64,000 nt of DNA from the NCBI GenBank assembly GCA_964510885.1, contig CAZEDL010000001.1:212663-276662 (forward strand), written 5' to 3'. A program made the translations under genes and the position numbers. This document shows, one piece after another, positions 1-64,000 of the stretch. Below the pieces are notes generated by a model. It had not been told where the DNA came from, did not search any database, and saw nothing but the letters and a program-made list of their open reading frames with translations. How positions within the stretch are numbered: position 1 is the first letter of the stretch; each line of letters opens with the position of its first letter. The DNA is from an uncultured Gammaproteobacteria bacterium (lineage in GTDB: Bacteria > Patescibacteriota > Patescibacteriia > Magasanikbacterales > GWA2-37-8).

Positions 1-300
1 CAACGGCAGGTGAATTCGCTGCAATGGAGAGTGATTTCCATTCCAGCGCCGCCGTGATTAGGGAAAGCTTCGAGAGTGCGGGTGGCGGTGGATTTACTGC
101 CGAGTTTGGTGAGGTTTTTTAGATCTTCTTTATTTGTAGGCATAGTTTATTTTTATCGTGTCGTTCCCGCGAAAGCCGGAATCCAGTGGCGTTATACTGA
201 GTGGTAAGTGCCTGGATCACCGCCTGCGCGGGGATGACAGTTGGGTGAAAGGTCGAATTGAAAGGGATTCTTCGCTGCGCTCAGAATGACAAATGAAGGA

Positions 301-1005
301 TTAGTACTTCAATGGTGTAAAATTCGTTTTCTTATCATAATGATCAATCCCCTCTTTTTTCTTAAGATACTTAATAATCAAATACGTAAGTGGCGTAGCC
401 AAGATTTCAAACCCAATCTTGAACATTGTTTCACTGATAATCACCCCGCGTAACTCGCTGGCAGCAAAGATCCCGCCGAAGGCGATGACGGTGAAAATGG
501 TGGTGTCAAAAGTTTCACCGACGATGGTGGAGCCGATGGTGCGCATCCAGAGGCGTTTTCCGTTCATCCAGACTTTCATTTTGGCTAGGACAAATGAATT
601 GGTGAAGCCGCCGACCAGATAGGCAATGAACGAAGCAGCGAGTAGGCGTGAAGAAAAACCAAGAATATTAGCGAAGGCTTCTTGCTGTTCAAAAAACGGA
701 GCCGGCGCCAAGCGCACAGCAATCGCAATAGCGCCCACCGCCAAAAAATTGCAGGCAAAGCCGGTCCAAAGCACGCGGCGGGCGGCGGCATAGCCGTAGA
801 CTTCGGTCAGAATATCAGAAATGACATAGCTGATGGGGAAAAAGATGACAGCGGAGGTAAGGAAGTGTCCATGAAAATCAGCTACTTTGACGGCTATGAT
901 ATTTGAAACTACGAGCACGGTGGTAAAAATGGCAGCGATCAGAGTGAAAAACTTTGATTCGGCCACTACCTTTTCTTCATCGCTTTTAGTGAAGAGCGAA
1001 AACAT
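301..1005 (-). CDS. Queuosine-precursor transporter (YhhQ/QueT, VUT family) membrane protein
   Basis: 234-aa polytopic membrane protein; sequence pattern typical of YhhQ/DUF165 family; ATG at 1003-1005. Confidence 0.6.
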   Translation of the reverse strand: MFSLFTKSDEEKVVAESKFFTLIAAIFTTVLVVSNIIAVKVADFHGHFLTSAVIFFPISYVISDILTEVYGYAAARRVLWTGFACNFLAVGAIAIAVRLAPAPFFEQQEAFANILGFSSRLLAASFIAYLVGGFTNSFVLAKMKVWMNGKRLWMRTIGSTIVGETFDTTIFTVIAFGGIFAASELRGVIISETMFKIGFEILATPLTYLIIKYLKKKEGIDHYDKKTNFTPLKY

Positions 1006-1080
1006 ACGTTGGTTTAAGAATTAATATACAGTACCCGGTGATCCGCTGGAGGTTCCAGCGGAGTGCCCACCACTATATAC

Positions 1081-1512
1081 TTATTTTTTGGCAACGTTGA
1101 TCGTAATTTTTTTAGCTTCGGCTGGTTTTGATTTCGGCAGGATGATTTTTAGGATGCCGTTACTGAATTCAGCGCATACACCCTCTTCAGACACGCTGCT
1201 TGGCAGCACGACTTCTCGATAGAACGATCCGGTGCGCACTTCTTTGCGGTAATAATTTTTTTCTTCAACTTCATGCTCTTTCTTTTGCTCGCCTTTTACC
1301 ACCAGCATGCCTTTATGGACGCTAACTTCCACATCTTCGGGGCGGACGCCAGCGAGCGGCAATTCCACCACGAGTGAGGTCTCCGTTTCGTACATGTCCA
1401 TGGGCGGGGCAAAGACTTTGAGCTCGCGATTACTCATCAGAGCCGGGAGCCGGTTCATGACGTCGTCCATATCGGAGAAGACGTCCATGGGGGTCCAACG
1501 AATTAGGGACAT
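1081..1512 (-). CDS. Hsp20/alpha-crystallin family small heat-shock protein
   Basis: 143 aa; alpha-crystallin domain pattern (…GILKIILPK…); SD AGGAGA upstream of ATG; last gene of hrcA-grpE operon. Confidence 0.8.
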   Translation of the reverse strand: MSLIRWTPMDVFSDMDDVMNRLPALMSNRELKVFAPPMDMYETETSLVVELPLAGVRPEDVEVSVHKGMLVVKGEQKKEHEVEEKNYYRKEVRTGSFYREVVLPSSVSEEGVCAEFSNGILKIILPKSKPAEAKKITINVAKK

Positions 1513-1564
1513 AGTTTTTCTCCTGCCAGTTGGCTACAGAAGAGAGCCAAGTGGCTTAAACTAA

Positions 1565-2137
1565 TTATTTAGCAATGATTACTTTGGCAACTTTGATAAT
1601 TCGATCTTTCATGCGGTAGCCACCATCAACTTCTTTTAGAATAATGCCATGCGGTTTGTCGAACTCTTCTTCGCCAACGGCTTCGTGCAACCGAGTGTCA
1701 AGTGGCTCGCCAACGGTTTTGATCTCTTCCACACCATGGGCTTTGAGAATATCTGCAAACTGTTTTTGAATGTATCCAATCCCCACTACCCAGTTAGTTT
1801 GTTCTTTACTCCAGTCCATTTTATCTTTGGCTGTAAAAGCTTTTTTAAAGTTGTCGTAGACCGGGATAAATTCTTCGAGGATCATTTGCTCGCTCAGTGA
1901 TGCCCATTCACTACGGCGGGCAGCGGTTTCTTTTTGCAAATTCTGATAATCGGCGATAGCACGTTGCCAATTTTGCTTGTATTCAGTGGTTAATTTTTCA
2001 AGCGGACTGCAGTTGACACAGGTTTCGGTAGAAGCAGCGGGCACTTCAGTCTTAGGCTCTTCCGAAAGCGGTGGCGTGACAGTGGATTGGTTGTCAGATT
2101 TAATATCGTCCATACTAACAATATAACAGTTTAACAA
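1565..2137 (-). CDS. grpE: Nucleotide exchange factor GrpE
   Basis: 190 aa; GrpE coiled-coil N-term and C-terminal beta domain (…DTRLHEAV…GYRMKDRIIK…); immediately downstream of hrcA. Confidence 0.85.
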   Translation of the reverse strand: MLNCYIVSMDDIKSDNQSTVTPPLSEEPKTEVPAASTETCVNCSPLEKLTTEYKQNWQRAIADYQNLQKETAARRSEWASLSEQMILEEFIPVYDNFKKAFTAKDKMDWSKEQTNWVVGIGYIQKQFADILKAHGVEEIKTVGEPLDTRLHEAVGEEEFDKPHGIILKEVDGGYRMKDRIIKVAKVIIAK

Positions 2138-2155
2138 TTTAGCAATGTGGTTTAA

Positions 2156-2842
2156 TTAAATAAGGTCTTTAATTTTTTGCATTAAGGCCCAGTTGCCGGC
2201 GTAGTTCATGCGCTGCGGGCCGAGCACAGCTACCAGCGATTCTTGGTCCGGACCAAAGCGCATGGCGAGCACACTTAGCATATCGCCAAAATGATGTTCA
2301 TTGCCGATAAAATAACGTGGTTCATTCGATACTAGCGGGTAAAAATTTTCGAGCGCCTCTTCGCAGCGATCGAATACGGCTGAGACATTCACCACGCTGC
2401 CAATTTCGGAAAAATCACGTTTTTGAAACAAGTTGCTGAGGCCGGTGTAGTAAATGCGATTGCGATCAAAGGCTACAAGAACCATGTCGGTCGAGAGTTC
2501 CACCAGGCTTTTGGCTAGATTTTTGCGCAGAGCTTCGTATTCACCCTCGCCAGTTATGGCTTCAGCCAGCTTTTTTTCTTCATTTTTATTGAGTTTAATT
2601 TTGGTAAAATCCAGGCGATCGACATAATATCTATACCCACGAGACGTAGGGATGCGACCAGCAGACGTATGCGGATGGGTGAGATAGCCAGCTTCTTCAA
2701 GGGCCCGAAGTTCATTACGAACCGTGGCTTCACTCCATTCCAGGTCGGCTTCGGACACTAAAAACTTAGAACCGACCGGTTCGCCGGTGGCTATGTATTG
2801 CTCGATAACAGCCATTAATAGTTGCTCCGGGCGGGAATCCAT
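2156..2842 (-). CDS. hrcA: Heat-inducible transcription repressor HrcA (short form)
   Basis: N-terminal winged-helix typical of HrcA (…EQYIATGEPVGSK…); ORF-track start 2851 is GTG; ATG at 2840-2842 more likely; CIRCE element directly upstream. Confidence 0.75.
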   Translation of the reverse strand: MDSRPEQLLMAVIEQYIATGEPVGSKFLVSEADLEWSEATVRNELRALEEAGYLTHPHTSAGRIPTSRGYRYYVDRLDFTKIKLNKNEEKKLAEAITGEGEYEALRKNLAKSLVELSTDMVLVAFDRNRIYYTGLSNLFQKRDFSEIGSVVNVSAVFDRCEEALENFYPLVSNEPRYFIGNEHHFGDMLSVLAMRFGPDQESLVAVLGPQRMNYAGNWALMQKIKDLI

Positions 2843-2844
2843 AG

Positions 2845-2871
2845 TTATCACTCTAAGTATCTGAGTGATAA
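2845..2871. promoter_or_regulatory. CIRCE-like operator (TTATCACTC-N9-GAGTGATAA) of hrcA-grpE-hsp20 operon
   Basis: Perfect 9-bp inverted repeat with 9-nt spacer matching CIRCE consensus TTAGCACTC-N9-GAGTGCTAA at 7/9 positions per arm; abuts hrcA start. Confidence 0.65.
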
Positions 2872-2898
2872 GATACTACGCTCCTCTGCCCTCGTCAA
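2870..2898 (-). promoter_or_regulatory. Putative sigma70-like promoter (-35 TTGACG / 17 nt / -10 TATCTT) overlapping CIRCE
   Basis: On minus strand TTGACG(2893-2898) then a 17-nt spacer then TATCTT(2870-2875); classical CIRCE-over-promoter layout. Confidence 0.4.
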
Positions 2899-2911
2899 GG
2901 CTAACTGTGTA

Positions 2912-2940
2912 CAAAAACGAGCCAGCCAAGGGCTGACTCG
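2912..2940 (-). terminator. Hairpin + T-run terminator after SPFH gene
   Basis: minus-strand GAGTCAGCCCTTGGCTGGCTCGTTTTTGT. Confidence 0.4.
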
Positions 2941-2960
2941 TATTGATAGGCATTATTTTG

Positions 2961-3551
2961 CTAGTGGATCTGCGAAACTTCGCCAAATAAGACGTTTTCT
3001 ACAAAAATGCCGCGTGCATAGAAAATTCGTTCTAATTCATTCTTTAAATCCTGCTCTACTTCGTGGCGACGTACGGTGATGATATCTTGGTAAGCAAAGC
3101 GACTAAATACCATGCGGATGCGGCTGCGAATGGCCGGACGAACAATTTTAACTACAAAATCCTCACCAATGGTTTGCCAAATTGACGGAATCTGATGCAC
3201 ATCAAGGCGGAGCAAGATGGTTCCTTCGACCCCAACTCGTTTACCATCAATTGTTACTGCGGCAATTGGGATATCCCCCATCGCCCGTTCGTGCTGCATG
3301 TCGAATTGGCGACTGATGCCATATTCGAGCGTTTGGGTATTGAATAGTTTGGCTTTCTGCCAAAAGGGAATTTTGAGATGCAGGCCTGGAGTGAGCACTT
3401 TTTTGAGCACGCCGCGGCCAAGATCGTAGACACAGGCCACATACCCCGGCGGGACATGAATGAAGAGCCCTTTCAGAACATCATCTACGACGAATGAATA
3501 CATTAACTTATCGAGAGAATCTCCGGCCATAGAGTTGAGTGAAATTTTCAA
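2961..3551 (-). CDS. SPFH/Band-7 (stomatin/prohibitin-like) domain protein
   Basis: 196 aa; SPFH-like pattern; ORF-track start is TTG, internal ATG (MAGDSLDK) at 3530 may be true start. Confidence 0.55.
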   Translation of the reverse strand: MKISLNSMAGDSLDKLMYSFVVDDVLKGLFIHVPPGYVACVYDLGRGVLKKVLTPGLHLKIPFWQKAKLFNTQTLEYGISRQFDMQHERAMGDIPIAAVTIDGKRVGVEGTILLRLDVHQIPSIWQTIGEDFVVKIVRPAIRSRIRMVFSRFAYQDIITVRRHEVEQDLKNELERIFYARGIFVENVLFGEVSQIH

Positions 3552-3645
3552 TTATCAATTTGCAATTTTCAATGACAATTAGATATTGAAAATTGAAGTA
3601 TTGTAAATTGTTTGAAAATTGGAAATTAGATATTGAAAATTAATT
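3540..3645. promoter_or_regulatory. Array of five 9-bp TTGAAAATT / AATTTTCAA motifs in yidC upstream region
   Basis: Two inverted copies (AATTTTCAA at ~3543, ~3565) and three direct copies (TTGAAAATT at ~3594, ~3613, ~3631); 18-bp direct repeat AATTAGATATTGAAAATT twice. Confidence 0.35.
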
Positions 3646-4363
3646 AATGATGCCCACCACCATGACCATGATCTTTTTTAGGGCTAAAAAACATCTTACC
3701 AACCAGGCTAACTATATCAGAAAATACTAGGGTTGTCAAAATAAAAAGTGACTTAACCATGGGCAAAAACCACAGGAAAAAGAAGATGAACAAGGGAAAT
3801 AAAAATAGGAAAAAGAAATCTTCCTGCTCCCATTTCTTTTTGAACCCATGCTCGAGTAGCGTACTGATAAAAACATACCCGGCCACAATGCTGGCCCAGA
3901 TAGTGTCGTGGGTTTTGCCAATATCAAAGCCGTAAAAGTATTTGTTGATGGTGCCCGGAAAGTCTACGCCGCTATATAAAATTTTGATAATTTTTTCACC
4001 ACTGATACCGCGCACAAATACCTGGTAGAGCAATAAAAATACGATTACCTGCACCGCCAGAGTCAGTACTTTAGCCCAGGGCGACACCCCATGGCGGTTC
4101 ATGACACGGCGGAATTCTTGCTTCTGAATGATCGGATCGTGGGAATATTTAGCCGCGACTTGTTTGGCTTCGGCGATCAGGGTTTCTTGCTTGAGGCTGT
4201 TGCGCTCAGAGATAATGCTGAGAGGCAGCAGGGCTACGCGAAGCAATACCGTGAGCCAGATCACCGCCCAGCCCAAATTCTCGCCGGCGATGCTGTTGTA
4301 AATATAAAACAGCGCGTTGAAGAGCGGCTGATAAAAAATGGTGAACCACAGACTAGAAAACAT
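3644..4363 (-). CDS. yidC: Membrane protein insertase YidC/Oxa1 family (short form) with C-terminal His/Gly-rich tail
   Basis: 239 aa; YidC 60-kDa inner-membrane-protein core pattern; C-terminal tail KKDHGHGGGHH. Confidence 0.75.
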   Translation of the reverse strand: MFSSLWFTIFYQPLFNALFYIYNSIAGENLGWAVIWLTVLLRVALLPLSIISERNSLKQETLIAEAKQVAAKYSHDPIIQKQEFRRVMNRHGVSPWAKVLTLAVQVIVFLLLYQVFVRGISGEKIIKILYSGVDFPGTINKYFYGFDIGKTHDTIWASIVAGYVFISTLLEHGFKKKWEQEDFFFLFLFPLFIFFFLWFLPMVKSLFILTTLVFSDIVSLVGKMFFSPKKDHGHGGGHH

Positions 4364-4539
4364 ACATCAGGAGTCAGTAAAAATTATTAAGCTTAGCATA
4401 CCATAAAAAAAGTGTTGTGAAAATAAGTAAAAAATGCTACTATTAATATAGCAAATTTAATCCAAAGTCTAGGCCAACTACTAAAAAAACATTTTTTCTT
4501 GTCGATATTGGGCTGTTTATACAAATCAATAACTAGCGT

Positions 4540-4731
4540 ATGGCTGGAGAGAAATCTTCGCTAAAACAGATGACATCTTTAGTTAAAGATGCATATGCAG
4601 CTTTCGCTGAATTTATGCGTGATTTAATGTCTATAAAAAAAGCTGAAAAAGATATAATTACCGAAGCTCATCGAAGAGTTGATGCCAAAAAGTTAGCAAT
4701 CATTAAATCAAAAATTAATTCTATTGACTAA
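4540..4731 (+). CDS. Hypothetical small helical protein (63 aa)
   Basis: Stop TAA 4729-4731 is 1 nt before ATG of next gene (translational coupling). Confidence 0.35.
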   Translation: MAGEKSSLKQMTSLVKDAYAAFAEFMRDLMSIKKAEKDIITEAHRRVDAKKLAIIKSKINSID

Positions 4732-4732
4732 T

Positions 4733-6520
4733 ATGGCGAAGACACGAGAAAAATTTGTGCTCCCGGTGCCCAAAGAAAATGTAGCTGTCCACGAACGTCT
4801 ACCGCGAGAGCAGTCGACTGCTGACAGCGAGATTGCAGCTTTAGAAGAAATACACGACCGAGCTGCCCAGGAAGTAGGCGTTCTATCAGAGAAATTTGGA
4901 CGCGACATGACAGATCAGGCGTTAACAAAGACAGACAAGCTTGAAATTACCAAGTTAGAAAACCGGGCGAAAGGTTTGTTTGGAAGACTGCAATCAAGAA
5001 TTGAAGGCCTGCTTGGCAGAAAAAAAACAGCTGAAAAAAAGATTGTGATGACTAGTAGCCCGGATAGAGAGATACACTCTAGCGATCATTTGTCGGGAAG
5101 TGAGACATACCAAGAAATGGAGGCTCGAATTAACAAAGAAATTCCTGAGCACTTAACTGCAGAACAGCTTACCAGATTATCTTTACTGGTAGATTCTGAG
5201 CGATTGCTCGTAGAAAAAAAGTTTTACGAGACACCAAACTATGAGACAAAAAACGCGCTAAACAATTTGGTACAAAAGAAAATAGCTATCATGGAGAGGT
5301 TAGAGAAACTAAATAGAGAAGATCCGGAAATAAAACAGGCTGCAGAAGCCAAAAAAATTGACGATTATTTAAAGAACAGCATTCAAGCTCCACCAGAATC
5401 AAAATTGAATTATGACATGGTTTCAGATTCTGTTTTAAATAGCGACCCGCTGTTACTTTTGGGCAGATATTTTCAAGATTTAAACGAGCAGCAGGATAGC
5501 CTCAAGTATTCTAATGATTCTGACAAAAATCCAAAAAGAATGGTCATTGCAGAACGCATGGAAGAGGCAGCACGTGCCCTCGAGAAACTGCGCAAAGGAG
5601 ATCCGGTAGAGGCAGAAAAACTGGTAAAAGATAAATTCTACTATGTTTCCGGTGGGCAGCAGGGAACTGGAATAGATCGGGGCCTTGTTCTTGACAGTAT
5701 CAAGAGGCTTGTCTATCCAAAGTTAAAAAAAGATCTACAAGACAGTGGTCGCCATTTATTGGCTGATTTTCAAGCTCAAGCTGAAGCTGCGCGCCAACAA
5801 CTTAAGGGTTTTGCTCCTGAGACGCTAGATGTTAATTACAACCTTCAGCCGGTGATTAAAGCGATTAACGAACGGATAAATCACTTTACAGAAGTGTTAT
5901 CCGTGGATCAAGCAAACGGCCGTCAAGACAGAGCGGCTGATTTAACAATGGCGCTTCAGGATTTAGAAAAAAGCCGTAAGACAGCGCTGGATCTGATGGA
6001 GGCACAAAAAAAACTACCAGCCGACCTTAACAGCAAGGCAAAAAAACTTGAATCATATCAACCTATTGCGACAGATTCAAAAGAAGTTAGAGAGACATTA
6101 GCGGAAGTTGAATTAAAAAAAGATATAGCAGCTCTTGAGCAAAAGCTGGAAAAAGATATGTCCAGTCTTGAAAATTTTCTTAGCCCGGTTATGAGCGCAG
6201 CTGATTTTGATGCGTTTTTAACTAACCCTAACAAGTTCATTGCCTCAATCCTTGAATTGACACCTGAAAAAATTGCTCAAAAAATCAAGGAAGTCGGGGA
6301 AAAATATAAAACACCTAAAAAATCTGCCCCGGATAAAAACGATGAAGTGGGAAGAAAGCGATTAAGCAAAGCCAAATTAGAATATAATTTCTGGAATGTT
6401 ATACCCGAAACTGTGGAAATAATGCATTCTATCAGACAAAAACAGGAGAAACTTAAAAAGTACGAATCAGATTTGGTTAGTATCCAAAACTTTTCTAAAA
6501 ACGACAGGCTGAGTGCTTAG
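4733..6520 (+). CDS. Hypothetical large K/E-rich predicted coiled-coil protein
   Basis: ~595 aa, heptad-like K/E/L-rich composition throughout, no recognisable catalytic motif; ATG 4733. Confidence 0.5.
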   Translation: MAKTREKFVLPVPKENVAVHERLPREQSTADSEIAALEEIHDRAAQEVGVLSEKFGRDMTDQALTKTDKLEITKLENRAKGLFGRLQSRIEGLLGRKKTAEKKIVMTSSPDREIHSSDHLSGSETYQEMEARINKEIPEHLTAEQLTRLSLLVDSERLLVEKKFYETPNYETKNALNNLVQKKIAIMERLEKLNREDPEIKQAAEAKKIDDYLKNSIQAPPESKLNYDMVSDSVLNSDPLLLLGRYFQDLNEQQDSLKYSNDSDKNPKRMVIAERMEEAARALEKLRKGDPVEAEKLVKDKFYYVSGGQQGTGIDRGLVLDSIKRLVYPKLKKDLQDSGRHLLADFQAQAEAARQQLKGFAPETLDVNYNLQPVIKAINERINHFTEVLSVDQANGRQDRAADLTMALQDLEKSRKTALDLMEAQKKLPADLNSKAKKLESYQPIATDSKEVRETLAEVELKKDIAALEQKLEKDMSSLENFLSPVMSAADFDAFLTNPNKFIASILELTPEKIAQKIKEVGEKYKTPKKSAPDKNDEVGRKRLSKAKLEYNFWNVIPETVEIMHSIRQKQEKLKKYESDLVSIQNFSKNDRLSA

Positions 6521-6571
6521 TTTGCAATAAAAAGAAGGGTAAGTTGAAAAAAGTAGCCTAATATAAAGCAA

Positions 6572-6600
6572 AAAACTACGGAGCGAACCGTAGTTTTTTT
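6572..6600 (+). terminator. Rho-independent terminator
   Basis: CTACGG-AGCGAA-CCGTAG hairpin followed by TTTTTTT. Confidence 0.6.
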
Positions 6601-6818
6601 ATATATATAAAGTAAAACTTACTTGACAATTCGAACAGAATGGGGTAGCGTAGGATGCTATTTCCGCGTTACTGCGGATATAGGACACGCTCTTTTTATT
6701 AGAATAGACTACTCGTCAGTTAGTTGCTTTGAATTAAGGAAATAAATTTTTGTTTGCTAACTTCAAAGCAATTACTAACCGCTTCTCCTGCCGGCAAGGC
6801 AGGGAAAGGAAACAACGA

Positions 6819-7580
6819 ATGATTGAAAAAGATAAAGAAGGTTCGGGAGGAGACATTGGCCCCATGACCACACTCCCCGCTGACACCCTCGTGGTGATTG
6901 AGGCAGAGCTCCCTCCGGACGTGCCTTATGTTCCGGCAGTGGTGTTGGATCCGAACACCCGCCGAAATGAGGCGGTGTACACACCAGAGCTCCTCCGGGC
7001 AGCTGGCCTGTCTGATCCACAGGCTCCACAGCTCCCCCTGCTGAGCGAGGCAGAAGACCATCCGAAGCAGCTACAGGACTATAACGTCGATGTGTCGGAC
7101 CTCTTGGCGGAAGCTGCGGCCGGGCCCCCTCCTCAACCTGGCCCTCCGCCGCTACAACTGCCCACGACTCCACCGGCGCCACAGCGGGCATTCCCGCGCT
7201 CGCGCCTCGGTAGCGTCATCTTGGCGCTCGGTGGCGCTGCTGGCATGGCGCTCATGCTCGCCAACTGGGCCTGGACGAGCCCACCAAAGCCCCGTAGCTC
7301 GACAGATTTCGGTCTGCCGGAGGCAGTGGTGCCTGCGCCCATACCCTCCCCCGACATTCCGCGGCAGTGCCAGCACCTTCCGGCTGCGGCGCGTGGGAAA
7401 CAGTGCCCCGCAGCGACCAGGGCCATTGAGGTCGAGGTACCGGAGCCCCAGAAAAAGCGGCCGAAAAAATCGCGTCGCAAAAGAGCTACACCGCCCACCT
7501 CTCCACCCTCTGTGCCACCACCCGCTGCGGTGGTAGCGCCGCCTGAGCCCGAGCAAGCGCCTCCTCCTCCGGCCGAGTAG
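6819..7580 (+). CDS. Hypothetical proline-rich, single-TM membrane-anchored protein encoded in a high-GC islet
   Basis: ATG 6819 with AGGGAAAGGA SD; PPPQPGPPP / TPPTSPPSVPPP low-complexity segments, central hydrophobic helix (LGSVILALGGAAGMALMLANWAW), basic KKRPKKSRRKR patch; local GC far above flanks. Confidence 0.45.
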   Translation: MIEKDKEGSGGDIGPMTTLPADTLVVIEAELPPDVPYVPAVVLDPNTRRNEAVYTPELLRAAGLSDPQAPQLPLLSEAEDHPKQLQDYNVDVSDLLAEAAAGPPPQPGPPPLQLPTTPPAPQRAFPRSRLGSVILALGGAAGMALMLANWAWTSPPKPRSSTDFGLPEAVVPAPIPSPDIPRQCQHLPAAARGKQCPAATRAIEVEVPEPQKKRPKKSRRKRATPPTSPPSVPPPAAVVAPPEPEQAPPPPAE

Positions 7581-7700
7581 TCACCCCCTGCCCCACCTCC
7601 CATCTGGGACGGCCAACTGGGGCAGGCGCATCGCCCTTCCCCTCCCTGTCATTTTATCTTCGATGAGCTGACAGGTAGAAGGGTGGCGCAATTATTTAAA

Positions 7701-7737
7701 AATATCCTCCTGATTAATCAGGAGGATATTTTTTTAT
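7701..7737. terminator. Strong bidirectional terminator
   Basis: Perfect hairpin ATATCCTCCTGATT-AATC-AGGAGGATAT + T-run. Confidence 0.65.
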
Positions 7738-8039
7738 TTCTTTTCGGACGTAGACAGTATGTTTTTTACCAGAGCAAAATTTTTCTGTTCAGGAGATAGC
7801 CCATATTTGTCTTCCAATTTAGAGGCCTCTTGCAACTGTTTTTTTTTTGGGACTGGCTCGCCTGAACGTAGCGTGGCATTAAAAATGAATAGATAGTCCT
7901 CGGCGTCGCGGCTTGACCAACCGAGTTTCTGTAAGGCTTCTATACGCCTAAGGTTGGCTTCAGCCTCGCTTACTTGGATATCAAACTGGATTTGGTGTGG
8001 AATAATAAATTCACCGGGTACAGGTTTTTTGAAAGGCAT
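7734..8039 (-). CDS. Hypothetical protein (101 aa)
   Basis: ORF with coding-like composition, 2 nt from upstream EEP gene. Confidence 0.4.
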   Translation of the reverse strand: MPFKKPVPGEFIIPHQIQFDIQVSEAEANLRRIEALQKLGWSSRDAEDYLFIFNATLRSGEPVPKKKQLQEASKLEDKYGLSPEQKNFALVKNILSTSEKK

Positions 8040-8041
8040 AG

Positions 8042-8842
8042 TTAATTAATAGTAAGAATAAGCGGCAAATGGTCAGAGATTGGCAAATCCGGAACGGTAA
8101 AATTTTTTACGGTCAGGCCCGGAGTAACAAAAGCATAATCGGCAAATTCTTGAAACCCATTCTCGCCGGCCGCATATTCTGGGTGGATCTGCTTAAGCAA
8201 GCTACCACGCGTCGTCTTGATAGCCCATTCTTTAACCAGGTTGCGGAAACCCGCTTTTTCAAAGGCAGTGACGCTGACAGTGTCGGGAAGTAGATTAAAA
8301 TCTCCCATGATAACTTTGTCTCCACTAAATTGCTCTGCTGTCCGGATAATTTTTTCTGACTGGGCTAACCGGTCGGGTGTATCTAGCTTTGAGAATGGAT
8401 AGGCGGTGCCGTGGACGCTAAAAACAGTTAGTGGCATCCCCTTCAATTCAGTTCTGACGTAAGCTGAGTTATGCGGCAAGGTAATAATATCATCAGCCAT
8501 ATAACTATTACGTTCGTGATAGATAAAGAAATTGCCACTGCCGTGAATGGGCCAGGTTTTTTTTACAAACAGCGCCACACCTTGCTCGATCGGAAGCGGC
8601 ACCATTGTCTCGACGTCAAAATTAGCTTGGGACGGAGCGAAAAAATGCTGGAAGCCTGGCAAAGCAGTGATTAGCTCTTCAAGCAAATTGGTGCGGGCGC
8701 CGTGACTTTCGCCAGCCGGGCCGGTGGTAGAGAGTATCTCTTGAAAACAAAAAATATCCGTGGTTGGGGCCTCGGATGTTATGAAGTCAAGCAGCGGTTC
8801 AAAAAAATGACCGGCGTATGTATTAAGCGAAATTATTTTCAT
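8042..8842 (-). CDS. Endonuclease/exonuclease/phosphatase (EEP) family protein
   Basis: 266 aa; EEP signatures (…MGDFNLLPD…, …SDHLPLIL…). Confidence 0.7.
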   Translation of the reverse strand: MKIISLNTYAGHFFEPLLDFITSEAPTTDIFCFQEILSTTGPAGESHGARTNLLEELITALPGFQHFFAPSQANFDVETMVPLPIEQGVALFVKKTWPIHGSGNFFIYHERNSYMADDIITLPHNSAYVRTELKGMPLTVFSVHGTAYPFSKLDTPDRLAQSEKIIRTAEQFSGDKVIMGDFNLLPDTVSVTAFEKAGFRNLVKEWAIKTTRGSLLKQIHPEYAAGENGFQEFADYAFVTPGLTVKNFTVPDLPISDHLPLILTIN

Positions 8843-9109
8843 AATAAAGCTTTCACTCTCCTAGCCCACGAGGGCCCAGGGCGGCCGTTTTATAGCCTAA
8901 CTTGTTCTGGGATAAGCCATAATATGAGGTCGTGCAGACCTCACCGCCTGATCAATCTATATTTTTTGCCTAGCAAGAAATTATCGTGCCGGAGATATGG
9001 AATTAGCTGCAAGGTTTTATTTAACCAAAATTATTCGCTTTGCAATATGTTAGAAAAAAGAATTTTATAATGATAACACATTTTATGAACTTTAAGCAAC
9101 TCTCGATGA

Positions 9110-10624
9110 TTGACTGACACGCAATTATCTGATATGATCAGCCACGTTTATAGCTCCACTCATATGGAACATGGCAATGTAATCATTCGGTTTGATACCG
9201 TGCAATTTGCCTACCAAGAAGGCAAGCAGATCCTTGAAGAGGCTAGTTTTTCGGTGCGTAAAAATGCCAAAGTGACCATCATGGGGCAAAACGGAGCGGG
9301 CAAAAGCACTATTTTTAAATTGATCCTCAATGAGCTTAGCCCGGACAGCGGCAGTGTTAGCATCGAGAACGGAGCCAAGATTGCCATTGCCACCCAGGTA
9401 ATGAAGCCGGAATTTTTTGACAAAACAGTGGCCGAATTTTTTGCCACCGCTTTTGAAGAAAAAACCTATGATCTGCCGAAACGAATTAAAGATGTGCTCG
9501 AAATTGTCCATTTGACCGCCCCGTTAGATAAATTGATCAAAGGTTTTTCGGGTGGCCAACAGGCCAGGCTGCTTTTGGCCTATGCCATTATTCAAGAACC
9601 GGATATTTTACTGCTTGATGAACCGACCAACAATCTTGATAGCCAAGGAATTGCGCATCTCACTGAATTTTTGATCAATTATCCCAAGACCTGCTTGGTC
9701 ATTTCGCATGATGCAAATTTTTTGAATGCCTTTACAGACGGCGTGTTATATCTCGATGTCTTCACCAAACAAGTGGAGCAGTATGTGGGCGACTATTACA
9801 ATGTGCTTGGTGAAATCGAAGCGCGGATTGAACGCGAACGCATGAAAAATGCCCAGCTGCGTAAAAGTATCCAAGATCGCAAGGATAAAATAAACTTTTT
9901 TGCCAATAAAGGGGGCAAGATGCGCAAACTGGCCAGCAAATTGCGTGACCAGGTGGAAGAAGCCGAGGATTCAATGGTAGATGAACGGCGCGAAGACAAA
10001 ACAATTAATGACTTTATGATTCCCGCCAGCACCGAACTGGTAGGGCCGGTGGTGGAAATTAGTTCGGTTGGGGTGATGATCGATCATGAGCCAGTACGAA
10101 AAACATTGCTGTCCCCCCTATCGCTTCGTAAAAAACAATGTTTGCTAATTGAAGGACCCAATGGCATTGGAAAGAGCACACTGCTTGCAGCGTTGGCTGC
10201 TGGCACCGAAAGCGGAGCTACGATTGCTAAGGATGTAAAAGTGGGATATTACCGACAAGATTTTTCAGGGCTAAATTTTGATCAAACCGCCTATGAAGCT
10301 TTGGCCGAAATGATGGTGGACCCCTGGAACCAAGAAATTTATGCTACGGCGTCGCAATTTTTATTAACCCCAGAAGTACTGCGTAATAAAGTAGGAGCTT
10401 TGTCGGAAGGTCAAAAAGGACTTTTGTGCTATGCCCGGTTTGTGTTACAAAAGCCGGGTTTACTGATTATGGATGAACCGACGAATCATATTAATTTTCG
10501 ACACCTCCCGGTGATTGCCAAAGCACTCGATGAATTTGAAGGGGCACTGATTCTGGTGAGTCATGCCTATGAATTTATTGGAGAAATAACGATTGATCAG
10601 CGCTTGGATCTGGTGAATATTTGA
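9110..10624 (+). CDS. ABC-F family ATPase (two tandem ABC domains, no TMD)
   Basis: Walker A GQNGAGKST and GPNGIGKST, signatures LSGGQQ / LSEGQK, Walker B LLLDEPTN / LIMDEPTN; start codon uncertain (TTG at 9110 or downstream ATG). Confidence 0.8.
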   Translation: MTDTQLSDMISHVYSSTHMEHGNVIIRFDTVQFAYQEGKQILEEASFSVRKNAKVTIMGQNGAGKSTIFKLILNELSPDSGSVSIENGAKIAIATQVMKPEFFDKTVAEFFATAFEEKTYDLPKRIKDVLEIVHLTAPLDKLIKGFSGGQQARLLLAYAIIQEPDILLLDEPTNNLDSQGIAHLTEFLINYPKTCLVISHDANFLNAFTDGVLYLDVFTKQVEQYVGDYYNVLGEIEARIERERMKNAQLRKSIQDRKDKINFFANKGGKMRKLASKLRDQVEEAEDSMVDERREDKTINDFMIPASTELVGPVVEISSVGVMIDHEPVRKTLLSPLSLRKKQCLLIEGPNGIGKSTLLAALAAGTESGATIAKDVKVGYYRQDFSGLNFDQTAYEALAEMMVDPWNQEIYATASQFLLTPEVLRNKVGALSEGQKGLLCYARFVLQKPGLLIMDEPTNHINFRHLPVIAKALDEFEGALILVSHAYEFIGEITIDQRLDLVNI

Positions 10625-10746
10625 CTTTTTTTTAAGAATATCTTAGAGTCCGAATCAGAGCATTTTGTTGGCCAAAATTGCGTAATAAGGCGTATGTATG
10701 GCCAATTTATCACCGGACTGCTTGTTGCGGTCCAAGGAGCTTGCAC

Positions 10747-10914
10747 ATGAAAATTTTGCGAATTGCGACTCTTTTTATCGGGTTTGCCTGCTTAGGGTGG
10801 GGGTACCCCGGACAGTGCGAAAACGACACCAACTGCCCCACGGGGCAGGTGTGTGGGAAGGAAAAAAGGTGCGTTCCAGCGCCAAAGCCAATCCCCAGGC
10901 CACCCACCAAGTAA
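10747..10914 (+). CDS. Small secreted cysteine-rich peptide (56 aa precursor; C-X5-C-X5-C-X5-C + Pro-rich tail)
   Basis: AAGGAG SD 8 nt before ATG 10747; Sec-type signal MKILRIATLFIGFACLGWG; four Cys at regular spacing; strong terminator follows. Confidence 0.5.
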   Translation: MKILRIATLFIGFACLGWGYPGQCENDTNCPTGQVCGKEKRCVPAPKPIPRPPTK

Positions 10915-10936
10915 GACCCCAGTAAGGTAGCCTGAA

Positions 10937-10975
10937 GCCGCCGGTTTCCTCTAACCGGCGGCTCTTTCTTTTTTA
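10937..10975 (+). terminator. Rho-independent terminator
   Basis: AGCCGCCGGTT…AACCGGCGGCT hairpin + TTTCTTTTTT. Confidence 0.65.
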
Positions 10976-11062
10976 AAGCATATTTAACCAGCCATTCCTT
11001 GACAATCGCTGGTTTTTTTGTTATATTTTAGCATTAATTTTGATTCCTTAACCAAGGATTTT

Positions 11063-12637
11063 ATGAATAAGTTTACAGCTTTTTTAAAAAGCCACTCGAC
11101 GATCATGTATGTGATTGTGGCAGTCGTATTGGTAGGCGCTGGCGCAGCTAACTATGCCCGGCATAAGCGGGCGGCAGCCACCGCACCTGTTGACACGACT
11201 ACCCGTGTCAGCCTGGTAGAGGCTAAGACATTTTTGAAAAGTACGGGCGTGGTAGCGGCTACCGGGGTGGTTGAATCGGCCGAGCAGGCAGATGTCCGTA
11301 GCCAGGCCACTGGCCAGGTGGCCCGGGTCAGTGCAGCGGTTGGCAACAGGGTCTATCGCGGTCAAGTATTAGTGAGCCTGACCAGCGCTGATTTACAAGC
11401 TCAGCGCCGACAGGCTGAGGCGGCTTTGAAAGTACAAGAAGCCAGTTTGCAACAGCTCTATAGCGGTGCCAAAACAGAGGATATTAGCCTGGCTGAAGCA
11501 CAACTCGCAGCGGCCCGAAAAAATGTAGAAGATGTACGCAGGCAACAGGAGGTAAACGTGAAAAATGCCTATTCAACGATGCTTAACGCCGGCCTCAGCG
11601 CCATGCCAGCGATTACCAATCAATCTACGGCAGCGCTGACTCTAAGCGGCACCTATACCGGGGAGCCTGGCACGTATAAAATTTCCCTTATCCAGGGCGG
11701 CGATGGGATCACTCTTAATTCTAGCGGCCTCGAAGTTGCCAGTGCCCGGGTCTATCCGGGGATAGCGACTGCGCTTGGTAAACGCGGATTATTCTTCACG
11801 TTCGCAGCCACCGGCAATATTAGCGTCCATGACACCTGGACTATCACGATTCCAAATACCCAGTCCCCTACCTATTTAGCGGCCAGCAATGCCTATGACG
11901 CCACCAAGCAAGCGTCCGAGGCAGCAATTCAAGGAGCAGAGAACGCCTTAGACATTGCTCAAAAAGCTCTTGATCTTAAAAAATCATCGGCTACAAATGC
12001 GCAGATTCAGGCCCAGCTCGCCGCCATAGAACAAGCCAAAGCGTCGATTGCTTTTATCAATGCGCAAATTGCTAAAACCGTAATTACCTCGCCGATTAAC
12101 GGGGTGATTTCAAACGTATCTATAAAATACGGCGAACTGGTTAGTGCTGGGCAGAAAGTGGCCAGTGTCGTAAATAACGGTGGATTACAAGTTAAGGTCT
12201 ATGTCAGCAGCGAAGATCTGCCGCGCCTTAGCGCCAAAGATAAAGTAACAATTGGCGCCACGGCAAACGGTGAGATTACCAATCTGGCGCCTAGTGTTGA
12301 TCCCACCAGTAAAACAGCTGAGGTAGTGATCAGTGTGGTGAACCCTCAAAAATCAGGATTGACGGCAGGACAAAATATTTCGGTCAAAATCAGCGGCGAA
12401 AAATCAAATGGTTCAACTAGCGATGTGTTTGTATTGCCGATTCAAATGGTGACTATTGCCCCCGACCAGAGTGCAACGGTGTACACGGTAGAGACTGGAA
12501 AAATTACCGCTTATCCAGTGGAACTCGGCCCGGTGAATGGTGAAACAGTGACGGTAAAAAAAGGGCTGAAAGCTGATATGAAATTAGTCTCTTCGGGATA
12601 TGGGCTGACGGTGGGACAAACGGTGATTGTTCAGTAA
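11063..12637 (+). CDS. Efflux transporter periplasmic adaptor (membrane-fusion/HlyD-like) subunit
   Basis: N-terminal TM anchor, coiled-coil hairpin (QAQRRQAEAALKVQEASLQQL…), C-terminal beta-barrel pattern; sits 15 bp upstream of RND gene. Confidence 0.65.
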   Translation: MNKFTAFLKSHSTIMYVIVAVVLVGAGAANYARHKRAAATAPVDTTTRVSLVEAKTFLKSTGVVAATGVVESAEQADVRSQATGQVARVSAAVGNRVYRGQVLVSLTSADLQAQRRQAEAALKVQEASLQQLYSGAKTEDISLAEAQLAAARKNVEDVRRQQEVNVKNAYSTMLNAGLSAMPAITNQSTAALTLSGTYTGEPGTYKISLIQGGDGITLNSSGLEVASARVYPGIATALGKRGLFFTFAATGNISVHDTWTITIPNTQSPTYLAASNAYDATKQASEAAIQGAENALDIAQKALDLKKSSATNAQIQAQLAAIEQAKASIAFINAQIAKTVITSPINGVISNVSIKYGELVSAGQKVASVVNNGGLQVKVYVSSEDLPRLSAKDKVTIGATANGEITNLAPSVDPTSKTAEVVISVVNPQKSGLTAGQNISVKISGEKSNGSTSDVFVLPIQMVTIAPDQSATVYTVETGKITAYPVELGPVNGETVTVKKGLKADMKLVSSGYGLTVGQTVIVQ

Positions 12638-12651
12638 TTGTCTAGCTTGCT

Positions 12652-15600
12652 ATGAATATGGATCAAGACGTATCTAAACAGGGCGAAGTTTTATCCTTTA
12701 TTCCACCGGTAATAAAAACCTCGGACCAATTATACCTCGATAGCTTGGAATTTGATCCGGCCTTGCGGAAAAGCTGGTTGAATTTTTTTGTCACTAATTT
12801 TCGCGTGGTACTCCTCTTGATCTTAATGGTCAGTGGAGCCGGTTTATATGCTTTTTTAAAATTACCGCGCGAATCGAACCCAGAAGTTAAGATAGCGATC
12901 GCGAGCGTGGTGACGGTATATCCGGGCGCATCACCAGCTGATGTGGAAGAACTGGTCACTAAAAAAGTGGAAACTAGTGTAGCCAGCTTGAAAGGCATTC
13001 AAAAAATTACCTCGAACTCACTGAATAACTTGTCTTCGGTAATAGTCGAATTTGACGCCAAGGCTGATCTTGATGATTCGATCCGCAGCCTGCGCGACAA
13101 GATGAACACCGTTAAATCTAATTTGCCAGCCGATGCCAAAGAACCAATTGTGACTGAGGTATCGCTTGATGATCAGCCGATCTTGACACTGGCCATGACC
13201 GGGCCATACGACGGCTTCACCATGCGTGAGTTTGCTGAAAAGGCGAAAGATGAACTTGAAAAAATTCCGGGCATCCGCGAAGTCTTGATCGACGGGGGCA
13301 ATGAGAAGGAATTTGAGATAGCATTCAATCCGGAAAAATTACTCTTCTACCATTTATCAACCCAGCAAGCTGCTCAGGCGATTGCTGCCACCAATCTGGC
13401 CATTCCGGCTGGGACTTTTGATAGTAATATTTACCAGTATTCCGTTCGATCTGATTCAAAATTATATACTCCTGAAGCGATTGCGGCGGTGCCAATCACC
13501 TCTTCAGCTAGCGGAGCAATCGTGACCATTGGCGACGTGGCCGAAGTGAGCGTCCACGCCATTAAAAAAAGCACCTTGTCACGGTTGTCTATAAAAGGAT
13601 CGGTGCCCCGAGATGCTATTACCTTGTCTTTGGTGAAACGCACGGGAGCGTCGGTGATTGATACGGCAAAAGCTGCCCGCACCACTATGGACGCGGTGGT
13701 CGCAACCGTCGGTGCTGGCGTGCATTATGATGTCAGCATGGATCTTGCCAAACAGATCGAAAAAGATTTTAACCAACTAGAGCACGATTTTGTACTGACG
13801 CTGCTTTTGGTGTTTGGCATCTTGTTTGTCATCGTCGGGCTTAAGGAAGCCTTTGTGGCGGGACTCGCTATTCCGCTCGTGTTCTTTGCCACATTCGTGG
13901 CACTGCTTAGTTTTGGCATATCACTCAACTTCTTATCACTGTTCTCACTGATCTTGTCGCTCGGGTTATTAGTTGACGATGCCATTGTGGTGGTATCGGC
14001 GACTAAACAATATCTAAAAATTGGTAAATTCACGCCGGAAGAAGCGGTGCTCTTGGTGCTGCGAGATTTTAAAGTGGTATTGACCACCACGACGCTCACT
14101 ACGGTGTGGGCTTTCTTACCGCTACTATTTGCCACTGGCATTATCGGTGAGTATATCAAATCAATTCCGATCACCGTGTCGATTACACTTATCTCTTCGC
14201 TGTTTATCGCGCTCATGATCAATCATCCGCTCGCAGCGGTGCTAGAGCGCCTACGCCTGACGAGACCGTTTTTCTTTATCATTGAAGCTGGATTATTATT
14301 CTTGGCTGCTATCACTCTTTATAGCGGCGGCGTGGCAGGATATATCGTGGCGGCGCTGGCTGCTGCGGCAGTGATTTACCTGGCCCGGTGGTATGAAAAA
14401 GGCGGTAAAGAGACGTTGATTGCCAATGTCGCGTTATCCCGGGCAGAATGGCAGAGCGATGACTTAATTAAGAAAAAATTAATCAGCCAGACGAATCATA
14501 TTGGTAGCAGCTGGAGTACGCGCCTGATGCACGGCATTCTGCATTTTGATCGTTTTTTGCCGCCCTATGAACGCAGCATGCGTAGAATTTTGGCTACCAA
14601 GCAAAGCCGCCGCCGGACACTGCTCACGGTAAGCGCCCTATTTATTCTGGCTGTGATTCTGCCAATTGCCGGCGTGGTACGCTCAGAATTCTTCCCGAAG
14701 ACCGATAATGAATATGTCTATATTGATATCAGCGCCCCGGTTGGCTACAAACTGGCGGAAACCAATAAGATCATCCGGATGGTTGAAGAAAAGCTACTAC
14801 CCTATAAAGAAATTGCCAACTTTTCCTCGTTCATTGGCCGGGTCAGCCCGGTGAATGCAAATGGGAAAAATTCTGAACATGTTGGTTCGATAGCGATCAC
14901 TCTAAAAGATAAGAGCGAGCGAGTGCAAAAATCGTATGATTTTGCCGATCGGTTACGCGATGAAATCGGGGTAATCCCAAATGCAGTATTGACAGTATCG
15001 TCACTCAGCGGGGGCCCACCGTCGGGGGCGGCGTTTCAGGCACGCATAAGCGGCGACGACTTGGCGACACTGTCGAAAATTGTCAATGAATTGCGGCCAA
15101 AATTGGCGGCTATCCCTGGGGTCGTAGATATTGATAGTTCGCTCAAAAATTCAGCTCCGGATTATACGTTTGTGCTTGATCCAATCAAAATAGCCCAGAA
15201 TAATCTGAATTCCGCCTATGTTGGATCAGTGCTCCGCCTCGCTATCTCAGGCACCGAAATCAGCACGGTACTGGAGAATAATAAAGAGATAAAAATCATG
15301 ACTCGGTTTGATACTAAAAATATTCCGGATTTGGCCGCGATTCAAAATCTGCAGATCCTTAATCAGTTGGGGCAGCCGGTTTACCTAAAAGATGTAGCCA
15401 CCATTCAACTTAAATCAGCGGTGGACGGCATTACACGCATCGACCAAAAGCGAACTATCTTGCTGTCCGCTAATACCTCAAGCGGCACTAGTGCGCCGCT
15501 CGTCCTATCTGCCTTCCAAAAAAATATTGCCGGTTATGCCTTCCCAACTGGTTATAGTATTGACTATGGCGGCGAGAACGAACAAAACCAAGAATCAGTC

Positions 15601-16089
15601 TTGTCTATCATCCGCGCCATGGTGATCGCTATGGTGCTTATCGTGTCTACGCTGATCGTACAGTTCAATTCATTCCGCAAGGCTTTTATCGTCCTGATCA
15701 CTATTCCTCTGGCTTTAATCGGTGTGTTTATTGGGCTCGCAGTATTTGGGGTGCCGCTTAGCTTCCCCGGTTTGATCGGGATTCTGGCGCTGTTTGGCAT
15801 CGTGGTTAAGAATGCCATTATTCTGGTAGATAAAATCAATCTTAATCTCAAGAGCGGCATACCGTTTGTAGAAGCGATCATCGACGCTGGAAAATCGCGC
15901 CTCGAAGCGATCTTTATTACTTCGATCTGCACGATCTTTGGTATCCTGCCTATCACCCTGTCCAATGAAACCTGGACTGCACTCGGGAGCGCTGTTATCT
16001 TTGGCCTCATGCTATCTTCTTTCTTGACTTTGTTTATCGTGCCGACATTGTTCGTAACACTGATGAAGCCGCATGATACTCAGGTCTAA
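12652..16089 (+). CDS. RND superfamily efflux transporter permease (AcrB-like)
   Basis: 1145 aa; 12-TM/2 large periplasmic loop architecture and AcrB-family motifs. Confidence 0.8.
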   Translation: MNMDQDVSKQGEVLSFIPPVIKTSDQLYLDSLEFDPALRKSWLNFFVTNFRVVLLLILMVSGAGLYAFLKLPRESNPEVKIAIASVVTVYPGASPADVEELVTKKVETSVASLKGIQKITSNSLNNLSSVIVEFDAKADLDDSIRSLRDKMNTVKSNLPADAKEPIVTEVSLDDQPILTLAMTGPYDGFTMREFAEKAKDELEKIPGIREVLIDGGNEKEFEIAFNPEKLLFYHLSTQQAAQAIAATNLAIPAGTFDSNIYQYSVRSDSKLYTPEAIAAVPITSSASGAIVTIGDVAEVSVHAIKKSTLSRLSIKGSVPRDAITLSLVKRTGASVIDTAKAARTTMDAVVATVGAGVHYDVSMDLAKQIEKDFNQLEHDFVLTLLLVFGILFVIVGLKEAFVAGLAIPLVFFATFVALLSFGISLNFLSLFSLILSLGLLVDDAIVVVSATKQYLKIGKFTPEEAVLLVLRDFKVVLTTTTLTTVWAFLPLLFATGIIGEYIKSIPITVSITLISSLFIALMINHPLAAVLERLRLTRPFFFIIEAGLLFLAAITLYSGGVAGYIVAALAAAAVIYLARWYEKGGKETLIANVALSRAEWQSDDLIKKKLISQTNHIGSSWSTRLMHGILHFDRFLPPYERSMRRILATKQSRRRTLLTVSALFILAVILPIAGVVRSEFFPKTDNEYVYIDISAPVGYKLAETNKIIRMVEEKLLPYKEIANFSSFIGRVSPVNANGKNSEHVGSIAITLKDKSERVQKSYDFADRLRDEIGVIPNAVLTVSSLSGGPPSGAAFQARISGDDLATLSKIVNELRPKLAAIPGVVDIDSSLKNSAPDYTFVLDPIKIAQNNLNSAYVGSVLRLAISGTEISTVLENNKEIKIMTRFDTKNIPDLAAIQNLQILNQLGQPVYLKDVATIQLKSAVDGITRIDQKRTILLSANTSSGTSAPLVLSAFQKNIAGYAFPTGYSIDYGGENEQNQESVLSIIRAMVIAMVLIVSTLIVQFNSFRKAFIVLITIPLALIGVFIGLAVFGVPLSFPGLIGILALFGIVVKNAIILVDKINLNLKSGIPFVEAIIDAGKSRLEAIFITSICTIFGILPITLSNETWTALGSAVIFGLMLSSFLTLFIVPTLFVTLMKPHDTQV

Positions 16090-16153
16090 GAGGTGCTGTC
16101 GGTAGACTTCTCACTGTGGTATACTAGATCGTATTACCTACTATTTCTTTGGC

Positions 16154-16375
16154 ATGACTAAACTAAACACATCTCAGTCGCATCCTAGAACGAACATATA
16201 CCTTCCTGTCTTCTGGATTGGAGTAGGAGCGCTACTAAGCGGAGCTCTTATTTTTTCGACTGGCTTTACGCTTGGCAGACTGCAACCCACACTACCCGGG
16301 CAGCATGGTAGCGATGGATTTTGCCGTGGGCCAGAACCAAAATTGCGCCATGAAGTGCCTGAAGACATTAACTAA
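16154..16375 (+). CDS. Hypothetical small membrane protein (73 aa)
   Basis: single hydrophobic segment; weak evidence. Confidence 0.2.
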   Translation: MTKLNTSQSHPRTNIYLPVFWIGVGALLSGALIFSTGFTLGRLQPTLPGQHGSDGFCRGPEPKLRHEVPEDIN

Positions 16376-16392
16376 TTTAGCTAAAAAATTGA

Positions 16393-18150
16393 CTAACTTT
16401 TCCGATTGTGATGAAGCAGTAATTCAAGCGCGTGATTCATAGATCCGGCCAGCTCTAATTTGCCTGAATTTACAAAGAAAATTTCATCAGCATTTTCGAT
16501 AGTATTTAGTCGATGAGCAATAATTACTTTCGTGGTTTTGCTTGGCAAATTTGCCAAGATTTCTTCTAGCAGGTACTCAGTAACTGTATCAATATTAGCA
16601 GTAGCCTCGTCAAGGATAAGAATATCTGGTCGGCGCAAAACAGCGCGAATAAACGCAATGAGCTGCTTTTGGCCAAGGCTTACTATATCACCGGTAATTT
16701 TAAGCTCGGTATCAAGGCCTTCTTCAAAACGTGATAAAATTTTAGTCAAACCAGCATTTCCTAGAGCAACAGCCAATTGATCGTTGCTAAGTGCAGATTG
16801 CTCAATATTTCCATAGACAATATTTTCTCTCAGAGTGCCCGTAAATATGACCGGGTCCTGCAAAATAAAACCAATCCTCCTAACTCGTTCGGCGTGAGAA
16901 TACGATCGAATATCTTTTCCTTCCAAATATACCGTTCCGGTTGTAGGATCATATAAACGCGCCATAAGTGACGCCGTAGTGGTTTTACCACCGCCAGTCG
17001 GGCCTACCAGGGCGTACGTTTTTCCAGGCTGCAGTGATAAGTTGGTGATGTGCAATACTTCCTTTCCGTTTTCATAGGCAAACGTAACGTCTTTGAATTC
17101 TAGCCGAGAATTAACTTGGCTGGCGGCAGCGTTAGGCACAACAGCGAGATTACTTTGAAGGACCAAAATTTCATGGACACGGTCCCAGCTGGCGAGAGCT
17201 GTCTGAAAGCTGGCCCAGAGCGCAGCCATATGACGGAGCGGATTGTAAAAGTTGGTAGCGTAAGATATGAAGCTAATTAACAGCCCAATGGTAAATTGCC
17301 CGACTGCAATGAGGGAGATACCGTAAACCAACACGATTAGCTGACCGATATTCGCTGCCAAACCATAGATAGGCACGAAAATATTGTTGGCAATGCCGGC
17401 TCCGATAGCCGCCTGATAGTTACTATTATTTACATCTTGGAATCTTTTTTTAAAATAGTCACGGCGATTAAACGCAATAATAACTTTAAAATTATTCAAG
17501 CTTTCTTGAATACCTGAACTCATGCCTCCCAAAGTTTCTGCACTCCGTGTATTTTTCTTTTTTACCCAAGACGATAGTGCCACCGTGATTCCCAGTAAGA
17601 TAGCGGCTGGCGCTAGCGTAGCCACACCAAGGCGCAGATTAAGCCCGAGCAGAAAAAAAACGGCCCCAGCCATTATAAAAATATTTCCAAAAAATTGCAC
17701 TAAAGACTGAGAAAAAAACTGATTAATCTTGTCAGTGTCATTGTTGATGCGTGAGATAAGATCACCAGCTTTATTCTGGTTAAAAAAAGCTACCGGCAGC
17801 TCTTGTAACTTATCAAAAATTTGGCCGCGTAAACGAAAAAGTACGCGCTGTCCTACACCACCCATCAACCGAACCTGAGTATAACTTGTTGCTAAACCAA
17901 ATAAGTATAGCAGAATAATAATTCCTGCGTAGAAAAGTACGCCCTTGTAGTCTCCCACCAGAATATAACTATCGATTGCATGGGCAATTAGGCGTGGTGC
18001 AATTAAGTTTACCAGTGAATTCAAAATCACCGCACCAAGAGCAAAACCAATAACACCCTGTTCTTCCCTGATGAGCGGCCAGAAATTTTTACCGGCCTGC
18101 CAAAGTGAATTTTTAGCAGGTTTGTCTATCCTGGTCAGGTTGTAATTCAT
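16393..18150 (-). CDS. ABC exporter, fused permease/ATPase subunit (heterodimer partner)
   Basis: 6-TM N-domain + NBD (GPTGGGKTT, LSLGQKQ, ILILDEATANID); 4-bp overlap (ATGA) with upstream partner. Confidence 0.8.
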   Translation of the reverse strand: MNYNLTRIDKPAKNSLWQAGKNFWPLIREEQGVIGFALGAVILNSLVNLIAPRLIAHAIDSYILVGDYKGVLFYAGIIILLYLFGLATSYTQVRLMGGVGQRVLFRLRGQIFDKLQELPVAFFNQNKAGDLISRINNDTDKINQFFSQSLVQFFGNIFIMAGAVFFLLGLNLRLGVATLAPAAILLGITVALSSWVKKKNTRSAETLGGMSSGIQESLNNFKVIIAFNRRDYFKKRFQDVNNSNYQAAIGAGIANNIFVPIYGLAANIGQLIVLVYGISLIAVGQFTIGLLISFISYATNFYNPLRHMAALWASFQTALASWDRVHEILVLQSNLAVVPNAAASQVNSRLEFKDVTFAYENGKEVLHITNLSLQPGKTYALVGPTGGGKTTTASLMARLYDPTTGTVYLEGKDIRSYSHAERVRRIGFILQDPVIFTGTLRENIVYGNIEQSALSNDQLAVALGNAGLTKILSRFEEGLDTELKITGDIVSLGQKQLIAFIRAVLRRPDILILDEATANIDTVTEYLLEEILANLPSKTTKVIIAHRLNTIENADEIFFVNSGKLELAGSMNHALELLLHHNRKS

Positions 18151-19925
18151 AAAGTATTGGTACTTTGTTGTGAATTATAGATCTGAACATATTCAGGTGA
18201 GGCGTCGAGTAGTTCGTGATGACTGCCGCTCACAATTTTTTCGCCTTCCATAAGCACCACTATCTGATCATAACTTTCGACTGAGGCGATCTTTTGTGTT
18301 ACTGAGACCAGAGTCAATCCGGGATAATTTTGGGCAATATTATTAAGAATTTTTTGTTCGGTTGCTGTATCCACACGAGCAGTAAAATCATCTAGCAGTA
18401 ATATTTTCGGATTGATTGCAAGTGCTCGAGCCAGCATTATGCGCTGCTTCTGGCCGCCAGATAAGCTAGTGCCACGCTCTGATACCACAGTTTCAAGACC
18501 TTGAGGTAACGACGCAATGAAATCAGATAATTCAGAGGTGGCAATAGCTTGTTTGAGATCGACGTTAGTCACTGCAGTGTTAAATGCAATATTTTCGCGC
18601 AGACTTATATTGAAAATTATACTATCTTGAAAAACAAGACCGATCTGGCGATATAAATTTTCGCGTCGGTAATCGGCCAGCGAGTGATTATCATATAACA
18701 CTTCCCCGGTGGTTGGTTTAACAAGGCCAACTAAAATATTTAGCAATTGAGTTTTACCCGCGGCCGTCGGCCCGATGATAGCTACTTTTTGACCAGGCTT
18801 GATATCAAGTGAAATGTTCGTCAGAACCATTTTTTCTCCATAATTCATCGAGATATTCTTTACTTCAATGGCCCCGCGCAGCGGCTCGACCCTGGTGCCG
18901 TCAGCAGTCGAAGGCGCAGAAGCGAGAACTATTTCAATACGGCTGTAGGAAGCTTGGGCTTGAGCAAGGATATTGCTGACAAAGCCAAGGATAAAAATTG
19001 GAAAAATTAAAATGGTTAAATAACTAGTAAATGAGGCAAAATCACCAAGTGACATGGTGCCACCGATGACAAATTTCCCGCCTAGGACCAAAATTATAAG
19101 GGTGGCGAGATTCGATGCAAACGTAACAACCGGAATCATGGCGGAAAATAATTTAAGAATGTTGACACCGACATCGCGCGCAGCCGCATTGGCAGCGTTG
19201 AATTTATCATGTTCGATAGTTTTTGCATCCAGCACTCGAACTAAGGTAGAACCGAGAATACTTTCGTTAATTACTTTATTCAGCCAATCGATAATTTCGC
19301 GAGTTTTGAGGAACAAAGCCCGAACTTTTCCGAGGATAAGAAAAAAAGTGACACCAATTATTGGTAAGACCGCTAGCACCGCAAGGCCAAGTTTCCAATT
19401 TATGGAAAGCAGCAAATAACTACCACCGATGATAAGCAATAGCGACGACACCAAGTTGACCACAGCTTGGGAGACAAAGTTTTTTATGGAATCTATATCC
19501 GATGTCAGGTTGGTCAGTAATTTTTCAGCAGTAAGCGTCTGAATTTCTGCATAGGTATAAGTAGAGATTTTATCTGAAACGGTATTGCGTAAATCACGAG
19601 CGACGCGCTCAGAGGCATAGGTCTGCAGGATATTTTGAAAACCTGTCAAAATAAAAATCAAGACCGCAACTAGACCAAACTGCCACTCAACCTTACTGAG
19701 TGATCGGGATAAAAAGTAACCATCAATACCATGAGCCAATAGGCGAGGAAGCCATAAAGTAAGCACATTAGCAACCACAGCCAATAACACCAAAGGTAAA
19801 ATTAAATTACCATAGGGCCTGAGAAGGGCCAATAAGTTGGGTTTTTTGGACTGAACGGTTTTAACTTCATGATTACTCATATAGTGTATAGCACTAAAAA
19901 GTGATTTTTTTGTTAAGAGCGACAT
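18147..19925 (-). CDS. ABC exporter, fused permease/ATPase subunit (heterodimer partner)
   Basis: 6-TM + NBD (GPTAAGKT, LSGGQKQR, LLLDDFTARVD - degenerate Walker B suggests asymmetric heterodimer). Confidence 0.8.
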   Translation of the reverse strand: MSLLTKKSLFSAIHYMSNHEVKTVQSKKPNLLALLRPYGNLILPLVLLAVVANVLTLWLPRLLAHGIDGYFLSRSLSKVEWQFGLVAVLIFILTGFQNILQTYASERVARDLRNTVSDKISTYTYAEIQTLTAEKLLTNLTSDIDSIKNFVSQAVVNLVSSLLLIIGGSYLLLSINWKLGLAVLAVLPIIGVTFFLILGKVRALFLKTREIIDWLNKVINESILGSTLVRVLDAKTIEHDKFNAANAAARDVGVNILKLFSAMIPVVTFASNLATLIILVLGGKFVIGGTMSLGDFASFTSYLTILIFPIFILGFVSNILAQAQASYSRIEIVLASAPSTADGTRVEPLRGAIEVKNISMNYGEKMVLTNISLDIKPGQKVAIIGPTAAGKTQLLNILVGLVKPTTGEVLYDNHSLADYRRENLYRQIGLVFQDSIIFNISLRENIAFNTAVTNVDLKQAIATSELSDFIASLPQGLETVVSERGTSLSGGQKQRIMLARALAINPKILLLDDFTARVDTATEQKILNNIAQNYPGLTLVSVTQKIASVESYDQIVVLMEGEKIVSGSHHELLDASPEYVQIYNSQQSTNTL

Positions 19926-20310
19926 AAAGTGACAACTCTTTATCGCTGAGAATACTAAACAAATCTGTTAATAGATCCACATTTTGACGCTCAAATTTTT
20001 TTAACATACGAGCAGCTTTTGGTGACAGTGATAGATTGGCACGGCGACGATCTTGTTTATACTGAGTCCGAATCAGATATTTTTTCTCGACTAAACTATC
20101 TACTAATTGCGAAACGGCACTACTGCTAACGTGAAGAGAATTGGCAATTTCTTTTACCTGAGCACTACCCTGGTCAGAGACGCACCGCAATACCATACCT
20201 TGGGACGGGGTAATGAGCCTGCTCTTACTCCCGTGACCTACGGCTAATTTCTTGCGCATTTGTAAAAAGAAGTGCCAAAGATTATTTATAAGTTCAGTTC
20301 GGCTGGGCAT
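19894..20310 (-). CDS. MarR family transcriptional regulator
   Basis: 138 aa winged-helix MarR pattern; first gene of MarR-ABC-ABC operon. Confidence 0.75.
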   Translation of the reverse strand: MPSRTELINNLWHFFLQMRKKLAVGHGSKSRLITPSQGMVLRCVSDQGSAQVKEIANSLHVSSSAVSQLVDSLVEKKYLIRTQYKQDRRRANLSLSPKAARMLKKFERQNVDLLTDLFSILSDKELSLYVALNKKITF

Positions 20311-20322
20311 GTTTTTTTAATT

Positions 20323-20355
20323 TAATAAGCTGCTTATTATTTAAGCAGCTTATTA
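20323..20355. promoter_or_regulatory. Palindromic candidate MarR operator (ATAAGCTGCTTAT / ATAAGCAGCTTAT inverted pair)
   Basis: TAATAAGCTGCTTATTATTTAAGCAGCTTATTA 13-45 bp upstream of marR start. Confidence 0.45.
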
Positions 20356-20419
20356 AATTTGCGTCAAATAGCTTTGGTTACCTAGATTCAAACTGAATCC
20401 CATCGTTATCAAATCTTTT

Positions 20420-20743
20420 TTATCCATTTCGGTGTGGGCAGCCTGGCCAACAGCATGGCCGACGTTGACCGTCTTTTAAATGTGTGCTCACGCGAGCTAT
20501 ATGCTGAAGTCTCGTAGACGGTTTTTTTACCGAATTAACCCAACAAATCCACTCATTGCGGGCTAGTGGAGTTATATCTTCCCAGATGGACAGGGTTGCC
20601 GAGTCAGAAGCCAGCGCTTTTTTTAGATCAGGCGGCAGTTCATGTAAAATGCCAGGAGAAATTTTTTTAGGCATGTTACTACTTTTTAAACTATTGTTAA
20701 TACATTTTGTATGGCTACTCTGGTTAAGCAGCCTCTGCTTCAA
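20420..20743 (-). CDS. YdeI/OmpD-associated (OmdA, bacteriocin-protection) family protein
   Basis: …ARNEWICWVNSVKKPSTRLQHIARV… resembles OmdA domain; true start probably internal Met (MPKKISPG). Confidence 0.45.
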   Translation of the reverse strand: MKQRLLNQSSHTKCINNSLKSSNMPKKISPGILHELPPDLKKALASDSATLSIWEDITPLARNEWICWVNSVKKPSTRLQHIARVSTHLKDGQRRPCCWPGCPHRNG

Positions 20744-20933
20744 TCATTGTAGAAGTTTCTATGACGATTGTCGAGGGCTTAATTTTGTGAATTCAAACAA
20801 ATATTTGATGAGGCAGTGACAAGGATCAGGGAAGATGAAAAATACATCAAGACCAGCCTGATTGGTATTACCAAGTAAAGCGCTGTTAACCTGCGAGTGA
20901 ATAATAACACTACAGGATTACCTCCATGCATCA

Positions 20934-21431
20934 TTATTCTAGGATAGGATACTTTTTGATTATAGACCGCTTCTTCCACCATTTCCCCAATCCATAATAA
21001 TCCCCTGCCCTTAGCTCAGCCGCTGCTATTCCTATTAAAAGTATTAAGTAGACAACATGTTCGTCAATAACTGGGTTATTCTTTGGAGGCAAAAGAGCGA
21101 GCCACATAAGCAATACCATAAATGCACCACTCCAACCGGCAATCTTAGTGCACACCCCTAAAATGAGTGATAGGCCAATACCTAATAGTCCGAGCATAAA
21201 TAACCAGTCTACAAAGACACTGCCGGACAGCGCATTAAAAAAACTACTAAATGGCCCACTTACACCAAACTTTAAAAAACCAGCTGTTGGTGAACCTCCA
21301 TGTATCCAAGCTTGCTCGGGTTGGGTGGCAAAGCCAAAGCCAAATAATTTATCTACAAAAGCCCAGAGAAAGATACTCCCCAGAGACAATCGGACTGCGA
21401 CCCAAACATATACATCTGCGATATATTCCAT
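20934..21431 (-). CDS. DoxX family membrane protein
   Basis: 165 aa; N-terminal RLSLGSIFLWAFVDKL DoxX motif, 4 TM. Confidence 0.7.
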   Translation of the reverse strand: MEYIADVYVWVAVRLSLGSIFLWAFVDKLFGFGFATQPEQAWIHGGSPTAGFLKFGVSGPFSSFFNALSGSVFVDWLFMLGLLGIGLSLILGVCTKIAGWSGAFMVLLMWLALLPPKNNPVIDEHVVYLILLIGIAAAELRAGDYYGLGKWWKKRSIIKKYPILE

Positions 21432-21540
21432 ATATTTAAAAATAATTAGTAAGCTGTTTTTTTATAACAGAATTATTCCTTTGAGATCGAAACTTGTAAT
21501 CACTCTTTTTTGCAGTAAATGCATAGGCACTGCGAGGTAT

Positions 21541-21570
21541 AAACACAAAAACTCACCCGGGGAGGTGAGC
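21541..21570 (-). terminator. Terminator after Com-like gene
   Basis: minus strand GCTCACCTCCCCGGGTGAG + TTTTTGTGTTT. Confidence 0.5.
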
Positions 21571-21609
21571 TTCAAGAGCTTCTTAAAAAAATTGCTTATA
21601 AAACTTTCT

Positions 21610-21822
21610 CTATGATCGTGTGCGCTGAATCTGGTCAAAACGACCAATACGGTGCGGACAAGGAGAAAAAGCGCAGAAGTACTGATTCGATTCGGCACTC
21701 TCGATACTATTCATTTTCTGGCATGACCGGCACTTTACTTCAACTACACTATCCACCAGCATACCCTTAAACAATAATTTTCGGCAGGCGCTACAGCGGT
21801 ATTCTTTCCAGAGAGCGTTCAT
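21610..21822 (-). CDS. Com-family (phage Mu Com-like) zinc-finger regulator
   Basis: 70 aa; YRCSACRKLLFK…EVKCRSCQKMN matches Com C4 zinc-finger pattern. Confidence 0.5.
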   Translation of the reverse strand: MNALWKEYRCSACRKLLFKGMLVDSVVEVKCRSCQKMNSIESAESNQYFCAFSPCPHRIGRFDQIQRTRS

Positions 21823-21933
21823 ATTGGCTACTATATTGCAGACTGTATAAATTATACTAACACATATTCATTAACCCCACAATTCATACCGGGTATTTAT
21901 CCACATCTTAATTTATCACTTAAACTCGAATCT

Positions 21934-22950
21934 CTACACCCTTACACGCCTCTTCTTTTGTAGATACTCAGTACACAAGATGCTTTCAAAGATCATTGCA
22001 GGAGTTTTATTATGGTTAACTACTTCATGTACGGCTGCTAATAGCGGCAATTTGAGATGAAATTTTTTTGCAAGAGCCCGGGCGCCGTGACTGGATGGGA
22101 TACCCTCTACCACCTGACCAACTTCTTGTTGTGCTTCACGAAAACTTAATCCTTGCCCCATGAATTCGCCAAAACGACGATTGCGGCTAATAGGTGATAA
22201 TCCTGTTGCTACTAAGTCACCTAGGCCCGCGAGAGAATAGGGGGTATGCGGATCTCCCCCACTCTTTTTAACCAAGAGCGACATCTCTTCAACTGCACGG
22301 ACCATTAAAAATGCTTTGGCATTAAGAGATAGCCCTAATCCATCCGCCATTCCCAACAATATGGCATATACATTTTTCAATGAGCCAGCCAATTTTATTC
22401 CCAAAATATCATTAGTAGGTAAAAAATTTAAACGAGCAGTACTAAGGACAGCTTTAGCAAAAGCCAGTGCTCGCTTATTTTTTCCGGCAATAGCCATGGT
22501 CGTAAATCCACCAGTAGCGATATCAAGAGCCACCGCCGGACCAGAGATGATAATTCGTTTATTCCACCATTTTTCAGCGCTCGAGGTTAAGGTTGATTTT
22601 TTATTAAATAAACCGGTAAATCCTTTGCTCACGTCAACTAGAACTGCTGCGGCAGGCAAAAACGGTACACAGGCCTCGAGCTGTCGCTCGATAACACTGC
22701 TTGGCACCGAGAGTATTACCAACCGGGCAGATTGCAACGCTGTTTTTAAATCAGGTTCGGCCACCACCGATGTTGGTAATATTATACCTGGCAAATATTT
22801 TTTATTCTCATGAAATGCGTTGATTTGTTGCAACGGCTCGGGATCACCTGCATAATTCCACAGGGTAATAACATGACCATGTTGGCCCAATGACTTGGCA
22901 AGCGCAGTTCCCATGTTTCCTGCCCCGATGATGGTAATCGGCGTTTTCAT
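21934..22950 (-). CDS. gpsA: NAD(P)H-dependent glycerol-3-phosphate dehydrogenase
   Basis: IIGAGNMGTALA Rossmann motif and GpsA core; likely start MKTPITIIG. Confidence 0.8.
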   Translation of the reverse strand: MKTPITIIGAGNMGTALAKSLGQHGHVITLWNYAGDPEPLQQINAFHENKKYLPGIILPTSVVAEPDLKTALQSARLVILSVPSSVIERQLEACVPFLPAAAVLVDVSKGFTGLFNKKSTLTSSAEKWWNKRIIISGPAVALDIATGGFTTMAIAGKNKRALAFAKAVLSTARLNFLPTNDILGIKLAGSLKNVYAILLGMADGLGLSLNAKAFLMVRAVEEMSLLVKKSGGDPHTPYSLAGLGDLVATGLSPISRNRRFGEFMGQGLSFREAQQEVGQVVEGIPSSHGARALAKKFHLKLPLLAAVHEVVNHNKTPAMIFESILCTEYLQKKRRVRV

Positions 22951-22964
22951 AGCAATACAATTAA

Positions 22965-23462
22965 TCAATTGAGGCTATAAATAGTAAAATTCAAAAACGC
23001 TGCAAAACTAACCCACAATATATAAGGCACCAGTAGCCACGCCGCCAATTTAGAAATTTTGGCGAACGTCACGATGCTCGCCATGATACTAAGCCATAAA
23101 AATACGATTTCGATAACGGCCGCACCCGGAGACCGCCAACCAAAAAAAACAATCGACCATAATATATTCAAAACCAGCTGAGCAGCAAAAATCCGTAACG
23201 CCCACGTGACCGGAAACGTTATTTTTTTTTGCCAAATTAGAGCGACAGCAATGCCCATGAGAAAATACAGCACTGTCCAGACCGGACCAAAAATCCAGGC
23301 TGGCGGATTGAATGTAGGTTTAACTAGTCCCGCGTACCAAGTAGGGATAGCGGACGCGGTAAAAATAGAACCAATTAACCCTGCGCTTTCGCAGACAACC
23401 ACTGCTACAAGATATACAAGCCATTTCTTAACTCCATGGCGACCAATGGTCGAATTATTCAT
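22965..23462 (-). CDS. TspO/MBR (tryptophan-rich sensory protein) family membrane protein
   Basis: 165 aa, 5 TM, Trp-rich, WYAGLVKP…PPAWIFGPVW pattern. Confidence 0.75.
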   Translation of the reverse strand: MNNSTIGRHGVKKWLVYLVAVVVCESAGLIGSIFTASAIPTWYAGLVKPTFNPPAWIFGPVWTVLYFLMGIAVALIWQKKITFPVTWALRIFAAQLVLNILWSIVFFGWRSPGAAVIEIVFLWLSIMASIVTFAKISKLAAWLLVPYILWVSFAAFLNFTIYSLN

Positions 23463-24022
23463 AGTGAAGATATTAATGATAATAAAACAATTTTTGACCC
23501 AATTGCAATTAAAATTATACCAGCAAAAATGGTAGCTTTTTTACCCCAACGTTCACCTGACTTTTTTCCCAAATAAATCGACGCTAATGACAAAATAAAT
23601 GTGGTTATACCAATTATTGTTAAGCTGCTCCAGAGCTGAACAGGAAAAAAAGCAAACGCTGCACCCACGGCCAGCGCATCGAGGCTGGTAGCTACAGACA
23701 AAGCCACTATCGTCTTCCAGCTATCGAGATCGACAGGCCGATCATTGTCTGTTTTATGCGCCTCAAAAATAAATTTAATCCCTACACCGCTCAACAATAA
23801 AAAAATGATCCAATAATCGTAGGTAACAATCACTTGATTTAACCTGGTTCCGAGTAACCAGCCAAGGAGCGGCATAGCGAATTGAAAAGCGCCAAAACAC
23901 AAAGCCATGCGAACAGCTTTAACAAAAGATATCAAAGGATACCGAGCTCCGCTTGCAGCAGCAACTGCCATAGCATCAACCGATACAGAAATGGCTACTA
24001 TGAATATTTCTGTCAAGGACAT
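23459..24022 (-). CDS. mntP: Manganese efflux pump MntP family
   Basis: 187 aa, duplicated S-x-D-A-x-AV motifs (SVSVDAMAV, SLDALAV). Confidence 0.75.
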   Translation of the reverse strand: MSLTEIFIVAISVSVDAMAVAAASGARYPLISFVKAVRMALCFGAFQFAMPLLGWLLGTRLNQVIVTYDYWIIFLLLSGVGIKFIFEAHKTDNDRPVDLDSWKTIVALSVATSLDALAVGAAFAFFPVQLWSSLTIIGITTFILSLASIYLGKKSGERWGKKATIFAGIILIAIGSKIVLLSLISSL

Positions 24023-24577
24023 GTACTTACTTTATTATTTTATCAGTCTAAGGTTTTCTAAGCGACTTGTCGAGTACTATATTCGACTGTTCTACTATCT
24101 AGAAAAAAGTGTATTGAGCAAGTAACCAACCGCATTACAGCACTATCAACGCCTATGCCCCGCTGATATAAACCATGACAGGTTGCATTATGCACGCAGA
24201 TAGTATAGCAAAATTATTAAGTTCGTATACCTCATTGAATTTTGTTTTACTCAACGAGCGTTTTAAATTGGTATTATTAATGACGTTAATATTATTAAAA
24301 AGTATTGAAGCATCTTTGAATTTACCGGAGCTCGGTACTAAGCTTTGTTCATCAAAGCCTATTCTACTACAAAACGGAAGAAGTATCCCAAATTTTTTGT
24401 TTGCCGCACCCTACTATCGAGTTACCTTGTAAAACCATACTGAATAAAAATAGCACAGTCTGCTTTCGAACGTAGGCACATTATATATAATTACTTTTTC
24501 CCAAAAATTAAAATTTTTTTGTATTTAATGTAAGCTCAATAAAAATACCGCCCTCATTTAGGGGGCGGTACTTAATG

Positions 24578-24663
24578 CGGAGAGTGAGGGATTCGAACCC
24601 TCGATACCTTTCGGTATACACGCTTTCCAAGCGTGCGCACTAGACCAACTATGCGAACTCTCC
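24578..24663 (-). tRNA. tRNA-Ser (anticodon GGA), type II with long variable arm
   Basis: Hand-folded: acceptor GGAGAGT/ACTCTCC, D-loop with GG, anticodon loop TTGGAAA, 16-nt variable arm, T-arm GAGGGTTCGAATCCCTC, discriminator G; hairpin+T-run downstream. Confidence 0.85.
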
Positions 24664-24673
24664 AAATTTTTAG

Positions 24674-25483
24674 CTACTTTTGTCTGCTTGGTGGGGTGCC
24701 CAGCATTTTCGGCGACCGCTTGATTTTTCCATATATTGGGATAAAAGTCAATGCGGCAACAAATAACAGCATCCCCCACTGGGCCGGGGTCAAAATCCAG
24801 TACCGGACATCGCTGATCGGTAGGTCATGAGCCCGCAGAAAATCAAGAAAAAAGCGGGCTATCGCATATGCCAATACAGAGAAATAAGTAACGAGTCCGG
24901 GTCGGCGTTTGGTGAGAGCGGTGAAGAGCAGTGAAAAGACTATAAACAAGGCAAAGCCAGTCAGCGACTCATACAAGCCAAGATCATGGCGGATGCCACC
25001 TGGGTAATTCACACCCCCAATAAAGCTGGTAAGCGTGCCTGGATGATCATGGATGAGAAAGCAGCCGATGCGGCCTACGCCCCAACCGAGCCAGAGGCTG
25101 AGTGTACCGATATCAAGATACGGAATAACTTCTGACCACGAGAATTTGCGGCGCCAAAAAAACCAGGCGGCAGTGAGGCTACCCCCGATAAAACCGCCAA
25201 GCGATGAGGCGCCACCATGCCAAAAAGCGATAATTTCGGCCGGATGAGCAAGGTAGTAGGCTGGCTGGTAGCATAAAATATGCCCCAGCCGCCCACCGAT
25301 CAAGGCGCCAATCACCACTGCTACGGAAAGATCAAGCACAAGTGCAGTGGACAGCACCCCTCTCTTGGCACGGTAATAAAAATGAAGGATCGCTGCCAAA
25401 ATTCCGCCTGACACCAACAGACCCCACACTTTTATAGAGATGGGGCCAATGATGATATCAGTGTATTGAACAAACGGGATCAT
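24674..25483 (-). CDS. lgt: Prolipoprotein diacylglyceryl transferase
   Basis: 269 aa; Lgt signature GWGVGRIGCFLIHDHPG and membrane topology. Confidence 0.8.
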   Translation of the reverse strand: MIPFVQYTDIIIGPISIKVWGLLVSGGILAAILHFYYRAKRGVLSTALVLDLSVAVVIGALIGGRLGHILCYQPAYYLAHPAEIIAFWHGGASSLGGFIGGSLTAAWFFWRRKFSWSEVIPYLDIGTLSLWLGWGVGRIGCFLIHDHPGTLTSFIGGVNYPGGIRHDLGLYESLTGFALFIVFSLLFTALTKRRPGLVTYFSVLAYAIARFFLDFLRAHDLPISDVRYWILTPAQWGMLLFVAALTFIPIYGKIKRSPKMLGTPPSRQK

Positions 25484-25495
25484 ACCAGCAGCTAA

Positions 25496-26848
25496 CTACT
25501 TGGTTTTACCAAGATACTGAAAAACTTCTTCGGGTGAATCAACCACCTTAATAAAGAGCTCATCCATCTCACTGATGGTCTTGAACTCTGCATACAGTTG
25601 GTGAATAAAATCTAGAAGTGGCTGCCAATATGACCGCCCATATAGAATAATAGGCAGACTTTCAATTTTCTTGGTTTCTTCAAGAGTTAGGAGTTCAAAT
25701 AGCTGGTGCAGCGTACCAAAGCCACCGGGGAAAAAAATAAAAGCTTCGGCTGGTGCGGTAATGATTAATTTACGGACGAATGGAAAGAAAAATGAGATAG
25801 ATTTTGTAACATAACTATTTAATTGCTCTTGGCGACGCAAGCTCACAGAAATACCAACACTTTGACCGCCATGCTGGAACGCACCTTTGTTCGCTGCTTC
25901 CATAATACCGGTTCCGCCGCCTGTTAGCGTGGTATATTGGTGCTCGGCTAACTGCGCCCCGAGATTATAGGCCGCTTCGTAATAGGGTGACCCAGGCAGC
26001 ACGGTGCGCGTGCCAAACACGGTAACATCGCGGGTAATTTGGGTCAGAAATTCAAACCCATCTACTAATTCAGCCATCATTCGGAACATGCGCCAGTCAT
26101 CGCCACCTTGGCAAATCGGATTATCCGGATCCAGCGCGCAAAAATCGCCAAAATCAGGAGCGCTCTTAACAATGTCAAAAGCTTCTTCGGCGGTGTCCAC
26201 AATATGCCAGCTATTAATTTCGTGGATATCAACTGAGTGTACTTGCTCTACGCCCTGTTGGCGCAAAAATTTGATGAGTGGCCCCCAAAAATCGCGCCCA
26301 ACTAATATTACAGGAGCGCGTTGCATTTGACCCTGCTCAATATAGTCAACAACTTCGAATAATTCATCTAGGGTGCCGAAGCCACCAGGGAAAAAGACAA
26401 AAGCATTAGCCGGGCTTGTGAGCATTACCTTACGACTGAAAAAATATTCAAAGGCAATCGCTTTTTTGACATATGGATTGATACGTTGTTCAAACGGCAG
26501 TTGGATATTAAGCCCAGCCGTTTCACCTCCGACTTCGTATGCCCCTTTACTTGCAGCCTCCATAATGCCTGGGCCACCACCAGTAATCGTAGTAAAACCG
26601 TGGCGACCAAGAAGTTTGCCAAAGCTTTCAGCCAACTTGTAATATTTATTATTGGAATCAAGACGAGCCGAACCAAAGACGGTGACTTCTTTTTTTAGAG
26701 ATCGCAAAAATTGATAGCCTTCGACGAATTCGGAAATGATTTTGAAAATGCGCCAACTGTCACGATAGTTAACCACCTTGCCACCGGTAGCTGCCAATTC
26801 ATCGAGGGTATGGGTATGCAAATTATCTCGTTCAACAGATTGAGGCAT
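25496..26848 (-). CDS. Tandem-duplicated LOG family (TIGR00730, lysine-decarboxylase-like) protein
   Basis: Two LOG units; first carries PGGFGTLDE, second PGGFGTLHQ (Glu replaced). Confidence 0.7.
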   Translation of the reverse strand: MPQSVERDNLHTHTLDELAATGGKVVNYRDSWRIFKIISEFVEGYQFLRSLKKEVTVFGSARLDSNNKYYKLAESFGKLLGRHGFTTITGGGPGIMEAASKGAYEVGGETAGLNIQLPFEQRINPYVKKAIAFEYFFSRKVMLTSPANAFVFFPGGFGTLDELFEVVDYIEQGQMQRAPVILVGRDFWGPLIKFLRQQGVEQVHSVDIHEINSWHIVDTAEEAFDIVKSAPDFGDFCALDPDNPICQGGDDWRMFRMMAELVDGFEFLTQITRDVTVFGTRTVLPGSPYYEAAYNLGAQLAEHQYTTLTGGGTGIMEAANKGAFQHGGQSVGISVSLRRQEQLNSYVTKSISFFFPFVRKLIITAPAEAFIFFPGGFGTLHQLFELLTLEETKKIESLPIILYGRSYWQPLLDFIHQLYAEFKTISEMDELFIKVVDSPEEVFQYLGKTK

Positions 26849-26923
26849 AAAAATTGTTACATTGCTAAATTGTTAAATTGTTATTGTTTGCGTTATTACT
26901 GCCACCACGCGAGAATGTCAGCG

Positions 26924-28369
26924 CTACTGTGATTCAGCTTGTAAATGGTGACCAACCCGTAATACCAGCGACTCACTGAGGCGTGGGCCGATGATCTGTA
27001 CGCCGACAGGCAAGCCAGCAGCGGTTTTACCGGCTGGCACTGAGAGAGCAGGGACACCAGAGAGAGCCGAGGGGCTGACCATGACATCAGCCAGGTACAG
27101 AGCCAGTGGATCAGCCGCTTTTTCGCCCACTCCAAAAGCTGGGAATGGTGAGGTGGGAGTAATTAACACATCAACAGAAGAAAACACTTGGTCAAAATCA
27201 CGACGAATCAGGGTGCGGACGGCTTGGGCTTTTTTGTAATAAGCGTCGTAGTATCCAGCGGACAGGGCGTAGGTGCCAATCAAAATACGGCGCTTCACTT
27301 CTTCGGGGAAACCCGTAGCACGAGAAGTAGCATACAGATCATAGAGATTAGCGGCTTGGGCTCTGACTCCATAGCGGACACCCTCAAGACGCGCTAAGTT
27401 AGAACTATCTTCGGAGGGCACCACGATATAATATACGGCAATGGCATATTTGGTATGGGGCAGGCTCACGGGCACAATCTGGCAGCCGGCAGATTTCAAG
27501 CGCTCAATACTGGCCTCGGTAATTTTTTTAACTTCAGGATCAATGCCGGCCATCTCTAAGTATTCCTTGGGGATACCAACTCGGAGATTACTGATAGAAT
27601 CGGTTACTGAGTCCAGATACTTTGGCACTGGATCTGAGACGGTGGTGGCATCGCGGTCATCCTGACCAGCCATTACGCCAAGCACACTGGCAGCATCAAG
27701 TACGGTCTTAGTAATCGGTCCAACCGTGTCGAGCGATGAGGCCATGGGCATGATGCCGTAGCGAGAATTGCGTCCATAACTGGGGCGCAAGCCCACCACA
27801 CCACAAAAACTGGCTGGGCAGCGGATAGAGCCGCCAGTATCTTCGGCGATACTAAAAATTGAACAATTATCGGCCACGGCGGCGGCCGAGCCGCCAGATG
27901 AGCCGCCCGCAACTTTACTGAGGTCGTGCGGATTACGCACGGGCCCGTACATACTGTTTTCATTGCTGGCACCATGACCAAAGGCATCGCAGTTATTTTT
28001 ACCGAGCAATACCCCTCCGGCAGCGGTAATTTTTTCGATGACGGTGGCGCTAAACGGTGGAATATAGTTATCGAGAATTTTAGCAGCCCCGGTAGAGCGG
28101 ACCTCACCGGTACAGATTGCATCTTTCACAGAAAATGGAATACCGGTGAGCGATTTAGCTTCACCACGGGCAATTATTTTATCAGCGGCAGCCGCGGCCA
28201 AGAGCGCACTGTCTTCATTCACTGTGATGAAGGCGTTAGTTTCAGGATTGCGCTGTTTGATACGGTTAAGGCAGGCAGTGGTGAGTTCGACGGCCGAGAA
28301 TTCTTGGTTATCAAGGCCAGCTCGAGCTTCTTTTATCGTTAATTCGTTGAGATTCATACAATTATTCAA
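26924..28369 (-). CDS. gatA: Glutamyl/aspartyl-tRNA amidotransferase subunit A
   Basis: 481 aa; amidase signature GGSSGGSAAAVA. Confidence 0.85.
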   Translation of the reverse strand: MNNCMNLNELTIKEARAGLDNQEFSAVELTTACLNRIKQRNPETNAFITVNEDSALLAAAAADKIIARGEAKSLTGIPFSVKDAICTGEVRSTGAAKILDNYIPPFSATVIEKITAAGGVLLGKNNCDAFGHGASNENSMYGPVRNPHDLSKVAGGSSGGSAAAVADNCSIFSIAEDTGGSIRCPASFCGVVGLRPSYGRNSRYGIMPMASSLDTVGPITKTVLDAASVLGVMAGQDDRDATTVSDPVPKYLDSVTDSISNLRVGIPKEYLEMAGIDPEVKKITEASIERLKSAGCQIVPVSLPHTKYAIAVYYIVVPSEDSSNLARLEGVRYGVRAQAANLYDLYATSRATGFPEEVKRRILIGTYALSAGYYDAYYKKAQAVRTLIRRDFDQVFSSVDVLITPTSPFPAFGVGEKAADPLALYLADVMVSPSALSGVPALSVPAGKTAAGLPVGVQIIGPRLSESLVLRVGHHLQAESQ

Positions 28370-28649
28370 ATACGGCCGGTACTACCAGCTGGTCATGTTT
28401 AACATCTGGAAAACGCTTAATCAGCGCCGCAGACAAGCCGCTATCAACAACAGTATCAGGCCGAGTAACATCAGTAAGCCCGGTAACTTGAGACGTGGGT
28501 TCGACACCGGTAGTGTCAACTTCGTTTAAGATGGTCATGTAATCGAGCACCGCTGAAATTGTAGTGGCATAACGAGCTTCCTCGGCGGCACTAAGCTTAA
28601 GACGAGCCAAGGTGGCAATTTTTCGGATTTCTTCGGAAGATAGATTCAT
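28362..28649 (-). CDS. gatC: Glutamyl/aspartyl-tRNA amidotransferase subunit C
   Basis: 95 aa GatC pattern, overlaps gatA start by 8 bp. Confidence 0.75.
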   Translation of the reverse strand: MNLSSEEIRKIATLARLKLSAAEEARYATTISAVLDYMTILNEVDTTGVEPTSQVTGLTDVTRPDTVVDSGLSAALIKRFPDVKHDQLVVPAVFE

Positions 28650-28744
28650 AGGGTAAAATAGCGTATCTAGTATATAAAATCGGCTTCAATCTGGCAACTT
28701 AACGAGGCCAGTGGCAGCTTGAAAAAATTGCAAAACTGGCTATA

Positions 28745-29197
28745 ATGCACCATATGATAAAAACTACCCATACTATAGCTGAAACAGAGGCCCTGGCCAC
28801 CGAGATTGCCCACCGACTGCGGGGAGGCGAAGTTCTCTGCCTGCATGGCGACATGGGGGCAGGAAAAACGACTTTTACCAATGGGTTAGTACAGGCGCTT
28901 CACGGCACAAGTGCTGTGTCCAGCCCCACTTTTACACTCATGAACCTCTATCCAGCTGCAGGGCCGGCTATAAAGACCATCGTTCATATTGATACCTATC
29001 GCCTGGAAAATGAAGCTGAATTAGTGGCCATTGGGGCCGAAGATTATATTGGAACTCCGGGCACAGTGACGGTGATTGAATGGCCTGAGAAAGTCAATGG
29101 CTTGTTGCACGATACCGTTCGGATCGATATTTATTTTGAACATGGAGACAAAGGTAGCCGCAGCATCCGCTACGATGAAGCTGCGTTGCCACTTTAG
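28745..29197 (+). CDS. tsaE: tRNA threonylcarbamoyladenosine biosynthesis protein TsaE
   Basis: P-loop GDMGAGKTTF, ~150 aa. Confidence 0.8.
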   Translation: MHHMIKTTHTIAETEALATEIAHRLRGGEVLCLHGDMGAGKTTFTNGLVQALHGTSAVSSPTFTLMNLYPAAGPAIKTIVHIDTYRLENEAELVAIGAEDYIGTPGTVTVIEWPEKVNGLLHDTVRIDIYFEHGDKGSRSIRYDEAALPL

Positions 29198-30462
29198 TTA
29201 TCAGACTTCTTTGGTTTAACTTGTAAATATTTCTTACCTCTCACTTCTTTAGGGAGGTATTCCTGACTAACCTCGCCGTCATAGGCGGGGTTATATTTAT
29301 ACCCTTTACCATACTCAAGCTCTTTCATTAATTTGGTCGGGGCATTACGCAAATGGAGTGGCACACCGAGATGAGAGGTGGCCCGGGCATCAGCGGCGGC
29401 GGCTTGGTAGGCGCTGTAGAGCAGATTAGACTTATTTGATTTGGCGCAATAGACCACGGCCTGAGCCAAGTGAACAGTACATTCTGGATAACCGATCTTG
29501 TGGCAAGCATCGTAGGCAGCGTTGGCCTGAATCATAGCTTCGCTATTAGCCATGCCAATATCTTCGCTTGCAAAGCGCAGAACACGGCGTGCAATATAAA
29601 GCGGATCAGCTCCGCCCTCGAGCATGCGAGCCAGCCAATAGAGCGAAGCATCGGCATCGCTGCCGCGCATGGATTTGTGCAGGGCCGAAATAAGATTATA
29701 AAATTCTTCACCGCGCTTATCAAAGATCAGGTGAGTGCGCTGCAACGCTTCTTTTATATCGGCTGCAGATAGCACCATTCCCATTTTTGATTTTGATTTT
29801 TTAGATTGATTTTTTTTCGACTGTACGGCAATCTCAAGGCCGTTTAGTGCCGTACGGGCATCACCCCCTGAAAGTTCAGAGAGCAGTGTAAGCGTGTCGT
29901 CATCGATAGCAACCCTTTCGTGGCCGAGGCCATGATTGGTATCGGCAAGGGCATGAGAAATAATTTTTTTAAGATCAGGAGCGGCTAGATGTTCGAGTAC
30001 AAATACCCGAGCCCGCGATAACAATGCACCAATAATTTCAAAAGAAGGATTCTCTGTAGTGGCGCCAATCAGAGTCACTATCCCCTGCTCTACCACGGGC
30101 AATAACGCATCCTGCTGAGCTTTATTCCAGCGATGGATTTCATCAACAAACAAGAGCGTACGTTCGCCCTGTGCGGCAGCTGTTTCGGCCGCAGCAATCA
30201 TCTGGCGCAGATCTTCTTTACCGCTCATCACGGCTGAGACGCTCTGAAACGAAGCGTTTATTTGGTTGGCAATCAAGCGGGCCAAGGTGGTTTTGCCCAC
30301 TCCCGGCGGGCCCCAAAAAATAAGTGACGGCAAGTGCCCTTGATCAATCAGAGAACGGAGAGTGGTGCCGGGGCCAATGATTTTTTCTTGCCCGAAAAAA
30401 TCATCAAACGTGCGCGGACGCATGCGCTCGGCTAGTGGTGCCTGCGGCTCTACCTTAGACAT
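29194..30462 (-). CDS. rarA: Replication-associated recombination protein A (AAA ATPase RarA/MgsA)
   Basis: [11 protein letters not shown] Walker A, RarA C-terminal pattern; start chosen at MSKVEPQ… (internal Met of track ORF). Confidence 0.8.
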
Positions 30463-31558
30463 AATTTTCAAGCGAGGCGGCCAAGCGATTGAGTAGCCGG
30501 CGCCACCAGCCACGCTTAGAGAAGATAGTTTTTGAAAAAGGAACCGCTTTTTGTTTCCAACGATTCAAAATCGTATTCAATTCTTGTACCATGGCACTTT
30601 CTTTAAACAAGAGACCAGCTTCTTCGTTCACAAAAAAACTGCGCGGCGTGAAGTTGATGCTGCCCACAAGGCCCATTTTGTCATCGATACTGAGCGCTTT
30701 GCCATGATTCATTTTTGGCAAAAAATGAAGTCTGGCACCAGCACGTTCGCTGATAGCATAAAAGGCTTCGGACACATACCGCATCAGAGCATTGTCAGTT
30801 TCAAACGGTAAGAGCACATCCACCGTCACGCCGCGGCGCCGCGCTTTTTTAACCATTTTTAGAAATCGGCGATCGGGGCGATAATAGGGAGTCAACAAAA
30901 CAATTCGCTCTTTGGCAAATTCAAATGCGTGGTCATACCATTGGCGCAAGCGGCGCGAACGTGGCATGACAATTGGCGAATGAAGAATATGCTCAACCCG
31001 GTCTTTTAAACTTTGGTCGTCATTCTTTTTCTTTTTGAGCAAATGGAGCACTGAAGTGCGCTGACCTCCGGAACGGATATAATTTTTGGCAAAACCTTTT
31101 AAAAATCCCCGTGATACCGGGCCGGTTATTTTGATATGGACATCATCCCAATCGGTGGCGAGGGATTCAACATTCACACCCCCGACAAAGGTAGTTTGTT
31201 CATCGATAATCAAAACTTTGCGATGATTACGATACCAGACGCGCTTTAACCACTGACGCACATTAAGCCCCGGATGAAGACGGTTGTACCAAATCAAATC
31301 CACTCCGGCCTGTTTAAGTTTGGCAGTGGCCGAACGTGACATGGATAAACTGCCAAAAGAATCAATCAGTAATTTTACTTCAAGACCCGCTTTGGCTTTG
31401 TCAGATAATACTTTAATAAATCGCTCCCCGGCTGCATCATCTACCAGTGCATATAGCTCCCAGTAAATCGAAGTTTGGGCAGAGCAAAGCGCCTGGTACA
31501 TAGCGTCCCAGGCAGCGAGGGTGGTATTGTAAAATTGATAGGAAAAATTAGAGGACAT
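30455..31558 (-). CDS. Phospholipase D/cardiolipin synthase-like protein (two HKD motifs)
   Basis: HRKVLIIDEQTTFVGGVN and NHGKALSIDDKMGLVGSIN HxK(x)4D motifs. Confidence 0.7.
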   Translation of the reverse strand: MSSNFSYQFYNTTLAAWDAMYQALCSAQTSIYWELYALVDDAAGERFIKVLSDKAKAGLEVKLLIDSFGSLSMSRSATAKLKQAGVDLIWYNRLHPGLNVRQWLKRVWYRNHRKVLIIDEQTTFVGGVNVESLATDWDDVHIKITGPVSRGFLKGFAKNYIRSGGQRTSVLHLLKKKKNDDQSLKDRVEHILHSPIVMPRSRRLRQWYDHAFEFAKERIVLLTPYYRPDRRFLKMVKKARRRGVTVDVLLPFETDNALMRYVSEAFYAISERAGARLHFLPKMNHGKALSIDDKMGLVGSINFTPRSFFVNEEAGLLFKESAMVQELNTILNRWKQKAVPFSKTIFSKRGWWRRLLNRLAASLENYV

Positions 31559-31765
31559 CGCTTGAGGTTTTAGTTTTTAGGTGTTAGGTTTTAGCGTCTT
31601 AATTGATGTTACTATAGCGCTCTTTTTTTGGTCTTGTCAATTTGTTAAAACTAAAAGAACCCCGACTAAATCAGGATTCTTAGCAGGTTCCCGAGACTGT
31701 GGTGTGACGAAAGTGAAGTGTCGGGAGGGCACCTCACCTTCTGAGGGTCGGCCAAGACTTGCTGG

Positions 31766-32608
31766 CTAGGGCTGAAAGGCCCGGGCGCGGATGTCTGGCG
31801 GGATGAAATCGAGCTCCATCGCGGCTGCCTGCCGCGCCATCTTTCTGACGTCGAACAGAGCTGGGCCTGCTGGATGCTGATTGAACATAATGGGCGCCAC
31901 CAAGGGCAGAAGGTTTCTTACGACCCACATCCGAATGCGCCCAAGCTGTGTTCTGACGTAGACGAGGTGACCAACCTCATCGATGAGGATTTGCTCGATC
32001 AGGTCGAGTATGCGGCGACCAGCCGTTGTTTCGGTACCGAGCAGCTGGCTCGTTTTCTCTCGAAGGGCGACGAACATGAGAACCGCTCCAATCTCACCGA
32101 CCAACCCGAGCATACTACTAATGCTGTGTGGCAGTATGGCCGCCAGGAGAAGAAAAAGCCGCATGAAGCCGCGCGGCTTGCGCATCTCGGCGTTGAGGCC
32201 GAGTACGCTCAGTGCGTCCACCAGGATGCGGGTGTGATATATCTCCTCAATTTCGATAGTGGTCATGGGATCCTTCAAATCCGTCCTTCGACGGATGGCG
32301 AGCGCGATCTCGATGGCGTAGGCCTCCGCCATGTTGACTGAGGCCAAGAGCCCAGCGAAGATTGCGATGTGCGAGCAATGCCTGATGTCCGCGACAGATA
32401 TCGCGTTGAGGACTCGGCTATATTCATCTAAACACACTTGACCATCCCACTTGACGGGGTTAGCGGCATGCTCGGAGAAATATACCTCACGCGCCGCGAG
32501 TGTATGGTTCTCGAGGCCTACCTCTCCATTGCGCTGCTTGCTCCATTGTAAGTACGCTGCAGCTTGTCGAACCCGCTCTTTCCTAGAAAGTACTCGCAGA
32601 AACTTCAT
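31766..32608 (-). CDS. Hypothetical protein with two E…ExxH pairs (possible ferritin-like diiron fold), in a GC-elevated islet
   Basis: EAYAIE…EEIYH and GEIG…DEVGH spaced ~30 aa; 280-aa ORF in ~57% GC DNA; could be partly spurious. Confidence 0.3.
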   Translation of the reverse strand: MKFLRVLSRKERVRQAAAYLQWSKQRNGEVGLENHTLAAREVYFSEHAANPVKWDGQVCLDEYSRVLNAISVADIRHCSHIAIFAGLLASVNMAEAYAIEIALAIRRRTDLKDPMTTIEIEEIYHTRILVDALSVLGLNAEMRKPRGFMRLFLLLAAILPHSISSMLGLVGEIGAVLMFVALREKTSQLLGTETTAGRRILDLIEQILIDEVGHLVYVRTQLGRIRMWVVRNLLPLVAPIMFNQHPAGPALFDVRKMARQAAAMELDFIPPDIRARAFQP

Positions 32609-32828
32609 GATAGTCTTCCTTTCTTCCCATCAATAGACGGGACTTATTACTTATAGCATATCGATGTACTTTTTGTTAGTAGACATGATTGACCGAATAA
32701 AAAGTTCTTGATATTTTAAGTACACGCGTTTAATCTCATACTGACGGTACTGTTTGGATGAAGAAAATGCTCCCCCGAGGAGTATGTTTTGTTTTAAAAC
32801 CTAAAGATAGACTTAGAGTTTTTTATTT

Positions 32829-33431
32829 ATGACAACTATTGAACAAGTTATCGACTCAATCAGATCCGGACAGATGGTGATCGTAACTGATGCGACTGAT
32901 CGAGAGAATGAAGGCGATCTAATCATGGCAGCGGAGCGAGTTAGCCCGGAAAAAATTAACTTTATGAGTCGAGAAGGGCGTGGGTTAATATGCCTTGCCA
33001 TTACTCCAGAGCGGGCGGGTGCCCTTGACCTGCCACCCATGGTGAGTGACAACACATCACTGCACCACACTAATTTTACGGTGTCGATTGATAGCCGCGA
33101 CGGAATTACCACCGGCATTGGGGCGGCCGAGCGGGCTAAAACTATTGTGGATGTGTTAAAAGATGACGCGCAGCCAGAAGATTTTTGCCGGCCTGGGCAT
33201 GTGTTTCCGATAATCGCTCACCCGGGCGGAATACTCGCTAGGCCCGGCCACACGGAGGCAGCTGTAACACTGGCGCAATTAGCTGGACTAAAACCAGCTG
33301 GGGTTATTTGCGAAATTTTAGATGCGGCTGGCAATTCATGTCGTGGAGATGATTTGACTAGGTTTGCCAAGCGACATGATTTGTTAGTTATTAGCATTGC
33401 AGAACTTATCGAGTATCTAAAGACTAAATAA
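32829..33431 (+). CDS. ribB: 3,4-dihydroxy-2-butanone-4-phosphate synthase
   Basis: 200 aa; RibB motifs (…DRENEGDL…, …HTEAAVTLA…). Confidence 0.85.
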   Translation: MTTIEQVIDSIRSGQMVIVTDATDRENEGDLIMAAERVSPEKINFMSREGRGLICLAITPERAGALDLPPMVSDNTSLHHTNFTVSIDSRDGITTGIGAAERAKTIVDVLKDDAQPEDFCRPGHVFPIIAHPGGILARPGHTEAAVTLAQLAGLKPAGVICEILDAAGNSCRGDDLTRFAKRHDLLVISIAELIEYLKTK

Positions 33432-33476
33432 GTATTAAAAAACGAACCGGTTGGCTCGTTTTTTACTTTAGATAAA

Positions 33477-33944
33477 TTATTTTTCTAAGCGGAAGTAACC
33501 GATGGTAAAGGGCAAGCCAGGAATCACGCGGTAGTGGATCTTGCCGAGATATTTTCCCGGAGACACTTCAACAATTTCATCAAGGATTGGCTTAATCCAG
33601 AATTGGTTGCCTGGCAATCGATAATCGATTTTAAAGGTTTGGATGCCGGCATCCCGGAACCCAGGGCCACTATAGGTGAAGAACGGATACTTGTTAATGG
33701 CTTCGGTGCCGACTGAGAAGCGGTTGTCACCCGTATTATCAGAGGGACGGAAGGTTTTGCCGAGCCAGTTGGCACGATAGAAGGTGGTGGATCCACGATA
33801 AAATCCTTCTGGGGGCGAACTCGGGAGCGTGCCCTTTAAAAATTCGGCTTGCTCGGGAGTATTTTTGCTTCTGATTGTTAAATACGACAGCACGATGACC
33901 AAAATTACTATGGCTGCCAAAATAAATTGAAGAAGTATTTTCAT
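33477..33944 (-). CDS. Hypothetical N-terminally anchored exported protein
   Basis: 155 aa, N-terminal TM/signal anchor. Confidence 0.4.
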   Translation of the reverse strand: MKILLQFILAAIVILVIVLSYLTIRSKNTPEQAEFLKGTLPSSPPEGFYRGSTTFYRANWLGKTFRPSDNTGDNRFSVGTEAINKYPFFTYSGPGFRDAGIQTFKIDYRLPGNQFWIKPILDEIVEVSPGKYLGKIHYRVIPGLPFTIGYFRLEK

Positions 33945-34017
33945 ACAATATTTAAATTGTTTGCATATATTACCATATAAATCTTAATATTGGTAGCGAT
34001 TTTAAAAAATAAAAAAA

Positions 34018-34350
34018 TCAAACGCTTTTTTTCTTACGTGGTTTCGGCGGTTTAAGATCCGCTGCGCAGGCTGCACATAAAGCATCAAAGCTTTCACCGT
34101 TTTCCAAAAATTCTGTACTCATAATATAAGCCGGTTTGGCACCCGGGTATGGCAAACCCGTCTTGTGCTTCGCACCAAGTATGCCAGTAGTCTGCGGCGT
34201 AATTTTAACAAACACCTGATTATCGCAGATCAAAGCTACGACTTTATTATTATAGTACAGTGCATATTCACCAAACATCGCTCGGATGCGGGCCACATGG
34301 CCATTAACTTGATCGAGCACGAATTCGGCAAAATCGCGGGTGGTGGCCAT
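34018..34350 (-). CDS. TfoX N-terminal domain protein
   Basis: RAMFGEYALYYNNKVVALICDNQVFVK matches TfoX_N core. Confidence 0.5.
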   Translation of the reverse strand: MATTRDFAEFVLDQVNGHVARIRAMFGEYALYYNNKVVALICDNQVFVKITPQTTGILGAKHKTGLPYPGAKPAYIMSTEFLENGESFDALCAACAADLKPPKPRKKKSV

Positions 34351-34406
34351 AGTTATAGTGATTTCAAAAATTATATACTACGACTGACATACCAGAATAA
34401 ATGCTG

Positions 34407-34865
34407 CTATTTTTTGCTCGAAACCGTTTGATCGATATGACCCACCTTCTTAGCGATCGCATGCACATCGGTGTGAATTTCCTCTAGCGCTTCGCTTTCC
34501 GAAACAATTTCGGCCTCGGTTTTTTCTACTAATTTTTTCTGTCCACGCAAACCAGAAATAATAATTTCATTACCAATAAAATTAGAAACAAATAAACCCG
34601 TAGACAGGGTAATTATAGTGCCGATAAGTAACGATACCGGCCCATCCCACCACGGAAAAACGGCTTGACCAAGAGCAGTCGGAGCGAAAAAACATTCCAT
34701 GATCAGATCTACGGTATTCCAAGCACCGCGCCAAAAAACCACTACCCCAAACCCGCCAATAAACGCATATACGATCGGCCGACGGCTGCACCAGCCACGA
34801 ACTTTATCTTCAAATTTATCACCCCAACGGTATATTTTTTTGAACATATTCGGTTGATTTATCAA
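34407..34865 (-). CDS. Hypothetical membrane protein
   Basis: 152 aa, 2-3 TM. Confidence 0.4.
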   Translation of the reverse strand: MINQPNMFKKIYRWGDKFEDKVRGWCSRRPIVYAFIGGFGVVVFWRGAWNTVDLIMECFFAPTALGQAVFPWWDGPVSLLIGTIITLSTGLFVSNFIGNEIIISGLRGQKKLVEKTEAEIVSESEALEEIHTDVHAIAKKVGHIDQTVSSKK

Positions 34866-35167
34866 ACTAGGATACAGAACTTATTTACTTACTATTTTTC
34901 GCATTTTATATTTAATGACCCCGTATACGCAGGAAGATTATACTAATCATTATAAAGATGCAACACAGACATTTATTAAGCGATAGGCTGAATACGTAGA
35001 GGGTATAGAATTATTTTTTGAATTAATCTGACAGCTGGTTTAATGATGTGCAGATAAACAATTAAGAAACTGTACTTTTCATGAATGAACTGAGATAAAT
35101 GTATCTTTTTTGATCTAATTTTTTGAAGTAAAAACTAAGACACCGGCATTAAAGCTGCTGTCTTAAA

Positions 35168-35184
35168 TGTAGCCCGTACGGGAA
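35168..35184. repeat. Partial (17-bp) third copy of the tRNA-Glu att core
   Basis: TGTAGCCCGTACGGGAA identical to first 17 nt of the 24-bp repeat; diverges after. Confidence 0.55.
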
Positions 35185-35342
35185 ATCTTGTGCGTCGTCG
35201 CTACGCTCCTCCTACACAAAAACCTTCGGGTTTTCGTGGGCTTTCCTCCCCAGGTAAAAAACTCCATTTCTTACCATCTTGCGTGCGATTCAGTGGATCA
35301 AAAAACAAATAAAATACTCCCTTATTAAGGGAGTATTTTATT

Positions 35343-35366
35343 TGTAGCCCGTACGGGAATCGCACC
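35343..35366. repeat. Left att direct repeat (24 bp) of integrative element
   Basis: TGTAGCCCGTACGGGAATCGCACC identical to 42063-42086. Confidence 0.7.
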
Positions 35367-35568
35367 AACTCAAGCAAATTCTGAATTTTCCTACGGTTGA
35401 GCAATTATACGCTGACGTTAGCTAAAAGTCTAATTCTCATTCGTTCTCAAGTATCCGCATCCGTACTCCCCTTTCATCACTTTTTGGCCACAGGGTGGAC
35501 ACAAACTTTTAAGATGTTCAACGGCAACACAGAGAAAGTGATATTGCGGGGAAACCCGTATAGAAAAT

Positions 35569-36228
35569 TTATGGTAGAGGAAGGTTCTTGTCCTTCTTTC
35601 CAAAAAGGACGTAAATAAAGGCTTTATAGTAAAAAAGTAAGCCTCCGGCCACTAATCCTACCCAAGTTAAAACAGAAAATAAAATTGTTTGTATATAAAA
35701 AATGTAATTTCTCTGATACTTAACTATGTCTTGATATTCACAATTATTTCGATCATCTTTATTGATAAGACAAACCAAACTTTTCTCCTTGATTGTATTG
35801 ATAACATAAGTTTTCAAAAACTCCCTTTCTTTTCCTTGGTTATCATAATAATTAGGAATAATTACAGGCAACACCGAATCAAGAGAACTCAAAATATCTT
35901 TATTGCAATAACTATCTTTAGAAAGACTATACTCCGAAAGCCACTTATAATTATTTGCTGGTTTATCAAGGCATCCTAGCTCACCTTTTGTAGCCAAAAA
36001 ATCAGGCAATACATTGGTGGAGCTATCTACACTCTTGGTATATTCATTAAGATTTGAAATAATCTTAGTATTTGAAGGTTTTAATTGTAATAAGAAATAG
36101 TACGAAATCGGTATTAGAACTATTAGTAAGGAAATAATAAGAAAGAAAACCACCTTAAATAGCCTGTGCCACCATTTAGAATTTAAGTTTAAGTCTGGGC
36201 GAAAAAAATTATTATATCTTTGCTTCAT
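35569..36228 (-). CDS. Hypothetical membrane protein (island cargo)
   Basis: 219 aa, TM near N-term and C-term. Confidence 0.4.
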   Translation of the reverse strand: MKQRYNNFFRPDLNLNSKWWHRLFKVVFFLIISLLIVLIPISYYFLLQLKPSNTKIISNLNEYTKSVDSSTNVLPDFLATKGELGCLDKPANNYKWLSEYSLSKDSYCNKDILSSLDSVLPVIIPNYYDNQGKEREFLKTYVINTIKEKSLVCLINKDDRNNCEYQDIVKYQRNYIFYIQTILFSVLTWVGLVAGGLLFYYKAFIYVLFGKKDKNLPLP

Positions 36229-36305
36229 AATATTAAAAAAATTAACGCCTCACCTTTTCACTTTCGTAAACTTGCTTAAAATATTTCCTAGTTTTCATGT
36301 TATTT

Positions 36306-36665
36306 TTATCTAAATTTTTCTACCTCATTATCATAATCCGACCTTGTATCAACCGCTTTTATTTCTTTTCCTTCTAAAATGTCCTTCAGTACAAAGGATG
36401 TATAGACTTTTTCCTTGCCATTAAAATCGGCATGTGTGACTCTGGCTAAACCTTCTAAACACGTATCCAGCTTTGTGCTGTAAAAAATTTCCAACAGAGA
36501 AAGGTTGTTATAGGGAGAATTTTCAGTGTTATACTTTTCGATATTTTGTTTTTCAGTAGAAATATAGTTTGAACATTCAAGTTTTTTCTGAAAACTAATA
36601 TCATTTTTTGCACAACCCGCACCTATCATTAGAAAAATGATCAAGAAAAAACCTATTTTTCTCAT
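36306..36665 (-). CDS. Hypothetical lipoprotein (island cargo)
   Basis: Signal peptide + lipobox IGAGC. Confidence 0.45.
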   Translation of the reverse strand: MRKIGFFLIIFLMIGAGCAKNDISFQKKLECSNYISTEKQNIEKYNTENSPYNNLSLLEIFYSTKLDTCLEGLARVTHADFNGKEKVYTSFVLKDILEGKEIKAVDTRSDYDNEVEKFR

Positions 36666-36679
36666 AAATTATTGTTAAT

Positions 36680-37288
36680 TTATCTAAAAGTACTAGTAAC
36701 GGTACTTGAACTACTCAGACCCGTGTCTGTATTAAGCACACTAGTAACAGGGGCTATTTTTTTAGAAGTCGGATGTAGAAAACTTAAAAGGCTTCCCCAA
36801 TTAAACACCACCGCAATAACCAGAACAGCAAGAAGAGTGAAAAAACCTACTATAAAAAAGCTGTTAATTTTTTTTGTAATGGCAGAAAAGGCAATTTTTG
36901 TTGTTGGTAATTGTGCTTTATAAAAAGCATACACTAAGACTAAAAATCCTAAGTAGCCTAAATATCTTTTTAAACTAGACATTTGTCCAAATGCGCTGAT
37001 AATAATATAACCAACCAAACTAACAAGCATTGTTGTAAAAGGAAGTTTTTCTTCAAGATGGGCTAATAAACTAGGGACGTATTGGATACCATAATTGTCA
37101 CCGCCACCCAGCCCTTTCCTACTAGTCCAGTCATCTGACGAAGTACCCCCACCGCTCTTAGTGCCACCCTCTTGATTAACTGAATTAGGTTGCCCAAAAC
37201 TACTGATATCCTCAAAATTATCAGTATCTATAGAAACTCCGGTTGGTTTTTCGTTCGTATTCCTAGAATCAACCGCTCCGTTATTCAT
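36680..37288 (-). CDS. Hypothetical membrane protein with Gly/Ser-rich N-terminal region (island cargo)
   Basis: 202 aa; GGTKSGGGTSSDD low-complexity then 3-4 TM. Confidence 0.4.
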   Translation of the reverse strand: MNNGAVDSRNTNEKPTGVSIDTDNFEDISSFGQPNSVNQEGGTKSGGGTSSDDWTSRKGLGGGDNYGIQYVPSLLAHLEEKLPFTTMLVSLVGYIIISAFGQMSSLKRYLGYLGFLVLVYAFYKAQLPTTKIAFSAITKKINSFFIVGFFTLLAVLVIAVVFNWGSLLSFLHPTSKKIAPVTSVLNTDTGLSSSSTVTSTFR

Positions 37289-38003
37289 AGAAATATGTCA
37301 AAAAACCATTGTGTATTTCTTCGATTGCATTCACATTTGATTTACACAGGTTTAGTAATTGATCCGGATCCAAGACCATCTCTTTATTTTGATAGAAATC
37401 AATGCTACAAAAAGTGCCACAGTCACGCTTGAAATTTTCCGGATAAATCTTTTTATTTTCAAAAAACCGAGTAAAAGCCTCTTCTGCAGAAACAGGGCCG
37501 GTTTGAAAATTATACTTACCTTCAGATCGTTCGCAATCATTAAAGGTATAACCAAAATCTAATATTTTTGAATTAGTATAAGTTTCAAATGAGGCATAAT
37601 TTTTAAACATTTTTTCTTTATACCTTGTTTTTATATTCTCAAGGTTATCTGCGCTTCTATAGTTCAAAACCAAGGACTTTGTGCCGACCCGTATTAAAGA
37701 CTTGATGGGGTATTTATCAAATTTTCTTAAAATTCTAAATAAATCATCAATTTTATTACGAAACTCGCCAAAATCAGGAGAAGCTTCAATTTGAAGACCA
37801 AAATTTTCTAAACTAAAAAAAAGAAACTCTGAAAAATCTTCAGTAGCAACATCCACTCGATCGTTTGCCATTCTTATTTTTGTAAACTCTGAATTTCTAG
37901 ATATTAAATACTCCGCCATCTCGCCTTTAAAATCTATGAAAGAAAATTTTCTATTCTTTAATCGAATTTCTAGAAGATGCCTAATTATTTTTGTATCCGA
38001 CAT
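37281..38003 (-). CDS. Hypothetical protein (island cargo)
   Basis: 240 aa soluble, no recognised motif. Confidence 0.4.
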   Translation of the reverse strand: MSDTKIIRHLLEIRLKNRKFSFIDFKGEMAEYLISRNSEFTKIRMANDRVDVATEDFSEFLFFSLENFGLQIEASPDFGEFRNKIDDLFRILRKFDKYPIKSLIRVGTKSLVLNYRSADNLENIKTRYKEKMFKNYASFETYTNSKILDFGYTFNDCERSEGKYNFQTGPVSAEEAFTRFFENKKIYPENFKRDCGTFCSIDFYQNKEMVLDPDQLLNLCKSNVNAIEEIHNGFLTYFYE

Positions 38004-38129
38004 AATAGTAAATTCTATTTTAGAATAGAAATTAAAGCCTTGAATTTTAGAAATTTAAAATTTGTGTATAGGCTAATTTTGCTATACTATAGCAGAAAAT
38101 CAATATTTTACAAGCAAAATCCTCCCACT

Positions 38130-39242
38130 ATGCCCTCCCCTAACCCTCAAGTCGTCACCGCCATAGATACAGGTAAAATGTTAGAAAGACTACATTCTTC
38201 AACACAGACAACCGAGCAGAATTTTCTTCCTACGTTATTTGACTATCTAGAGTATATAGTTAAGAATCCAAAAACTAAGGCTCTGCTTCAGGAATTAGAA
38301 AAATCCCGAACAGATGCCTATAGCAGCTACTTTGAGCTTAAATCGAAGTCAAAAAAAGAACTTGAGAAATCAAAAAAAATACTCTTAGGAGCAGTCGCTA
38401 AAAATAAAATACAGAATCCTCAGCTAAAAGAGCGTACTGAAAACTGGAAACGTTATGAAAAAGGTGAAATAAGTAGCAACGCACTTTATGAGCACCGATT
38501 AGAAAGCTTTCTAATCGATATCTTCGATATTCTTTTTAAAGAGGGGTGCGGATCACTAATTGAGCCTTTATTTCCCAAAAATAACTATGGAAATTTGATT
38601 TTTTCTCCCTCTTTAGCCTTGTTTAAGAGAGAAAGTGAAAGGATAGACGAATTAAGAGATATTGAAATGTGGCATTGTTGGTATTCATTAAAATTTGTAC
38701 CCGAAATATCTAAACAAACTTTTGGCGATATAATGCACTCTCAAGGCCATTTAACTCACGAAGAGATCGGCTATTATTTTGACGCCTTACGTTTTAGGCA
38801 AGAGGGGCGAAAAGAAAAATCCAAGGATTATGAAGAGGATTTGCCAAAATATAAGGGCTATTTGAATCGACTGCACAACTATCTTGTTCAAAGATTGGAC
38901 GAAAGTAAAACCATTCCACTAGAGCAACCAATGACCCACAAGCTCAACTTTTTTCCAGCAGACGGAACAGCTCAATACAGAGGATCCAGCTATATATTCG
39001 CCTCAGGAACCAAAGGGCATGAATTATTAAACTTCTTATTTAACTCAAAAAATACCCCTTTAGAATTGCGCTACTTTCAAGAGCGATGTAACGAGAAAAT
39101 CAGGATCGGAAGGAATAAATTTAAAACAGACAAAGATATTTTAGACACGGTTAACCATATTAAAAAAAGACTGAAAGTGAATAAGAGTGAATACTTTCCT
39201 ATTTTTAAAACCGAAAAATGCTTTATTTGGGAGGAAAAATAG
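38130..39242 (+). CDS. Hypothetical protein (island cargo)
   Basis: start set at ATG 38130 (track ORF starts earlier and overlaps the divergent gene); terminator at 39300-39328. Confidence 0.4.
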   Translation: MPSPNPQVVTAIDTGKMLERLHSSTQTTEQNFLPTLFDYLEYIVKNPKTKALLQELEKSRTDAYSSYFELKSKSKKELEKSKKILLGAVAKNKIQNPQLKERTENWKRYEKGEISSNALYEHRLESFLIDIFDILFKEGCGSLIEPLFPKNNYGNLIFSPSLALFKRESERIDELRDIEMWHCWYSLKFVPEISKQTFGDIMHSQGHLTHEEIGYYFDALRFRQEGRKEKSKDYEEDLPKYKGYLNRLHNYLVQRLDESKTIPLEQPMTHKLNFFPADGTAQYRGSSYIFASGTKGHELLNFLFNSKNTPLELRYFQERCNEKIRIGRNKFKTDKDILDTVNHIKKRLKVNKSEYFPIFKTEKCFIWEEK

Positions 39243-39375
39243 CATTCACTCGGTTCACTTCATTCATCCACATAGAGAAGCAAAGAAAAACCCCATAGAA
39301 TCGTAGTATCAGACACTACGATTTTTTATTTAATACTTGGTTGCAAATCGCTGTTTTTCTTATCTGGCTTTTCCT

Positions 39376-39429
39376 GGGAGGGTTAGGCCGGAAGGTAAGC
39401 AGCGACTTGTTACCAATAACCCTCCCATG
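39376..39429 (+). promoter_or_regulatory. RBS-sequestering hairpin (GGGAGGGTTA…TAACCCTCCC) directly before start codon
   Basis: Perfect 10-bp inverted repeat, 31-nt spacer, 3' arm ends at ATG 39427. Confidence 0.45.
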
Positions 39430-40695
39430 GATACCGTCCGTCTAAAATTTAGCCATTACCTACCCAAAACTTCCTTTTTTAAGGATAAAGTTTTAAGTAA
39501 GGTTTTAGCCTTAGAATCAGGCGCAGGTAAGCGTTATATCTTCACCAACAACGAATGGCGTAAGCAGCGCCAAGCGCAAGGTTTGTATACTCCTAAATAC
39601 TGGATTGAGGAGGATGTTGTAATACCCTCAAATACTTTCTTCTATATCGAGTGCTCTCTGCCCAAGCTGCACTGGGGACAAAATATAACCGAACCAACAG
39701 ATACCGATTTAGAGCCTATAGTCGCCTCTCTAAGAGCTTTTTTGAGAGAAATTGAGGTATATGTCAGTACGGGTCAAATCCTCAACGCTACCCCTACTCT
39801 TGTAGCAGTAGGAAAGAATATTGATCTCACCCGTTTCTGCTCCGTCGACTTAACTCTAAAAGCACTTAGCCCTTTTGACTTCAAGCCAAAAACTAAGCAT
39901 CGGTTTATTGATTTTTTGGATTGTGAGCATGGGGGCAGGCAGATAATTTTTTCCAAAAAAGAAGAAACGCTTAAGCTCTACAACAAACTATCTGAAGTAG
40001 CCAATAATGCTATTACCGATAAAGAAAAAGCTGTAAGGCAGGCCGTTGAGAAGCAGCGTTACCGCTCAGAAGCTATCTATGTCAACGAAATGCTTAGAAC
40101 AGAGCTAACACTTAAAACAAGACGAAAGATAGAGAATAGATTTAAAAAGTACCTGCCTACTGGCCAAGAGGTGAATTTTCAAAATCTCTTCAAAAAATCA
40201 ATTTGGGATAAATTGCTAGCCGAAGAAATAGCGACCGTATATATGCACCCACTACGGCATTTTGTTTTTCTAGCACAAGAAAATAAGCCAATTATTGAGG
40301 CTTTCTTGGACAAAAACCACAAGCATATCGAGACGAAAGATACGGTAATGGGAATTATTGGCTCTTTACAGGAATATGGCCTAGCTCAAACCCGCCAGAG
40401 ATACTTGGCAAAATACGACAGCAGACAGACTTGGTACAACTATCTAAAACGGTTTAAAAAAATTGATGAAGCATACGATTTTAGTTCGCTGGCTAACTCT
40501 GATAATTACAAAATTTACTGCCATATTCTTGGACAATTTGGCTTAGATACTGCCGCCCAAGCTAGTTTTGATTTCGATACATTGTCTAAAAAACTAGACA
40601 GCGAGCAGTGTAATACTAATTGTGATAAACTAACAGCGACCAAGGCGGCTAGTCCGTCTTCTGTGTTGCTCTCTGACAATTTATATGGATGCTGA
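39427..40695 (+). CDS. Hypothetical protein; possible rolling-circle replication initiator (weak Rep_trans-like N-terminus)
   Basis: N-terminal DTVRLKFS resembles iDwLrfTf start of replication-initiation-factor family; otherwise unassigned. Confidence 0.3.
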   Translation: MDTVRLKFSHYLPKTSFFKDKVLSKVLALESGAGKRYIFTNNEWRKQRQAQGLYTPKYWIEEDVVIPSNTFFYIECSLPKLHWGQNITEPTDTDLEPIVASLRAFLREIEVYVSTGQILNATPTLVAVGKNIDLTRFCSVDLTLKALSPFDFKPKTKHRFIDFLDCEHGGRQIIFSKKEETLKLYNKLSEVANNAITDKEKAVRQAVEKQRYRSEAIYVNEMLRTELTLKTRRKIENRFKKYLPTGQEVNFQNLFKKSIWDKLLAEEIATVYMHPLRHFVFLAQENKPIIEAFLDKNHKHIETKDTVMGIIGSLQEYGLAQTRQRYLAKYDSRQTWYNYLKRFKKIDEAYDFSSLANSDNYKIYCHILGQFGLDTAAQASFDFDTLSKKLDSEQCNTNCDKLTATKAASPSSVLLSDNLYGC

Positions 40696-40921
40696 TTGTA
40701 CCCCACAATCCAAGCTCCGCTTTCTAACACCGCCAGAGGTGGCTGCTTTTCTGTGTATTTCCAAAGCCACTGTCTACCGCTTTATTGAGAAGCGAACCCT
40801 CCCCTTCTACAAAATCGGCGGATCAATCCGGTTTAAAGAAAGCGACGTTTTGGACTATATCGAACAGTGTCGGGTACAAACAGCTACAGAACTATATGAG
40901 CACACTAAAACGAGGAAATAA
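40685..40921 (+). CDS. Excisionase/AlpA-like helix-turn-helix DNA-binding protein
   Basis: LTPPEVAAFLCISKATVYRFIEKRTLPFYKIGGSIRF HTH_17 pattern; overlaps int start. Confidence 0.6.
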   Translation: MDADCTPQSKLRFLTPPEVAAFLCISKATVYRFIEKRTLPFYKIGGSIRFKESDVLDYIEQCRVQTATELYEHTKTRK

Positions 40922-42026
40922 CTGGTATATCGATTTCTGGTTTGACCGTATCCGATACCGTAAGCGTAGCCCTGACAATAGCAAAGCAGGGGCAGAGGCT
41001 TACGAAGTACTGCTACGCCAGAAACTAGCTCACGGAGAGCCGATTATAGAGGTTAAAGAGGTTGCTAAAAACATCCCCACCTTTGCAATCTTCTCTCAAG
41101 AGTGGCTAGCGTCGTACGTTCAGAACAATAATAAGTATTCCGAAGCTGAAAATAAACGCTCCGCCCTGAACTATAACCTTATCCCCTTTTTCGGGAAACT
41201 TCCTTTAGATCAGATTGCTACCCGTAACGTAGAGGAATACAAAGCTGCCAAGATTAAGGCTGGACTAAAAAACAAGAGCATCAACAATCATTTGTCTTGC
41301 CTCAGAAAATGCCTGACTACAGCTCAAGAATGGGAAATGCTCGAACATGTGCCAAAGATAAAGCTACTTAAAGTACCACCGCCAGAAACTAAATTCCTAA
41401 ACCAAGCAGAATGCGAACGGTTGCTCAAAGTGGCCACAAACAACTGGTACGACATGATTTTTACCGTCATGCGTACCGGCATGCGATTTGGCGAACTTGT
41501 TGCCCTGAAATGGTCGGATATAGACTTCAACGGAAGAATTATTACCATCCAACGAAGTATAGCCCGTGGAAAAATGGGCAGCACCAAAAGCAACAAAATC
41601 AGAAAAATCCCACTGGCTAGCGACCTATCAAGTCTGCTAGATAGAAAAAGAAGGAACGGAGTATTCGTTTTTGCGGATGGACAAGGGAATCTTCCTAAGC
41701 AGGACTTCTGTCGCAGCCACTTACTACGCCTAGCAGAAAAGGCCGATGTTGAACTTATTGGGTGGCACACTTTACGCCATACCTTCGCCTCGCATCTAGC
41801 TAATAACGGGGTAGCTGTTCATGTCATCCAGCAACTACTTGGACACTCCGACATTAAGACCACGATGCGCTACTCGCATATCGCTCCTACGACGCTGGTG
41901 AACGCAATTAGCGTACTTGAAAACAGCTCTCCACTGTTTTGGACACAGGATGGACACAAGCAAGAAAATTCTGAAATCGGACAGCTCTTCAAAACTTTTT
42001 CTTCGACTCGTATTTTCGCTCAATAA
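40896..42026 (+). CDS. Tyrosine-type site-specific integrase
   Basis: N-terminal arm-binding-like WYIDFWFDRIRYRKRS; C-terminal catalytic R…HTLRHTFAS…H…RY (LGHSDIKTTMRYSHI). Confidence 0.85.
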   Translation: MSTLKRGNNWYIDFWFDRIRYRKRSPDNSKAGAEAYEVLLRQKLAHGEPIIEVKEVAKNIPTFAIFSQEWLASYVQNNNKYSEAENKRSALNYNLIPFFGKLPLDQIATRNVEEYKAAKIKAGLKNKSINNHLSCLRKCLTTAQEWEMLEHVPKIKLLKVPPPETKFLNQAECERLLKVATNNWYDMIFTVMRTGMRFGELVALKWSDIDFNGRIITIQRSIARGKMGSTKSNKIRKIPLASDLSSLLDRKRRNGVFVFADGQGNLPKQDFCRSHLLRLAEKADVELIGWHTLRHTFASHLANNGVAVHVIQQLLGHSDIKTTMRYSHIAPTTLVNAISVLENSSPLFWTQDGHKQENSEIGQLFKTFSSTRIFAQ

Positions 42027-42030
42027 CGCA

Positions 42031-42055
42031 AAAAACAGAGTTGTCTCTGTTTTTA
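42031..42055 (+). terminator. Terminator after integrase
   Basis: ACAGAG-TTGT-CTCTGT hairpin + TTTT. Confidence 0.5.
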
Positions 42056-42062
42056 AATCGCG

Positions 42063-42086
42063 TGTAGCCCGTACGGGAATCGCACC
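42063..42086. repeat. Right att direct repeat (24 bp) overlapping 3' end of tRNA-Glu
   Basis: Identical to 35343-35366. Confidence 0.7.
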
Positions 42087-42136
42087 CGTCTTTGAGCCGT
42101 GAGAGGGCCCTGTCCTAACTGATAGACGAACGGGCC
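42065..42136 (-). tRNA. tRNA-Glu (anticodon CTC)
   Basis: Hand-folded: acceptor GGCCCGT/ACGGGCT (one G-U), U8, D-arm TTCGTCTA… like bacterial tRNA-Glu, anticodon loop CTCTCAC, 4-nt variable loop, T-arm ACGGG-TGCGATT-CCCGT (unusual G at position 55), discriminator A. Confidence 0.65.
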
Positions 42137-42197
42137 ATCAGTTTTAGCAGTGATAGATTAGCAAAAATTTAGCAGATAGTCAACGCTTGGTTGATCC

Positions 42198-43487
42198 CTA
42201 TTTTTGCCATTCTGGACCCTGTCGCACTAACAATGCTTCTGCACGGAGCGGTTCATCCATCACTTCTTTAAGCACTCGCTCAAGACGCATACCCTGCGAT
42301 CCTTTGACCAACACGATATCGCCAGGTGATAATTTTTCCTGTAAAAATTTTCCGGCCGATGCGGTATCGGCAAAGCAAGCCACCTGGTGCTCTGGTAAAC
42401 CGGCCTCTTTAGCACCTTCAGCCGTAAGCTTACTGGCTTCGCCTACGGTAATAAGAAAATCGATATCATGTTCTGCTGCAGAAAAACCTACTTCGCGGTG
42501 AGCATCCCGAGTTTCTTCACCGAGTTCAAGCATGTCACCGAGTACGGCGTAGCGCTCGCCTCCAGGAGGAAGGCGGATTGAGCCGAGTGTCGCCAGGGCC
42601 GCTTTGGCGGCTTCGGGGCTAGAATTATAACTATCATCAATTAAAATAGTCTCTTTAACACCCGGAATCAGATGCATGCGCCCCGGGAGCGGTGTGAGCG
42701 ATCTGAGCAAGGCCGCAGCTTCGATAATATTAACCGAATAAACATCCGCTACTGCCAAAGCTGCCAGAGCAGGCAGCACCAGATGTTCGGCCACAATACC
42801 GGGCAAGAACATTGGCACGCTACTGCCTTTGAAATTAACTTTACAATTTATTCCGCTCGGCAGACCAGCGTCATCATACACAATATGAGCATCGGATGCC
42901 TGGAGTTCCGCATCATGCCGGAACCCATAGGTGATTACACGGGCTGAGGTGGCGGATATTTGTTCGCGCACCAACTCATTATCAATATTCAGAATAGCCA
43001 CACCTTCTGAGGTGAGGTGGCTGATAATTTTTTTCTTTTCTTGGGCAACTTTTTTTACGGTTTTAAAAAATTCAGTGTGGGCGCGACCAATCGCCGTTAG
43101 TACCCCAACATCACAGGGTGCGATATCAACCAAATAGCCAATATCCCCAGGCTTATCGGCAGCCATTTCGAGAACCAATAATTCCGGGTATGAAGGATCA
43201 GTAGACCACAAAAGTTTCTGCGCTTTAATAAACACCAGCGCCCAACCAAACAGCGATGATCCAGGTGAATCTTCTACCCCGATAACTGTAAGCGGCAACC
43301 CGATCTCATTATTATAATTTTTATGACTGGCACGCAGGCGGAATTTTATCTTCAGTACTGCTGCAATTGATTCTTTGGTTGAGGTTTTTCCGACCGAACC
43401 GGTAATACCAATAATTTTCGGCTGATATTTTTTAAGAATTTTTTTAGCATAACTAGCTAGCAATGAATGTAGGGTGTTAGTCAACAT
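42198..43487 (-). CDS. murF: UDP-N-acetylmuramoyl-tripeptide--D-alanyl-D-alanine ligase
   Basis: ITGSVGKTSTKE P-loop, Mur ligase three-domain pattern. Confidence 0.8.
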   Translation of the reverse strand: MLTNTLHSLLASYAKKILKKYQPKIIGITGSVGKTSTKESIAAVLKIKFRLRASHKNYNNEIGLPLTVIGVEDSPGSSLFGWALVFIKAQKLLWSTDPSYPELLVLEMAADKPGDIGYLVDIAPCDVGVLTAIGRAHTEFFKTVKKVAQEKKKIISHLTSEGVAILNIDNELVREQISATSARVITYGFRHDAELQASDAHIVYDDAGLPSGINCKVNFKGSSVPMFLPGIVAEHLVLPALAALAVADVYSVNIIEAAALLRSLTPLPGRMHLIPGVKETILIDDSYNSSPEAAKAALATLGSIRLPPGGERYAVLGDMLELGEETRDAHREVGFSAAEHDIDFLITVGEASKLTAEGAKEAGLPEHQVACFADTASAGKFLQEKLSPGDIVLVKGSQGMRLERVLKEVMDEPLRAEALLVRQGPEWQK

Positions 43488-43490
43488 AGA

Positions 43491-45242
43491 TTAGCGTTCT
43501 TCTTTAATCGTATAATACTGTAGCACAAACTTCATAATATCGTGAAATACGGGGGCGGCGGTAGATTCGGCAAACTGACGGGCAGGCGCTTCGTATTTTA
43601 CAACCACTACAAAACCCGGGTCACGGGCAGTGGCAAACCCGACCAAGGTATGATTGGTATTATCACCATACCCTCCGCCAGCTGAGGCAATTTGCGCGGT
43701 ACCCGTTTTTCCCCCGATATAATAATGGTCAAACTTAGCCAATCTGTAGCTGCTGCCGCGGTCTACTACCGCCACCAGCATACCCGTAATTAGTTTGGCG
43801 GCGGCGGGTGAAATGGCCTGTTCTACCAGCTGCGGGATGGTTTTATCTTTATGGCCGTCTGGATAACGGATTTCCTCCACAATATAGGGCTTTGGGAGTT
43901 GGCCTTCATTAACGAGCGCGGAATAGGCAGCAGCCAGCTGGAGCGGCGTCGCAGTCAACCCCTGTCCAAACGAACCGACGGCCCCATAAATGGGAGATTT
44001 CTTACTGAGCGAAGAGATGTCGCCACCCGCTTCGGTAGGAAGAGTAATGCCAGTACGTTCACCAAAACCAAATTTTTCTACATATTTTCGAAAACGATCG
44101 ATGCCAATTTTTTCTTGCACCCAGATCATACCTGTGTTAATCGAATTTTCTAACACGCCAGTCATGGTCTGTTTTCCGTAACATTTATTCAAGGCATTGC
44201 GGATGGGTTTAGGAAAACCCGAAATCAATCGTTCGCAGGGGTCAACAAAGGTGGTATCAGGGTTTACGAGTCCTAGATCAAGGGCAATTGCCATCGTAAT
44301 AGGCTTAAATACCGAACCCGGTTCATAGGAAGTAAATACACTGGTGTTGTTAAAGGCGCGAAGATCTGGATTGGCGGAATAATTATTTGGGTCAAAATCG
44401 GGCACACTACACATGGCAATAATAGCTCCAGTCTTCGGATTCATTATTACGAGCGAAGCGCTTTTAGCCTGGTAGTCAGCTAACCCCTGACGCAATCGTT
44501 CGCAGGCCATGTATTCAATAGTACGATCGATAGTGAGGAGGACATCCGCCCCATTTTCGGACGGGCGCAGGGTGCGGCCGGCGAGCGTGATCCAGCTGCC
44601 AAGGGCGCCGCGGGCACCAAGCACAAAGCCCGGTTTGCCGGCTAATTTATTATTTAAAAAATCTTCGACGCCATAATGCCCCACTAAATCACCGGCATCA
44701 TTAAAACTGGCAAATCCGAGCACGGGGCCAGCACTGCCACCTTCGGGATAATACCGAAATTCTTGTGGTGAAAAATAAATACCTTTTAACTTACGAGCTT
44801 TTATCGCCGCTACAGTTTCTTCACTGACTTTGCGTTCAATAGGTTCGTAGACATCGGTGCTGCGACTAAGGCGATCGGTGAGCGTTTTTATTTTGTCAGC
44901 ACTGTCGTATCCAAATAGACTCGCCAGCTGGGCGCTGGTAGTGGCAACGTCTACAGCAGGGATCTCTTTTGGAACGGCAAAAGCCAGATAGAACTGTTTG
45001 TTAACCGCTACCGGATACTCTTGTTTGGTGCGCGTATCTTGAAACAAAATTGCTCCTCGCTTGGGGTGTAACTGCTGATAAATCTCATGACTATTTAGGG
45101 CAAATAAATTGTAATAATCATGATTGATCACTTGGAGCATGAACAGACGAAATAGCACCCAGCCGGCAATCAGCAAAAAAAACAACGCCACAAGGCGCAA
45201 GCGATTATCAGTTGATGGAGCAGAAGAAGTTGGTTTATGCAT
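43491..45242 (-). CDS. Penicillin-binding protein 2 / FtsI-type peptidoglycan D,D-transpeptidase
   Basis: N-terminal TM anchor; SVFK, SIN, KTGT motifs. Confidence 0.8.
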   Translation of the reverse strand: MHKPTSSAPSTDNRLRLVALFFLLIAGWVLFRLFMLQVINHDYYNLFALNSHEIYQQLHPKRGAILFQDTRTKQEYPVAVNKQFYLAFAVPKEIPAVDVATTSAQLASLFGYDSADKIKTLTDRLSRSTDVYEPIERKVSEETVAAIKARKLKGIYFSPQEFRYYPEGGSAGPVLGFASFNDAGDLVGHYGVEDFLNNKLAGKPGFVLGARGALGSWITLAGRTLRPSENGADVLLTIDRTIEYMACERLRQGLADYQAKSASLVIMNPKTGAIIAMCSVPDFDPNNYSANPDLRAFNNTSVFTSYEPGSVFKPITMAIALDLGLVNPDTTFVDPCERLISGFPKPIRNALNKCYGKQTMTGVLENSINTGMIWVQEKIGIDRFRKYVEKFGFGERTGITLPTEAGGDISSLSKKSPIYGAVGSFGQGLTATPLQLAAAYSALVNEGQLPKPYIVEEIRYPDGHKDKTIPQLVEQAISPAAAKLITGMLVAVVDRGSSYRLAKFDHYYIGGKTGTAQIASAGGGYGDNTNHTLVGFATARDPGFVVVVKYEAPARQFAESTAAPVFHDIMKFVLQYYTIKEER

Positions 45243-45327
45243 ATCCGAAACGTGCCAGGATAGTATACTCTTTTTTTACGGAGGCAACAATATTAAAAAA
45301 CTCCCGGTTATGCGGGAGTTTTTAGGG

Positions 45328-47154
45328 TTAGCCGTTGCTTTTAGCTTTGCGGCGGGCCTCGTTTTCATTGAGGATCATCTTGCGGATACGGACATTTTTG
45401 GGGGTAATTTCAACCAATTCATCGTCGCCAATATATTCGAGGGCATCTTCGAGTTCCATGATACGTGGGGCATTAAAATGTTCGGCCGTGCCGTCGCCTT
45501 TGGAGCGCATGTTGGAGAGCTGTTTCATTTTGCAGACATTGATGCGCAAGTCGCCGCTCCGGTTGTTCTGGCCCACCACCTGGCCTTCATAGACATCGAT
45601 ATTCGGGCCAACGAACATCACACCGCGATCCTGTACGCCGAGGAGGCCATAGAGGGCGGTGGTGCCAGTTTCATGAGCCACGAGCGAGCCCTGATTGCGC
45701 TCTTTCCAGTTGCCAGGGTCGGGCAAGTAATCGAGGAAGATGCTATGCATAATGCCAAGGCCTTTGGTGTCGGTGAGGAATTCGGTGCGGTAGCCAAACA
45801 GCCCACGAGTCGGGATATCAAATTCCATGAACATGATGCCATTTTCAGAACGCATATCTTTGAGTTGACCATTACGGCTGCCCATTTTTTGCATAATCAC
45901 GCCGTTGTAAATTTCCGGAACTTCGATATAGACATGGTCATATGGGCACATTTTTTGGCCATCGATTTCTTTCATAATTACCTGCGGGCGTGAAACTTGG
46001 AATTCAAATCCGTCGCGGCGCATGCGTTCGATAAGAATAGCGAGATGCAATTCACCACGGCCGGAAACGATCCAATCACCACTATCACTGTCTTCAACCC
46101 GGAGCGCAACATCGTTTTCAGCTTCTTTAAATAAGCGTTCGCGGATTTGACGCGACGTGCTGTAATCACCTTCTTTGCCGGCAAAGGGCGAATCGTTAAC
46201 GGCAAATGTCATTTTTACGGTTGGTTCATCGATGGTAATCGTTGGCAAAGCCACCGGATTTTGCACATCGGCAAAGGTGTCGCCAATCGTGACATCAGGA
46301 TTGCCAGCTACCGCTACTACATCCCCTACTTCTGCTGATTCAATTTCCATGCGATCGAGGCCCATAAAGGTCATAAGGGCGGTGAGGCGGAATTTTTTCT
46401 GGTGTCCGGCGCGGTCGATGTGCATCACTTCTTGGTTCTTTTTAATCGAACCATTGTAAATGCGACCAATGGCGATACGGCCCTTGAAGTTGTCGGCGAC
46501 GGTTGAAACAACGAGCATCTGGAGCGGCTTGCCGGCATCTCCGCTCGGAGTAGGAACATTTTTTAAAATAGCATCAAACACTGGCGTAATATCAGTCATC
46601 GCATTTAGATCTGGAGTAGTGCCAGCTTTACCTTGTTTGGCCGAAGCGAATACTACCGGGAATTCAGCAATTTCATCGCTCGCACCTAATTCCAAAAATA
46701 GCTCTAAGGTTTTATCGAGTACATATTGAATACGAGCATCTGGTTTATCAACTTTATTAACGACTACAATCACGCGGTGACCCATCTGGAGGGCCTTGCG
46801 CAGTACAAAGCGAGTCTGCGGCATCGGGCCTTCTTTGGCATCCACGAGGAGCAAACAGCCATCGGCCATTTTGAGCACACGCTCCACCTCACCGCCAAAG
46901 TCAGCATGGCCGGGGGTATCGATAATATTGATCTTGGTAGCCACGTTGGTGTTTGGATCAGTCCAGGTGACCGAGGCGTTTTTAGAAAAAATGGTGATAC
47001 CGCGTTCGCGTTCCAAATCATTGTTATCCATGATTGTGGTAACGTCAGCGAATTCTTTGGCGAGTTTGGTTTTGGATTGGCGCAGCAAGGCATCCACGAG
47101 CGTAGTTTTACCGTGGTCAACGTGAGCAATGATAGCAACGTTACGAATATTCAT
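45328..47154 (-). CDS. typA: Translational GTPase TypA/BipA
   Basis: MNIRNVAIIAHVDHGKTTLVD G1 motif, EF-G-like domains; start set at ATG 47152-47154. Confidence 0.85.
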   Translation of the reverse strand: MNIRNVAIIAHVDHGKTTLVDALLRQSKTKLAKEFADVTTIMDNNDLERERGITIFSKNASVTWTDPNTNVATKINIIDTPGHADFGGEVERVLKMADGCLLLVDAKEGPMPQTRFVLRKALQMGHRVIVVVNKVDKPDARIQYVLDKTLELFLELGASDEIAEFPVVFASAKQGKAGTTPDLNAMTDITPVFDAILKNVPTPSGDAGKPLQMLVVSTVADNFKGRIAIGRIYNGSIKKNQEVMHIDRAGHQKKFRLTALMTFMGLDRMEIESAEVGDVVAVAGNPDVTIGDTFADVQNPVALPTITIDEPTVKMTFAVNDSPFAGKEGDYSTSRQIRERLFKEAENDVALRVEDSDSGDWIVSGRGELHLAILIERMRRDGFEFQVSRPQVIMKEIDGQKMCPYDHVYIEVPEIYNGVIMQKMGSRNGQLKDMRSENGIMFMEFDIPTRGLFGYRTEFLTDTKGLGIMHSIFLDYLPDPGNWKERNQGSLVAHETGTTALYGLLGVQDRGVMFVGPNIDVYEGQVVGQNNRSGDLRINVCKMKQLSNMRSKGDGTAEHFNAPRIMELEDALEYIGDDELVEITPKNVRIRKMILNENEARRKAKSNG

Positions 47155-47162
47155 ACTAACAT

Positions 47163-47189
47163 TAAAACATGAAAACACGAGAACATTTT
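47163..47189. repeat. Conserved ~27-nt motif CATTAAAACATGAAAACAC(G/T)AGAACAT, copy 1 (upstream of typA)
   Basis: Near-identical to 59920-59946. Confidence 0.55.
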
Positions 47190-47376
47190 GAACCATGCTG
47201 AAATCCGTACGCACGGAAAACAATGTAAACCGCGAATTTCTTTATTAAAAAAACTGCTTTTTAGCGAGCAGGATCACTTTTAAAGTGGCTTAACCTTAGC
47301 ACAAATTCGGCTATTCGTCAAACTGAAATACCCTAGAATACGGGGTGGCGCTGCCAGGAGCCCCCGGCAGGCAGCG

Positions 47377-47853
47377 CTAGCGCTCTACAAGCGGTGGAGT
47401 GAATATAAACGAAAAGAACATCCCGGGGACACTTGCCCTCCCCACTACATCACCGCCGAAGCTAGCAATAAGGGCCGGACACAGCCACGATTGACTACAG
47501 GTAGCCACTTCTAGCCCGGCGGCCACCACCACGCTGTCGTTTGGCGTGCCGTCATATGGCGTGCTGGCAGAGAGATAGGGCCCGATTAGCAGCGGGCCGA
47601 CCGGAAATAGCCAGTCGACTGACAGACTAAGGCTACTACTGACCGGGCACACCTCGAATGTGATCGAGGCGTACTGCCTTTTTTTAAGGCCTTTCTGCAA
47701 AGCTAGGCCAAGGCACGGCTCGATAGTGACCGCAGGATTTGGTTCTAGCGGCACGGTCATCGAGAGATCGGCGACGAAGAGGAGTGACTCTTCGGCAGCG
47801 GCTGTGAGCGTACTTGCCAATAAACAAAAAATGACGAGGGTCGTTCTCATCGT
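47377..47853 (-). CDS. Hypothetical secreted protein (high-GC islet)
   Basis: Signal peptide MTMRTTLVIFCLLASTLTAAAEE; no recognised domain. Confidence 0.4.
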   Translation of the reverse strand, partial: TMRTTLVIFCLLASTLTAAAEESLLFVADLSMTVPLEPNPAVTIEPCLGLALQKGLKKRQYASITFEVCPVSSSLSLSVDWLFPVGPLLIGPYLSASTPYDGTPNDSVVVAAGLEVATCSQSWLCPALIASFGGDVVGRASVPGMFFSFIFTPPLVER

Positions 47854-48015
47854 CATGTCACGGACCTCCAAACGATTGGTTAGACGTTTGAGGTGATACT
47901 AGCAAGTTTCTATGGATTCGTATACAGAGGCCGCTGTGCAGCCGCTTTGTACGAACTGCCAGGCCAGCCCGCGCGAATCGGAGACTCGCGGGGCGGCCTG
48001 GCTGGTTCTAGTGGT

Positions 48016-48582
48016 TCAATGGGTGGGATCCGGGATCGGCGCGCTGAGTAGCATGCCGATCCCGTGGCCAGGGTGGCCGTGGTGATCGGGGTGGAGCAGG
48101 TGCCCCACGATTACGGACACGCTGGTCCGTTTCGTGGGCTTCACCCGCAGGGTTGGGCCCGCCACATTCCCGCCAAAGCCGGGCTTTTCGCCGCTGAGCG
48201 CGACGATTAAGCCATCTCCGAGCCCGAGCGCCCAGCTGGGGCTGAGGGCGCGCAAACCGGCGATGGTCAGGATGAGCTGGAACTGCGGCTGGGTGTTCAT
48301 ACCCAGCTCGATCTCCCAGAGGAGCATCCACGCTCCCTGGCCACACTTGCCACCGATCCCGACGCCGCCGTCCCCAATGTACTCGGGCCGCAGCCTTGGC
48401 TCACCAAGGTGCAGCTCCTTTTCAAAAGGAGCAGCGAAGGACAGGCTCAATACCGGGTGCGGTCGCCCGCACCGGAAGCCTGCCGGCTGGTGGGGGCCGG
48501 CTTCATCGTCAGCACGAACCTCGCTCCCCACCAGGAGCAAGGCAATTACAAGTAGGGCGAAAATGCCCTTGTGACCCCTCAT
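48016..48582 (-). CDS. Hypothetical secreted protein with His-rich C-terminus (high-GC islet)
   Basis: Signal peptide MRGHKGIFALLVIALLLVGSEVRA; C-term HLLHPDHHGHPGHG. Confidence 0.4.
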   Translation of the reverse strand: MRGHKGIFALLVIALLLVGSEVRADDEAGPHQPAGFRCGRPHPVLSLSFAAPFEKELHLGEPRLRPEYIGDGGVGIGGKCGQGAWMLLWEIELGMNTQPQFQLILTIAGLRALSPSWALGLGDGLIVALSGEKPGFGGNVAGPTLRVKPTKRTSVSVIVGHLLHPDHHGHPGHGIGMLLSAPIPDPTH

Positions 48583-48633
48583 CTAGATACCTCCGAAAGA
48601 AGATGGTGCCACTTCGAACAGAATTGTTCGCAG

Positions 48634-48680
48634 TTGGCATTTAGAAAATTCACATTTTGTATGCGCTTTCTAAATGCCAA
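48634..48680. promoter_or_regulatory. 14-bp perfect inverted repeat TTGGCATTTAGAAA-N19-TTTCTAAATGCCAA
   Basis: Located ~50 bp upstream (minus strand) of secreted-protein gene start. Confidence 0.4.
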
Positions 48681-48950
48681 TTAATTACGAACTCTGTTTT
48701 TAAACCACTAGAATAGTGAGAAGACTAAGAGAACAGAGAATCCCATTTGGTGGGATTAGCCGCGACAAGCAAGCTCCCTTACACAGAAAAAAGCCGAACA
48801 TTTCGATATTTTTCTCTGTAAAAGTCGCTCACTAGGCGGGGACTCTGTACCATCTTACTTCTCGTTGTAAAGAACGATTTCTTAAATTCTGTAAAAAATT
48901 TAAGAAATCACTATAGCATAAAAATAGGAATTTGTCAATGTATTTTTTCT

Positions 48951-48980
48951 GGGGATAAAAAAATCCCCTGGCAGGGATTT
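48951..48980 (-). terminator. Rho-independent terminator (minus strand) downstream of 39-aa ORF
   Basis: minus strand AAATCCCTGCCAGGGGATTTTTTTATCCCC. Confidence 0.55.
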
Positions 48981-49079
48981 AGCTTACTTAAGCCTCTTTT
49001 AAGGCCTAAACAAGCCCTACAAGAGGCCGCGCATCTGAGTTAAAGATGCGCGAATAGATGCGCGGCCCTCCTGCCGTGG

Positions 49080-49199
49080 TTAGTGAGCGGGTGGTGATCC
49101 GATGCCGGTCACACCGGCATAGATGACCCAGGCATAAAATGCTACACAGAGCGCGAGAAGAGCTGCCATGCCAACGCGGCGAAAGATATAGAGAGCCAT
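49080..49199 (-). CDS. Small hydrophobic protein (39 aa), type-I-toxin-like arrangement
   Basis: GGAGGTAAGTC-ATG strong SD; MALYIFRRVGMAALLALCVAFYAWVIYAGVTGIGSPPAH single TM; hairpins at both ends. Confidence 0.35.
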   Translation of the reverse strand: MALYIFRRVGMAALLALCVAFYAWVIYAGVTGIGSPPAH

Positions 49200-49275
49200 G
49201 ACTTACCTCCCGAAGGTGGCAAGTCTAATCTTAAAAAGATTTTGCTTGCCACCGCCGAGAGGATTTGTAAAAGAG

Positions 49276-49980
49276 CTAAAAAATTTCAAAATGAATATGC
49301 TTCATCGGCACTTTTTGGACCAGCAGAGCTGACCGGACATCTTTAATCATCTCCAAACTACCACACACATAATATTCGGCAAGCTCGGGGAGCGTGGGCA
49401 GATGAGCGGTGACGCGACCGATCCTACCCTGCCATTTGGCTGGTTCGTGCGCGCCGGAGAGGCAGATTGAATAATCAAAGGATGGCAGATCTTTTTTGAG
49501 GGCAGCCAAGCGATCATGCCAAAAGACATCATGCTCGGTACGTACCCCAAATAATACGGTTTGACTCTCCCCTGCTTTAAATTCAGTTGGCTGATCGGCC
49601 AAAATACTCAGAATCGGGGTGATGCCGGTGCCCGTAGCCACGAATACTTTGGTTGGGAGTGCCGCCGGAGTGACCACAAAAAAGCCCTGCGCAGCAGAGA
49701 AAATAACTTCACTGTTCAGACTCAAAACGTTGAAATACTGTGAAGCTGCCCCACCAGGAAGAATTTTGATGCAAAACTCGAGGTAGTCGGCATTGGGGGC
49801 TGAGGCAATCGAATAACTGCGCCAAACCGGTTCGGTGCTAGTTGGGATTTTGAACTGCACGAATTGACCGGCTTTAAACTCAAATCCAGCCGGACGCGAT
49901 ACCCGAAATATTAAGACATCGCTCGTGACGAAGTGGCGTTCGGTGAGGACTCCGGTATATTCGACTCGGACGGGTGACAT
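49276..49980 (-). CDS. Ferredoxin-NADP reductase-like FAD/NAD(P)-binding oxidoreductase
   Basis: RSYSIAS (FAD RxYS) and GTGITP (NAD) motifs. Confidence 0.65.
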   Translation of the reverse strand: MSPVRVEYTGVLTERHFVTSDVLIFRVSRPAGFEFKAGQFVQFKIPTSTEPVWRSYSIASAPNADYLEFCIKILPGGAASQYFNVLSLNSEVIFSAAQGFFVVTPAALPTKVFVATGTGITPILSILADQPTEFKAGESQTVLFGVRTEHDVFWHDRLAALKKDLPSFDYSICLSGAHEPAKWQGRIGRVTAHLPTLPELAEYYVCGSLEMIKDVRSALLVQKVPMKHIHFEIF

Positions 49981-50104
49981 AGGTTGACAAAAAGGCTAAA
50001 AATAGAGTAAAATAGGGCAGATTTTGAATTCTAAGCTATCTGGTTAGTTGGCTAGCATACTATACTTTTAGTGATTTAGCAATCAGGCCAGAATTTTTCC
50101 GCGC

Positions 50105-51517
50105 ATGCCAAAAGTAGTCAAAAAAAATATACCGAAACTCGACCGCTCGGCCTATGATACGGCTAACCCGGAAGCGCATCGCTTTAAGAGTGCACCAGGC
50201 TTATCCGAAGAGTTGGTGCGCGAGATTTCGGCGCAAAAAAATGAACCGGAGTGGATGCTTAAAAAACGCCTCCAGGGTTTGGCGTTGTTCCGCGAGAAGC
50301 CGTTACCAGCGTGGGGGCCTGATTTATCGAAATTGGATTTAGAAAAAATTGTCTATTTTGTTCGGCCGGATAGCGACAGCGCCACCACATGGGACAAAGT
50401 ACCCGAGAATATTAAAAAAACGTTTGACCGGTTGGGAATTCCGGAGGCTGAGAAAAAGGCTTTGGCTGGAGTCGGAGCGCAGTATGATTCAGATATTGTC
50501 TATCATAAATTAAAAAAGCAATGGGAGGACAAAGGCGTGGTATTTGAAAATATGGATGTGGCGGTGCATAAATATCCAGAGCTGGTGAAAAAATATTTCA
50601 TGATACAATGCGTGCCGGTATCTGACCATAAATTCACTATGCTGCATGCGGCGGTATGGAGCGGCGGCACCTTTATTTATGTCCCGAAGGGCGTGACGGT
50701 TGATTTGCCGCTGCAAGCGTACTTCCGCATGAATGTGCGCTCGGGCGGGCAATTTGAACATACGCTGATTATCGCCGATGAAGGCAGTACGATTCATTAT
50801 ATTGAAGGATGCTCAGCGCCACGCTACGGGCAAAGTTCATTGCATGCCGGGTGTGTTGAGATTTTTGTCCATGCCGGGGCACGCGTGCGCTATTCATCGA
50901 TTGAGAATTGGTCAAAAGATACCTACAATTTAAATACGAAACGGGCGCTGGTGGATGAAGATGGGGTGATTGAATGGGTGAATGGCAATATGGGTAGCGG
51001 GGTCACCATGCTGTACCCGAGTTCGATTTTGCGCGGGCGCGGGGCACGTTCGGATAGCTTGGGGGTGGCGTTTGCTGGGCCGGGGCAGAACCAAGATACG
51101 GGAGCTAAAGCAATTCACACGGCACCACACACCAGCTCGAATATTGTATCAAAATCTATTTCGGTGAATGGCGGTATTAATACCTTCCGCGGGCTAATCC
51201 ATATCACGCCGGCAGCAAACAATGTGAATGCGGCGATGGTGTGTGATGCGCTTTTGATTGGCAAAAACGCGGTGGCGAATACGATTCCGGAATTAAAAAT
51301 TAAGAATGAAGATGTCACGGTGTCGCACGAAGCGCGCGTGGGCAAGATTGGTGACGAAGAAATTTTTTATTTGCAGTCGCGGGGGTTATCCGAACAAGAA
51401 GCGATTCGGCTGGTGGTATCGGGATTTATTGAGCCGATTGTGAAGGCGTTGCCGATTGAGTATGCGCTTGAATTAAATAAATTGATTGAGCTTGAGATGG
51501 AGGGGGCGGTGGGATAA
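50105..51517 (+). CDS. sufB: Fe-S cluster assembly protein SufB
   Basis: 470 aa with SufB N- and C-terminal conserved regions. Confidence 0.85.
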   Translation: MPKVVKKNIPKLDRSAYDTANPEAHRFKSAPGLSEELVREISAQKNEPEWMLKKRLQGLALFREKPLPAWGPDLSKLDLEKIVYFVRPDSDSATTWDKVPENIKKTFDRLGIPEAEKKALAGVGAQYDSDIVYHKLKKQWEDKGVVFENMDVAVHKYPELVKKYFMIQCVPVSDHKFTMLHAAVWSGGTFIYVPKGVTVDLPLQAYFRMNVRSGGQFEHTLIIADEGSTIHYIEGCSAPRYGQSSLHAGCVEIFVHAGARVRYSSIENWSKDTYNLNTKRALVDEDGVIEWVNGNMGSGVTMLYPSSILRGRGARSDSLGVAFAGPGQNQDTGAKAIHTAPHTSSNIVSKSISVNGGINTFRGLIHITPAANNVNAAMVCDALLIGKNAVANTIPELKIKNEDVTVSHEARVGKIGDEEIFYLQSRGLSEQEAIRLVVSGFIEPIVKALPIEYALELNKLIELEMEGAVG

Positions 51518-51521
51518 TGGC

Positions 51522-51926
51522 TTATGTCAATCGAATAATCCCAAGAATGGCCGACAGATCTTTAATTTTATAACCTTCCATCTCCCCATAAGATTCATCA
51601 ACGGGTTCTAATCCTGCGGGATTATAAACTGCGATAGCAGGATTTTTATAATCCAGGGCAAATTCGAATGGATTTTGGTTGTCGCCGTCGCCATTGATAT
51701 CATCTTCTTCAGCGCAAAAAACTACCATCTTACCTTCTGCAGAACCCCAATTTTTTCCTATTTGGTCTCCATCAAATCCGCTATACAAAAGGCCGGGCCG
51801 ATAAAAAGGCAACTTTTTGAGCTCTCGCATAAATATTTCGATTTGCGACTCCTTATCCCAACCTTCAGAAATATCAATGCTGTAAACGGGAGGTTGCGGC
51901 ATTCTTTCACGTCTTTCAATCGGCAT
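51522..51926 (-). CDS. Hypothetical acidic protein
   Basis: 134 aa, no motif; AT-rich insertion in suf locus. Confidence 0.4.
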   Translation of the reverse strand: MPIERRERMPQPPVYSIDISEGWDKESQIEIFMRELKKLPFYRPGLLYSGFDGDQIGKNWGSAEGKMVVFCAEEDDINGDGDNQNPFEFALDYKNPAIAVYNPAGLEPVDESYGEMEGYKIKDLSAILGIIRLT

Positions 51927-51999
51927 AGGTTTAAAACTATAGTTTAAGTACGGTTGTTATTTTACCCTATTTTAGGGGATAGTAAAACACAGTCAATTT

Positions 52000-52674
52000 T
52001 TAAAAATGTTCGTCTATCTTCAGTCTATAGTGACCACTTATCGGGGCCGGCCAACTGGTTAACTTATCATCTTCAACTACGCCAAATCCATAATTGTGGA
52101 TGAGGAGCGGAACCGGCGGTTGATTGTCGATTTCTACCATTTTATTCGACACAATGGCTATGTGCCACAGGCTCCCGGGTATCTGATCGAAGGTTACGAT
52201 ATCGCCTGGCTGCCAATAGCCTTTGTCAAAACAGTCTTTGTCAGTGCATGTCGGCACTGGTTCGGCATAGTGATCTAGAAAAATTTTTACATTTCTGACT
52301 CGGCGGTAATTAATATTGGGGTCGGATTCATGAGGATACCTGGCGGGGTATTTTTTCATATCGGCATCTATTTTTGCTTTGAGATTATAGTTGTTGTCAC
52401 GAAGCGCTCTTTCAATGACATCAGTGCAGGCTCCCCTATCGTCTGGTGGGTAGCCGCCGGTGTAGTAGCTGGTATCGTAGCTGGTTACCACTCCGATTTG
52501 TTTTCTGGCGGAATCTACGAGGGGGTGGCTGGCGTGGTATACATACTTGATATTGGGAAGTGGGTTGGTGGCTGAGGTGGTACTTTCTTGGGTGATAGTG
52601 CTGGAGCAGCCAGAGAGCAGAACCGTTCCTAATAACAGCAGCAGTAAATTTTTTTTCATATTTACTGTATTCAT
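52000..52674 (-). CDS. Hypothetical lipoprotein (possibly DUF1287-like)
   Basis: Signal + lipobox LLSGC; family assignment is weak recollection. Confidence 0.45.
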   Translation of the reverse strand: MNTVNMKKNLLLLLLGTVLLSGCSSTITQESTTSATNPLPNIKYVYHASHPLVDSARKQIGVVTSYDTSYYTGGYPPDDRGACTDVIERALRDNNYNLKAKIDADMKKYPARYPHESDPNINYRRVRNVKIFLDHYAEPVPTCTDKDCFDKGYWQPGDIVTFDQIPGSLWHIAIVSNKMVEIDNQPPVPLLIHNYGFGVVEDDKLTSWPAPISGHYRLKIDEHF

Positions 52675-52750
52675 TTAGAAAAATTTCTTGTTTTTACTTT
52701 GAGATACAAATGGCAGAGGGGTAGGGGCGAATACCCTGAGGCCAAACTCC

Positions 52751-53737
52751 TTATATGTACTTTTGATACATAATTTCAGCTGTTTTCATATTTTTCTTTA
52801 TACCGAGACCAAAATTAAAAAAATTTTCTGGAATTGGATTAAGAGGATTTTCATGGTAGGCAAACAAAAACTCGTTGCCGATTCCGCTCCATGAACTATG
52901 TCCGATTGAATAGCCGGAGTACAATACTGCACTAATTTTTGAAAAATCATTCATTACCATAGGCTCAGTTTTAATTTCTTCAACTAAATTGTCTTTCGTA
53001 GTCCTTTTAACTGGCCGTGCTGACAGGTAACCTCTTTGTAAGCCCCTTTGGTTTGGAATTTTAGTATAAGATTCAAGACCTCTCGCAAACATTGCCCTCT
53101 CGAAGAGTGCCTGGTCATCTGAATACTGTTGAATGTCTGCGCCACTAATCGCAATCACCAAACAATCGTTATCCCTTATTCCTATTTTGACATTTTCTAT
53201 ATCGAGACAAAATTTTTTAAATTTTTTATAGAATGCGCTTGTTATGCGTAACACCCGATTATGCTGCATCTCTTCTATGTCATATTGATTTGCCCCAAGT
53301 GAATATGGCTTAACACGAACGTCACCGTCACTACATGCAATCGCTTCAATCCACACCTTTTTTCCATTGGGGGCTTCAATACAGAAATCAGGACCATCAT
53401 CTTGTGTTTTATTTAGCAGCCTAAAACCCTTATTTACCAAAATAGTAGCTAAATAAAATTCCCAGGCTCTCTTACTATGAGAGTCTTCTGCTTGGAATGC
53501 TTTTAAGAAATTTTTATCTAAGTAATTGCAAACGTTGGGCCAATTTTTTTCATACCATTTTCTGTCATTTTGCCAACCTGAATATAAAGCTGTCTGAATG
53601 AATCTCTTAGAATAGCTAGGGTACTCTTGGAACGCAGCGTCTAATTCTTTTTGATTTTTTACACTACCTGAAATTAAATAATCAGGAAATATTTTTAAGA
53701 GTTTTTTAGCCATAGCTACATATGTCATCAATTTCAA
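52751..53737 (-). CDS. Hypothetical protein (328 aa)
   Basis: No recognised domain; possible PD…E nuclease-like segment GPDFCIEAP…VWIEAI is unconvincing. Confidence 0.4.
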   Translation of the reverse strand: MKLMTYVAMAKKLLKIFPDYLISGSVKNQKELDAAFQEYPSYSKRFIQTALYSGWQNDRKWYEKNWPNVCNYLDKNFLKAFQAEDSHSKRAWEFYLATILVNKGFRLLNKTQDDGPDFCIEAPNGKKVWIEAIACSDGDVRVKPYSLGANQYDIEEMQHNRVLRITSAFYKKFKKFCLDIENVKIGIRDNDCLVIAISGADIQQYSDDQALFERAMFARGLESYTKIPNQRGLQRGYLSARPVKRTTKDNLVEEIKTEPMVMNDFSKISAVLYSGYSIGHSSWSGIGNEFLFAYHENPLNPIPENFFNFGLGIKKNMKTAEIMYQKYI

Positions 53738-53907
53738 AATAAAAATATTTTTTTGATTATCTCATTAAAATATGAAAAACAAAATCAAATTTTTTTAAGA
53801 ACTTGGACGATAACGCAATTATATTAAAAACTTGAATAATATACAAATTTTTGCTAAGATAAGCGCTCCATAGGACACTCTATGGAAACGAACTAAATAC
53901 AGATGCA

Positions 53908-55113
53908 ATGTGCCCGCTAGACAAAATAAAGTCCAATTTCCCAATTTTTAAGAACCACCCCGAGTTGGTCTATCTTGATAGTGCCGCGACAACCCAAACC
54001 CCGGAGGCTGTTCTAGCTGCAATGACCGATTATTACACGAAATACCGCGCTAATACGCAGCGCGGCCTGTATGCGCTTAGCGAAACGGCCACGACTGCCT
54101 ACGAACAAGCTCGGGCTGATATTGCAACCTTTATTGGAGCAGAGACGAATGAAGTTGTATTCACCGGAGGGGCTACGCACGGGCTGAATTTACTTGCTTC
54201 ACAACTCGGCAAAAAATTAACCAAAAATGATTCAATTGTACTAACGCGCCTAGAGCATCATGCCAATCTTATCCCGTGGCAACAGGTGGCTAAACGCACC
54301 GGGGCTGAACTTCGATTTATCAATATCACTAAACAGGGCGAAATTGATCTGCAGAGTGCCTATGAAGCGATTGATGAAACCACCAAAATTGTCAGTGTGA
54401 CTGGGTTATCGAACGCACTCGGTACCATTGCCCCACTTAAAGAAATCATAGCCATTGCTAAAGAATCCGAGGCGATTACAATTGTTGACGCCTCGCAATT
54501 AGTTGGCCACTCCCCTACTAACGTGCGTGAACTTGATTGTGATTTCTTGGTATTTTCCGGACATAAGGTATATGGGCCGACGGGCATCGGAGTGCTCTAT
54601 GGGAAAACTGAACGCTTGGATGCTTTGGAACCCTGGATGTTCGGTGGTGAAATGATTGAAGATGTTAGTTACACCACCGCCAGCTGGACTGAGGCGCCAC
54701 ATAAATTTGAAGCGGGGACGCAAAATATTGCCGGAGCGATTGGGCTCGGGGCAGCCGTTAGATTCCTATCTGAGATTGGGCTCGAACATATTCAGAAGCA
54801 TGAAGCAGAGATTACGGCTTATGCGCTCGAACAATTAGCTGCAGAAGCGGTGATCATTGGCCCCCCTACTGCCGCAGCCCGTGGATCGATTGTGTCGTTT
54901 ATTGTCCCTGGCATTCACCCACATGATTTGGCGGAGCTGCTCGGCAGAGAACATATGGCCGTCAGAGCCGGGCACCATTGCGCCAAGCCGCTGATGAAAT
55001 ATTTAGATGTCCCGGGTACGGTGCGCGCGTCGTTTGGGATGTATTCGAGCCAGGAAGATGTTGATCGATTGATTGCGGGGATTAAAAAAGCTAAGCAAGT
55101 GTTTAGAGTATAA
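53908..55113 (+). CDS. sufS: Cysteine desulfurase SufS (class V aminotransferase)
   Basis: PLP-lysine region FSGHKVYGPTGIGVLYG; catalytic Cys region RAGHHCA. Confidence 0.85.
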   Translation: MCPLDKIKSNFPIFKNHPELVYLDSAATTQTPEAVLAAMTDYYTKYRANTQRGLYALSETATTAYEQARADIATFIGAETNEVVFTGGATHGLNLLASQLGKKLTKNDSIVLTRLEHHANLIPWQQVAKRTGAELRFINITKQGEIDLQSAYEAIDETTKIVSVTGLSNALGTIAPLKEIIAIAKESEAITIVDASQLVGHSPTNVRELDCDFLVFSGHKVYGPTGIGVLYGKTERLDALEPWMFGGEMIEDVSYTTASWTEAPHKFEAGTQNIAGAIGLGAAVRFLSEIGLEHIQKHEAEITAYALEQLAAEAVIIGPPTAAARGSIVSFIVPGIHPHDLAELLGREHMAVRAGHHCAKPLMKYLDVPGTVRASFGMYSSQEDVDRLIAGIKKAKQVFRV

Positions 55114-55114
55114 T

Positions 55115-55480
55115 ATGGACCAGCTGTACCACGACATTTTGCTTGATTTGTACCGGCACCCGCTGAACAAGGTAGTTCCAGAGCACTATTCAACACACAC
55201 GACTGAACATAACCCACTGTGCGGAGAAGAGCTGACGCTATATATTGGCTGGAGCACCCAAGGAACGATTGAAACAATTGGCTGGCAAGGCGATGGTTGT
55301 GCTATTTCACAGACAGCAGCGTCATTATTAACTGAGGAATTAAAAGGTAAAACAGTGGCCGAGGCCCAAAGCATAACCCTAGAACAACTATTATGTTTGC
55401 TTGGATTAACGGATTTGAATCCGACTCGCCAGCGCTGTGCGAGCCTGGGGCTCGTAGCGCTTAAAAAAATAATCGTATGA
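55115..55480 (+). CDS. sufU: SUF system Fe-S scaffold SufU (NifU/IscU-like)
   Basis: Cys ligands in …NPLCGEE…, …GDGCAIS…, …RQRCASL…. Confidence 0.75.
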   Translation: MDQLYHDILLDLYRHPLNKVVPEHYSTHTTEHNPLCGEELTLYIGWSTQGTIETIGWQGDGCAISQTAASLLTEELKGKTVAEAQSITLEQLLCLLGLTDLNPTRQRCASLGLVALKKIIV

Positions 55481-56199
55481 GCTTAACTATTTCTCATTTT
55501 ACTGTCGCGGTTGAAGGCAAGACTATCTTGTCTGATTTTAATTTGACCATTAAACCGGGTGAAGTACATGCCATCATGGGGCCGAATGGCTCGGGTAAGT
55601 CAACGCTGGCTAATTCTCTCATGGGCCACCCTAAATATGTGGCGCAGGGGCACGTGCAGATTAACGGTGAAGATATTACCGAATTGTCACCTGACAAAAA
55701 AGCCAAGGCTGGATTATTTTTGTCACCGCAGTACCCCCCGGAAATTGCCGGGGTGACGATTGCTAATTTTTTGCGTTTGGCGGTGGGGGCAAAACGCGGT
55801 TCGGCAGTTAACCCACTCACCTTTCAAAAAGAATTGTATGCGCTGATGGATGAGCTCGGTATCGATCATGCCTTTGCGGGGCGTTATTTGAATAAAGGAT
55901 TTTCAGGCGGCGAGAAAAAACGGTTGGAAATTTTACAACTGCTCTTGTTGCAGCCACAGTATGCGATTCTTGATGAAACGGATTCTGGGCTTGATGTTGA
56001 TGCGCTGCGCATTGTGGCGGCTGGGATTAATCGATTTAAGACGGCTGACACCGGAGTGCTGCTTATTACGCATTATAACCGAATTTTAGAATATGTTACG
56101 CCTGACTTTGTGCATATTATGAAAGGCGGCGCGATAGTTCGTTCAGGCGATAAAGATCTGGCTAAAGAAATTGAAGCCACCGGGTACGCTGAATTATAA
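55477..56199 (+). CDS. sufC: Fe-S cluster assembly ATPase SufC
   Basis: GPNGSGKST, FSGGEKKR, ILDETDSGLD motifs. Confidence 0.85.
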   Translation: MSLTISHFTVAVEGKTILSDFNLTIKPGEVHAIMGPNGSGKSTLANSLMGHPKYVAQGHVQINGEDITELSPDKKAKAGLFLSPQYPPEIAGVTIANFLRLAVGAKRGSAVNPLTFQKELYALMDELGIDHAFAGRYLNKGFSGGEKKRLEILQLLLLQPQYAILDETDSGLDVDALRIVAAGINRFKTADTGVLLITHYNRILEYVTPDFVHIMKGGAIVRSGDKDLAKEIEATGYAEL

Positions 56200-56203
56200 A
56201 ACT

Positions 56204-56488
56204 ATGTTAACCAAGGAAAAAATCATTGAGGCGCTGCAAACTATCAAAGATCCGGAAGTTGGATTTGATGTTTGGACTATGGGGCTAATTTATAATATCG
56301 ATGTTTCTAATAATGCGGTAAAAATTCTGATGACGTATACCACCCCGTTTTGTCCGTGGGGGCCGGAATTAAACCAATCAATTACCGACGGACTTAAAGC
56401 GATCGGGGCCGAAGAGGTAGCTATTGAAGTAACGTTTGAACCGCCGTATAAAATGCCGGAAGAGCTCCGGGTATTACTTGGCGTATAA
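56204..56488 (+). CDS. DUF59/SufT (MIP18-family) Fe-S assembly protein
   Basis: …IKDPEVGFDVWTMGLIY…TTPFCPWGP… pattern; ATG 56204. Confidence 0.65.
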   Translation: MLTKEKIIEALQTIKDPEVGFDVWTMGLIYNIDVSNNAVKILMTYTTPFCPWGPELNQSITDGLKAIGAEEVAIEVTFEPPYKMPEELRVLLGV

Positions 56489-56493
56489 TCGGT

Positions 56494-56805
56494 ATGGCTG
56501 TAAAAATTATTCGTGTCTGCTGCGGTCGAAAATGCACTGAACATGGCGCTGAATCAATCATGGAGCGCCTAAGCACTTTCTTTGGGCTTCAGCCGGGAGG
56601 AAAAAATGACCAAACAGATCTTGATTTTTGCGCTTGTACAGGGTATTGTGAGCAAGCTGCAAATGTAGTAATCGATGAAACGCATATTATCCACGAAGCT
56701 AAAGCCGAAACGATCGCCGAAAAAATTGAACGCGGCGAAACGAGTGAAATATATATTCCTGATTTTGATACCATTGCCAAAGATGATTTTTTAGGCGATT
56801 TATAA
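56494..56805 (+). CDS. Thioredoxin-like [2Fe-2S] ferredoxin domain protein
   Basis: Cys clusters VCCGRKC … CACTGYC. Confidence 0.5.
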   Translation: MAVKIIRVCCGRKCTEHGAESIMERLSTFFGLQPGGKNDQTDLDFCACTGYCEQAANVVIDETHIIHEAKAETIAEKIERGETSEIYIPDFDTIAKDDFLGDL

Positions 56806-56830
56806 CCACCTCTTTAGATTATATTATTTT

Positions 56831-57103
56831 ATGCCTGGACCTACTCAAGACCCTATTTCTGAAGGAACTAAAGCTACCGGCCAGATCCGCCGCATCGTGG
56901 TGGATCGCGCCAAGTGCATTGGTGCTCGCTCGTGTGCAGCGGTGGCGCCGGGGGTATTTGAAATGGATGATGGTAATTTAGCGTATGTGACGAATCCGGA
57001 GAGTACGGATGATGATACGATTATGATGGCGGCGCAGTCGTGCCCGGTCTTGGCGGTGCTACTGTATGATGAGGCGGGGAAGCAGATTTTTCCGGATGAA
57101 TAA
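56831..57103 (+). CDS. Small ferredoxin (single [3Fe-4S]/[4Fe-4S] cluster type)
   Basis: C-x5-C … C-P pattern (CIGARSCAAVAPGVFEMDD…AAQSCPVLA). Confidence 0.6.
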   Translation: MPGPTQDPISEGTKATGQIRRIVVDRAKCIGARSCAAVAPGVFEMDDGNLAYVTNPESTDDDTIMMAAQSCPVLAVLLYDEAGKQIFPDE

Positions 57104-57134
57104 AATTTATAATTTTAAAACACCTTGTCCAATT

Positions 57135-57161
57135 GTCATTCCCGCGAATGCGGGAATCCAG
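57135..57161. repeat. REP-like palindromic element copy A (GTCATTCCCGC-GAAT-GCGGGAATCCAG)
   Basis: 8-bp stem ATTCCCGC/GCGGGAAT, loop GAAT. Confidence 0.6.
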
Positions 57162-57175
57162 GGGTCACTATAATA

Positions 57176-57204
57176 AAAATCACCCTTCAACAGGTGATTT
57201 TTTA
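57176..57204. terminator. Bidirectional terminator after suf/ferredoxin operon
   Basis: AAAATCACC-CTTCAACA-GGTGATTTT + TTT. Confidence 0.6.
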
Positions 57205-57267
57205 ATTATTAATTTTACCAAGGGATCCTTCTCTGCCTGCGGCGGATCAGGATGACACCTGAGGGTG

Positions 57268-59538
57268 TCAATTCTCCCACCAGCGACCAGTTTCAAACAT
57301 TTCGCGTTTCCATTTGTAGACTTGTAATAATTCGCATTCGGTGAGCGGGGCGGTAGACGAGACTGATGTTTCGGTAATCGGAGCACACTCAAGGTGCCCA
57401 GGGACATCATAAGAAATTTTACGTCTGCCGCCTACGGCTTCATTGATGTAGAGGCCGAGCTCGTGCATACCTACCACATTTGGATATTTTTGACGATCGG
57501 CAAAGATAGAATACCCCTCAAATGAACTGGGCGCATTTATACCAAGCATATGAAGCAGTGTTGGGGCCACATCGATGCTTGAGGCGGTGGTGGTCACTTG
57601 CTTTGGCAACACCGTATCCGGCACATACATCAAGAAAAAATTCTCATCGTAATAGCTAAGCTGCTTAGCTTCTTTGGCAAACAGATCGGTGGTGAGGGCG
57701 GCCGGAAAAATGGCATGGTCGGCCACGGCGATGACAATAGTGTTACTGGCAAAACGGCTCGCTTTGAATCCTTGCCAGAATTTTAAAAAGGCATCGTCGG
57801 TGGTGTGAAATGAATTTAATACCAGTTGTTTGCCGTCGCCGTAGGGAACCGTATCTTTGGCTAGGTCAAACGGCGGGTGCGTGTCTACGGTTGCGAGCAT
57901 GGTGACTGAAGGCTCGGGAGATTTGGCCAAAAATTCCGTCACGGCCGGGAATAATTGATGATCGGAATAGCCCCATGCCAGCGGAGCGCCGGAAATATAA
58001 TCCTTAAGCTCGTCGGTGCCATAGACTTTATCTACGCCCGCACTGGTGAAAATACCATCTTTATGGGCAAAATCTTTGTCGACCGCGGTCAGATAATTAA
58101 CTTCTTTGTACCCACCCTGCCGTTTTAATAGTTCTGGAAAGCAGAGCAGGTGGTGGGCTTGAAGCTTGCGATCATTCTGAATTTCGTTGTGGCCGGTGGG
58201 AGGCAAGAAGGAGCACAGTTGCGACAAGGTGCCGGTGATGGTAGGCGTGGAGCCGTTAAAATAATTATGAAACACGGTGGTATTTGGATCAGCCGCCATA
58301 GTGTTGAACCCGGGGGTGAGATCGGCAAAACGCGGATTGTAGACGCCGGTCATGCGGGCGGAAAAAGATTCAAGCAGCAGAATCACGATATTTGGATGAT
58401 TGGTCTGCAGGCGGCTCGGCAATAATTTTTGTGTGGAGGAAGTAAATAATGTCTCGCGGTGGGCCGGCTTAGATGCCTCGGGGTTATAGTTAAGGCCAAA
58501 GCGCTGCATTTTTTTTTGCAGAGCAACGGGCAATAGTACGTGCTGTTCAGTCCCCTGCCAGCGCTGCATAAAGGTGCGTAGCACCACTCGCTCTGGCGCA
58601 GTCCGAAAAGAACTAAGGCCAAGCAGGAAGAATAGCCCGCCGGCAATGAGGCCGCTCTGGTACCACGACCAGTAACGAGCCGGAGTCTTGCTCTGAGCCT
58701 TGATTAACCTGACTAGAACGTAGATAAAACTGAGGAGTGCGATAATCCCGACTGCAATGACCAGGTAGACAAAATTGTTCTCAGCTACCCCTTCGCCACC
58801 ACCGCGGTGATCCCAGATCACCGGACTAAAATAGAGGCCGGAAAAATAGAGCACCGAAATGTTGGCTACCCAAAAAATAATGTTGAATATAAATAATGAA
58901 CCCCACAGAGTTACGCCGGCATACCGCCAATAGCGGGGTAGACGCTGATAGATAAAACTGGCTAGGGCAAAACCAATCAGCCAGAAGCCTGTCATAGATA
59001 CCACCCGGAACACCACGATATTAAAATATTTTATATCAGCATCGAGAATATAGTAGTGGTAAGAGGCATATTGGCAGAGCGCCTGAAACCAGAAGACAAA
59101 ATACCCCATGGCAAACATGTGGCGGTGAGTACTCAGCCACGGGCCAGCATTGGGGTGAGTCTGAAGTTCGCGATCGACGCGCCAGAATATAAACGGGAAT
59201 AGCAGGGCCGCGTAGCCGAGACTCAGCAGTTCATTTTTAGAAAAGAAAATCAGGAAAAATAAAGACAACAGGAAGATGAATTGCGGTAGAAAATCCTGAA
59301 ATTCTTTTTGCCAGAACGGATGCCGGGAAAAGCGCCGCACCAACCAATGATAGGCGTATAGCCCAGTTTCAATGGCAATAAATACAGCCAGAGACAGTGC
59401 GGCCACAATTATTACAAACCGCAGGTGATTATGCTTCACCAAATGATACCACCCCCACCCACCGGCAATAATACCGGCAGCGAGGCCGGTATAGAGGTGC
59501 TTTTTGACGAAGGCAATGATCCAGCTAAGAACTTTCAT
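57268..59538 (-). CDS. LTA-synthase/sulfatase-family membrane protein (polytopic N-domain + extracytoplasmic alkaline-phosphatase-like domain)
   Basis: 756 aa; ~10 TM N-terminus; C-terminal sulfatase-like region (…ILLLESFSARMTG…). Confidence 0.6.
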   Translation of the reverse strand: MKVLSWIIAFVKKHLYTGLAAGIIAGGWGWYHLVKHNHLRFVIIVAALSLAVFIAIETGLYAYHWLVRRFSRHPFWQKEFQDFLPQFIFLLSLFFLIFFSKNELLSLGYAALLFPFIFWRVDRELQTHPNAGPWLSTHRHMFAMGYFVFWFQALCQYASYHYYILDADIKYFNIVVFRVVSMTGFWLIGFALASFIYQRLPRYWRYAGVTLWGSLFIFNIIFWVANISVLYFSGLYFSPVIWDHRGGGEGVAENNFVYLVIAVGIIALLSFIYVLVRLIKAQSKTPARYWSWYQSGLIAGGLFFLLGLSSFRTAPERVVLRTFMQRWQGTEQHVLLPVALQKKMQRFGLNYNPEASKPAHRETLFTSSTQKLLPSRLQTNHPNIVILLLESFSARMTGVYNPRFADLTPGFNTMAADPNTTVFHNYFNGSTPTITGTLSQLCSFLPPTGHNEIQNDRKLQAHHLLCFPELLKRQGGYKEVNYLTAVDKDFAHKDGIFTSAGVDKVYGTDELKDYISGAPLAWGYSDHQLFPAVTEFLAKSPEPSVTMLATVDTHPPFDLAKDTVPYGDGKQLVLNSFHTTDDAFLKFWQGFKASRFASNTIVIAVADHAIFPAALTTDLFAKEAKQLSYYDENFFLMYVPDTVLPKQVTTTASSIDVAPTLLHMLGINAPSSFEGYSIFADRQKYPNVVGMHELGLYINEAVGGRRKISYDVPGHLECAPITETSVSSTAPLTECELLQVYKWKREMFETGRWWEN

Positions 59539-59542
59539 GCGA

Positions 59543-59914
59543 TTATTCTTCAGGGTTATATTCTTTGGCGGCGCGAGCGCCGAGCTTTTGTTTTTTTTCG
59601 TTGCCGTTCATGGTTACTTTATGTTTTTTAAGCTCAAGCTCAAGATAATCCCGAATTTTATCAATAGCCTTATATAACGTCTCTTCATTTTTGGAAGCAA
59701 ACAAATCGTTCCCGGCCACGCTGAGGCGGCATTCGGCCATAAAGACATCGCCTTTTTGATGGTGTTTTGAGTCTTGACCGACTACCACTTCGGCTTTGAT
59801 AATTGGGCTAAAAAATTTTTCAAGACTCTCAATTTTTTTATGCGTATATTCTTCGATAGCTGGGGTAAGACTAATACCTTTACCGGTGATATTGATTTGC
59901 ATATTTTTTTTCAT
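59543..59914 (-). CDS. hpf: Ribosome hibernation-promoting factor (HPF/RaiA, S30EA family)
   Basis: INITGKGISLTPAIEEY…KAEVVV pattern. Confidence 0.8.
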   Translation of the reverse strand: MKKNMQINITGKGISLTPAIEEYTHKKIESLEKFFSPIIKAEVVVGQDSKHHQKGDVFMAECRLSVAGNDLFASKNEETLYKAIDKIRDYLELELKKHKVTMNGNEKKQKLGARAAKEYNPEE

Positions 59915-59919
59915 TAAAA

Positions 59920-59946
59920 CATGAAAACACTAGAACATTAAAACAA
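59920..59946. repeat. Conserved ~27-nt motif copy 2 (upstream of hpf), also left arm of MITE-like unit
   Basis: CATTAAAACATGAAAACACTAGAACAT. Confidence 0.55.
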
Positions 59947-60156
59947 AATTGGTCGGTGTCATTCCCGCGCAGCAGCGGGAATCCAGTCGCAAATTTGCTA
60001 CATCACTTTGTCATTCTGAGTGGAACGAAGAATCCTTTATAGCTAACAGGAGTAATAAGTTAGCGTTAAGGGATCCTTCACTACGTTCAGCATGACAAGT
60101 ACTACAAACGCGTATTTTTTGTTTTTATGTTCTCGTGTTCTAGTGTTTTTCCATGC
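59928..60156. repeat. MITE-like ~230-bp intergenic unit with ~20-bp terminal inverted repeats containing REP-like copy B and a degenerate copy
   Basis: Left CATGAAAACACTAGAACAT (59932-59950) vs right ATGTTCTCGTGTTCTAGTGTTTTTCCATG (60128-60156, reverse complement CATGGAAAAACACTAGAACACGAGAACAT). Confidence 0.4.
59948..59976. repeat. REP-like palindromic element copy B (loop GCAGCA)
   Basis: GTCATTCCCGCGCAGCAGCGGGAATCCAG. Confidence 0.6.
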
Positions 60157-60175
60157 GAATGGATTTCACTGTAGT

Positions 60176-61120
60176 TCAATATGTTTTCATGATCTGTACT
60201 TCTGGCTCAAGTTTGACCCCAAAGTTAGTATACGCCCTACTAACTACTTCTTCAACCACGGCGAGCACGTCTGCCTGCGTCGCCTTATCAGCATTGACCA
60301 AAAAGTTGCCGTGCTCTTTTGAAACCATTGCGCCACCCACTTGGTAGCCCTTTAATTTATTTTGCTCCGTAGTCCAACCGGCCGGCACCTCCTGTTTGAT
60401 TTTAAATGACGCGGGGAGAAGTGACTTATCGCCCGGCCAAACCGAAAACGGAATATTCTTGAAAAAACTGCCAGCTGAAGGAGCGGCGGGGTATTTTCCA
60501 TTGCGGCCTTTAATCGTGGCTTGCATGGTTTGCATTAGTTCGAGCTTGTTGCCCGGAGAAGTTTTGAACCACGCGCGGATAACCACGTCGGTGTTATGTT
60601 TAAAGATGCTGTCGCGATATCCATAGGCACAGTCTTCTGGCCGGAGCATGATAACTTCACCATCGCGCCAGACTTCAATTTGGCGGAGTGATCGGCTGGT
60701 GTCACTATCCATGGCCCCAGCATTACCACGCACGGCACCTCCCACAGTCCCCGGCATTCCGGCGGCCCACTCGAGGCCAGCCAAATTATTCTGAACCGCC
60801 AGCATGACCAGGGCCGCAAAGGGAGCGCCTGCCTCGGCTATAATTTCTTGGCCGTCGATTTTTATGCCCTGGGTGGCCACCTTTATAACTACCCCTTCCC
60901 ATGCTTCATCCTGCCATAAGAGGTTTGATCCTCCGCCTAAAATAAAATAGGGCACCCCTTCGCCTACTAAAAAATTGAGGAGCTTAATTAGGTTATCCGA
61001 GTCCATGACCTCAACCATATATTGCGCTGGCCCACCAATATGGAAAGTCGTATATTTACTCATCAGCGCATTTGAGCGGACGCGGCCGTAGGTTTGTAAG
61101 TCTTTATATAATGTATCCAT
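60176..61120 (-). CDS. murB: UDP-N-acetylenolpyruvoylglucosamine reductase
   Basis: FAD-binding HIGGPA…GGGSNLL pattern, 314 aa. Confidence 0.85.
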   Translation of the reverse strand: MDTLYKDLQTYGRVRSNALMSKYTTFHIGGPAQYMVEVMDSDNLIKLLNFLVGEGVPYFILGGGSNLLWQDEAWEGVVIKVATQGIKIDGQEIIAEAGAPFAALVMLAVQNNLAGLEWAAGMPGTVGGAVRGNAGAMDSDTSRSLRQIEVWRDGEVIMLRPEDCAYGYRDSIFKHNTDVVIRAWFKTSPGNKLELMQTMQATIKGRNGKYPAAPSAGSFFKNIPFSVWPGDKSLLPASFKIKQEVPAGWTTEQNKLKGYQVGGAMVSKEHGNFLVNADKATQADVLAVVEEVVSRAYTNFGVKLEPEVQIMKTY

Positions 61121-61244
61121 AAAATGCCTTAACTGAGCGGTATTATACTTATTATTACTTCGTATTTCGGCCGTCTATTTCAGTGCCTAGGACAGCGTTG
61201 ACGGCGGTTGCCAACTGCATCTTTTTTTAGTATACTACCCGCCT

Positions 61245-62477
61245 ATGAAAGCCCTTGAATTAGCGCTAAAAAAGGCTCCTATAGTCTATGTTACCCGCGA
61301 TATTGAGCGGGCTCTTGGGCTGCCCGCAGGGGTTAAAAACTATGTCATCATAACAAATGCCACCCCCTTTGCAAAGGAAATAGCCAAAGGGCGGCAGAAT
61401 GTTATGCTTGTCGGAGGCAAGAAGCTGCTTGATACACGAGAGCTACTCGCACACTCTGCCACCAAACGATACGTGAAAAAATTAAGCTCGCCGCGGATTG
61501 TAGTGTTTAAGAACACTCAGGCAATTGAACGAGAGTGCTTAAAAAATGGCTGGCAGCTTTTGAATCCGTCGGCAGTAGTCGCGAGCGCGATTGAAGAAAA
61601 AATTAGCCAAGTAGCCTGGCTCGGGCCACTACAAAAATATTTGCCGCCCCACCGGATTGTCACCTGCAAGCAGGTACGTTTTACTGGCACGCCGTTTATT
61701 ATGCAATTCAACCGGGCGCACACCGGCAGCGGCACCATGCTCATTTCAAATGACGGCGAATTAGCAGAATTTCAAAACCTGTTTCCAGATCGACCAGTTA
61801 GAATTACGGAGTATATCACCGGGCCTTTATTTACCAATAACAACGTGGTATGGGACACCACTGTGTTGACCGGTAATATCAGCTGCCAAATCACCGGACT
61901 GCCACCATTTACCAGTCGGCCATTTGCTACCATTGGCAATGATTGGAAATTACCACACCATATTTTAAATAAAAAGCAATTACAGCAGTTTAATAAAATG
62001 GCAACTGACATTGGCAAACAACTTCAGAAGAGCGGGTGGCGCGGATTGTTCGGGATTGATGTGGTGCTCGATGCAAAGACTAAAAAATTATACCTGATAG
62101 AAATTAATGCCAGGCAGCCAGCGAGCACTACCTACGAATCAGAGCTGCAACAACTGGTTAAAAAGAAAAAAGCGACTTCGCTAACTACTTTTGCAGCACA
62201 TCTGTCTGCGTTACTCGAACTGCCGTATAAAAAAGAAACACTAGCACCGATTAGCGACGGGGCGCAGGTTGTACAAAAAAGAATTACGAATAAAGAATTA
62301 CGAATTAAGGAGTGTGCGAAGAAACTTAAAGCTAAAGGATTTAACATTATTTCCTATACGAATACTGAGCCAGAATCAGATTGGCTACGTATTCAAAGCA
62401 AGACTAGCCTAATGAAAAATTACCAGATGTTTAATGAACAGGGAGCGATGATTCAAAAAATGTTAGCGGAATTATAA
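61245..62477 (+). CDS. ATP-grasp domain protein of unknown specificity
   Basis: LYLIEINARQP ATP-grasp catalytic loop; does not match canonical Ddl N-terminus. Confidence 0.6.
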   Translation: MKALELALKKAPIVYVTRDIERALGLPAGVKNYVIITNATPFAKEIAKGRQNVMLVGGKKLLDTRELLAHSATKRYVKKLSSPRIVVFKNTQAIERECLKNGWQLLNPSAVVASAIEEKISQVAWLGPLQKYLPPHRIVTCKQVRFTGTPFIMQFNRAHTGSGTMLISNDGELAEFQNLFPDRPVRITEYITGPLFTNNNVVWDTTVLTGNISCQITGLPPFTSRPFATIGNDWKLPHHILNKKQLQQFNKMATDIGKQLQKSGWRGLFGIDVVLDAKTKKLYLIEINARQPASTTYESELQQLVKKKKATSLTTFAAHLSALLELPYKKETLAPISDGAQVVQKRITNKELRIKECAKKLKAKGFNIISYTNTEPESDWLRIQSKTSLMKNYQMFNEQGAMIQKMLAEL

Positions 62478-62491
62478 TATTAAGTGAACGA

Positions 62492-62518
62492 CTGGATTCC
62501 CGCCTACGCGGGAATGAC
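62492..62518. repeat. REP-like palindromic element copy C (inverted orientation; loop CTAC/GTAG) with adjacent degenerate copy
   Basis: CTGGATTCCCGCCTACGCGGGAATGAC; degenerate CTGGATTCTCC…GGGAACGACAA at ~62547-62575. Confidence 0.6.
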
Positions 62519-62578
62519 AATGAATGATAAAGAACCTGGATTCTCCAAACTGAACCCCGGGAACGACAATAAAAGTAT

Positions 62579-63397
62579 ATGCTGTCACCAAAAGCTGAAC
62601 AACTTATTAACGACTATTTTAATCTGCCGTTTGCCGGCATCCCGGGAGTGCGCTGCCCGTATTTTAATAATGCTATACTCAGGCGGCGCGCCGAGTTGCG
62701 AGCCCTGATTGGGAAAGGCACGCCAAAAGAAATCGTGGATGAGGCCAAAATTATTTCACTGCAGTATCACACCGGTTTATTTGATACCAGCGGCAACTGC
62801 TGTTTGCATAATGAACATACCGGAGAAAAAACTACTCCAGAACAAATCAGAAAATTTTTAATTGAACGCAAACTCGGGGTTGAATGTTCTGGTTTTGTAA
62901 CTCAAGTGCTCAGCGCTCACTATTTAGAAAGCAAAAAAATAGTGTTGACCAAAAAATTAACCATCTGCCCGCGCACCCGGCTACTACGTCGTGTAATTTG
63001 TCGTCTGCGTCCGATTGAAAATTGCGGTGTTACCGTGTATGCGGATAATGATAATACAAGTGTTGTCGTAGGCAGCAGCGGGCCATACGCTTACCACAAT
63101 GTACAACCGGGTGATGTTATTGTCTTAATCGGGGCTGGGCCACGCAAGAATCATAATCATATTTTACTCATTACTGATGTCACTAATTCTGTCATCAGCT
63201 ATACCCATGCCCGGGCTTGGAAAAGCGAAGGGTTGTATGGACATGGGGTGGCTCGTGGCACAATTACGATTGTAAATCCTGGCAATAATCTGCTGGCACA
63301 AAGGTTTGAAGAAAATGGTATGATCGGTGCTGACAATGAAACATTTGTGGAAATGACCGAGGCTCAGCAGCTCGAAATTAGACGCGTGAATGTATGA
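62579..63397 (+). CDS. Hypothetical protein with candidate Cys/His papain-like (CHAP/NlpC-P60-type) signature
   Basis: GVECSGFV (Cys) … NHNHILLITDV (His) ~80 aa apart; weak. Confidence 0.35.
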   Translation: MLSPKAEQLINDYFNLPFAGIPGVRCPYFNNAILRRRAELRALIGKGTPKEIVDEAKIISLQYHTGLFDTSGNCCLHNEHTGEKTTPEQIRKFLIERKLGVECSGFVTQVLSAHYLESKKIVLTKKLTICPRTRLLRRVICRLRPIENCGVTVYADNDNTSVVVGSSGPYAYHNVQPGDVIVLIGAGPRKNHNHILLITDVTNSVISYTHARAWKSEGLYGHGVARGTITIVNPGNNLLAQRFEENGMIGADNETFVEMTEAQQLEIRRVNV

Positions 63398-64000
63398 TGC
63401 CTTTTTCCGTTAACCTGCTCGAACAAGCGCTGATGTTCATGATCGGAGCCACTGTATTGTCGGCTCTTTTGGCACCACTCTTAACCAAACTTTTATATCA
63501 TTTTAAGATTACTCGGCGCAGTGAATTTGATTTCACCTTGAGCGGCGCGCGAGCGGCCAAGGCCGGCACCCCGACTATGGGGGGCATATTGGTCATAGTC
63601 ACGGTTATTATTATCACCGTCTTATTTAATTGGGAACGTAGATACACCTATGTGCCGATTGGGGCTATGGGTATTGCCGCCCTTCTTGGTGCAGCTGATG
63701 ACCTGTTAAATATCTTTGGGGCAACACGGCGAATCAGGAATTTGAAGCACACACTGACTCTGATGCGCGTGCATAAACACTGGTATACCCGCGCCTGGCA
63801 TGCGCTCACGGTGCCATGGGCTGCATTCCGTCATTTCGTCCAGGTGCTTGGTTCAAAAAATCCAGGGCGGGGTCTGCAGGTACACGAAAAATTGCTCTTA
63901 CAATTTTTGGCTGGGGCGGTAACTGCGTGGTGGGTATATTTTAAACTAGGAGAAAGCTGGCACACGCTGTGGGTGCCGTTTGTTGGCGAATGGGCTATTG
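63394..64000 (+). CDS. mraY: Phospho-N-acetylmuramoyl-pentapeptide transferase (partial, continues past window)
   Basis: KAGTPTMGG motif; ATG overlaps previous stop (ATGA). Confidence 0.8.
   Translation, partial: MMPFSVNLLEQALMFMIGATVLSALLAPLLTKLLYHFKITRRSEFDFTLSGARAAKAGTPTMGGILVIVTVIIITVLFNWERRYTYVPIGAMGIAALLGAADDLLNIFGATRRIRNLKHTLTLMRVHKHWYTRAWHALTVPWAAFRHFVQVLGSKNPGRGLQVHEKLLLQFLAGAVTAWWVYFKLGESWHTLWVPFVGEWAI

Follow-up and report, generated by a model that had tools for sequence, protein, structure and literature searches.

The window analysed here, a stretch of DNA of 64,000 nt, contains two adjacent genes that lie between murB and mraY. The first of them (61245..62477, + strand) encodes a 410 aa ATP-grasp protein that includes the sequence KLYLIEINARQPAS, and the second (ORF-B; 62579..63397, + strand) encodes a protein of 272 aa that carries LGVECSGFVTQ and KNHNHILLITDV. 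murB (UDP-N-acetylenolpyruvoylglucosamine reductase; 60176..61120, - strand) is the divergent neighbour of the pair and was recognised by the Pfam models MurB_C (1.2e-25) and FAD_binding_4 (7.7e-18). The 5′ part of mraY (phospho-MurNAc-pentapeptide translocase; 63394..64000, + strand) follows the pair and continues past the end of the window. This fragment matches the NCBIfam models mraY and MraY_archaea and is 69–82% identical to full-length orthologues, one of which (L003) scores 190.7 bits against TIGR00445 mraY. These ORFs and matches bear out the gene order given in the initial annotation, which had placed an ATP-grasp gene and a Cys/His gene between murB and mraY.

The start of mraY overlaps the stop of ORF-B by 4 nt (ATGA), and in a scan of the window no terminator-like site separated the ATP-grasp gene, ORF-B and mraY on the + strand. 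On these sequence grounds the pair and mraY are a predicted operon in the window. A putative sigma-70-like promoter, TTGCCA-17-TATACT, is located directly 5′ of the ATP-grasp start codon (61208..61236, + strand); it is a pattern match alone, with 10 of 12 matches in a consensus scan.

Judged by their sequences and structure models, the ATP-grasp ORF and ORF-B are both genuine genes. For ORF-B, 197 homologues (E≤1e-3) were found in 90% clusters and 458 representatives in 50% clusters, and for the ATP-grasp protein there were at least 1421 homologues; the mean column identities reported with these two counts, in sampled alignments, were 54% and 32%. AlphaFold predicts both structures with confidence (pLDDT of 94 for the ATP-grasp protein, 88 for ORF-B). 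All named carriers of the pair are Magasanikbacteria-type CPR bacteria, in which it is annotated as hypothetical, and the enzyme system appears to be specific to them. The pair belongs to no characterised enzyme family, and we did not find it described in the literature on CPR/Patescibacteria peptidoglycan, on ATP-grasp/Ddl or on ATP-grasp plus NlpC amidoligases. PADLOC and PHROGs yielded zero matches and hence no hint of a role in defence or in phage.

Folds and catalytic residues of the two proteins

The 410 aa protein has the three-domain ATP-grasp fold and is a carboxylate-amine ligase of the ExNxR structural class (PurK, PurD, biotin carboxylase, L-amino-acid ligase). The Mg/ATP-binding and catalytic residues are in place, with K119, D272, E286, N288 and R290 invariant in 55 homologues. 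Three of these fall in the EINAR motif (E286-I-N288-A-R290; codons at 62100..62114, + strand, coordinates from sequence), whose Glu and Asn bind Mg and whose Arg is catalytic. The canonical strand Lys of ATP-grasp enzymes is replaced by an invariant Gln (Q154). The family also has a motif of its own, QITGLxPFTxxPFATIGNDW, and conserved N-domain residues (Y15, D19, E21 and R22). Many homologues carry a precomputed match to PF02655; the protein in the window reaches 22.8 bits, which is below the gathering score of 23.2. Members of the ExNxR class (PurK, PurD, biotin carboxylase, the L-amino-acid ligases BL00235/RizA/BacD, PGM1, PylC, BesA and LdmS) share its structural class, but only at 10–17% sequence identity and with no family model at cut-off, and unlike the ligase described here they have no cysteine amidase partner. 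The top fold match is PurK; we rejected this identity because no PurK model matched and because the partner and the context are wrong for purine synthesis. As the initial annotation had suspected, the protein is not a canonical Ddl: it matched no Ddl sequence model at cut-off and Ddl was not its closest fold.

ORF-B has the papain-like alpha+beta fold of NlpC/P60 (MEROPS C40) enzymes, in which a Cys at the N-terminus of a helix (DCSG) is followed by a strand His and then by a third polar residue. The catalytic Cys103 (G-V-E-C-S-G-F; codon 62885..62887, + strand) is Cys in 127 of 129 representatives and invariant in a 60-sequence alignment (A1), and the catalytic His194 (N-H-I-L-L-I; 63158..63160, + strand) is conserved in all 129. 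The third triad residue, His210 (Y-T-H-A; 63206..63208, + strand), is retained in 118 of the 129; Gln takes its place in 7 and Asn in the other 4, both customary NlpC/P60 alternatives at this position. D/E102 is conserved as well, and D179 of the PGD motif is found in 128/129 representatives. ORF-B is a Cys-His-His amidohydrolase, with the catalytic Cys/His and the papain-like fold that had been proposed for it.

ORF-B of the window had no Pfam NLPC_P60 match, and its homologues gave weak matches to NLPC_P60 in 39/60 (best 2e-4) and to Amidase_6 in 16/60 (best 6.7e-6), the NLPC_P60 gathering threshold not being reached. Searches of the PDB sequences with both proteins and both family profiles returned chance-level matches only. 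ORF-B shares the DCSG, PGD, xH and xHA motifs, the fold and the canonical order of the Cys-His-His triad with NlpC/P60 peptidases such as MepS, the YkfC-type gamma-D-Glu-L-diamino-acid endopeptidases, CwlO and LytE. It differs from them in having no signal peptide or cell-wall-binding domains, in being coupled or fused to a ligase, and in two extra elements, a family-specific N-terminal domain (approximately residues 1–95) and an insertion of ∼40 residues that separates the Cys helix from the His strand. Near-invariant residues of these two elements are P27, Y28, N31, G45-K46-G47, E55 and R144. A CCLHNEH stretch (residues 74–80) was considered as a general zinc site and discarded; it is an insertion limited to the subclade of the window and is gapped in 127/129 representatives.

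Most characterised NlpC/P60 members are secreted or targeted to the cell wall, and their typical targets are bonds of the stem peptide, for example gamma-D-Glu-diamino acid. Neither the ligase nor ORF-B has a signal peptide or a TM segment, and ORF-B has no hydrophobic N-terminus (maximum KD19 0.81). The natural fusions, in which a cytoplasmic ligase carries the amidase at its C-terminus, place the amidase in the cytoplasm as well.

Pairing, fusion and gene neighbourhood

The gene context was counted in the loci of relatives (87 sources), all from one lineage. ORF-B lies directly 3′ of the ATP-grasp gene in the same orientation in 85/87, the exceptions being a contig that stops 120 nt past the ATP-grasp gene (L027) and a locus in which a different ORF occupies the ORF-B position (L074). 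Natural ATP-grasp–ORF-B fusions, in which one part follows the other with no linker, account for 26 of 149 family representatives; about one sixth of the related lineages encode a single fused polypeptide. The coupling of ligase and amidase is obligate. Some loci also encode a NUDIX domain (nucleoside-diphosphate-X hydrolase) whose Nudix box is intact, either joined to the ligase or placed between the two genes (12/87 and 8/29 loci); the domain is also present in 21 of the top 120 ligase homologues. This would fit a substrate bearing both a pyrophosphate and a peptide.

The pair is also conserved within murB–mraY clusters, a point that the initial annotation had raised. Divergent murB is found 5′ of the ATP-grasp gene in 82/87 sources (median 79 bp between aligned gene starts) and mraY is found 3′ of the pair in 59/87. 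Since all synteny comes from one lineage, these counts are inflated by shared ancestry. Three cell-wall arrangements were seen: divergent murB, downstream mraY, and divergent mraZ-rsmH (L030). The order fusion-mraY-transferase-Mur ligase is kept without murB in two loci (L169 and L170), and another has PALP-fusion-mraY with FemAB (L088). The pair or fusion stands apart from any cell-wall gene in L037, and L147 has mraY without the pair (ftsI-murF-mraY). A census of Mur ligases in the related loci gave 106 MurC-like, 3 MurF-like, 11 MurC-like fragments and 1 unclassified partial ligase. Other neighbours are an arginyltransferase-like transferase, which is probably aminoacyl-tRNA-dependent, a MurC/Mpl-like ligase and a LysW-like/PLP-enzyme pair; these neighbours lend further weight to the idea that the stem peptide is non-canonical.

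Proposed function and alternative explanations

We tentatively propose, at somewhat less than an even chance, that the ligase and the amidase make up, one half each, a single cytoplasmic enzyme system acting on the peptide of a peptidoglycan precursor. The substrate and the direction of both reactions are what we infer, as follows. By analogy with its structural class, the ligase half would convert a carboxylate into an acyl-phosphate and join it to an amine. The amidase half would cleave an amide, with Cys103 carrying the thioester and His194 and His210 as the other triad residues. As substrate, the likeliest candidate is the peptide of a cytoplasmic precursor (UDP-MurNAc-peptide or its lipid-linked counterpart), or else free stem peptides from which the precursor is supplied. 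The ligase may add a residue beyond those placed by the Mur ligases or by tRNA-dependent transferases, for instance a D-amino acid on a side-chain amine, and the amidase may cut a gamma-glutamyl-type or isopeptide bond in trimming, editing or recycling.

The ATP-grasp ligases Ddl and Asl already act in precursor synthesis, and ddl is found in the dcw clusters of many bacteria; the likeness of the present ligase to Ddl/VanA is that of an ATP-grasp enzyme in this pathway. The closest functional precedent for the proposed step is Asl(fm), the D-aspartate ligase of Enterococcus faecium, a cytoplasmic ATP-grasp enzyme that puts a D-amino acid on the Lys side chain of UDP-MurNAc-pentapeptide. Asl is not known to have a partner amidase.

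CPR/Patescibacteria are a large, uncultured share of bacterial diversity with minimal genomes in which peptidoglycan synthesis is retained, so that the parts of the pathway they keep are likely to be important. A lineage-wide, unannotated pair or fusion in a murB/mraY operon points to a step on the precursor peptide outside the textbook Mur pathway, such as branching, amidation, editing or salvage. The natural fusions are a ready construct for biochemistry.

Several observations argue against the proposed precursor-peptide system. A ligase and a hydrolase working on the same bond would form a futile cycle unless regulated, and obligate fusions of a synthetase and a Cys-His hydrolase are commoner among amidotransferases. 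The nearest structures of the ligase (PurK, PurD and BC) are not peptide ligases, and Q154 stands in place of the canonical strand Lys. The position of the pair or fusion away from cell-wall genes in L037, the mraY without the pair in L147 and the single-lineage origin of the synteny also weigh against it.

The main alternative, which we regard as unlikely, is that the pair is an amidotransferase. The NlpC/P60 domain would then be a glutaminase (or asparaginase) that forms a gamma-glutamyl thioester and supplies ammonia, channelled between the halves, to a precursor carboxylate activated by the ATP-grasp half, for example converting D-iso-Glu to D-iso-Gln via an acyl-phosphate. Near-constant co-occurrence and linker-less fusion are the usual pattern of synthetases and their glutaminases, the N-terminal domain and the insertion of ORF-B could cover the groove or serve as an interface, and the established action of NlpC/P60 enzymes on gamma-glutamyl amides suits glutamine as a substrate. 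CPSase and biotin carboxylase belong, like the ligase, to the ExNxR class, and the pair would have a non-homologous counterpart in carbamoyl-phosphate synthetase, which combines an ATP-grasp large subunit with a Cys-His glutaminase, or in MurT/GatD. The latter is a two-gene, co-transcribed, cytoplasmic lipid II amidotransferase (PMC3266927; PMC6085368), and an operon with mraY would suit a lipid-linked precursor here too. MurT/GatD joins, as the pair would, an ATP-dependent carboxylate-activating enzyme to a Cys-His amidohydrolase on a peptidoglycan precursor, but MurT is built on the Mur-ligase fold and GatD belongs to the class I glutamine amidotransferases, and both folds are absent from the pair. 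ORF-B also matched none of the known glutaminase folds (class I triad, Ntn, nitrilase, amidase signature), its fold being NlpC/P60. If this alternative were true, the papain-fold NlpC/P60 domain would be a new fold among glutaminase domains in a new amidotransferase architecture, and in CPR bacteria the pair would stand in for MurT/GatD without being homologous to it.

It is improbable that the pair serves small-molecule conjugate metabolism, the ligase making and the amidase breaking a low-molecular-weight amide (for instance of thiol-polyamine or gamma-glutamyl type), with the wall neighbours being a lineage-specific accident of gene order. The existence of the pair without cell-wall neighbours (L037) and the restriction of all synteny to one lineage are consistent with this, as is the parallel with glutathionylspermidine synthetase/amidase. 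GspSA and trypanothione synthetase-amidase are among the closest known systems, but the likeness is architectural only. The initial annotation had drawn the same comparison, and its architecture holds; homology does not. An N-terminal CHAP amidase with a C-terminal Gsp-type synthetase was not found. The interpretation offered there, that the pair might build or trim a non-canonical peptide on the cell-wall precursor, is partly supported.

Very improbable is a Ddl substitute with a dipeptidase, in which the ATP-grasp enzyme makes D-Ala-D-Ala or a variant for MurF and the amidase destroys unwanted dipeptides by the logic of VanA/VanX. MurF is encoded in the window (42198..43487; TIGR01143, 285 bits) and needs a dipeptide donor, the ligase resembles L-amino-acid (dipeptide) ligases, and tblastn with an E. 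coli DdlB query found no Ddl-like sequence across the 64-kb window and ∼2 Mb of related loci, all of one genomic neighbourhood. The ligase has no Ddl-specific sequence features, however, and a dipeptidase permanently fused to a dipeptide ligase is hard to account for.

Least probable of all is a carrier-protein pathway comparable to LysX/LysW/LysK, in which the ATP-grasp enzyme loads an amino acid onto the DEGK tail of a LysW-like zinc-ribbon protein, a threonine-synthase-like PLP enzyme modifies it and the NlpC/P60 amidase frees an unusual stem-peptide amino acid. A LysW-like protein of 53–55 aa with an invariant C-terminal (V/I)DEGK does occur in the same cluster in 37 loci (NCBIfam LysW 4.4e-7), and is contiguous with PALP and the fusion in L088, but we gave the idea less weight, as LysW-PALP proved separable as a unit (L161); the combination of a RimK/LysX-type ATP-grasp enzyme and a linked carrier ending in EDWGE was not found.

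Cluster A of methanogen pseudomurein synthesis likewise has a non-Ddl ATP-grasp enzyme beside an MraY-like gene and a Mur-type ligase; a cysteine amidase partner is not described there (PMC11915815). The ligase of the window matches the NCBIfam model 'Ddl_archaea' weakly (2.5e-5), over 57 residues of the generic core and at 23 bits against a cut-off of 500. Unlike in cluster A, the MraY encoded here is of the bacterial type (190.7 vs 116 bits for the full-length L003 orthologue).

A conserved ligase-amidase pair

The initial annotation described a 410-aa ATP-grasp protein and a 272-aa Cys/His protein encoded between murB and mraY, and we confirmed both ORFs and their motifs. ORF-A, the ATP-grasp ligase (61245..62477, + strand, 410 aa), contains KLYLIEINARQPAS, and ORF-B, the amidase (62579..63397, + strand, 272 aa), contains LGVECSGFV and NHNHILLITDV. 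murB (60176..61120; Pfam MurB_C, 1e-25) is divergent from the pair, and a promoter-like match, which is a sequence pattern only, is found at 61208-61236. The mraY-type gene starts at 63394 on the + strand; its ATG and the stop of ORF-B overlap in the sequence ATGA, and the gene continues past the window end. A scan of the + strand between ORF-A, ORF-B and mraY revealed no terminator-like site. The palindrome TTCCCGC-N4-GCGGGAA, a small repeated element, occurs three times in the window (164-181, 57139-57156 and 62497-62514; none expected by chance), and the copy within the 101 nt that separate ORF-A from ORF-B gives rise to the spurious ORF 'WIPAYAGMT'.

ORF-A and ORF-B are both real genes, with at least 1421 homologues of ORF-A and, for ORF-B, 197 homologues (90% clusters) and 458 representatives (50% clusters). 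All named homologues belong to Candidatus Magasanikbacteria (Magasanikiibacteriota, Parcubacteria group, Patescibacteria) or to unclassified Patescibacteria, and are annotated as hypothetical or with the generic 'ATP-grasp domain-containing protein'. Many of the relatives' third-party MAG records with this Magasanikbacteria-type locus (L007-L086) are titled 'uncultured Gammaproteobacteria bacterium', which is almost certainly a placeholder or mislabel.

We compared 87 sources, the window plus 86 related loci. In 85 of them the gene immediately 3' of the ligase is a co-oriented ORF-B (median gap 45 nt); of the other two, L027 has a contig that stops 120 nt past the ligase, and in L074 another ORF is next. 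An exhaustive ORF-B family profile search also found ORF-B as the C-terminal part of 612-779 aa proteins (26/149 representatives). The N-terminal ∼400 residues of these fusions are ATP-grasp (46% identical over residues 1-411 in the fusion P0259, 34% in P0342), the two parts are joined end to end without a linker, and the fusion genes take the genomic position of the split pair. The fusions are strong Rosetta-stone evidence that ligase and amidase act as one enzyme system, and together with the adjacency they support the earlier idea of a split synthetase/amidase. We find the two to be obligately paired or fused and, judged from sequence, transcriptionally tied to mraY and murB.

Predicted activities of the two proteins

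Sequence models recognised only the generic ATP-grasp core of ORF-A. Its score against PF02655 was 22.8 bits (threshold 23.2), and its top NCBIfam match was PRK06524, an uncharacterised 'biotin carboxylase' family (6.8e-13). AlphaFold modelled the protein with high confidence (pLDDT 94). Within the family K119, D272, E286, N288 and R290 (motif EINAR) are invariant; from these residues we predict a competent ExNxR-class carboxylate-amine ligase, and an ordinary Ddl identity is ruled out, as the initial annotation had suspected. A QITGLxPFTxxPFATIGNDW block is invariant and specific to the family. In canonical ATP-grasp enzymes a strand lysine binds ATP (VIIKA in biotin carboxylase); here it is replaced by the invariant, family-specific Gln154 (61704-61706, FIMQF). 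By fold and catalytic residues ORF-A is an ATP-grasp superfamily member that stays under threshold for every curated family model.

The window ORF-B matched no library model; of 60 homologues, 39 gave weak matches to NLPC_P60, 16 matched Amidase_6 and only 2 matched CHAP. Its motifs follow the canonical order: (D/E)CSG with C103, PGD with D179, NH with H194 and xHA with H210. Among 129 representatives clustered at 50% identity, position 103 is Cys in 127 and position 194 is His in all; position 210 always holds His, Gln or Asn. The Cys and His proposed earlier as catalytic are among these residues. ORF-B is thus a predicted competent Cys-His-His amidohydrolase. The papain-like fold that had been suggested is also borne out, as ORF-B belongs to the NlpC/P60 superfamily by fold and catalytic residues, under threshold for every curated model. 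It carries an extra N-terminal domain of ∼95 residues (P27-Y28, N31, G45-K46-G47 and E55 near-invariant) and, separating the Cys helix from the His strand, an insertion of ∼40 residues. The CCLHNEH segment is not a family feature, as this insertion is confined to a subclade. No signal peptide or TM segment was found in ORF-A or ORF-B, and both are therefore placed in the cytoplasm.

We found no family model, functional annotation or published description of the pair. The proposed resemblance to glutathionylspermidine (Gsp) synthetase/amidase holds for the architecture, a ligase with a papain-clan amidase, but none of the three defining features is shared: the amidase belongs to another family than CHAP, the ligase differs from the Gsp-synthetase type, and the two domains stand in the opposite order. 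The earlier observation is upheld and its interpretation supported in part. A further likeness, in gene context, is to methanogen pseudomurein cluster A, where a non-Ddl ATP-grasp has a Mur ligase and a MraY-like gene as neighbours (PMC11915815); the sequence link between that protein and ORF-A is a generic 57-residue match only. The pair is a lineage-specific ligase/amidase module of known folds, often fused, that a CPR phylum carries in its precursor operon.

Genomic neighbourhood

One strand usually carries an LtaS-like sulfatase, a ribosome hibernation factor (HPF) and murB. On the other are, in order, the ligase (either alone or with NUDIX), the amidase, mraY, a ∼224-aa arginyltransferase-like gene, a MurC/Mpl-like ligase and, after a LysW-like zinc ribbon in reverse orientation, a threonine-synthase-like PLP enzyme (PALP). 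In the window the LtaS-like protein (57268-59538, - strand, 756 aa) has a hydrophobic N-terminal half and a sulfatase domain, and HPF is at 59543-59914 (- strand); they precede murB in 39/87 and 76/87 sources, respectively. Counted over the 87 sources, murB is present in 82, mraY in 59, the transferase-like gene in 52 and the Mur ligase in 46, the downstream counts being lower bounds as many contigs end early.

Other arrangements were also seen. An unrelated methylase gene takes murB's place in L169 and L170, which keep the order fusion, mraY, transferase, Mur ligase, LysW, PALP. L088 has LysW-like, PALP, fusion and mraY, adjoined by an aminotransferase and a true FemAB gene instead of the ∼224-aa gene. 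The divergent neighbours of the pair in L030 are mraZ and rsmH, the genes that head the dcw cluster. L037 and L147 are counter-examples: L037 has a fusion but no cell-wall gene inside 8 kb, and in L147 (6636-10836) ftsI, murF and mraY stand in canonical order with no pair upstream of mraY. In the window ftsI-murF (42198..45242, - strand) lies ∼18 kb from mraY; the murB-ligase-amidase block thus seems to have been secondarily joined to mraY. The region 34000-42026 comprises DNA of low GC (0.32-0.38 versus ∼0.46 elsewhere) and, after it, a tyrosine integrase gene (40785..42026) abutting murF (42198..43487). This region could be an integrated element parting ftsI-murF from the other cell-wall genes.

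Possible substrates and accessory genes

Ddl and the D-aspartate ligase Asl are ATP-grasp enzymes of precursor synthesis, and NlpC/P60 enzymes are usually specific for stem peptides. Because of these precedents, the repeated and differently arranged links to cell-wall genes and the NUDIX association, we tentatively propose that the target of the pair is the peptide part of the cytoplasmic peptidoglycan precursor. The NUDIX domain, fused to the ligase or encoded between ligase and amidase (12/87 and 8/29 loci; 21 of the best 120 ligase homologues), has an intact Nudix box (GGTLENREKEQETARREILEETGL). It is fused to the ATP-grasp C-terminus in L003 (9553-10011), and is a separate gene in L051 (6567-6959). 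A minority of lineages carry it, and the window genome lacks it. This association suggests a substrate that bears both a peptide and a pyrophosphate. The conserved ∼224-aa gene that follows mraY and precedes the MurC/Mpl-like ligase (L003:12006-12680, + strand) is recognised by arginyltransferase (ATE/Bpt) models (NCBIfam PRK01305, 1e-10). It probably encodes an aminoacyl-tRNA-dependent transferase with a FemX-like job on the precursor.

The main rival, which we consider rather unlikely, is an amidotransferase, in which the NlpC/P60 protein would hydrolyse glutamine via a gamma-glutamyl thioester and the ATP-grasp protein would amidate a precursor carboxylate with the ammonia. We know of no NlpC/P60-fold glutaminase subunit, which speaks against it, whereas obligate pairing and linker-less fusion fit well. 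The logic would be that of carbamoyl-phosphate synthetase and of MurT/GatD (PMC3266927, PMC6085368). A Gsp-like small-molecule cycle unrelated to the wall is improbable, and a Ddl substitute working with a dipeptidase slightly more so.

Least probable is a LysW-type carrier pathway, as the LysW-like gene goes with PALP, lying divergently beside it in 56/56 loci, and in L161 occurs without the pair, alone with PALP beside SHMT. The LysW-like protein (53-55 aa, CPEC...CxxC; 37 related loci; L003:14066-14227, - strand) and the PLP enzyme (L003:14293-15171, + strand) mostly end the same cell-wall cluster, beyond the 3' end of the window. The C-terminal (V/I)DEGK of the LysW-like protein is invariant, which suggests that this protein serves the PLP enzyme in a carrier-like way or as a partner.
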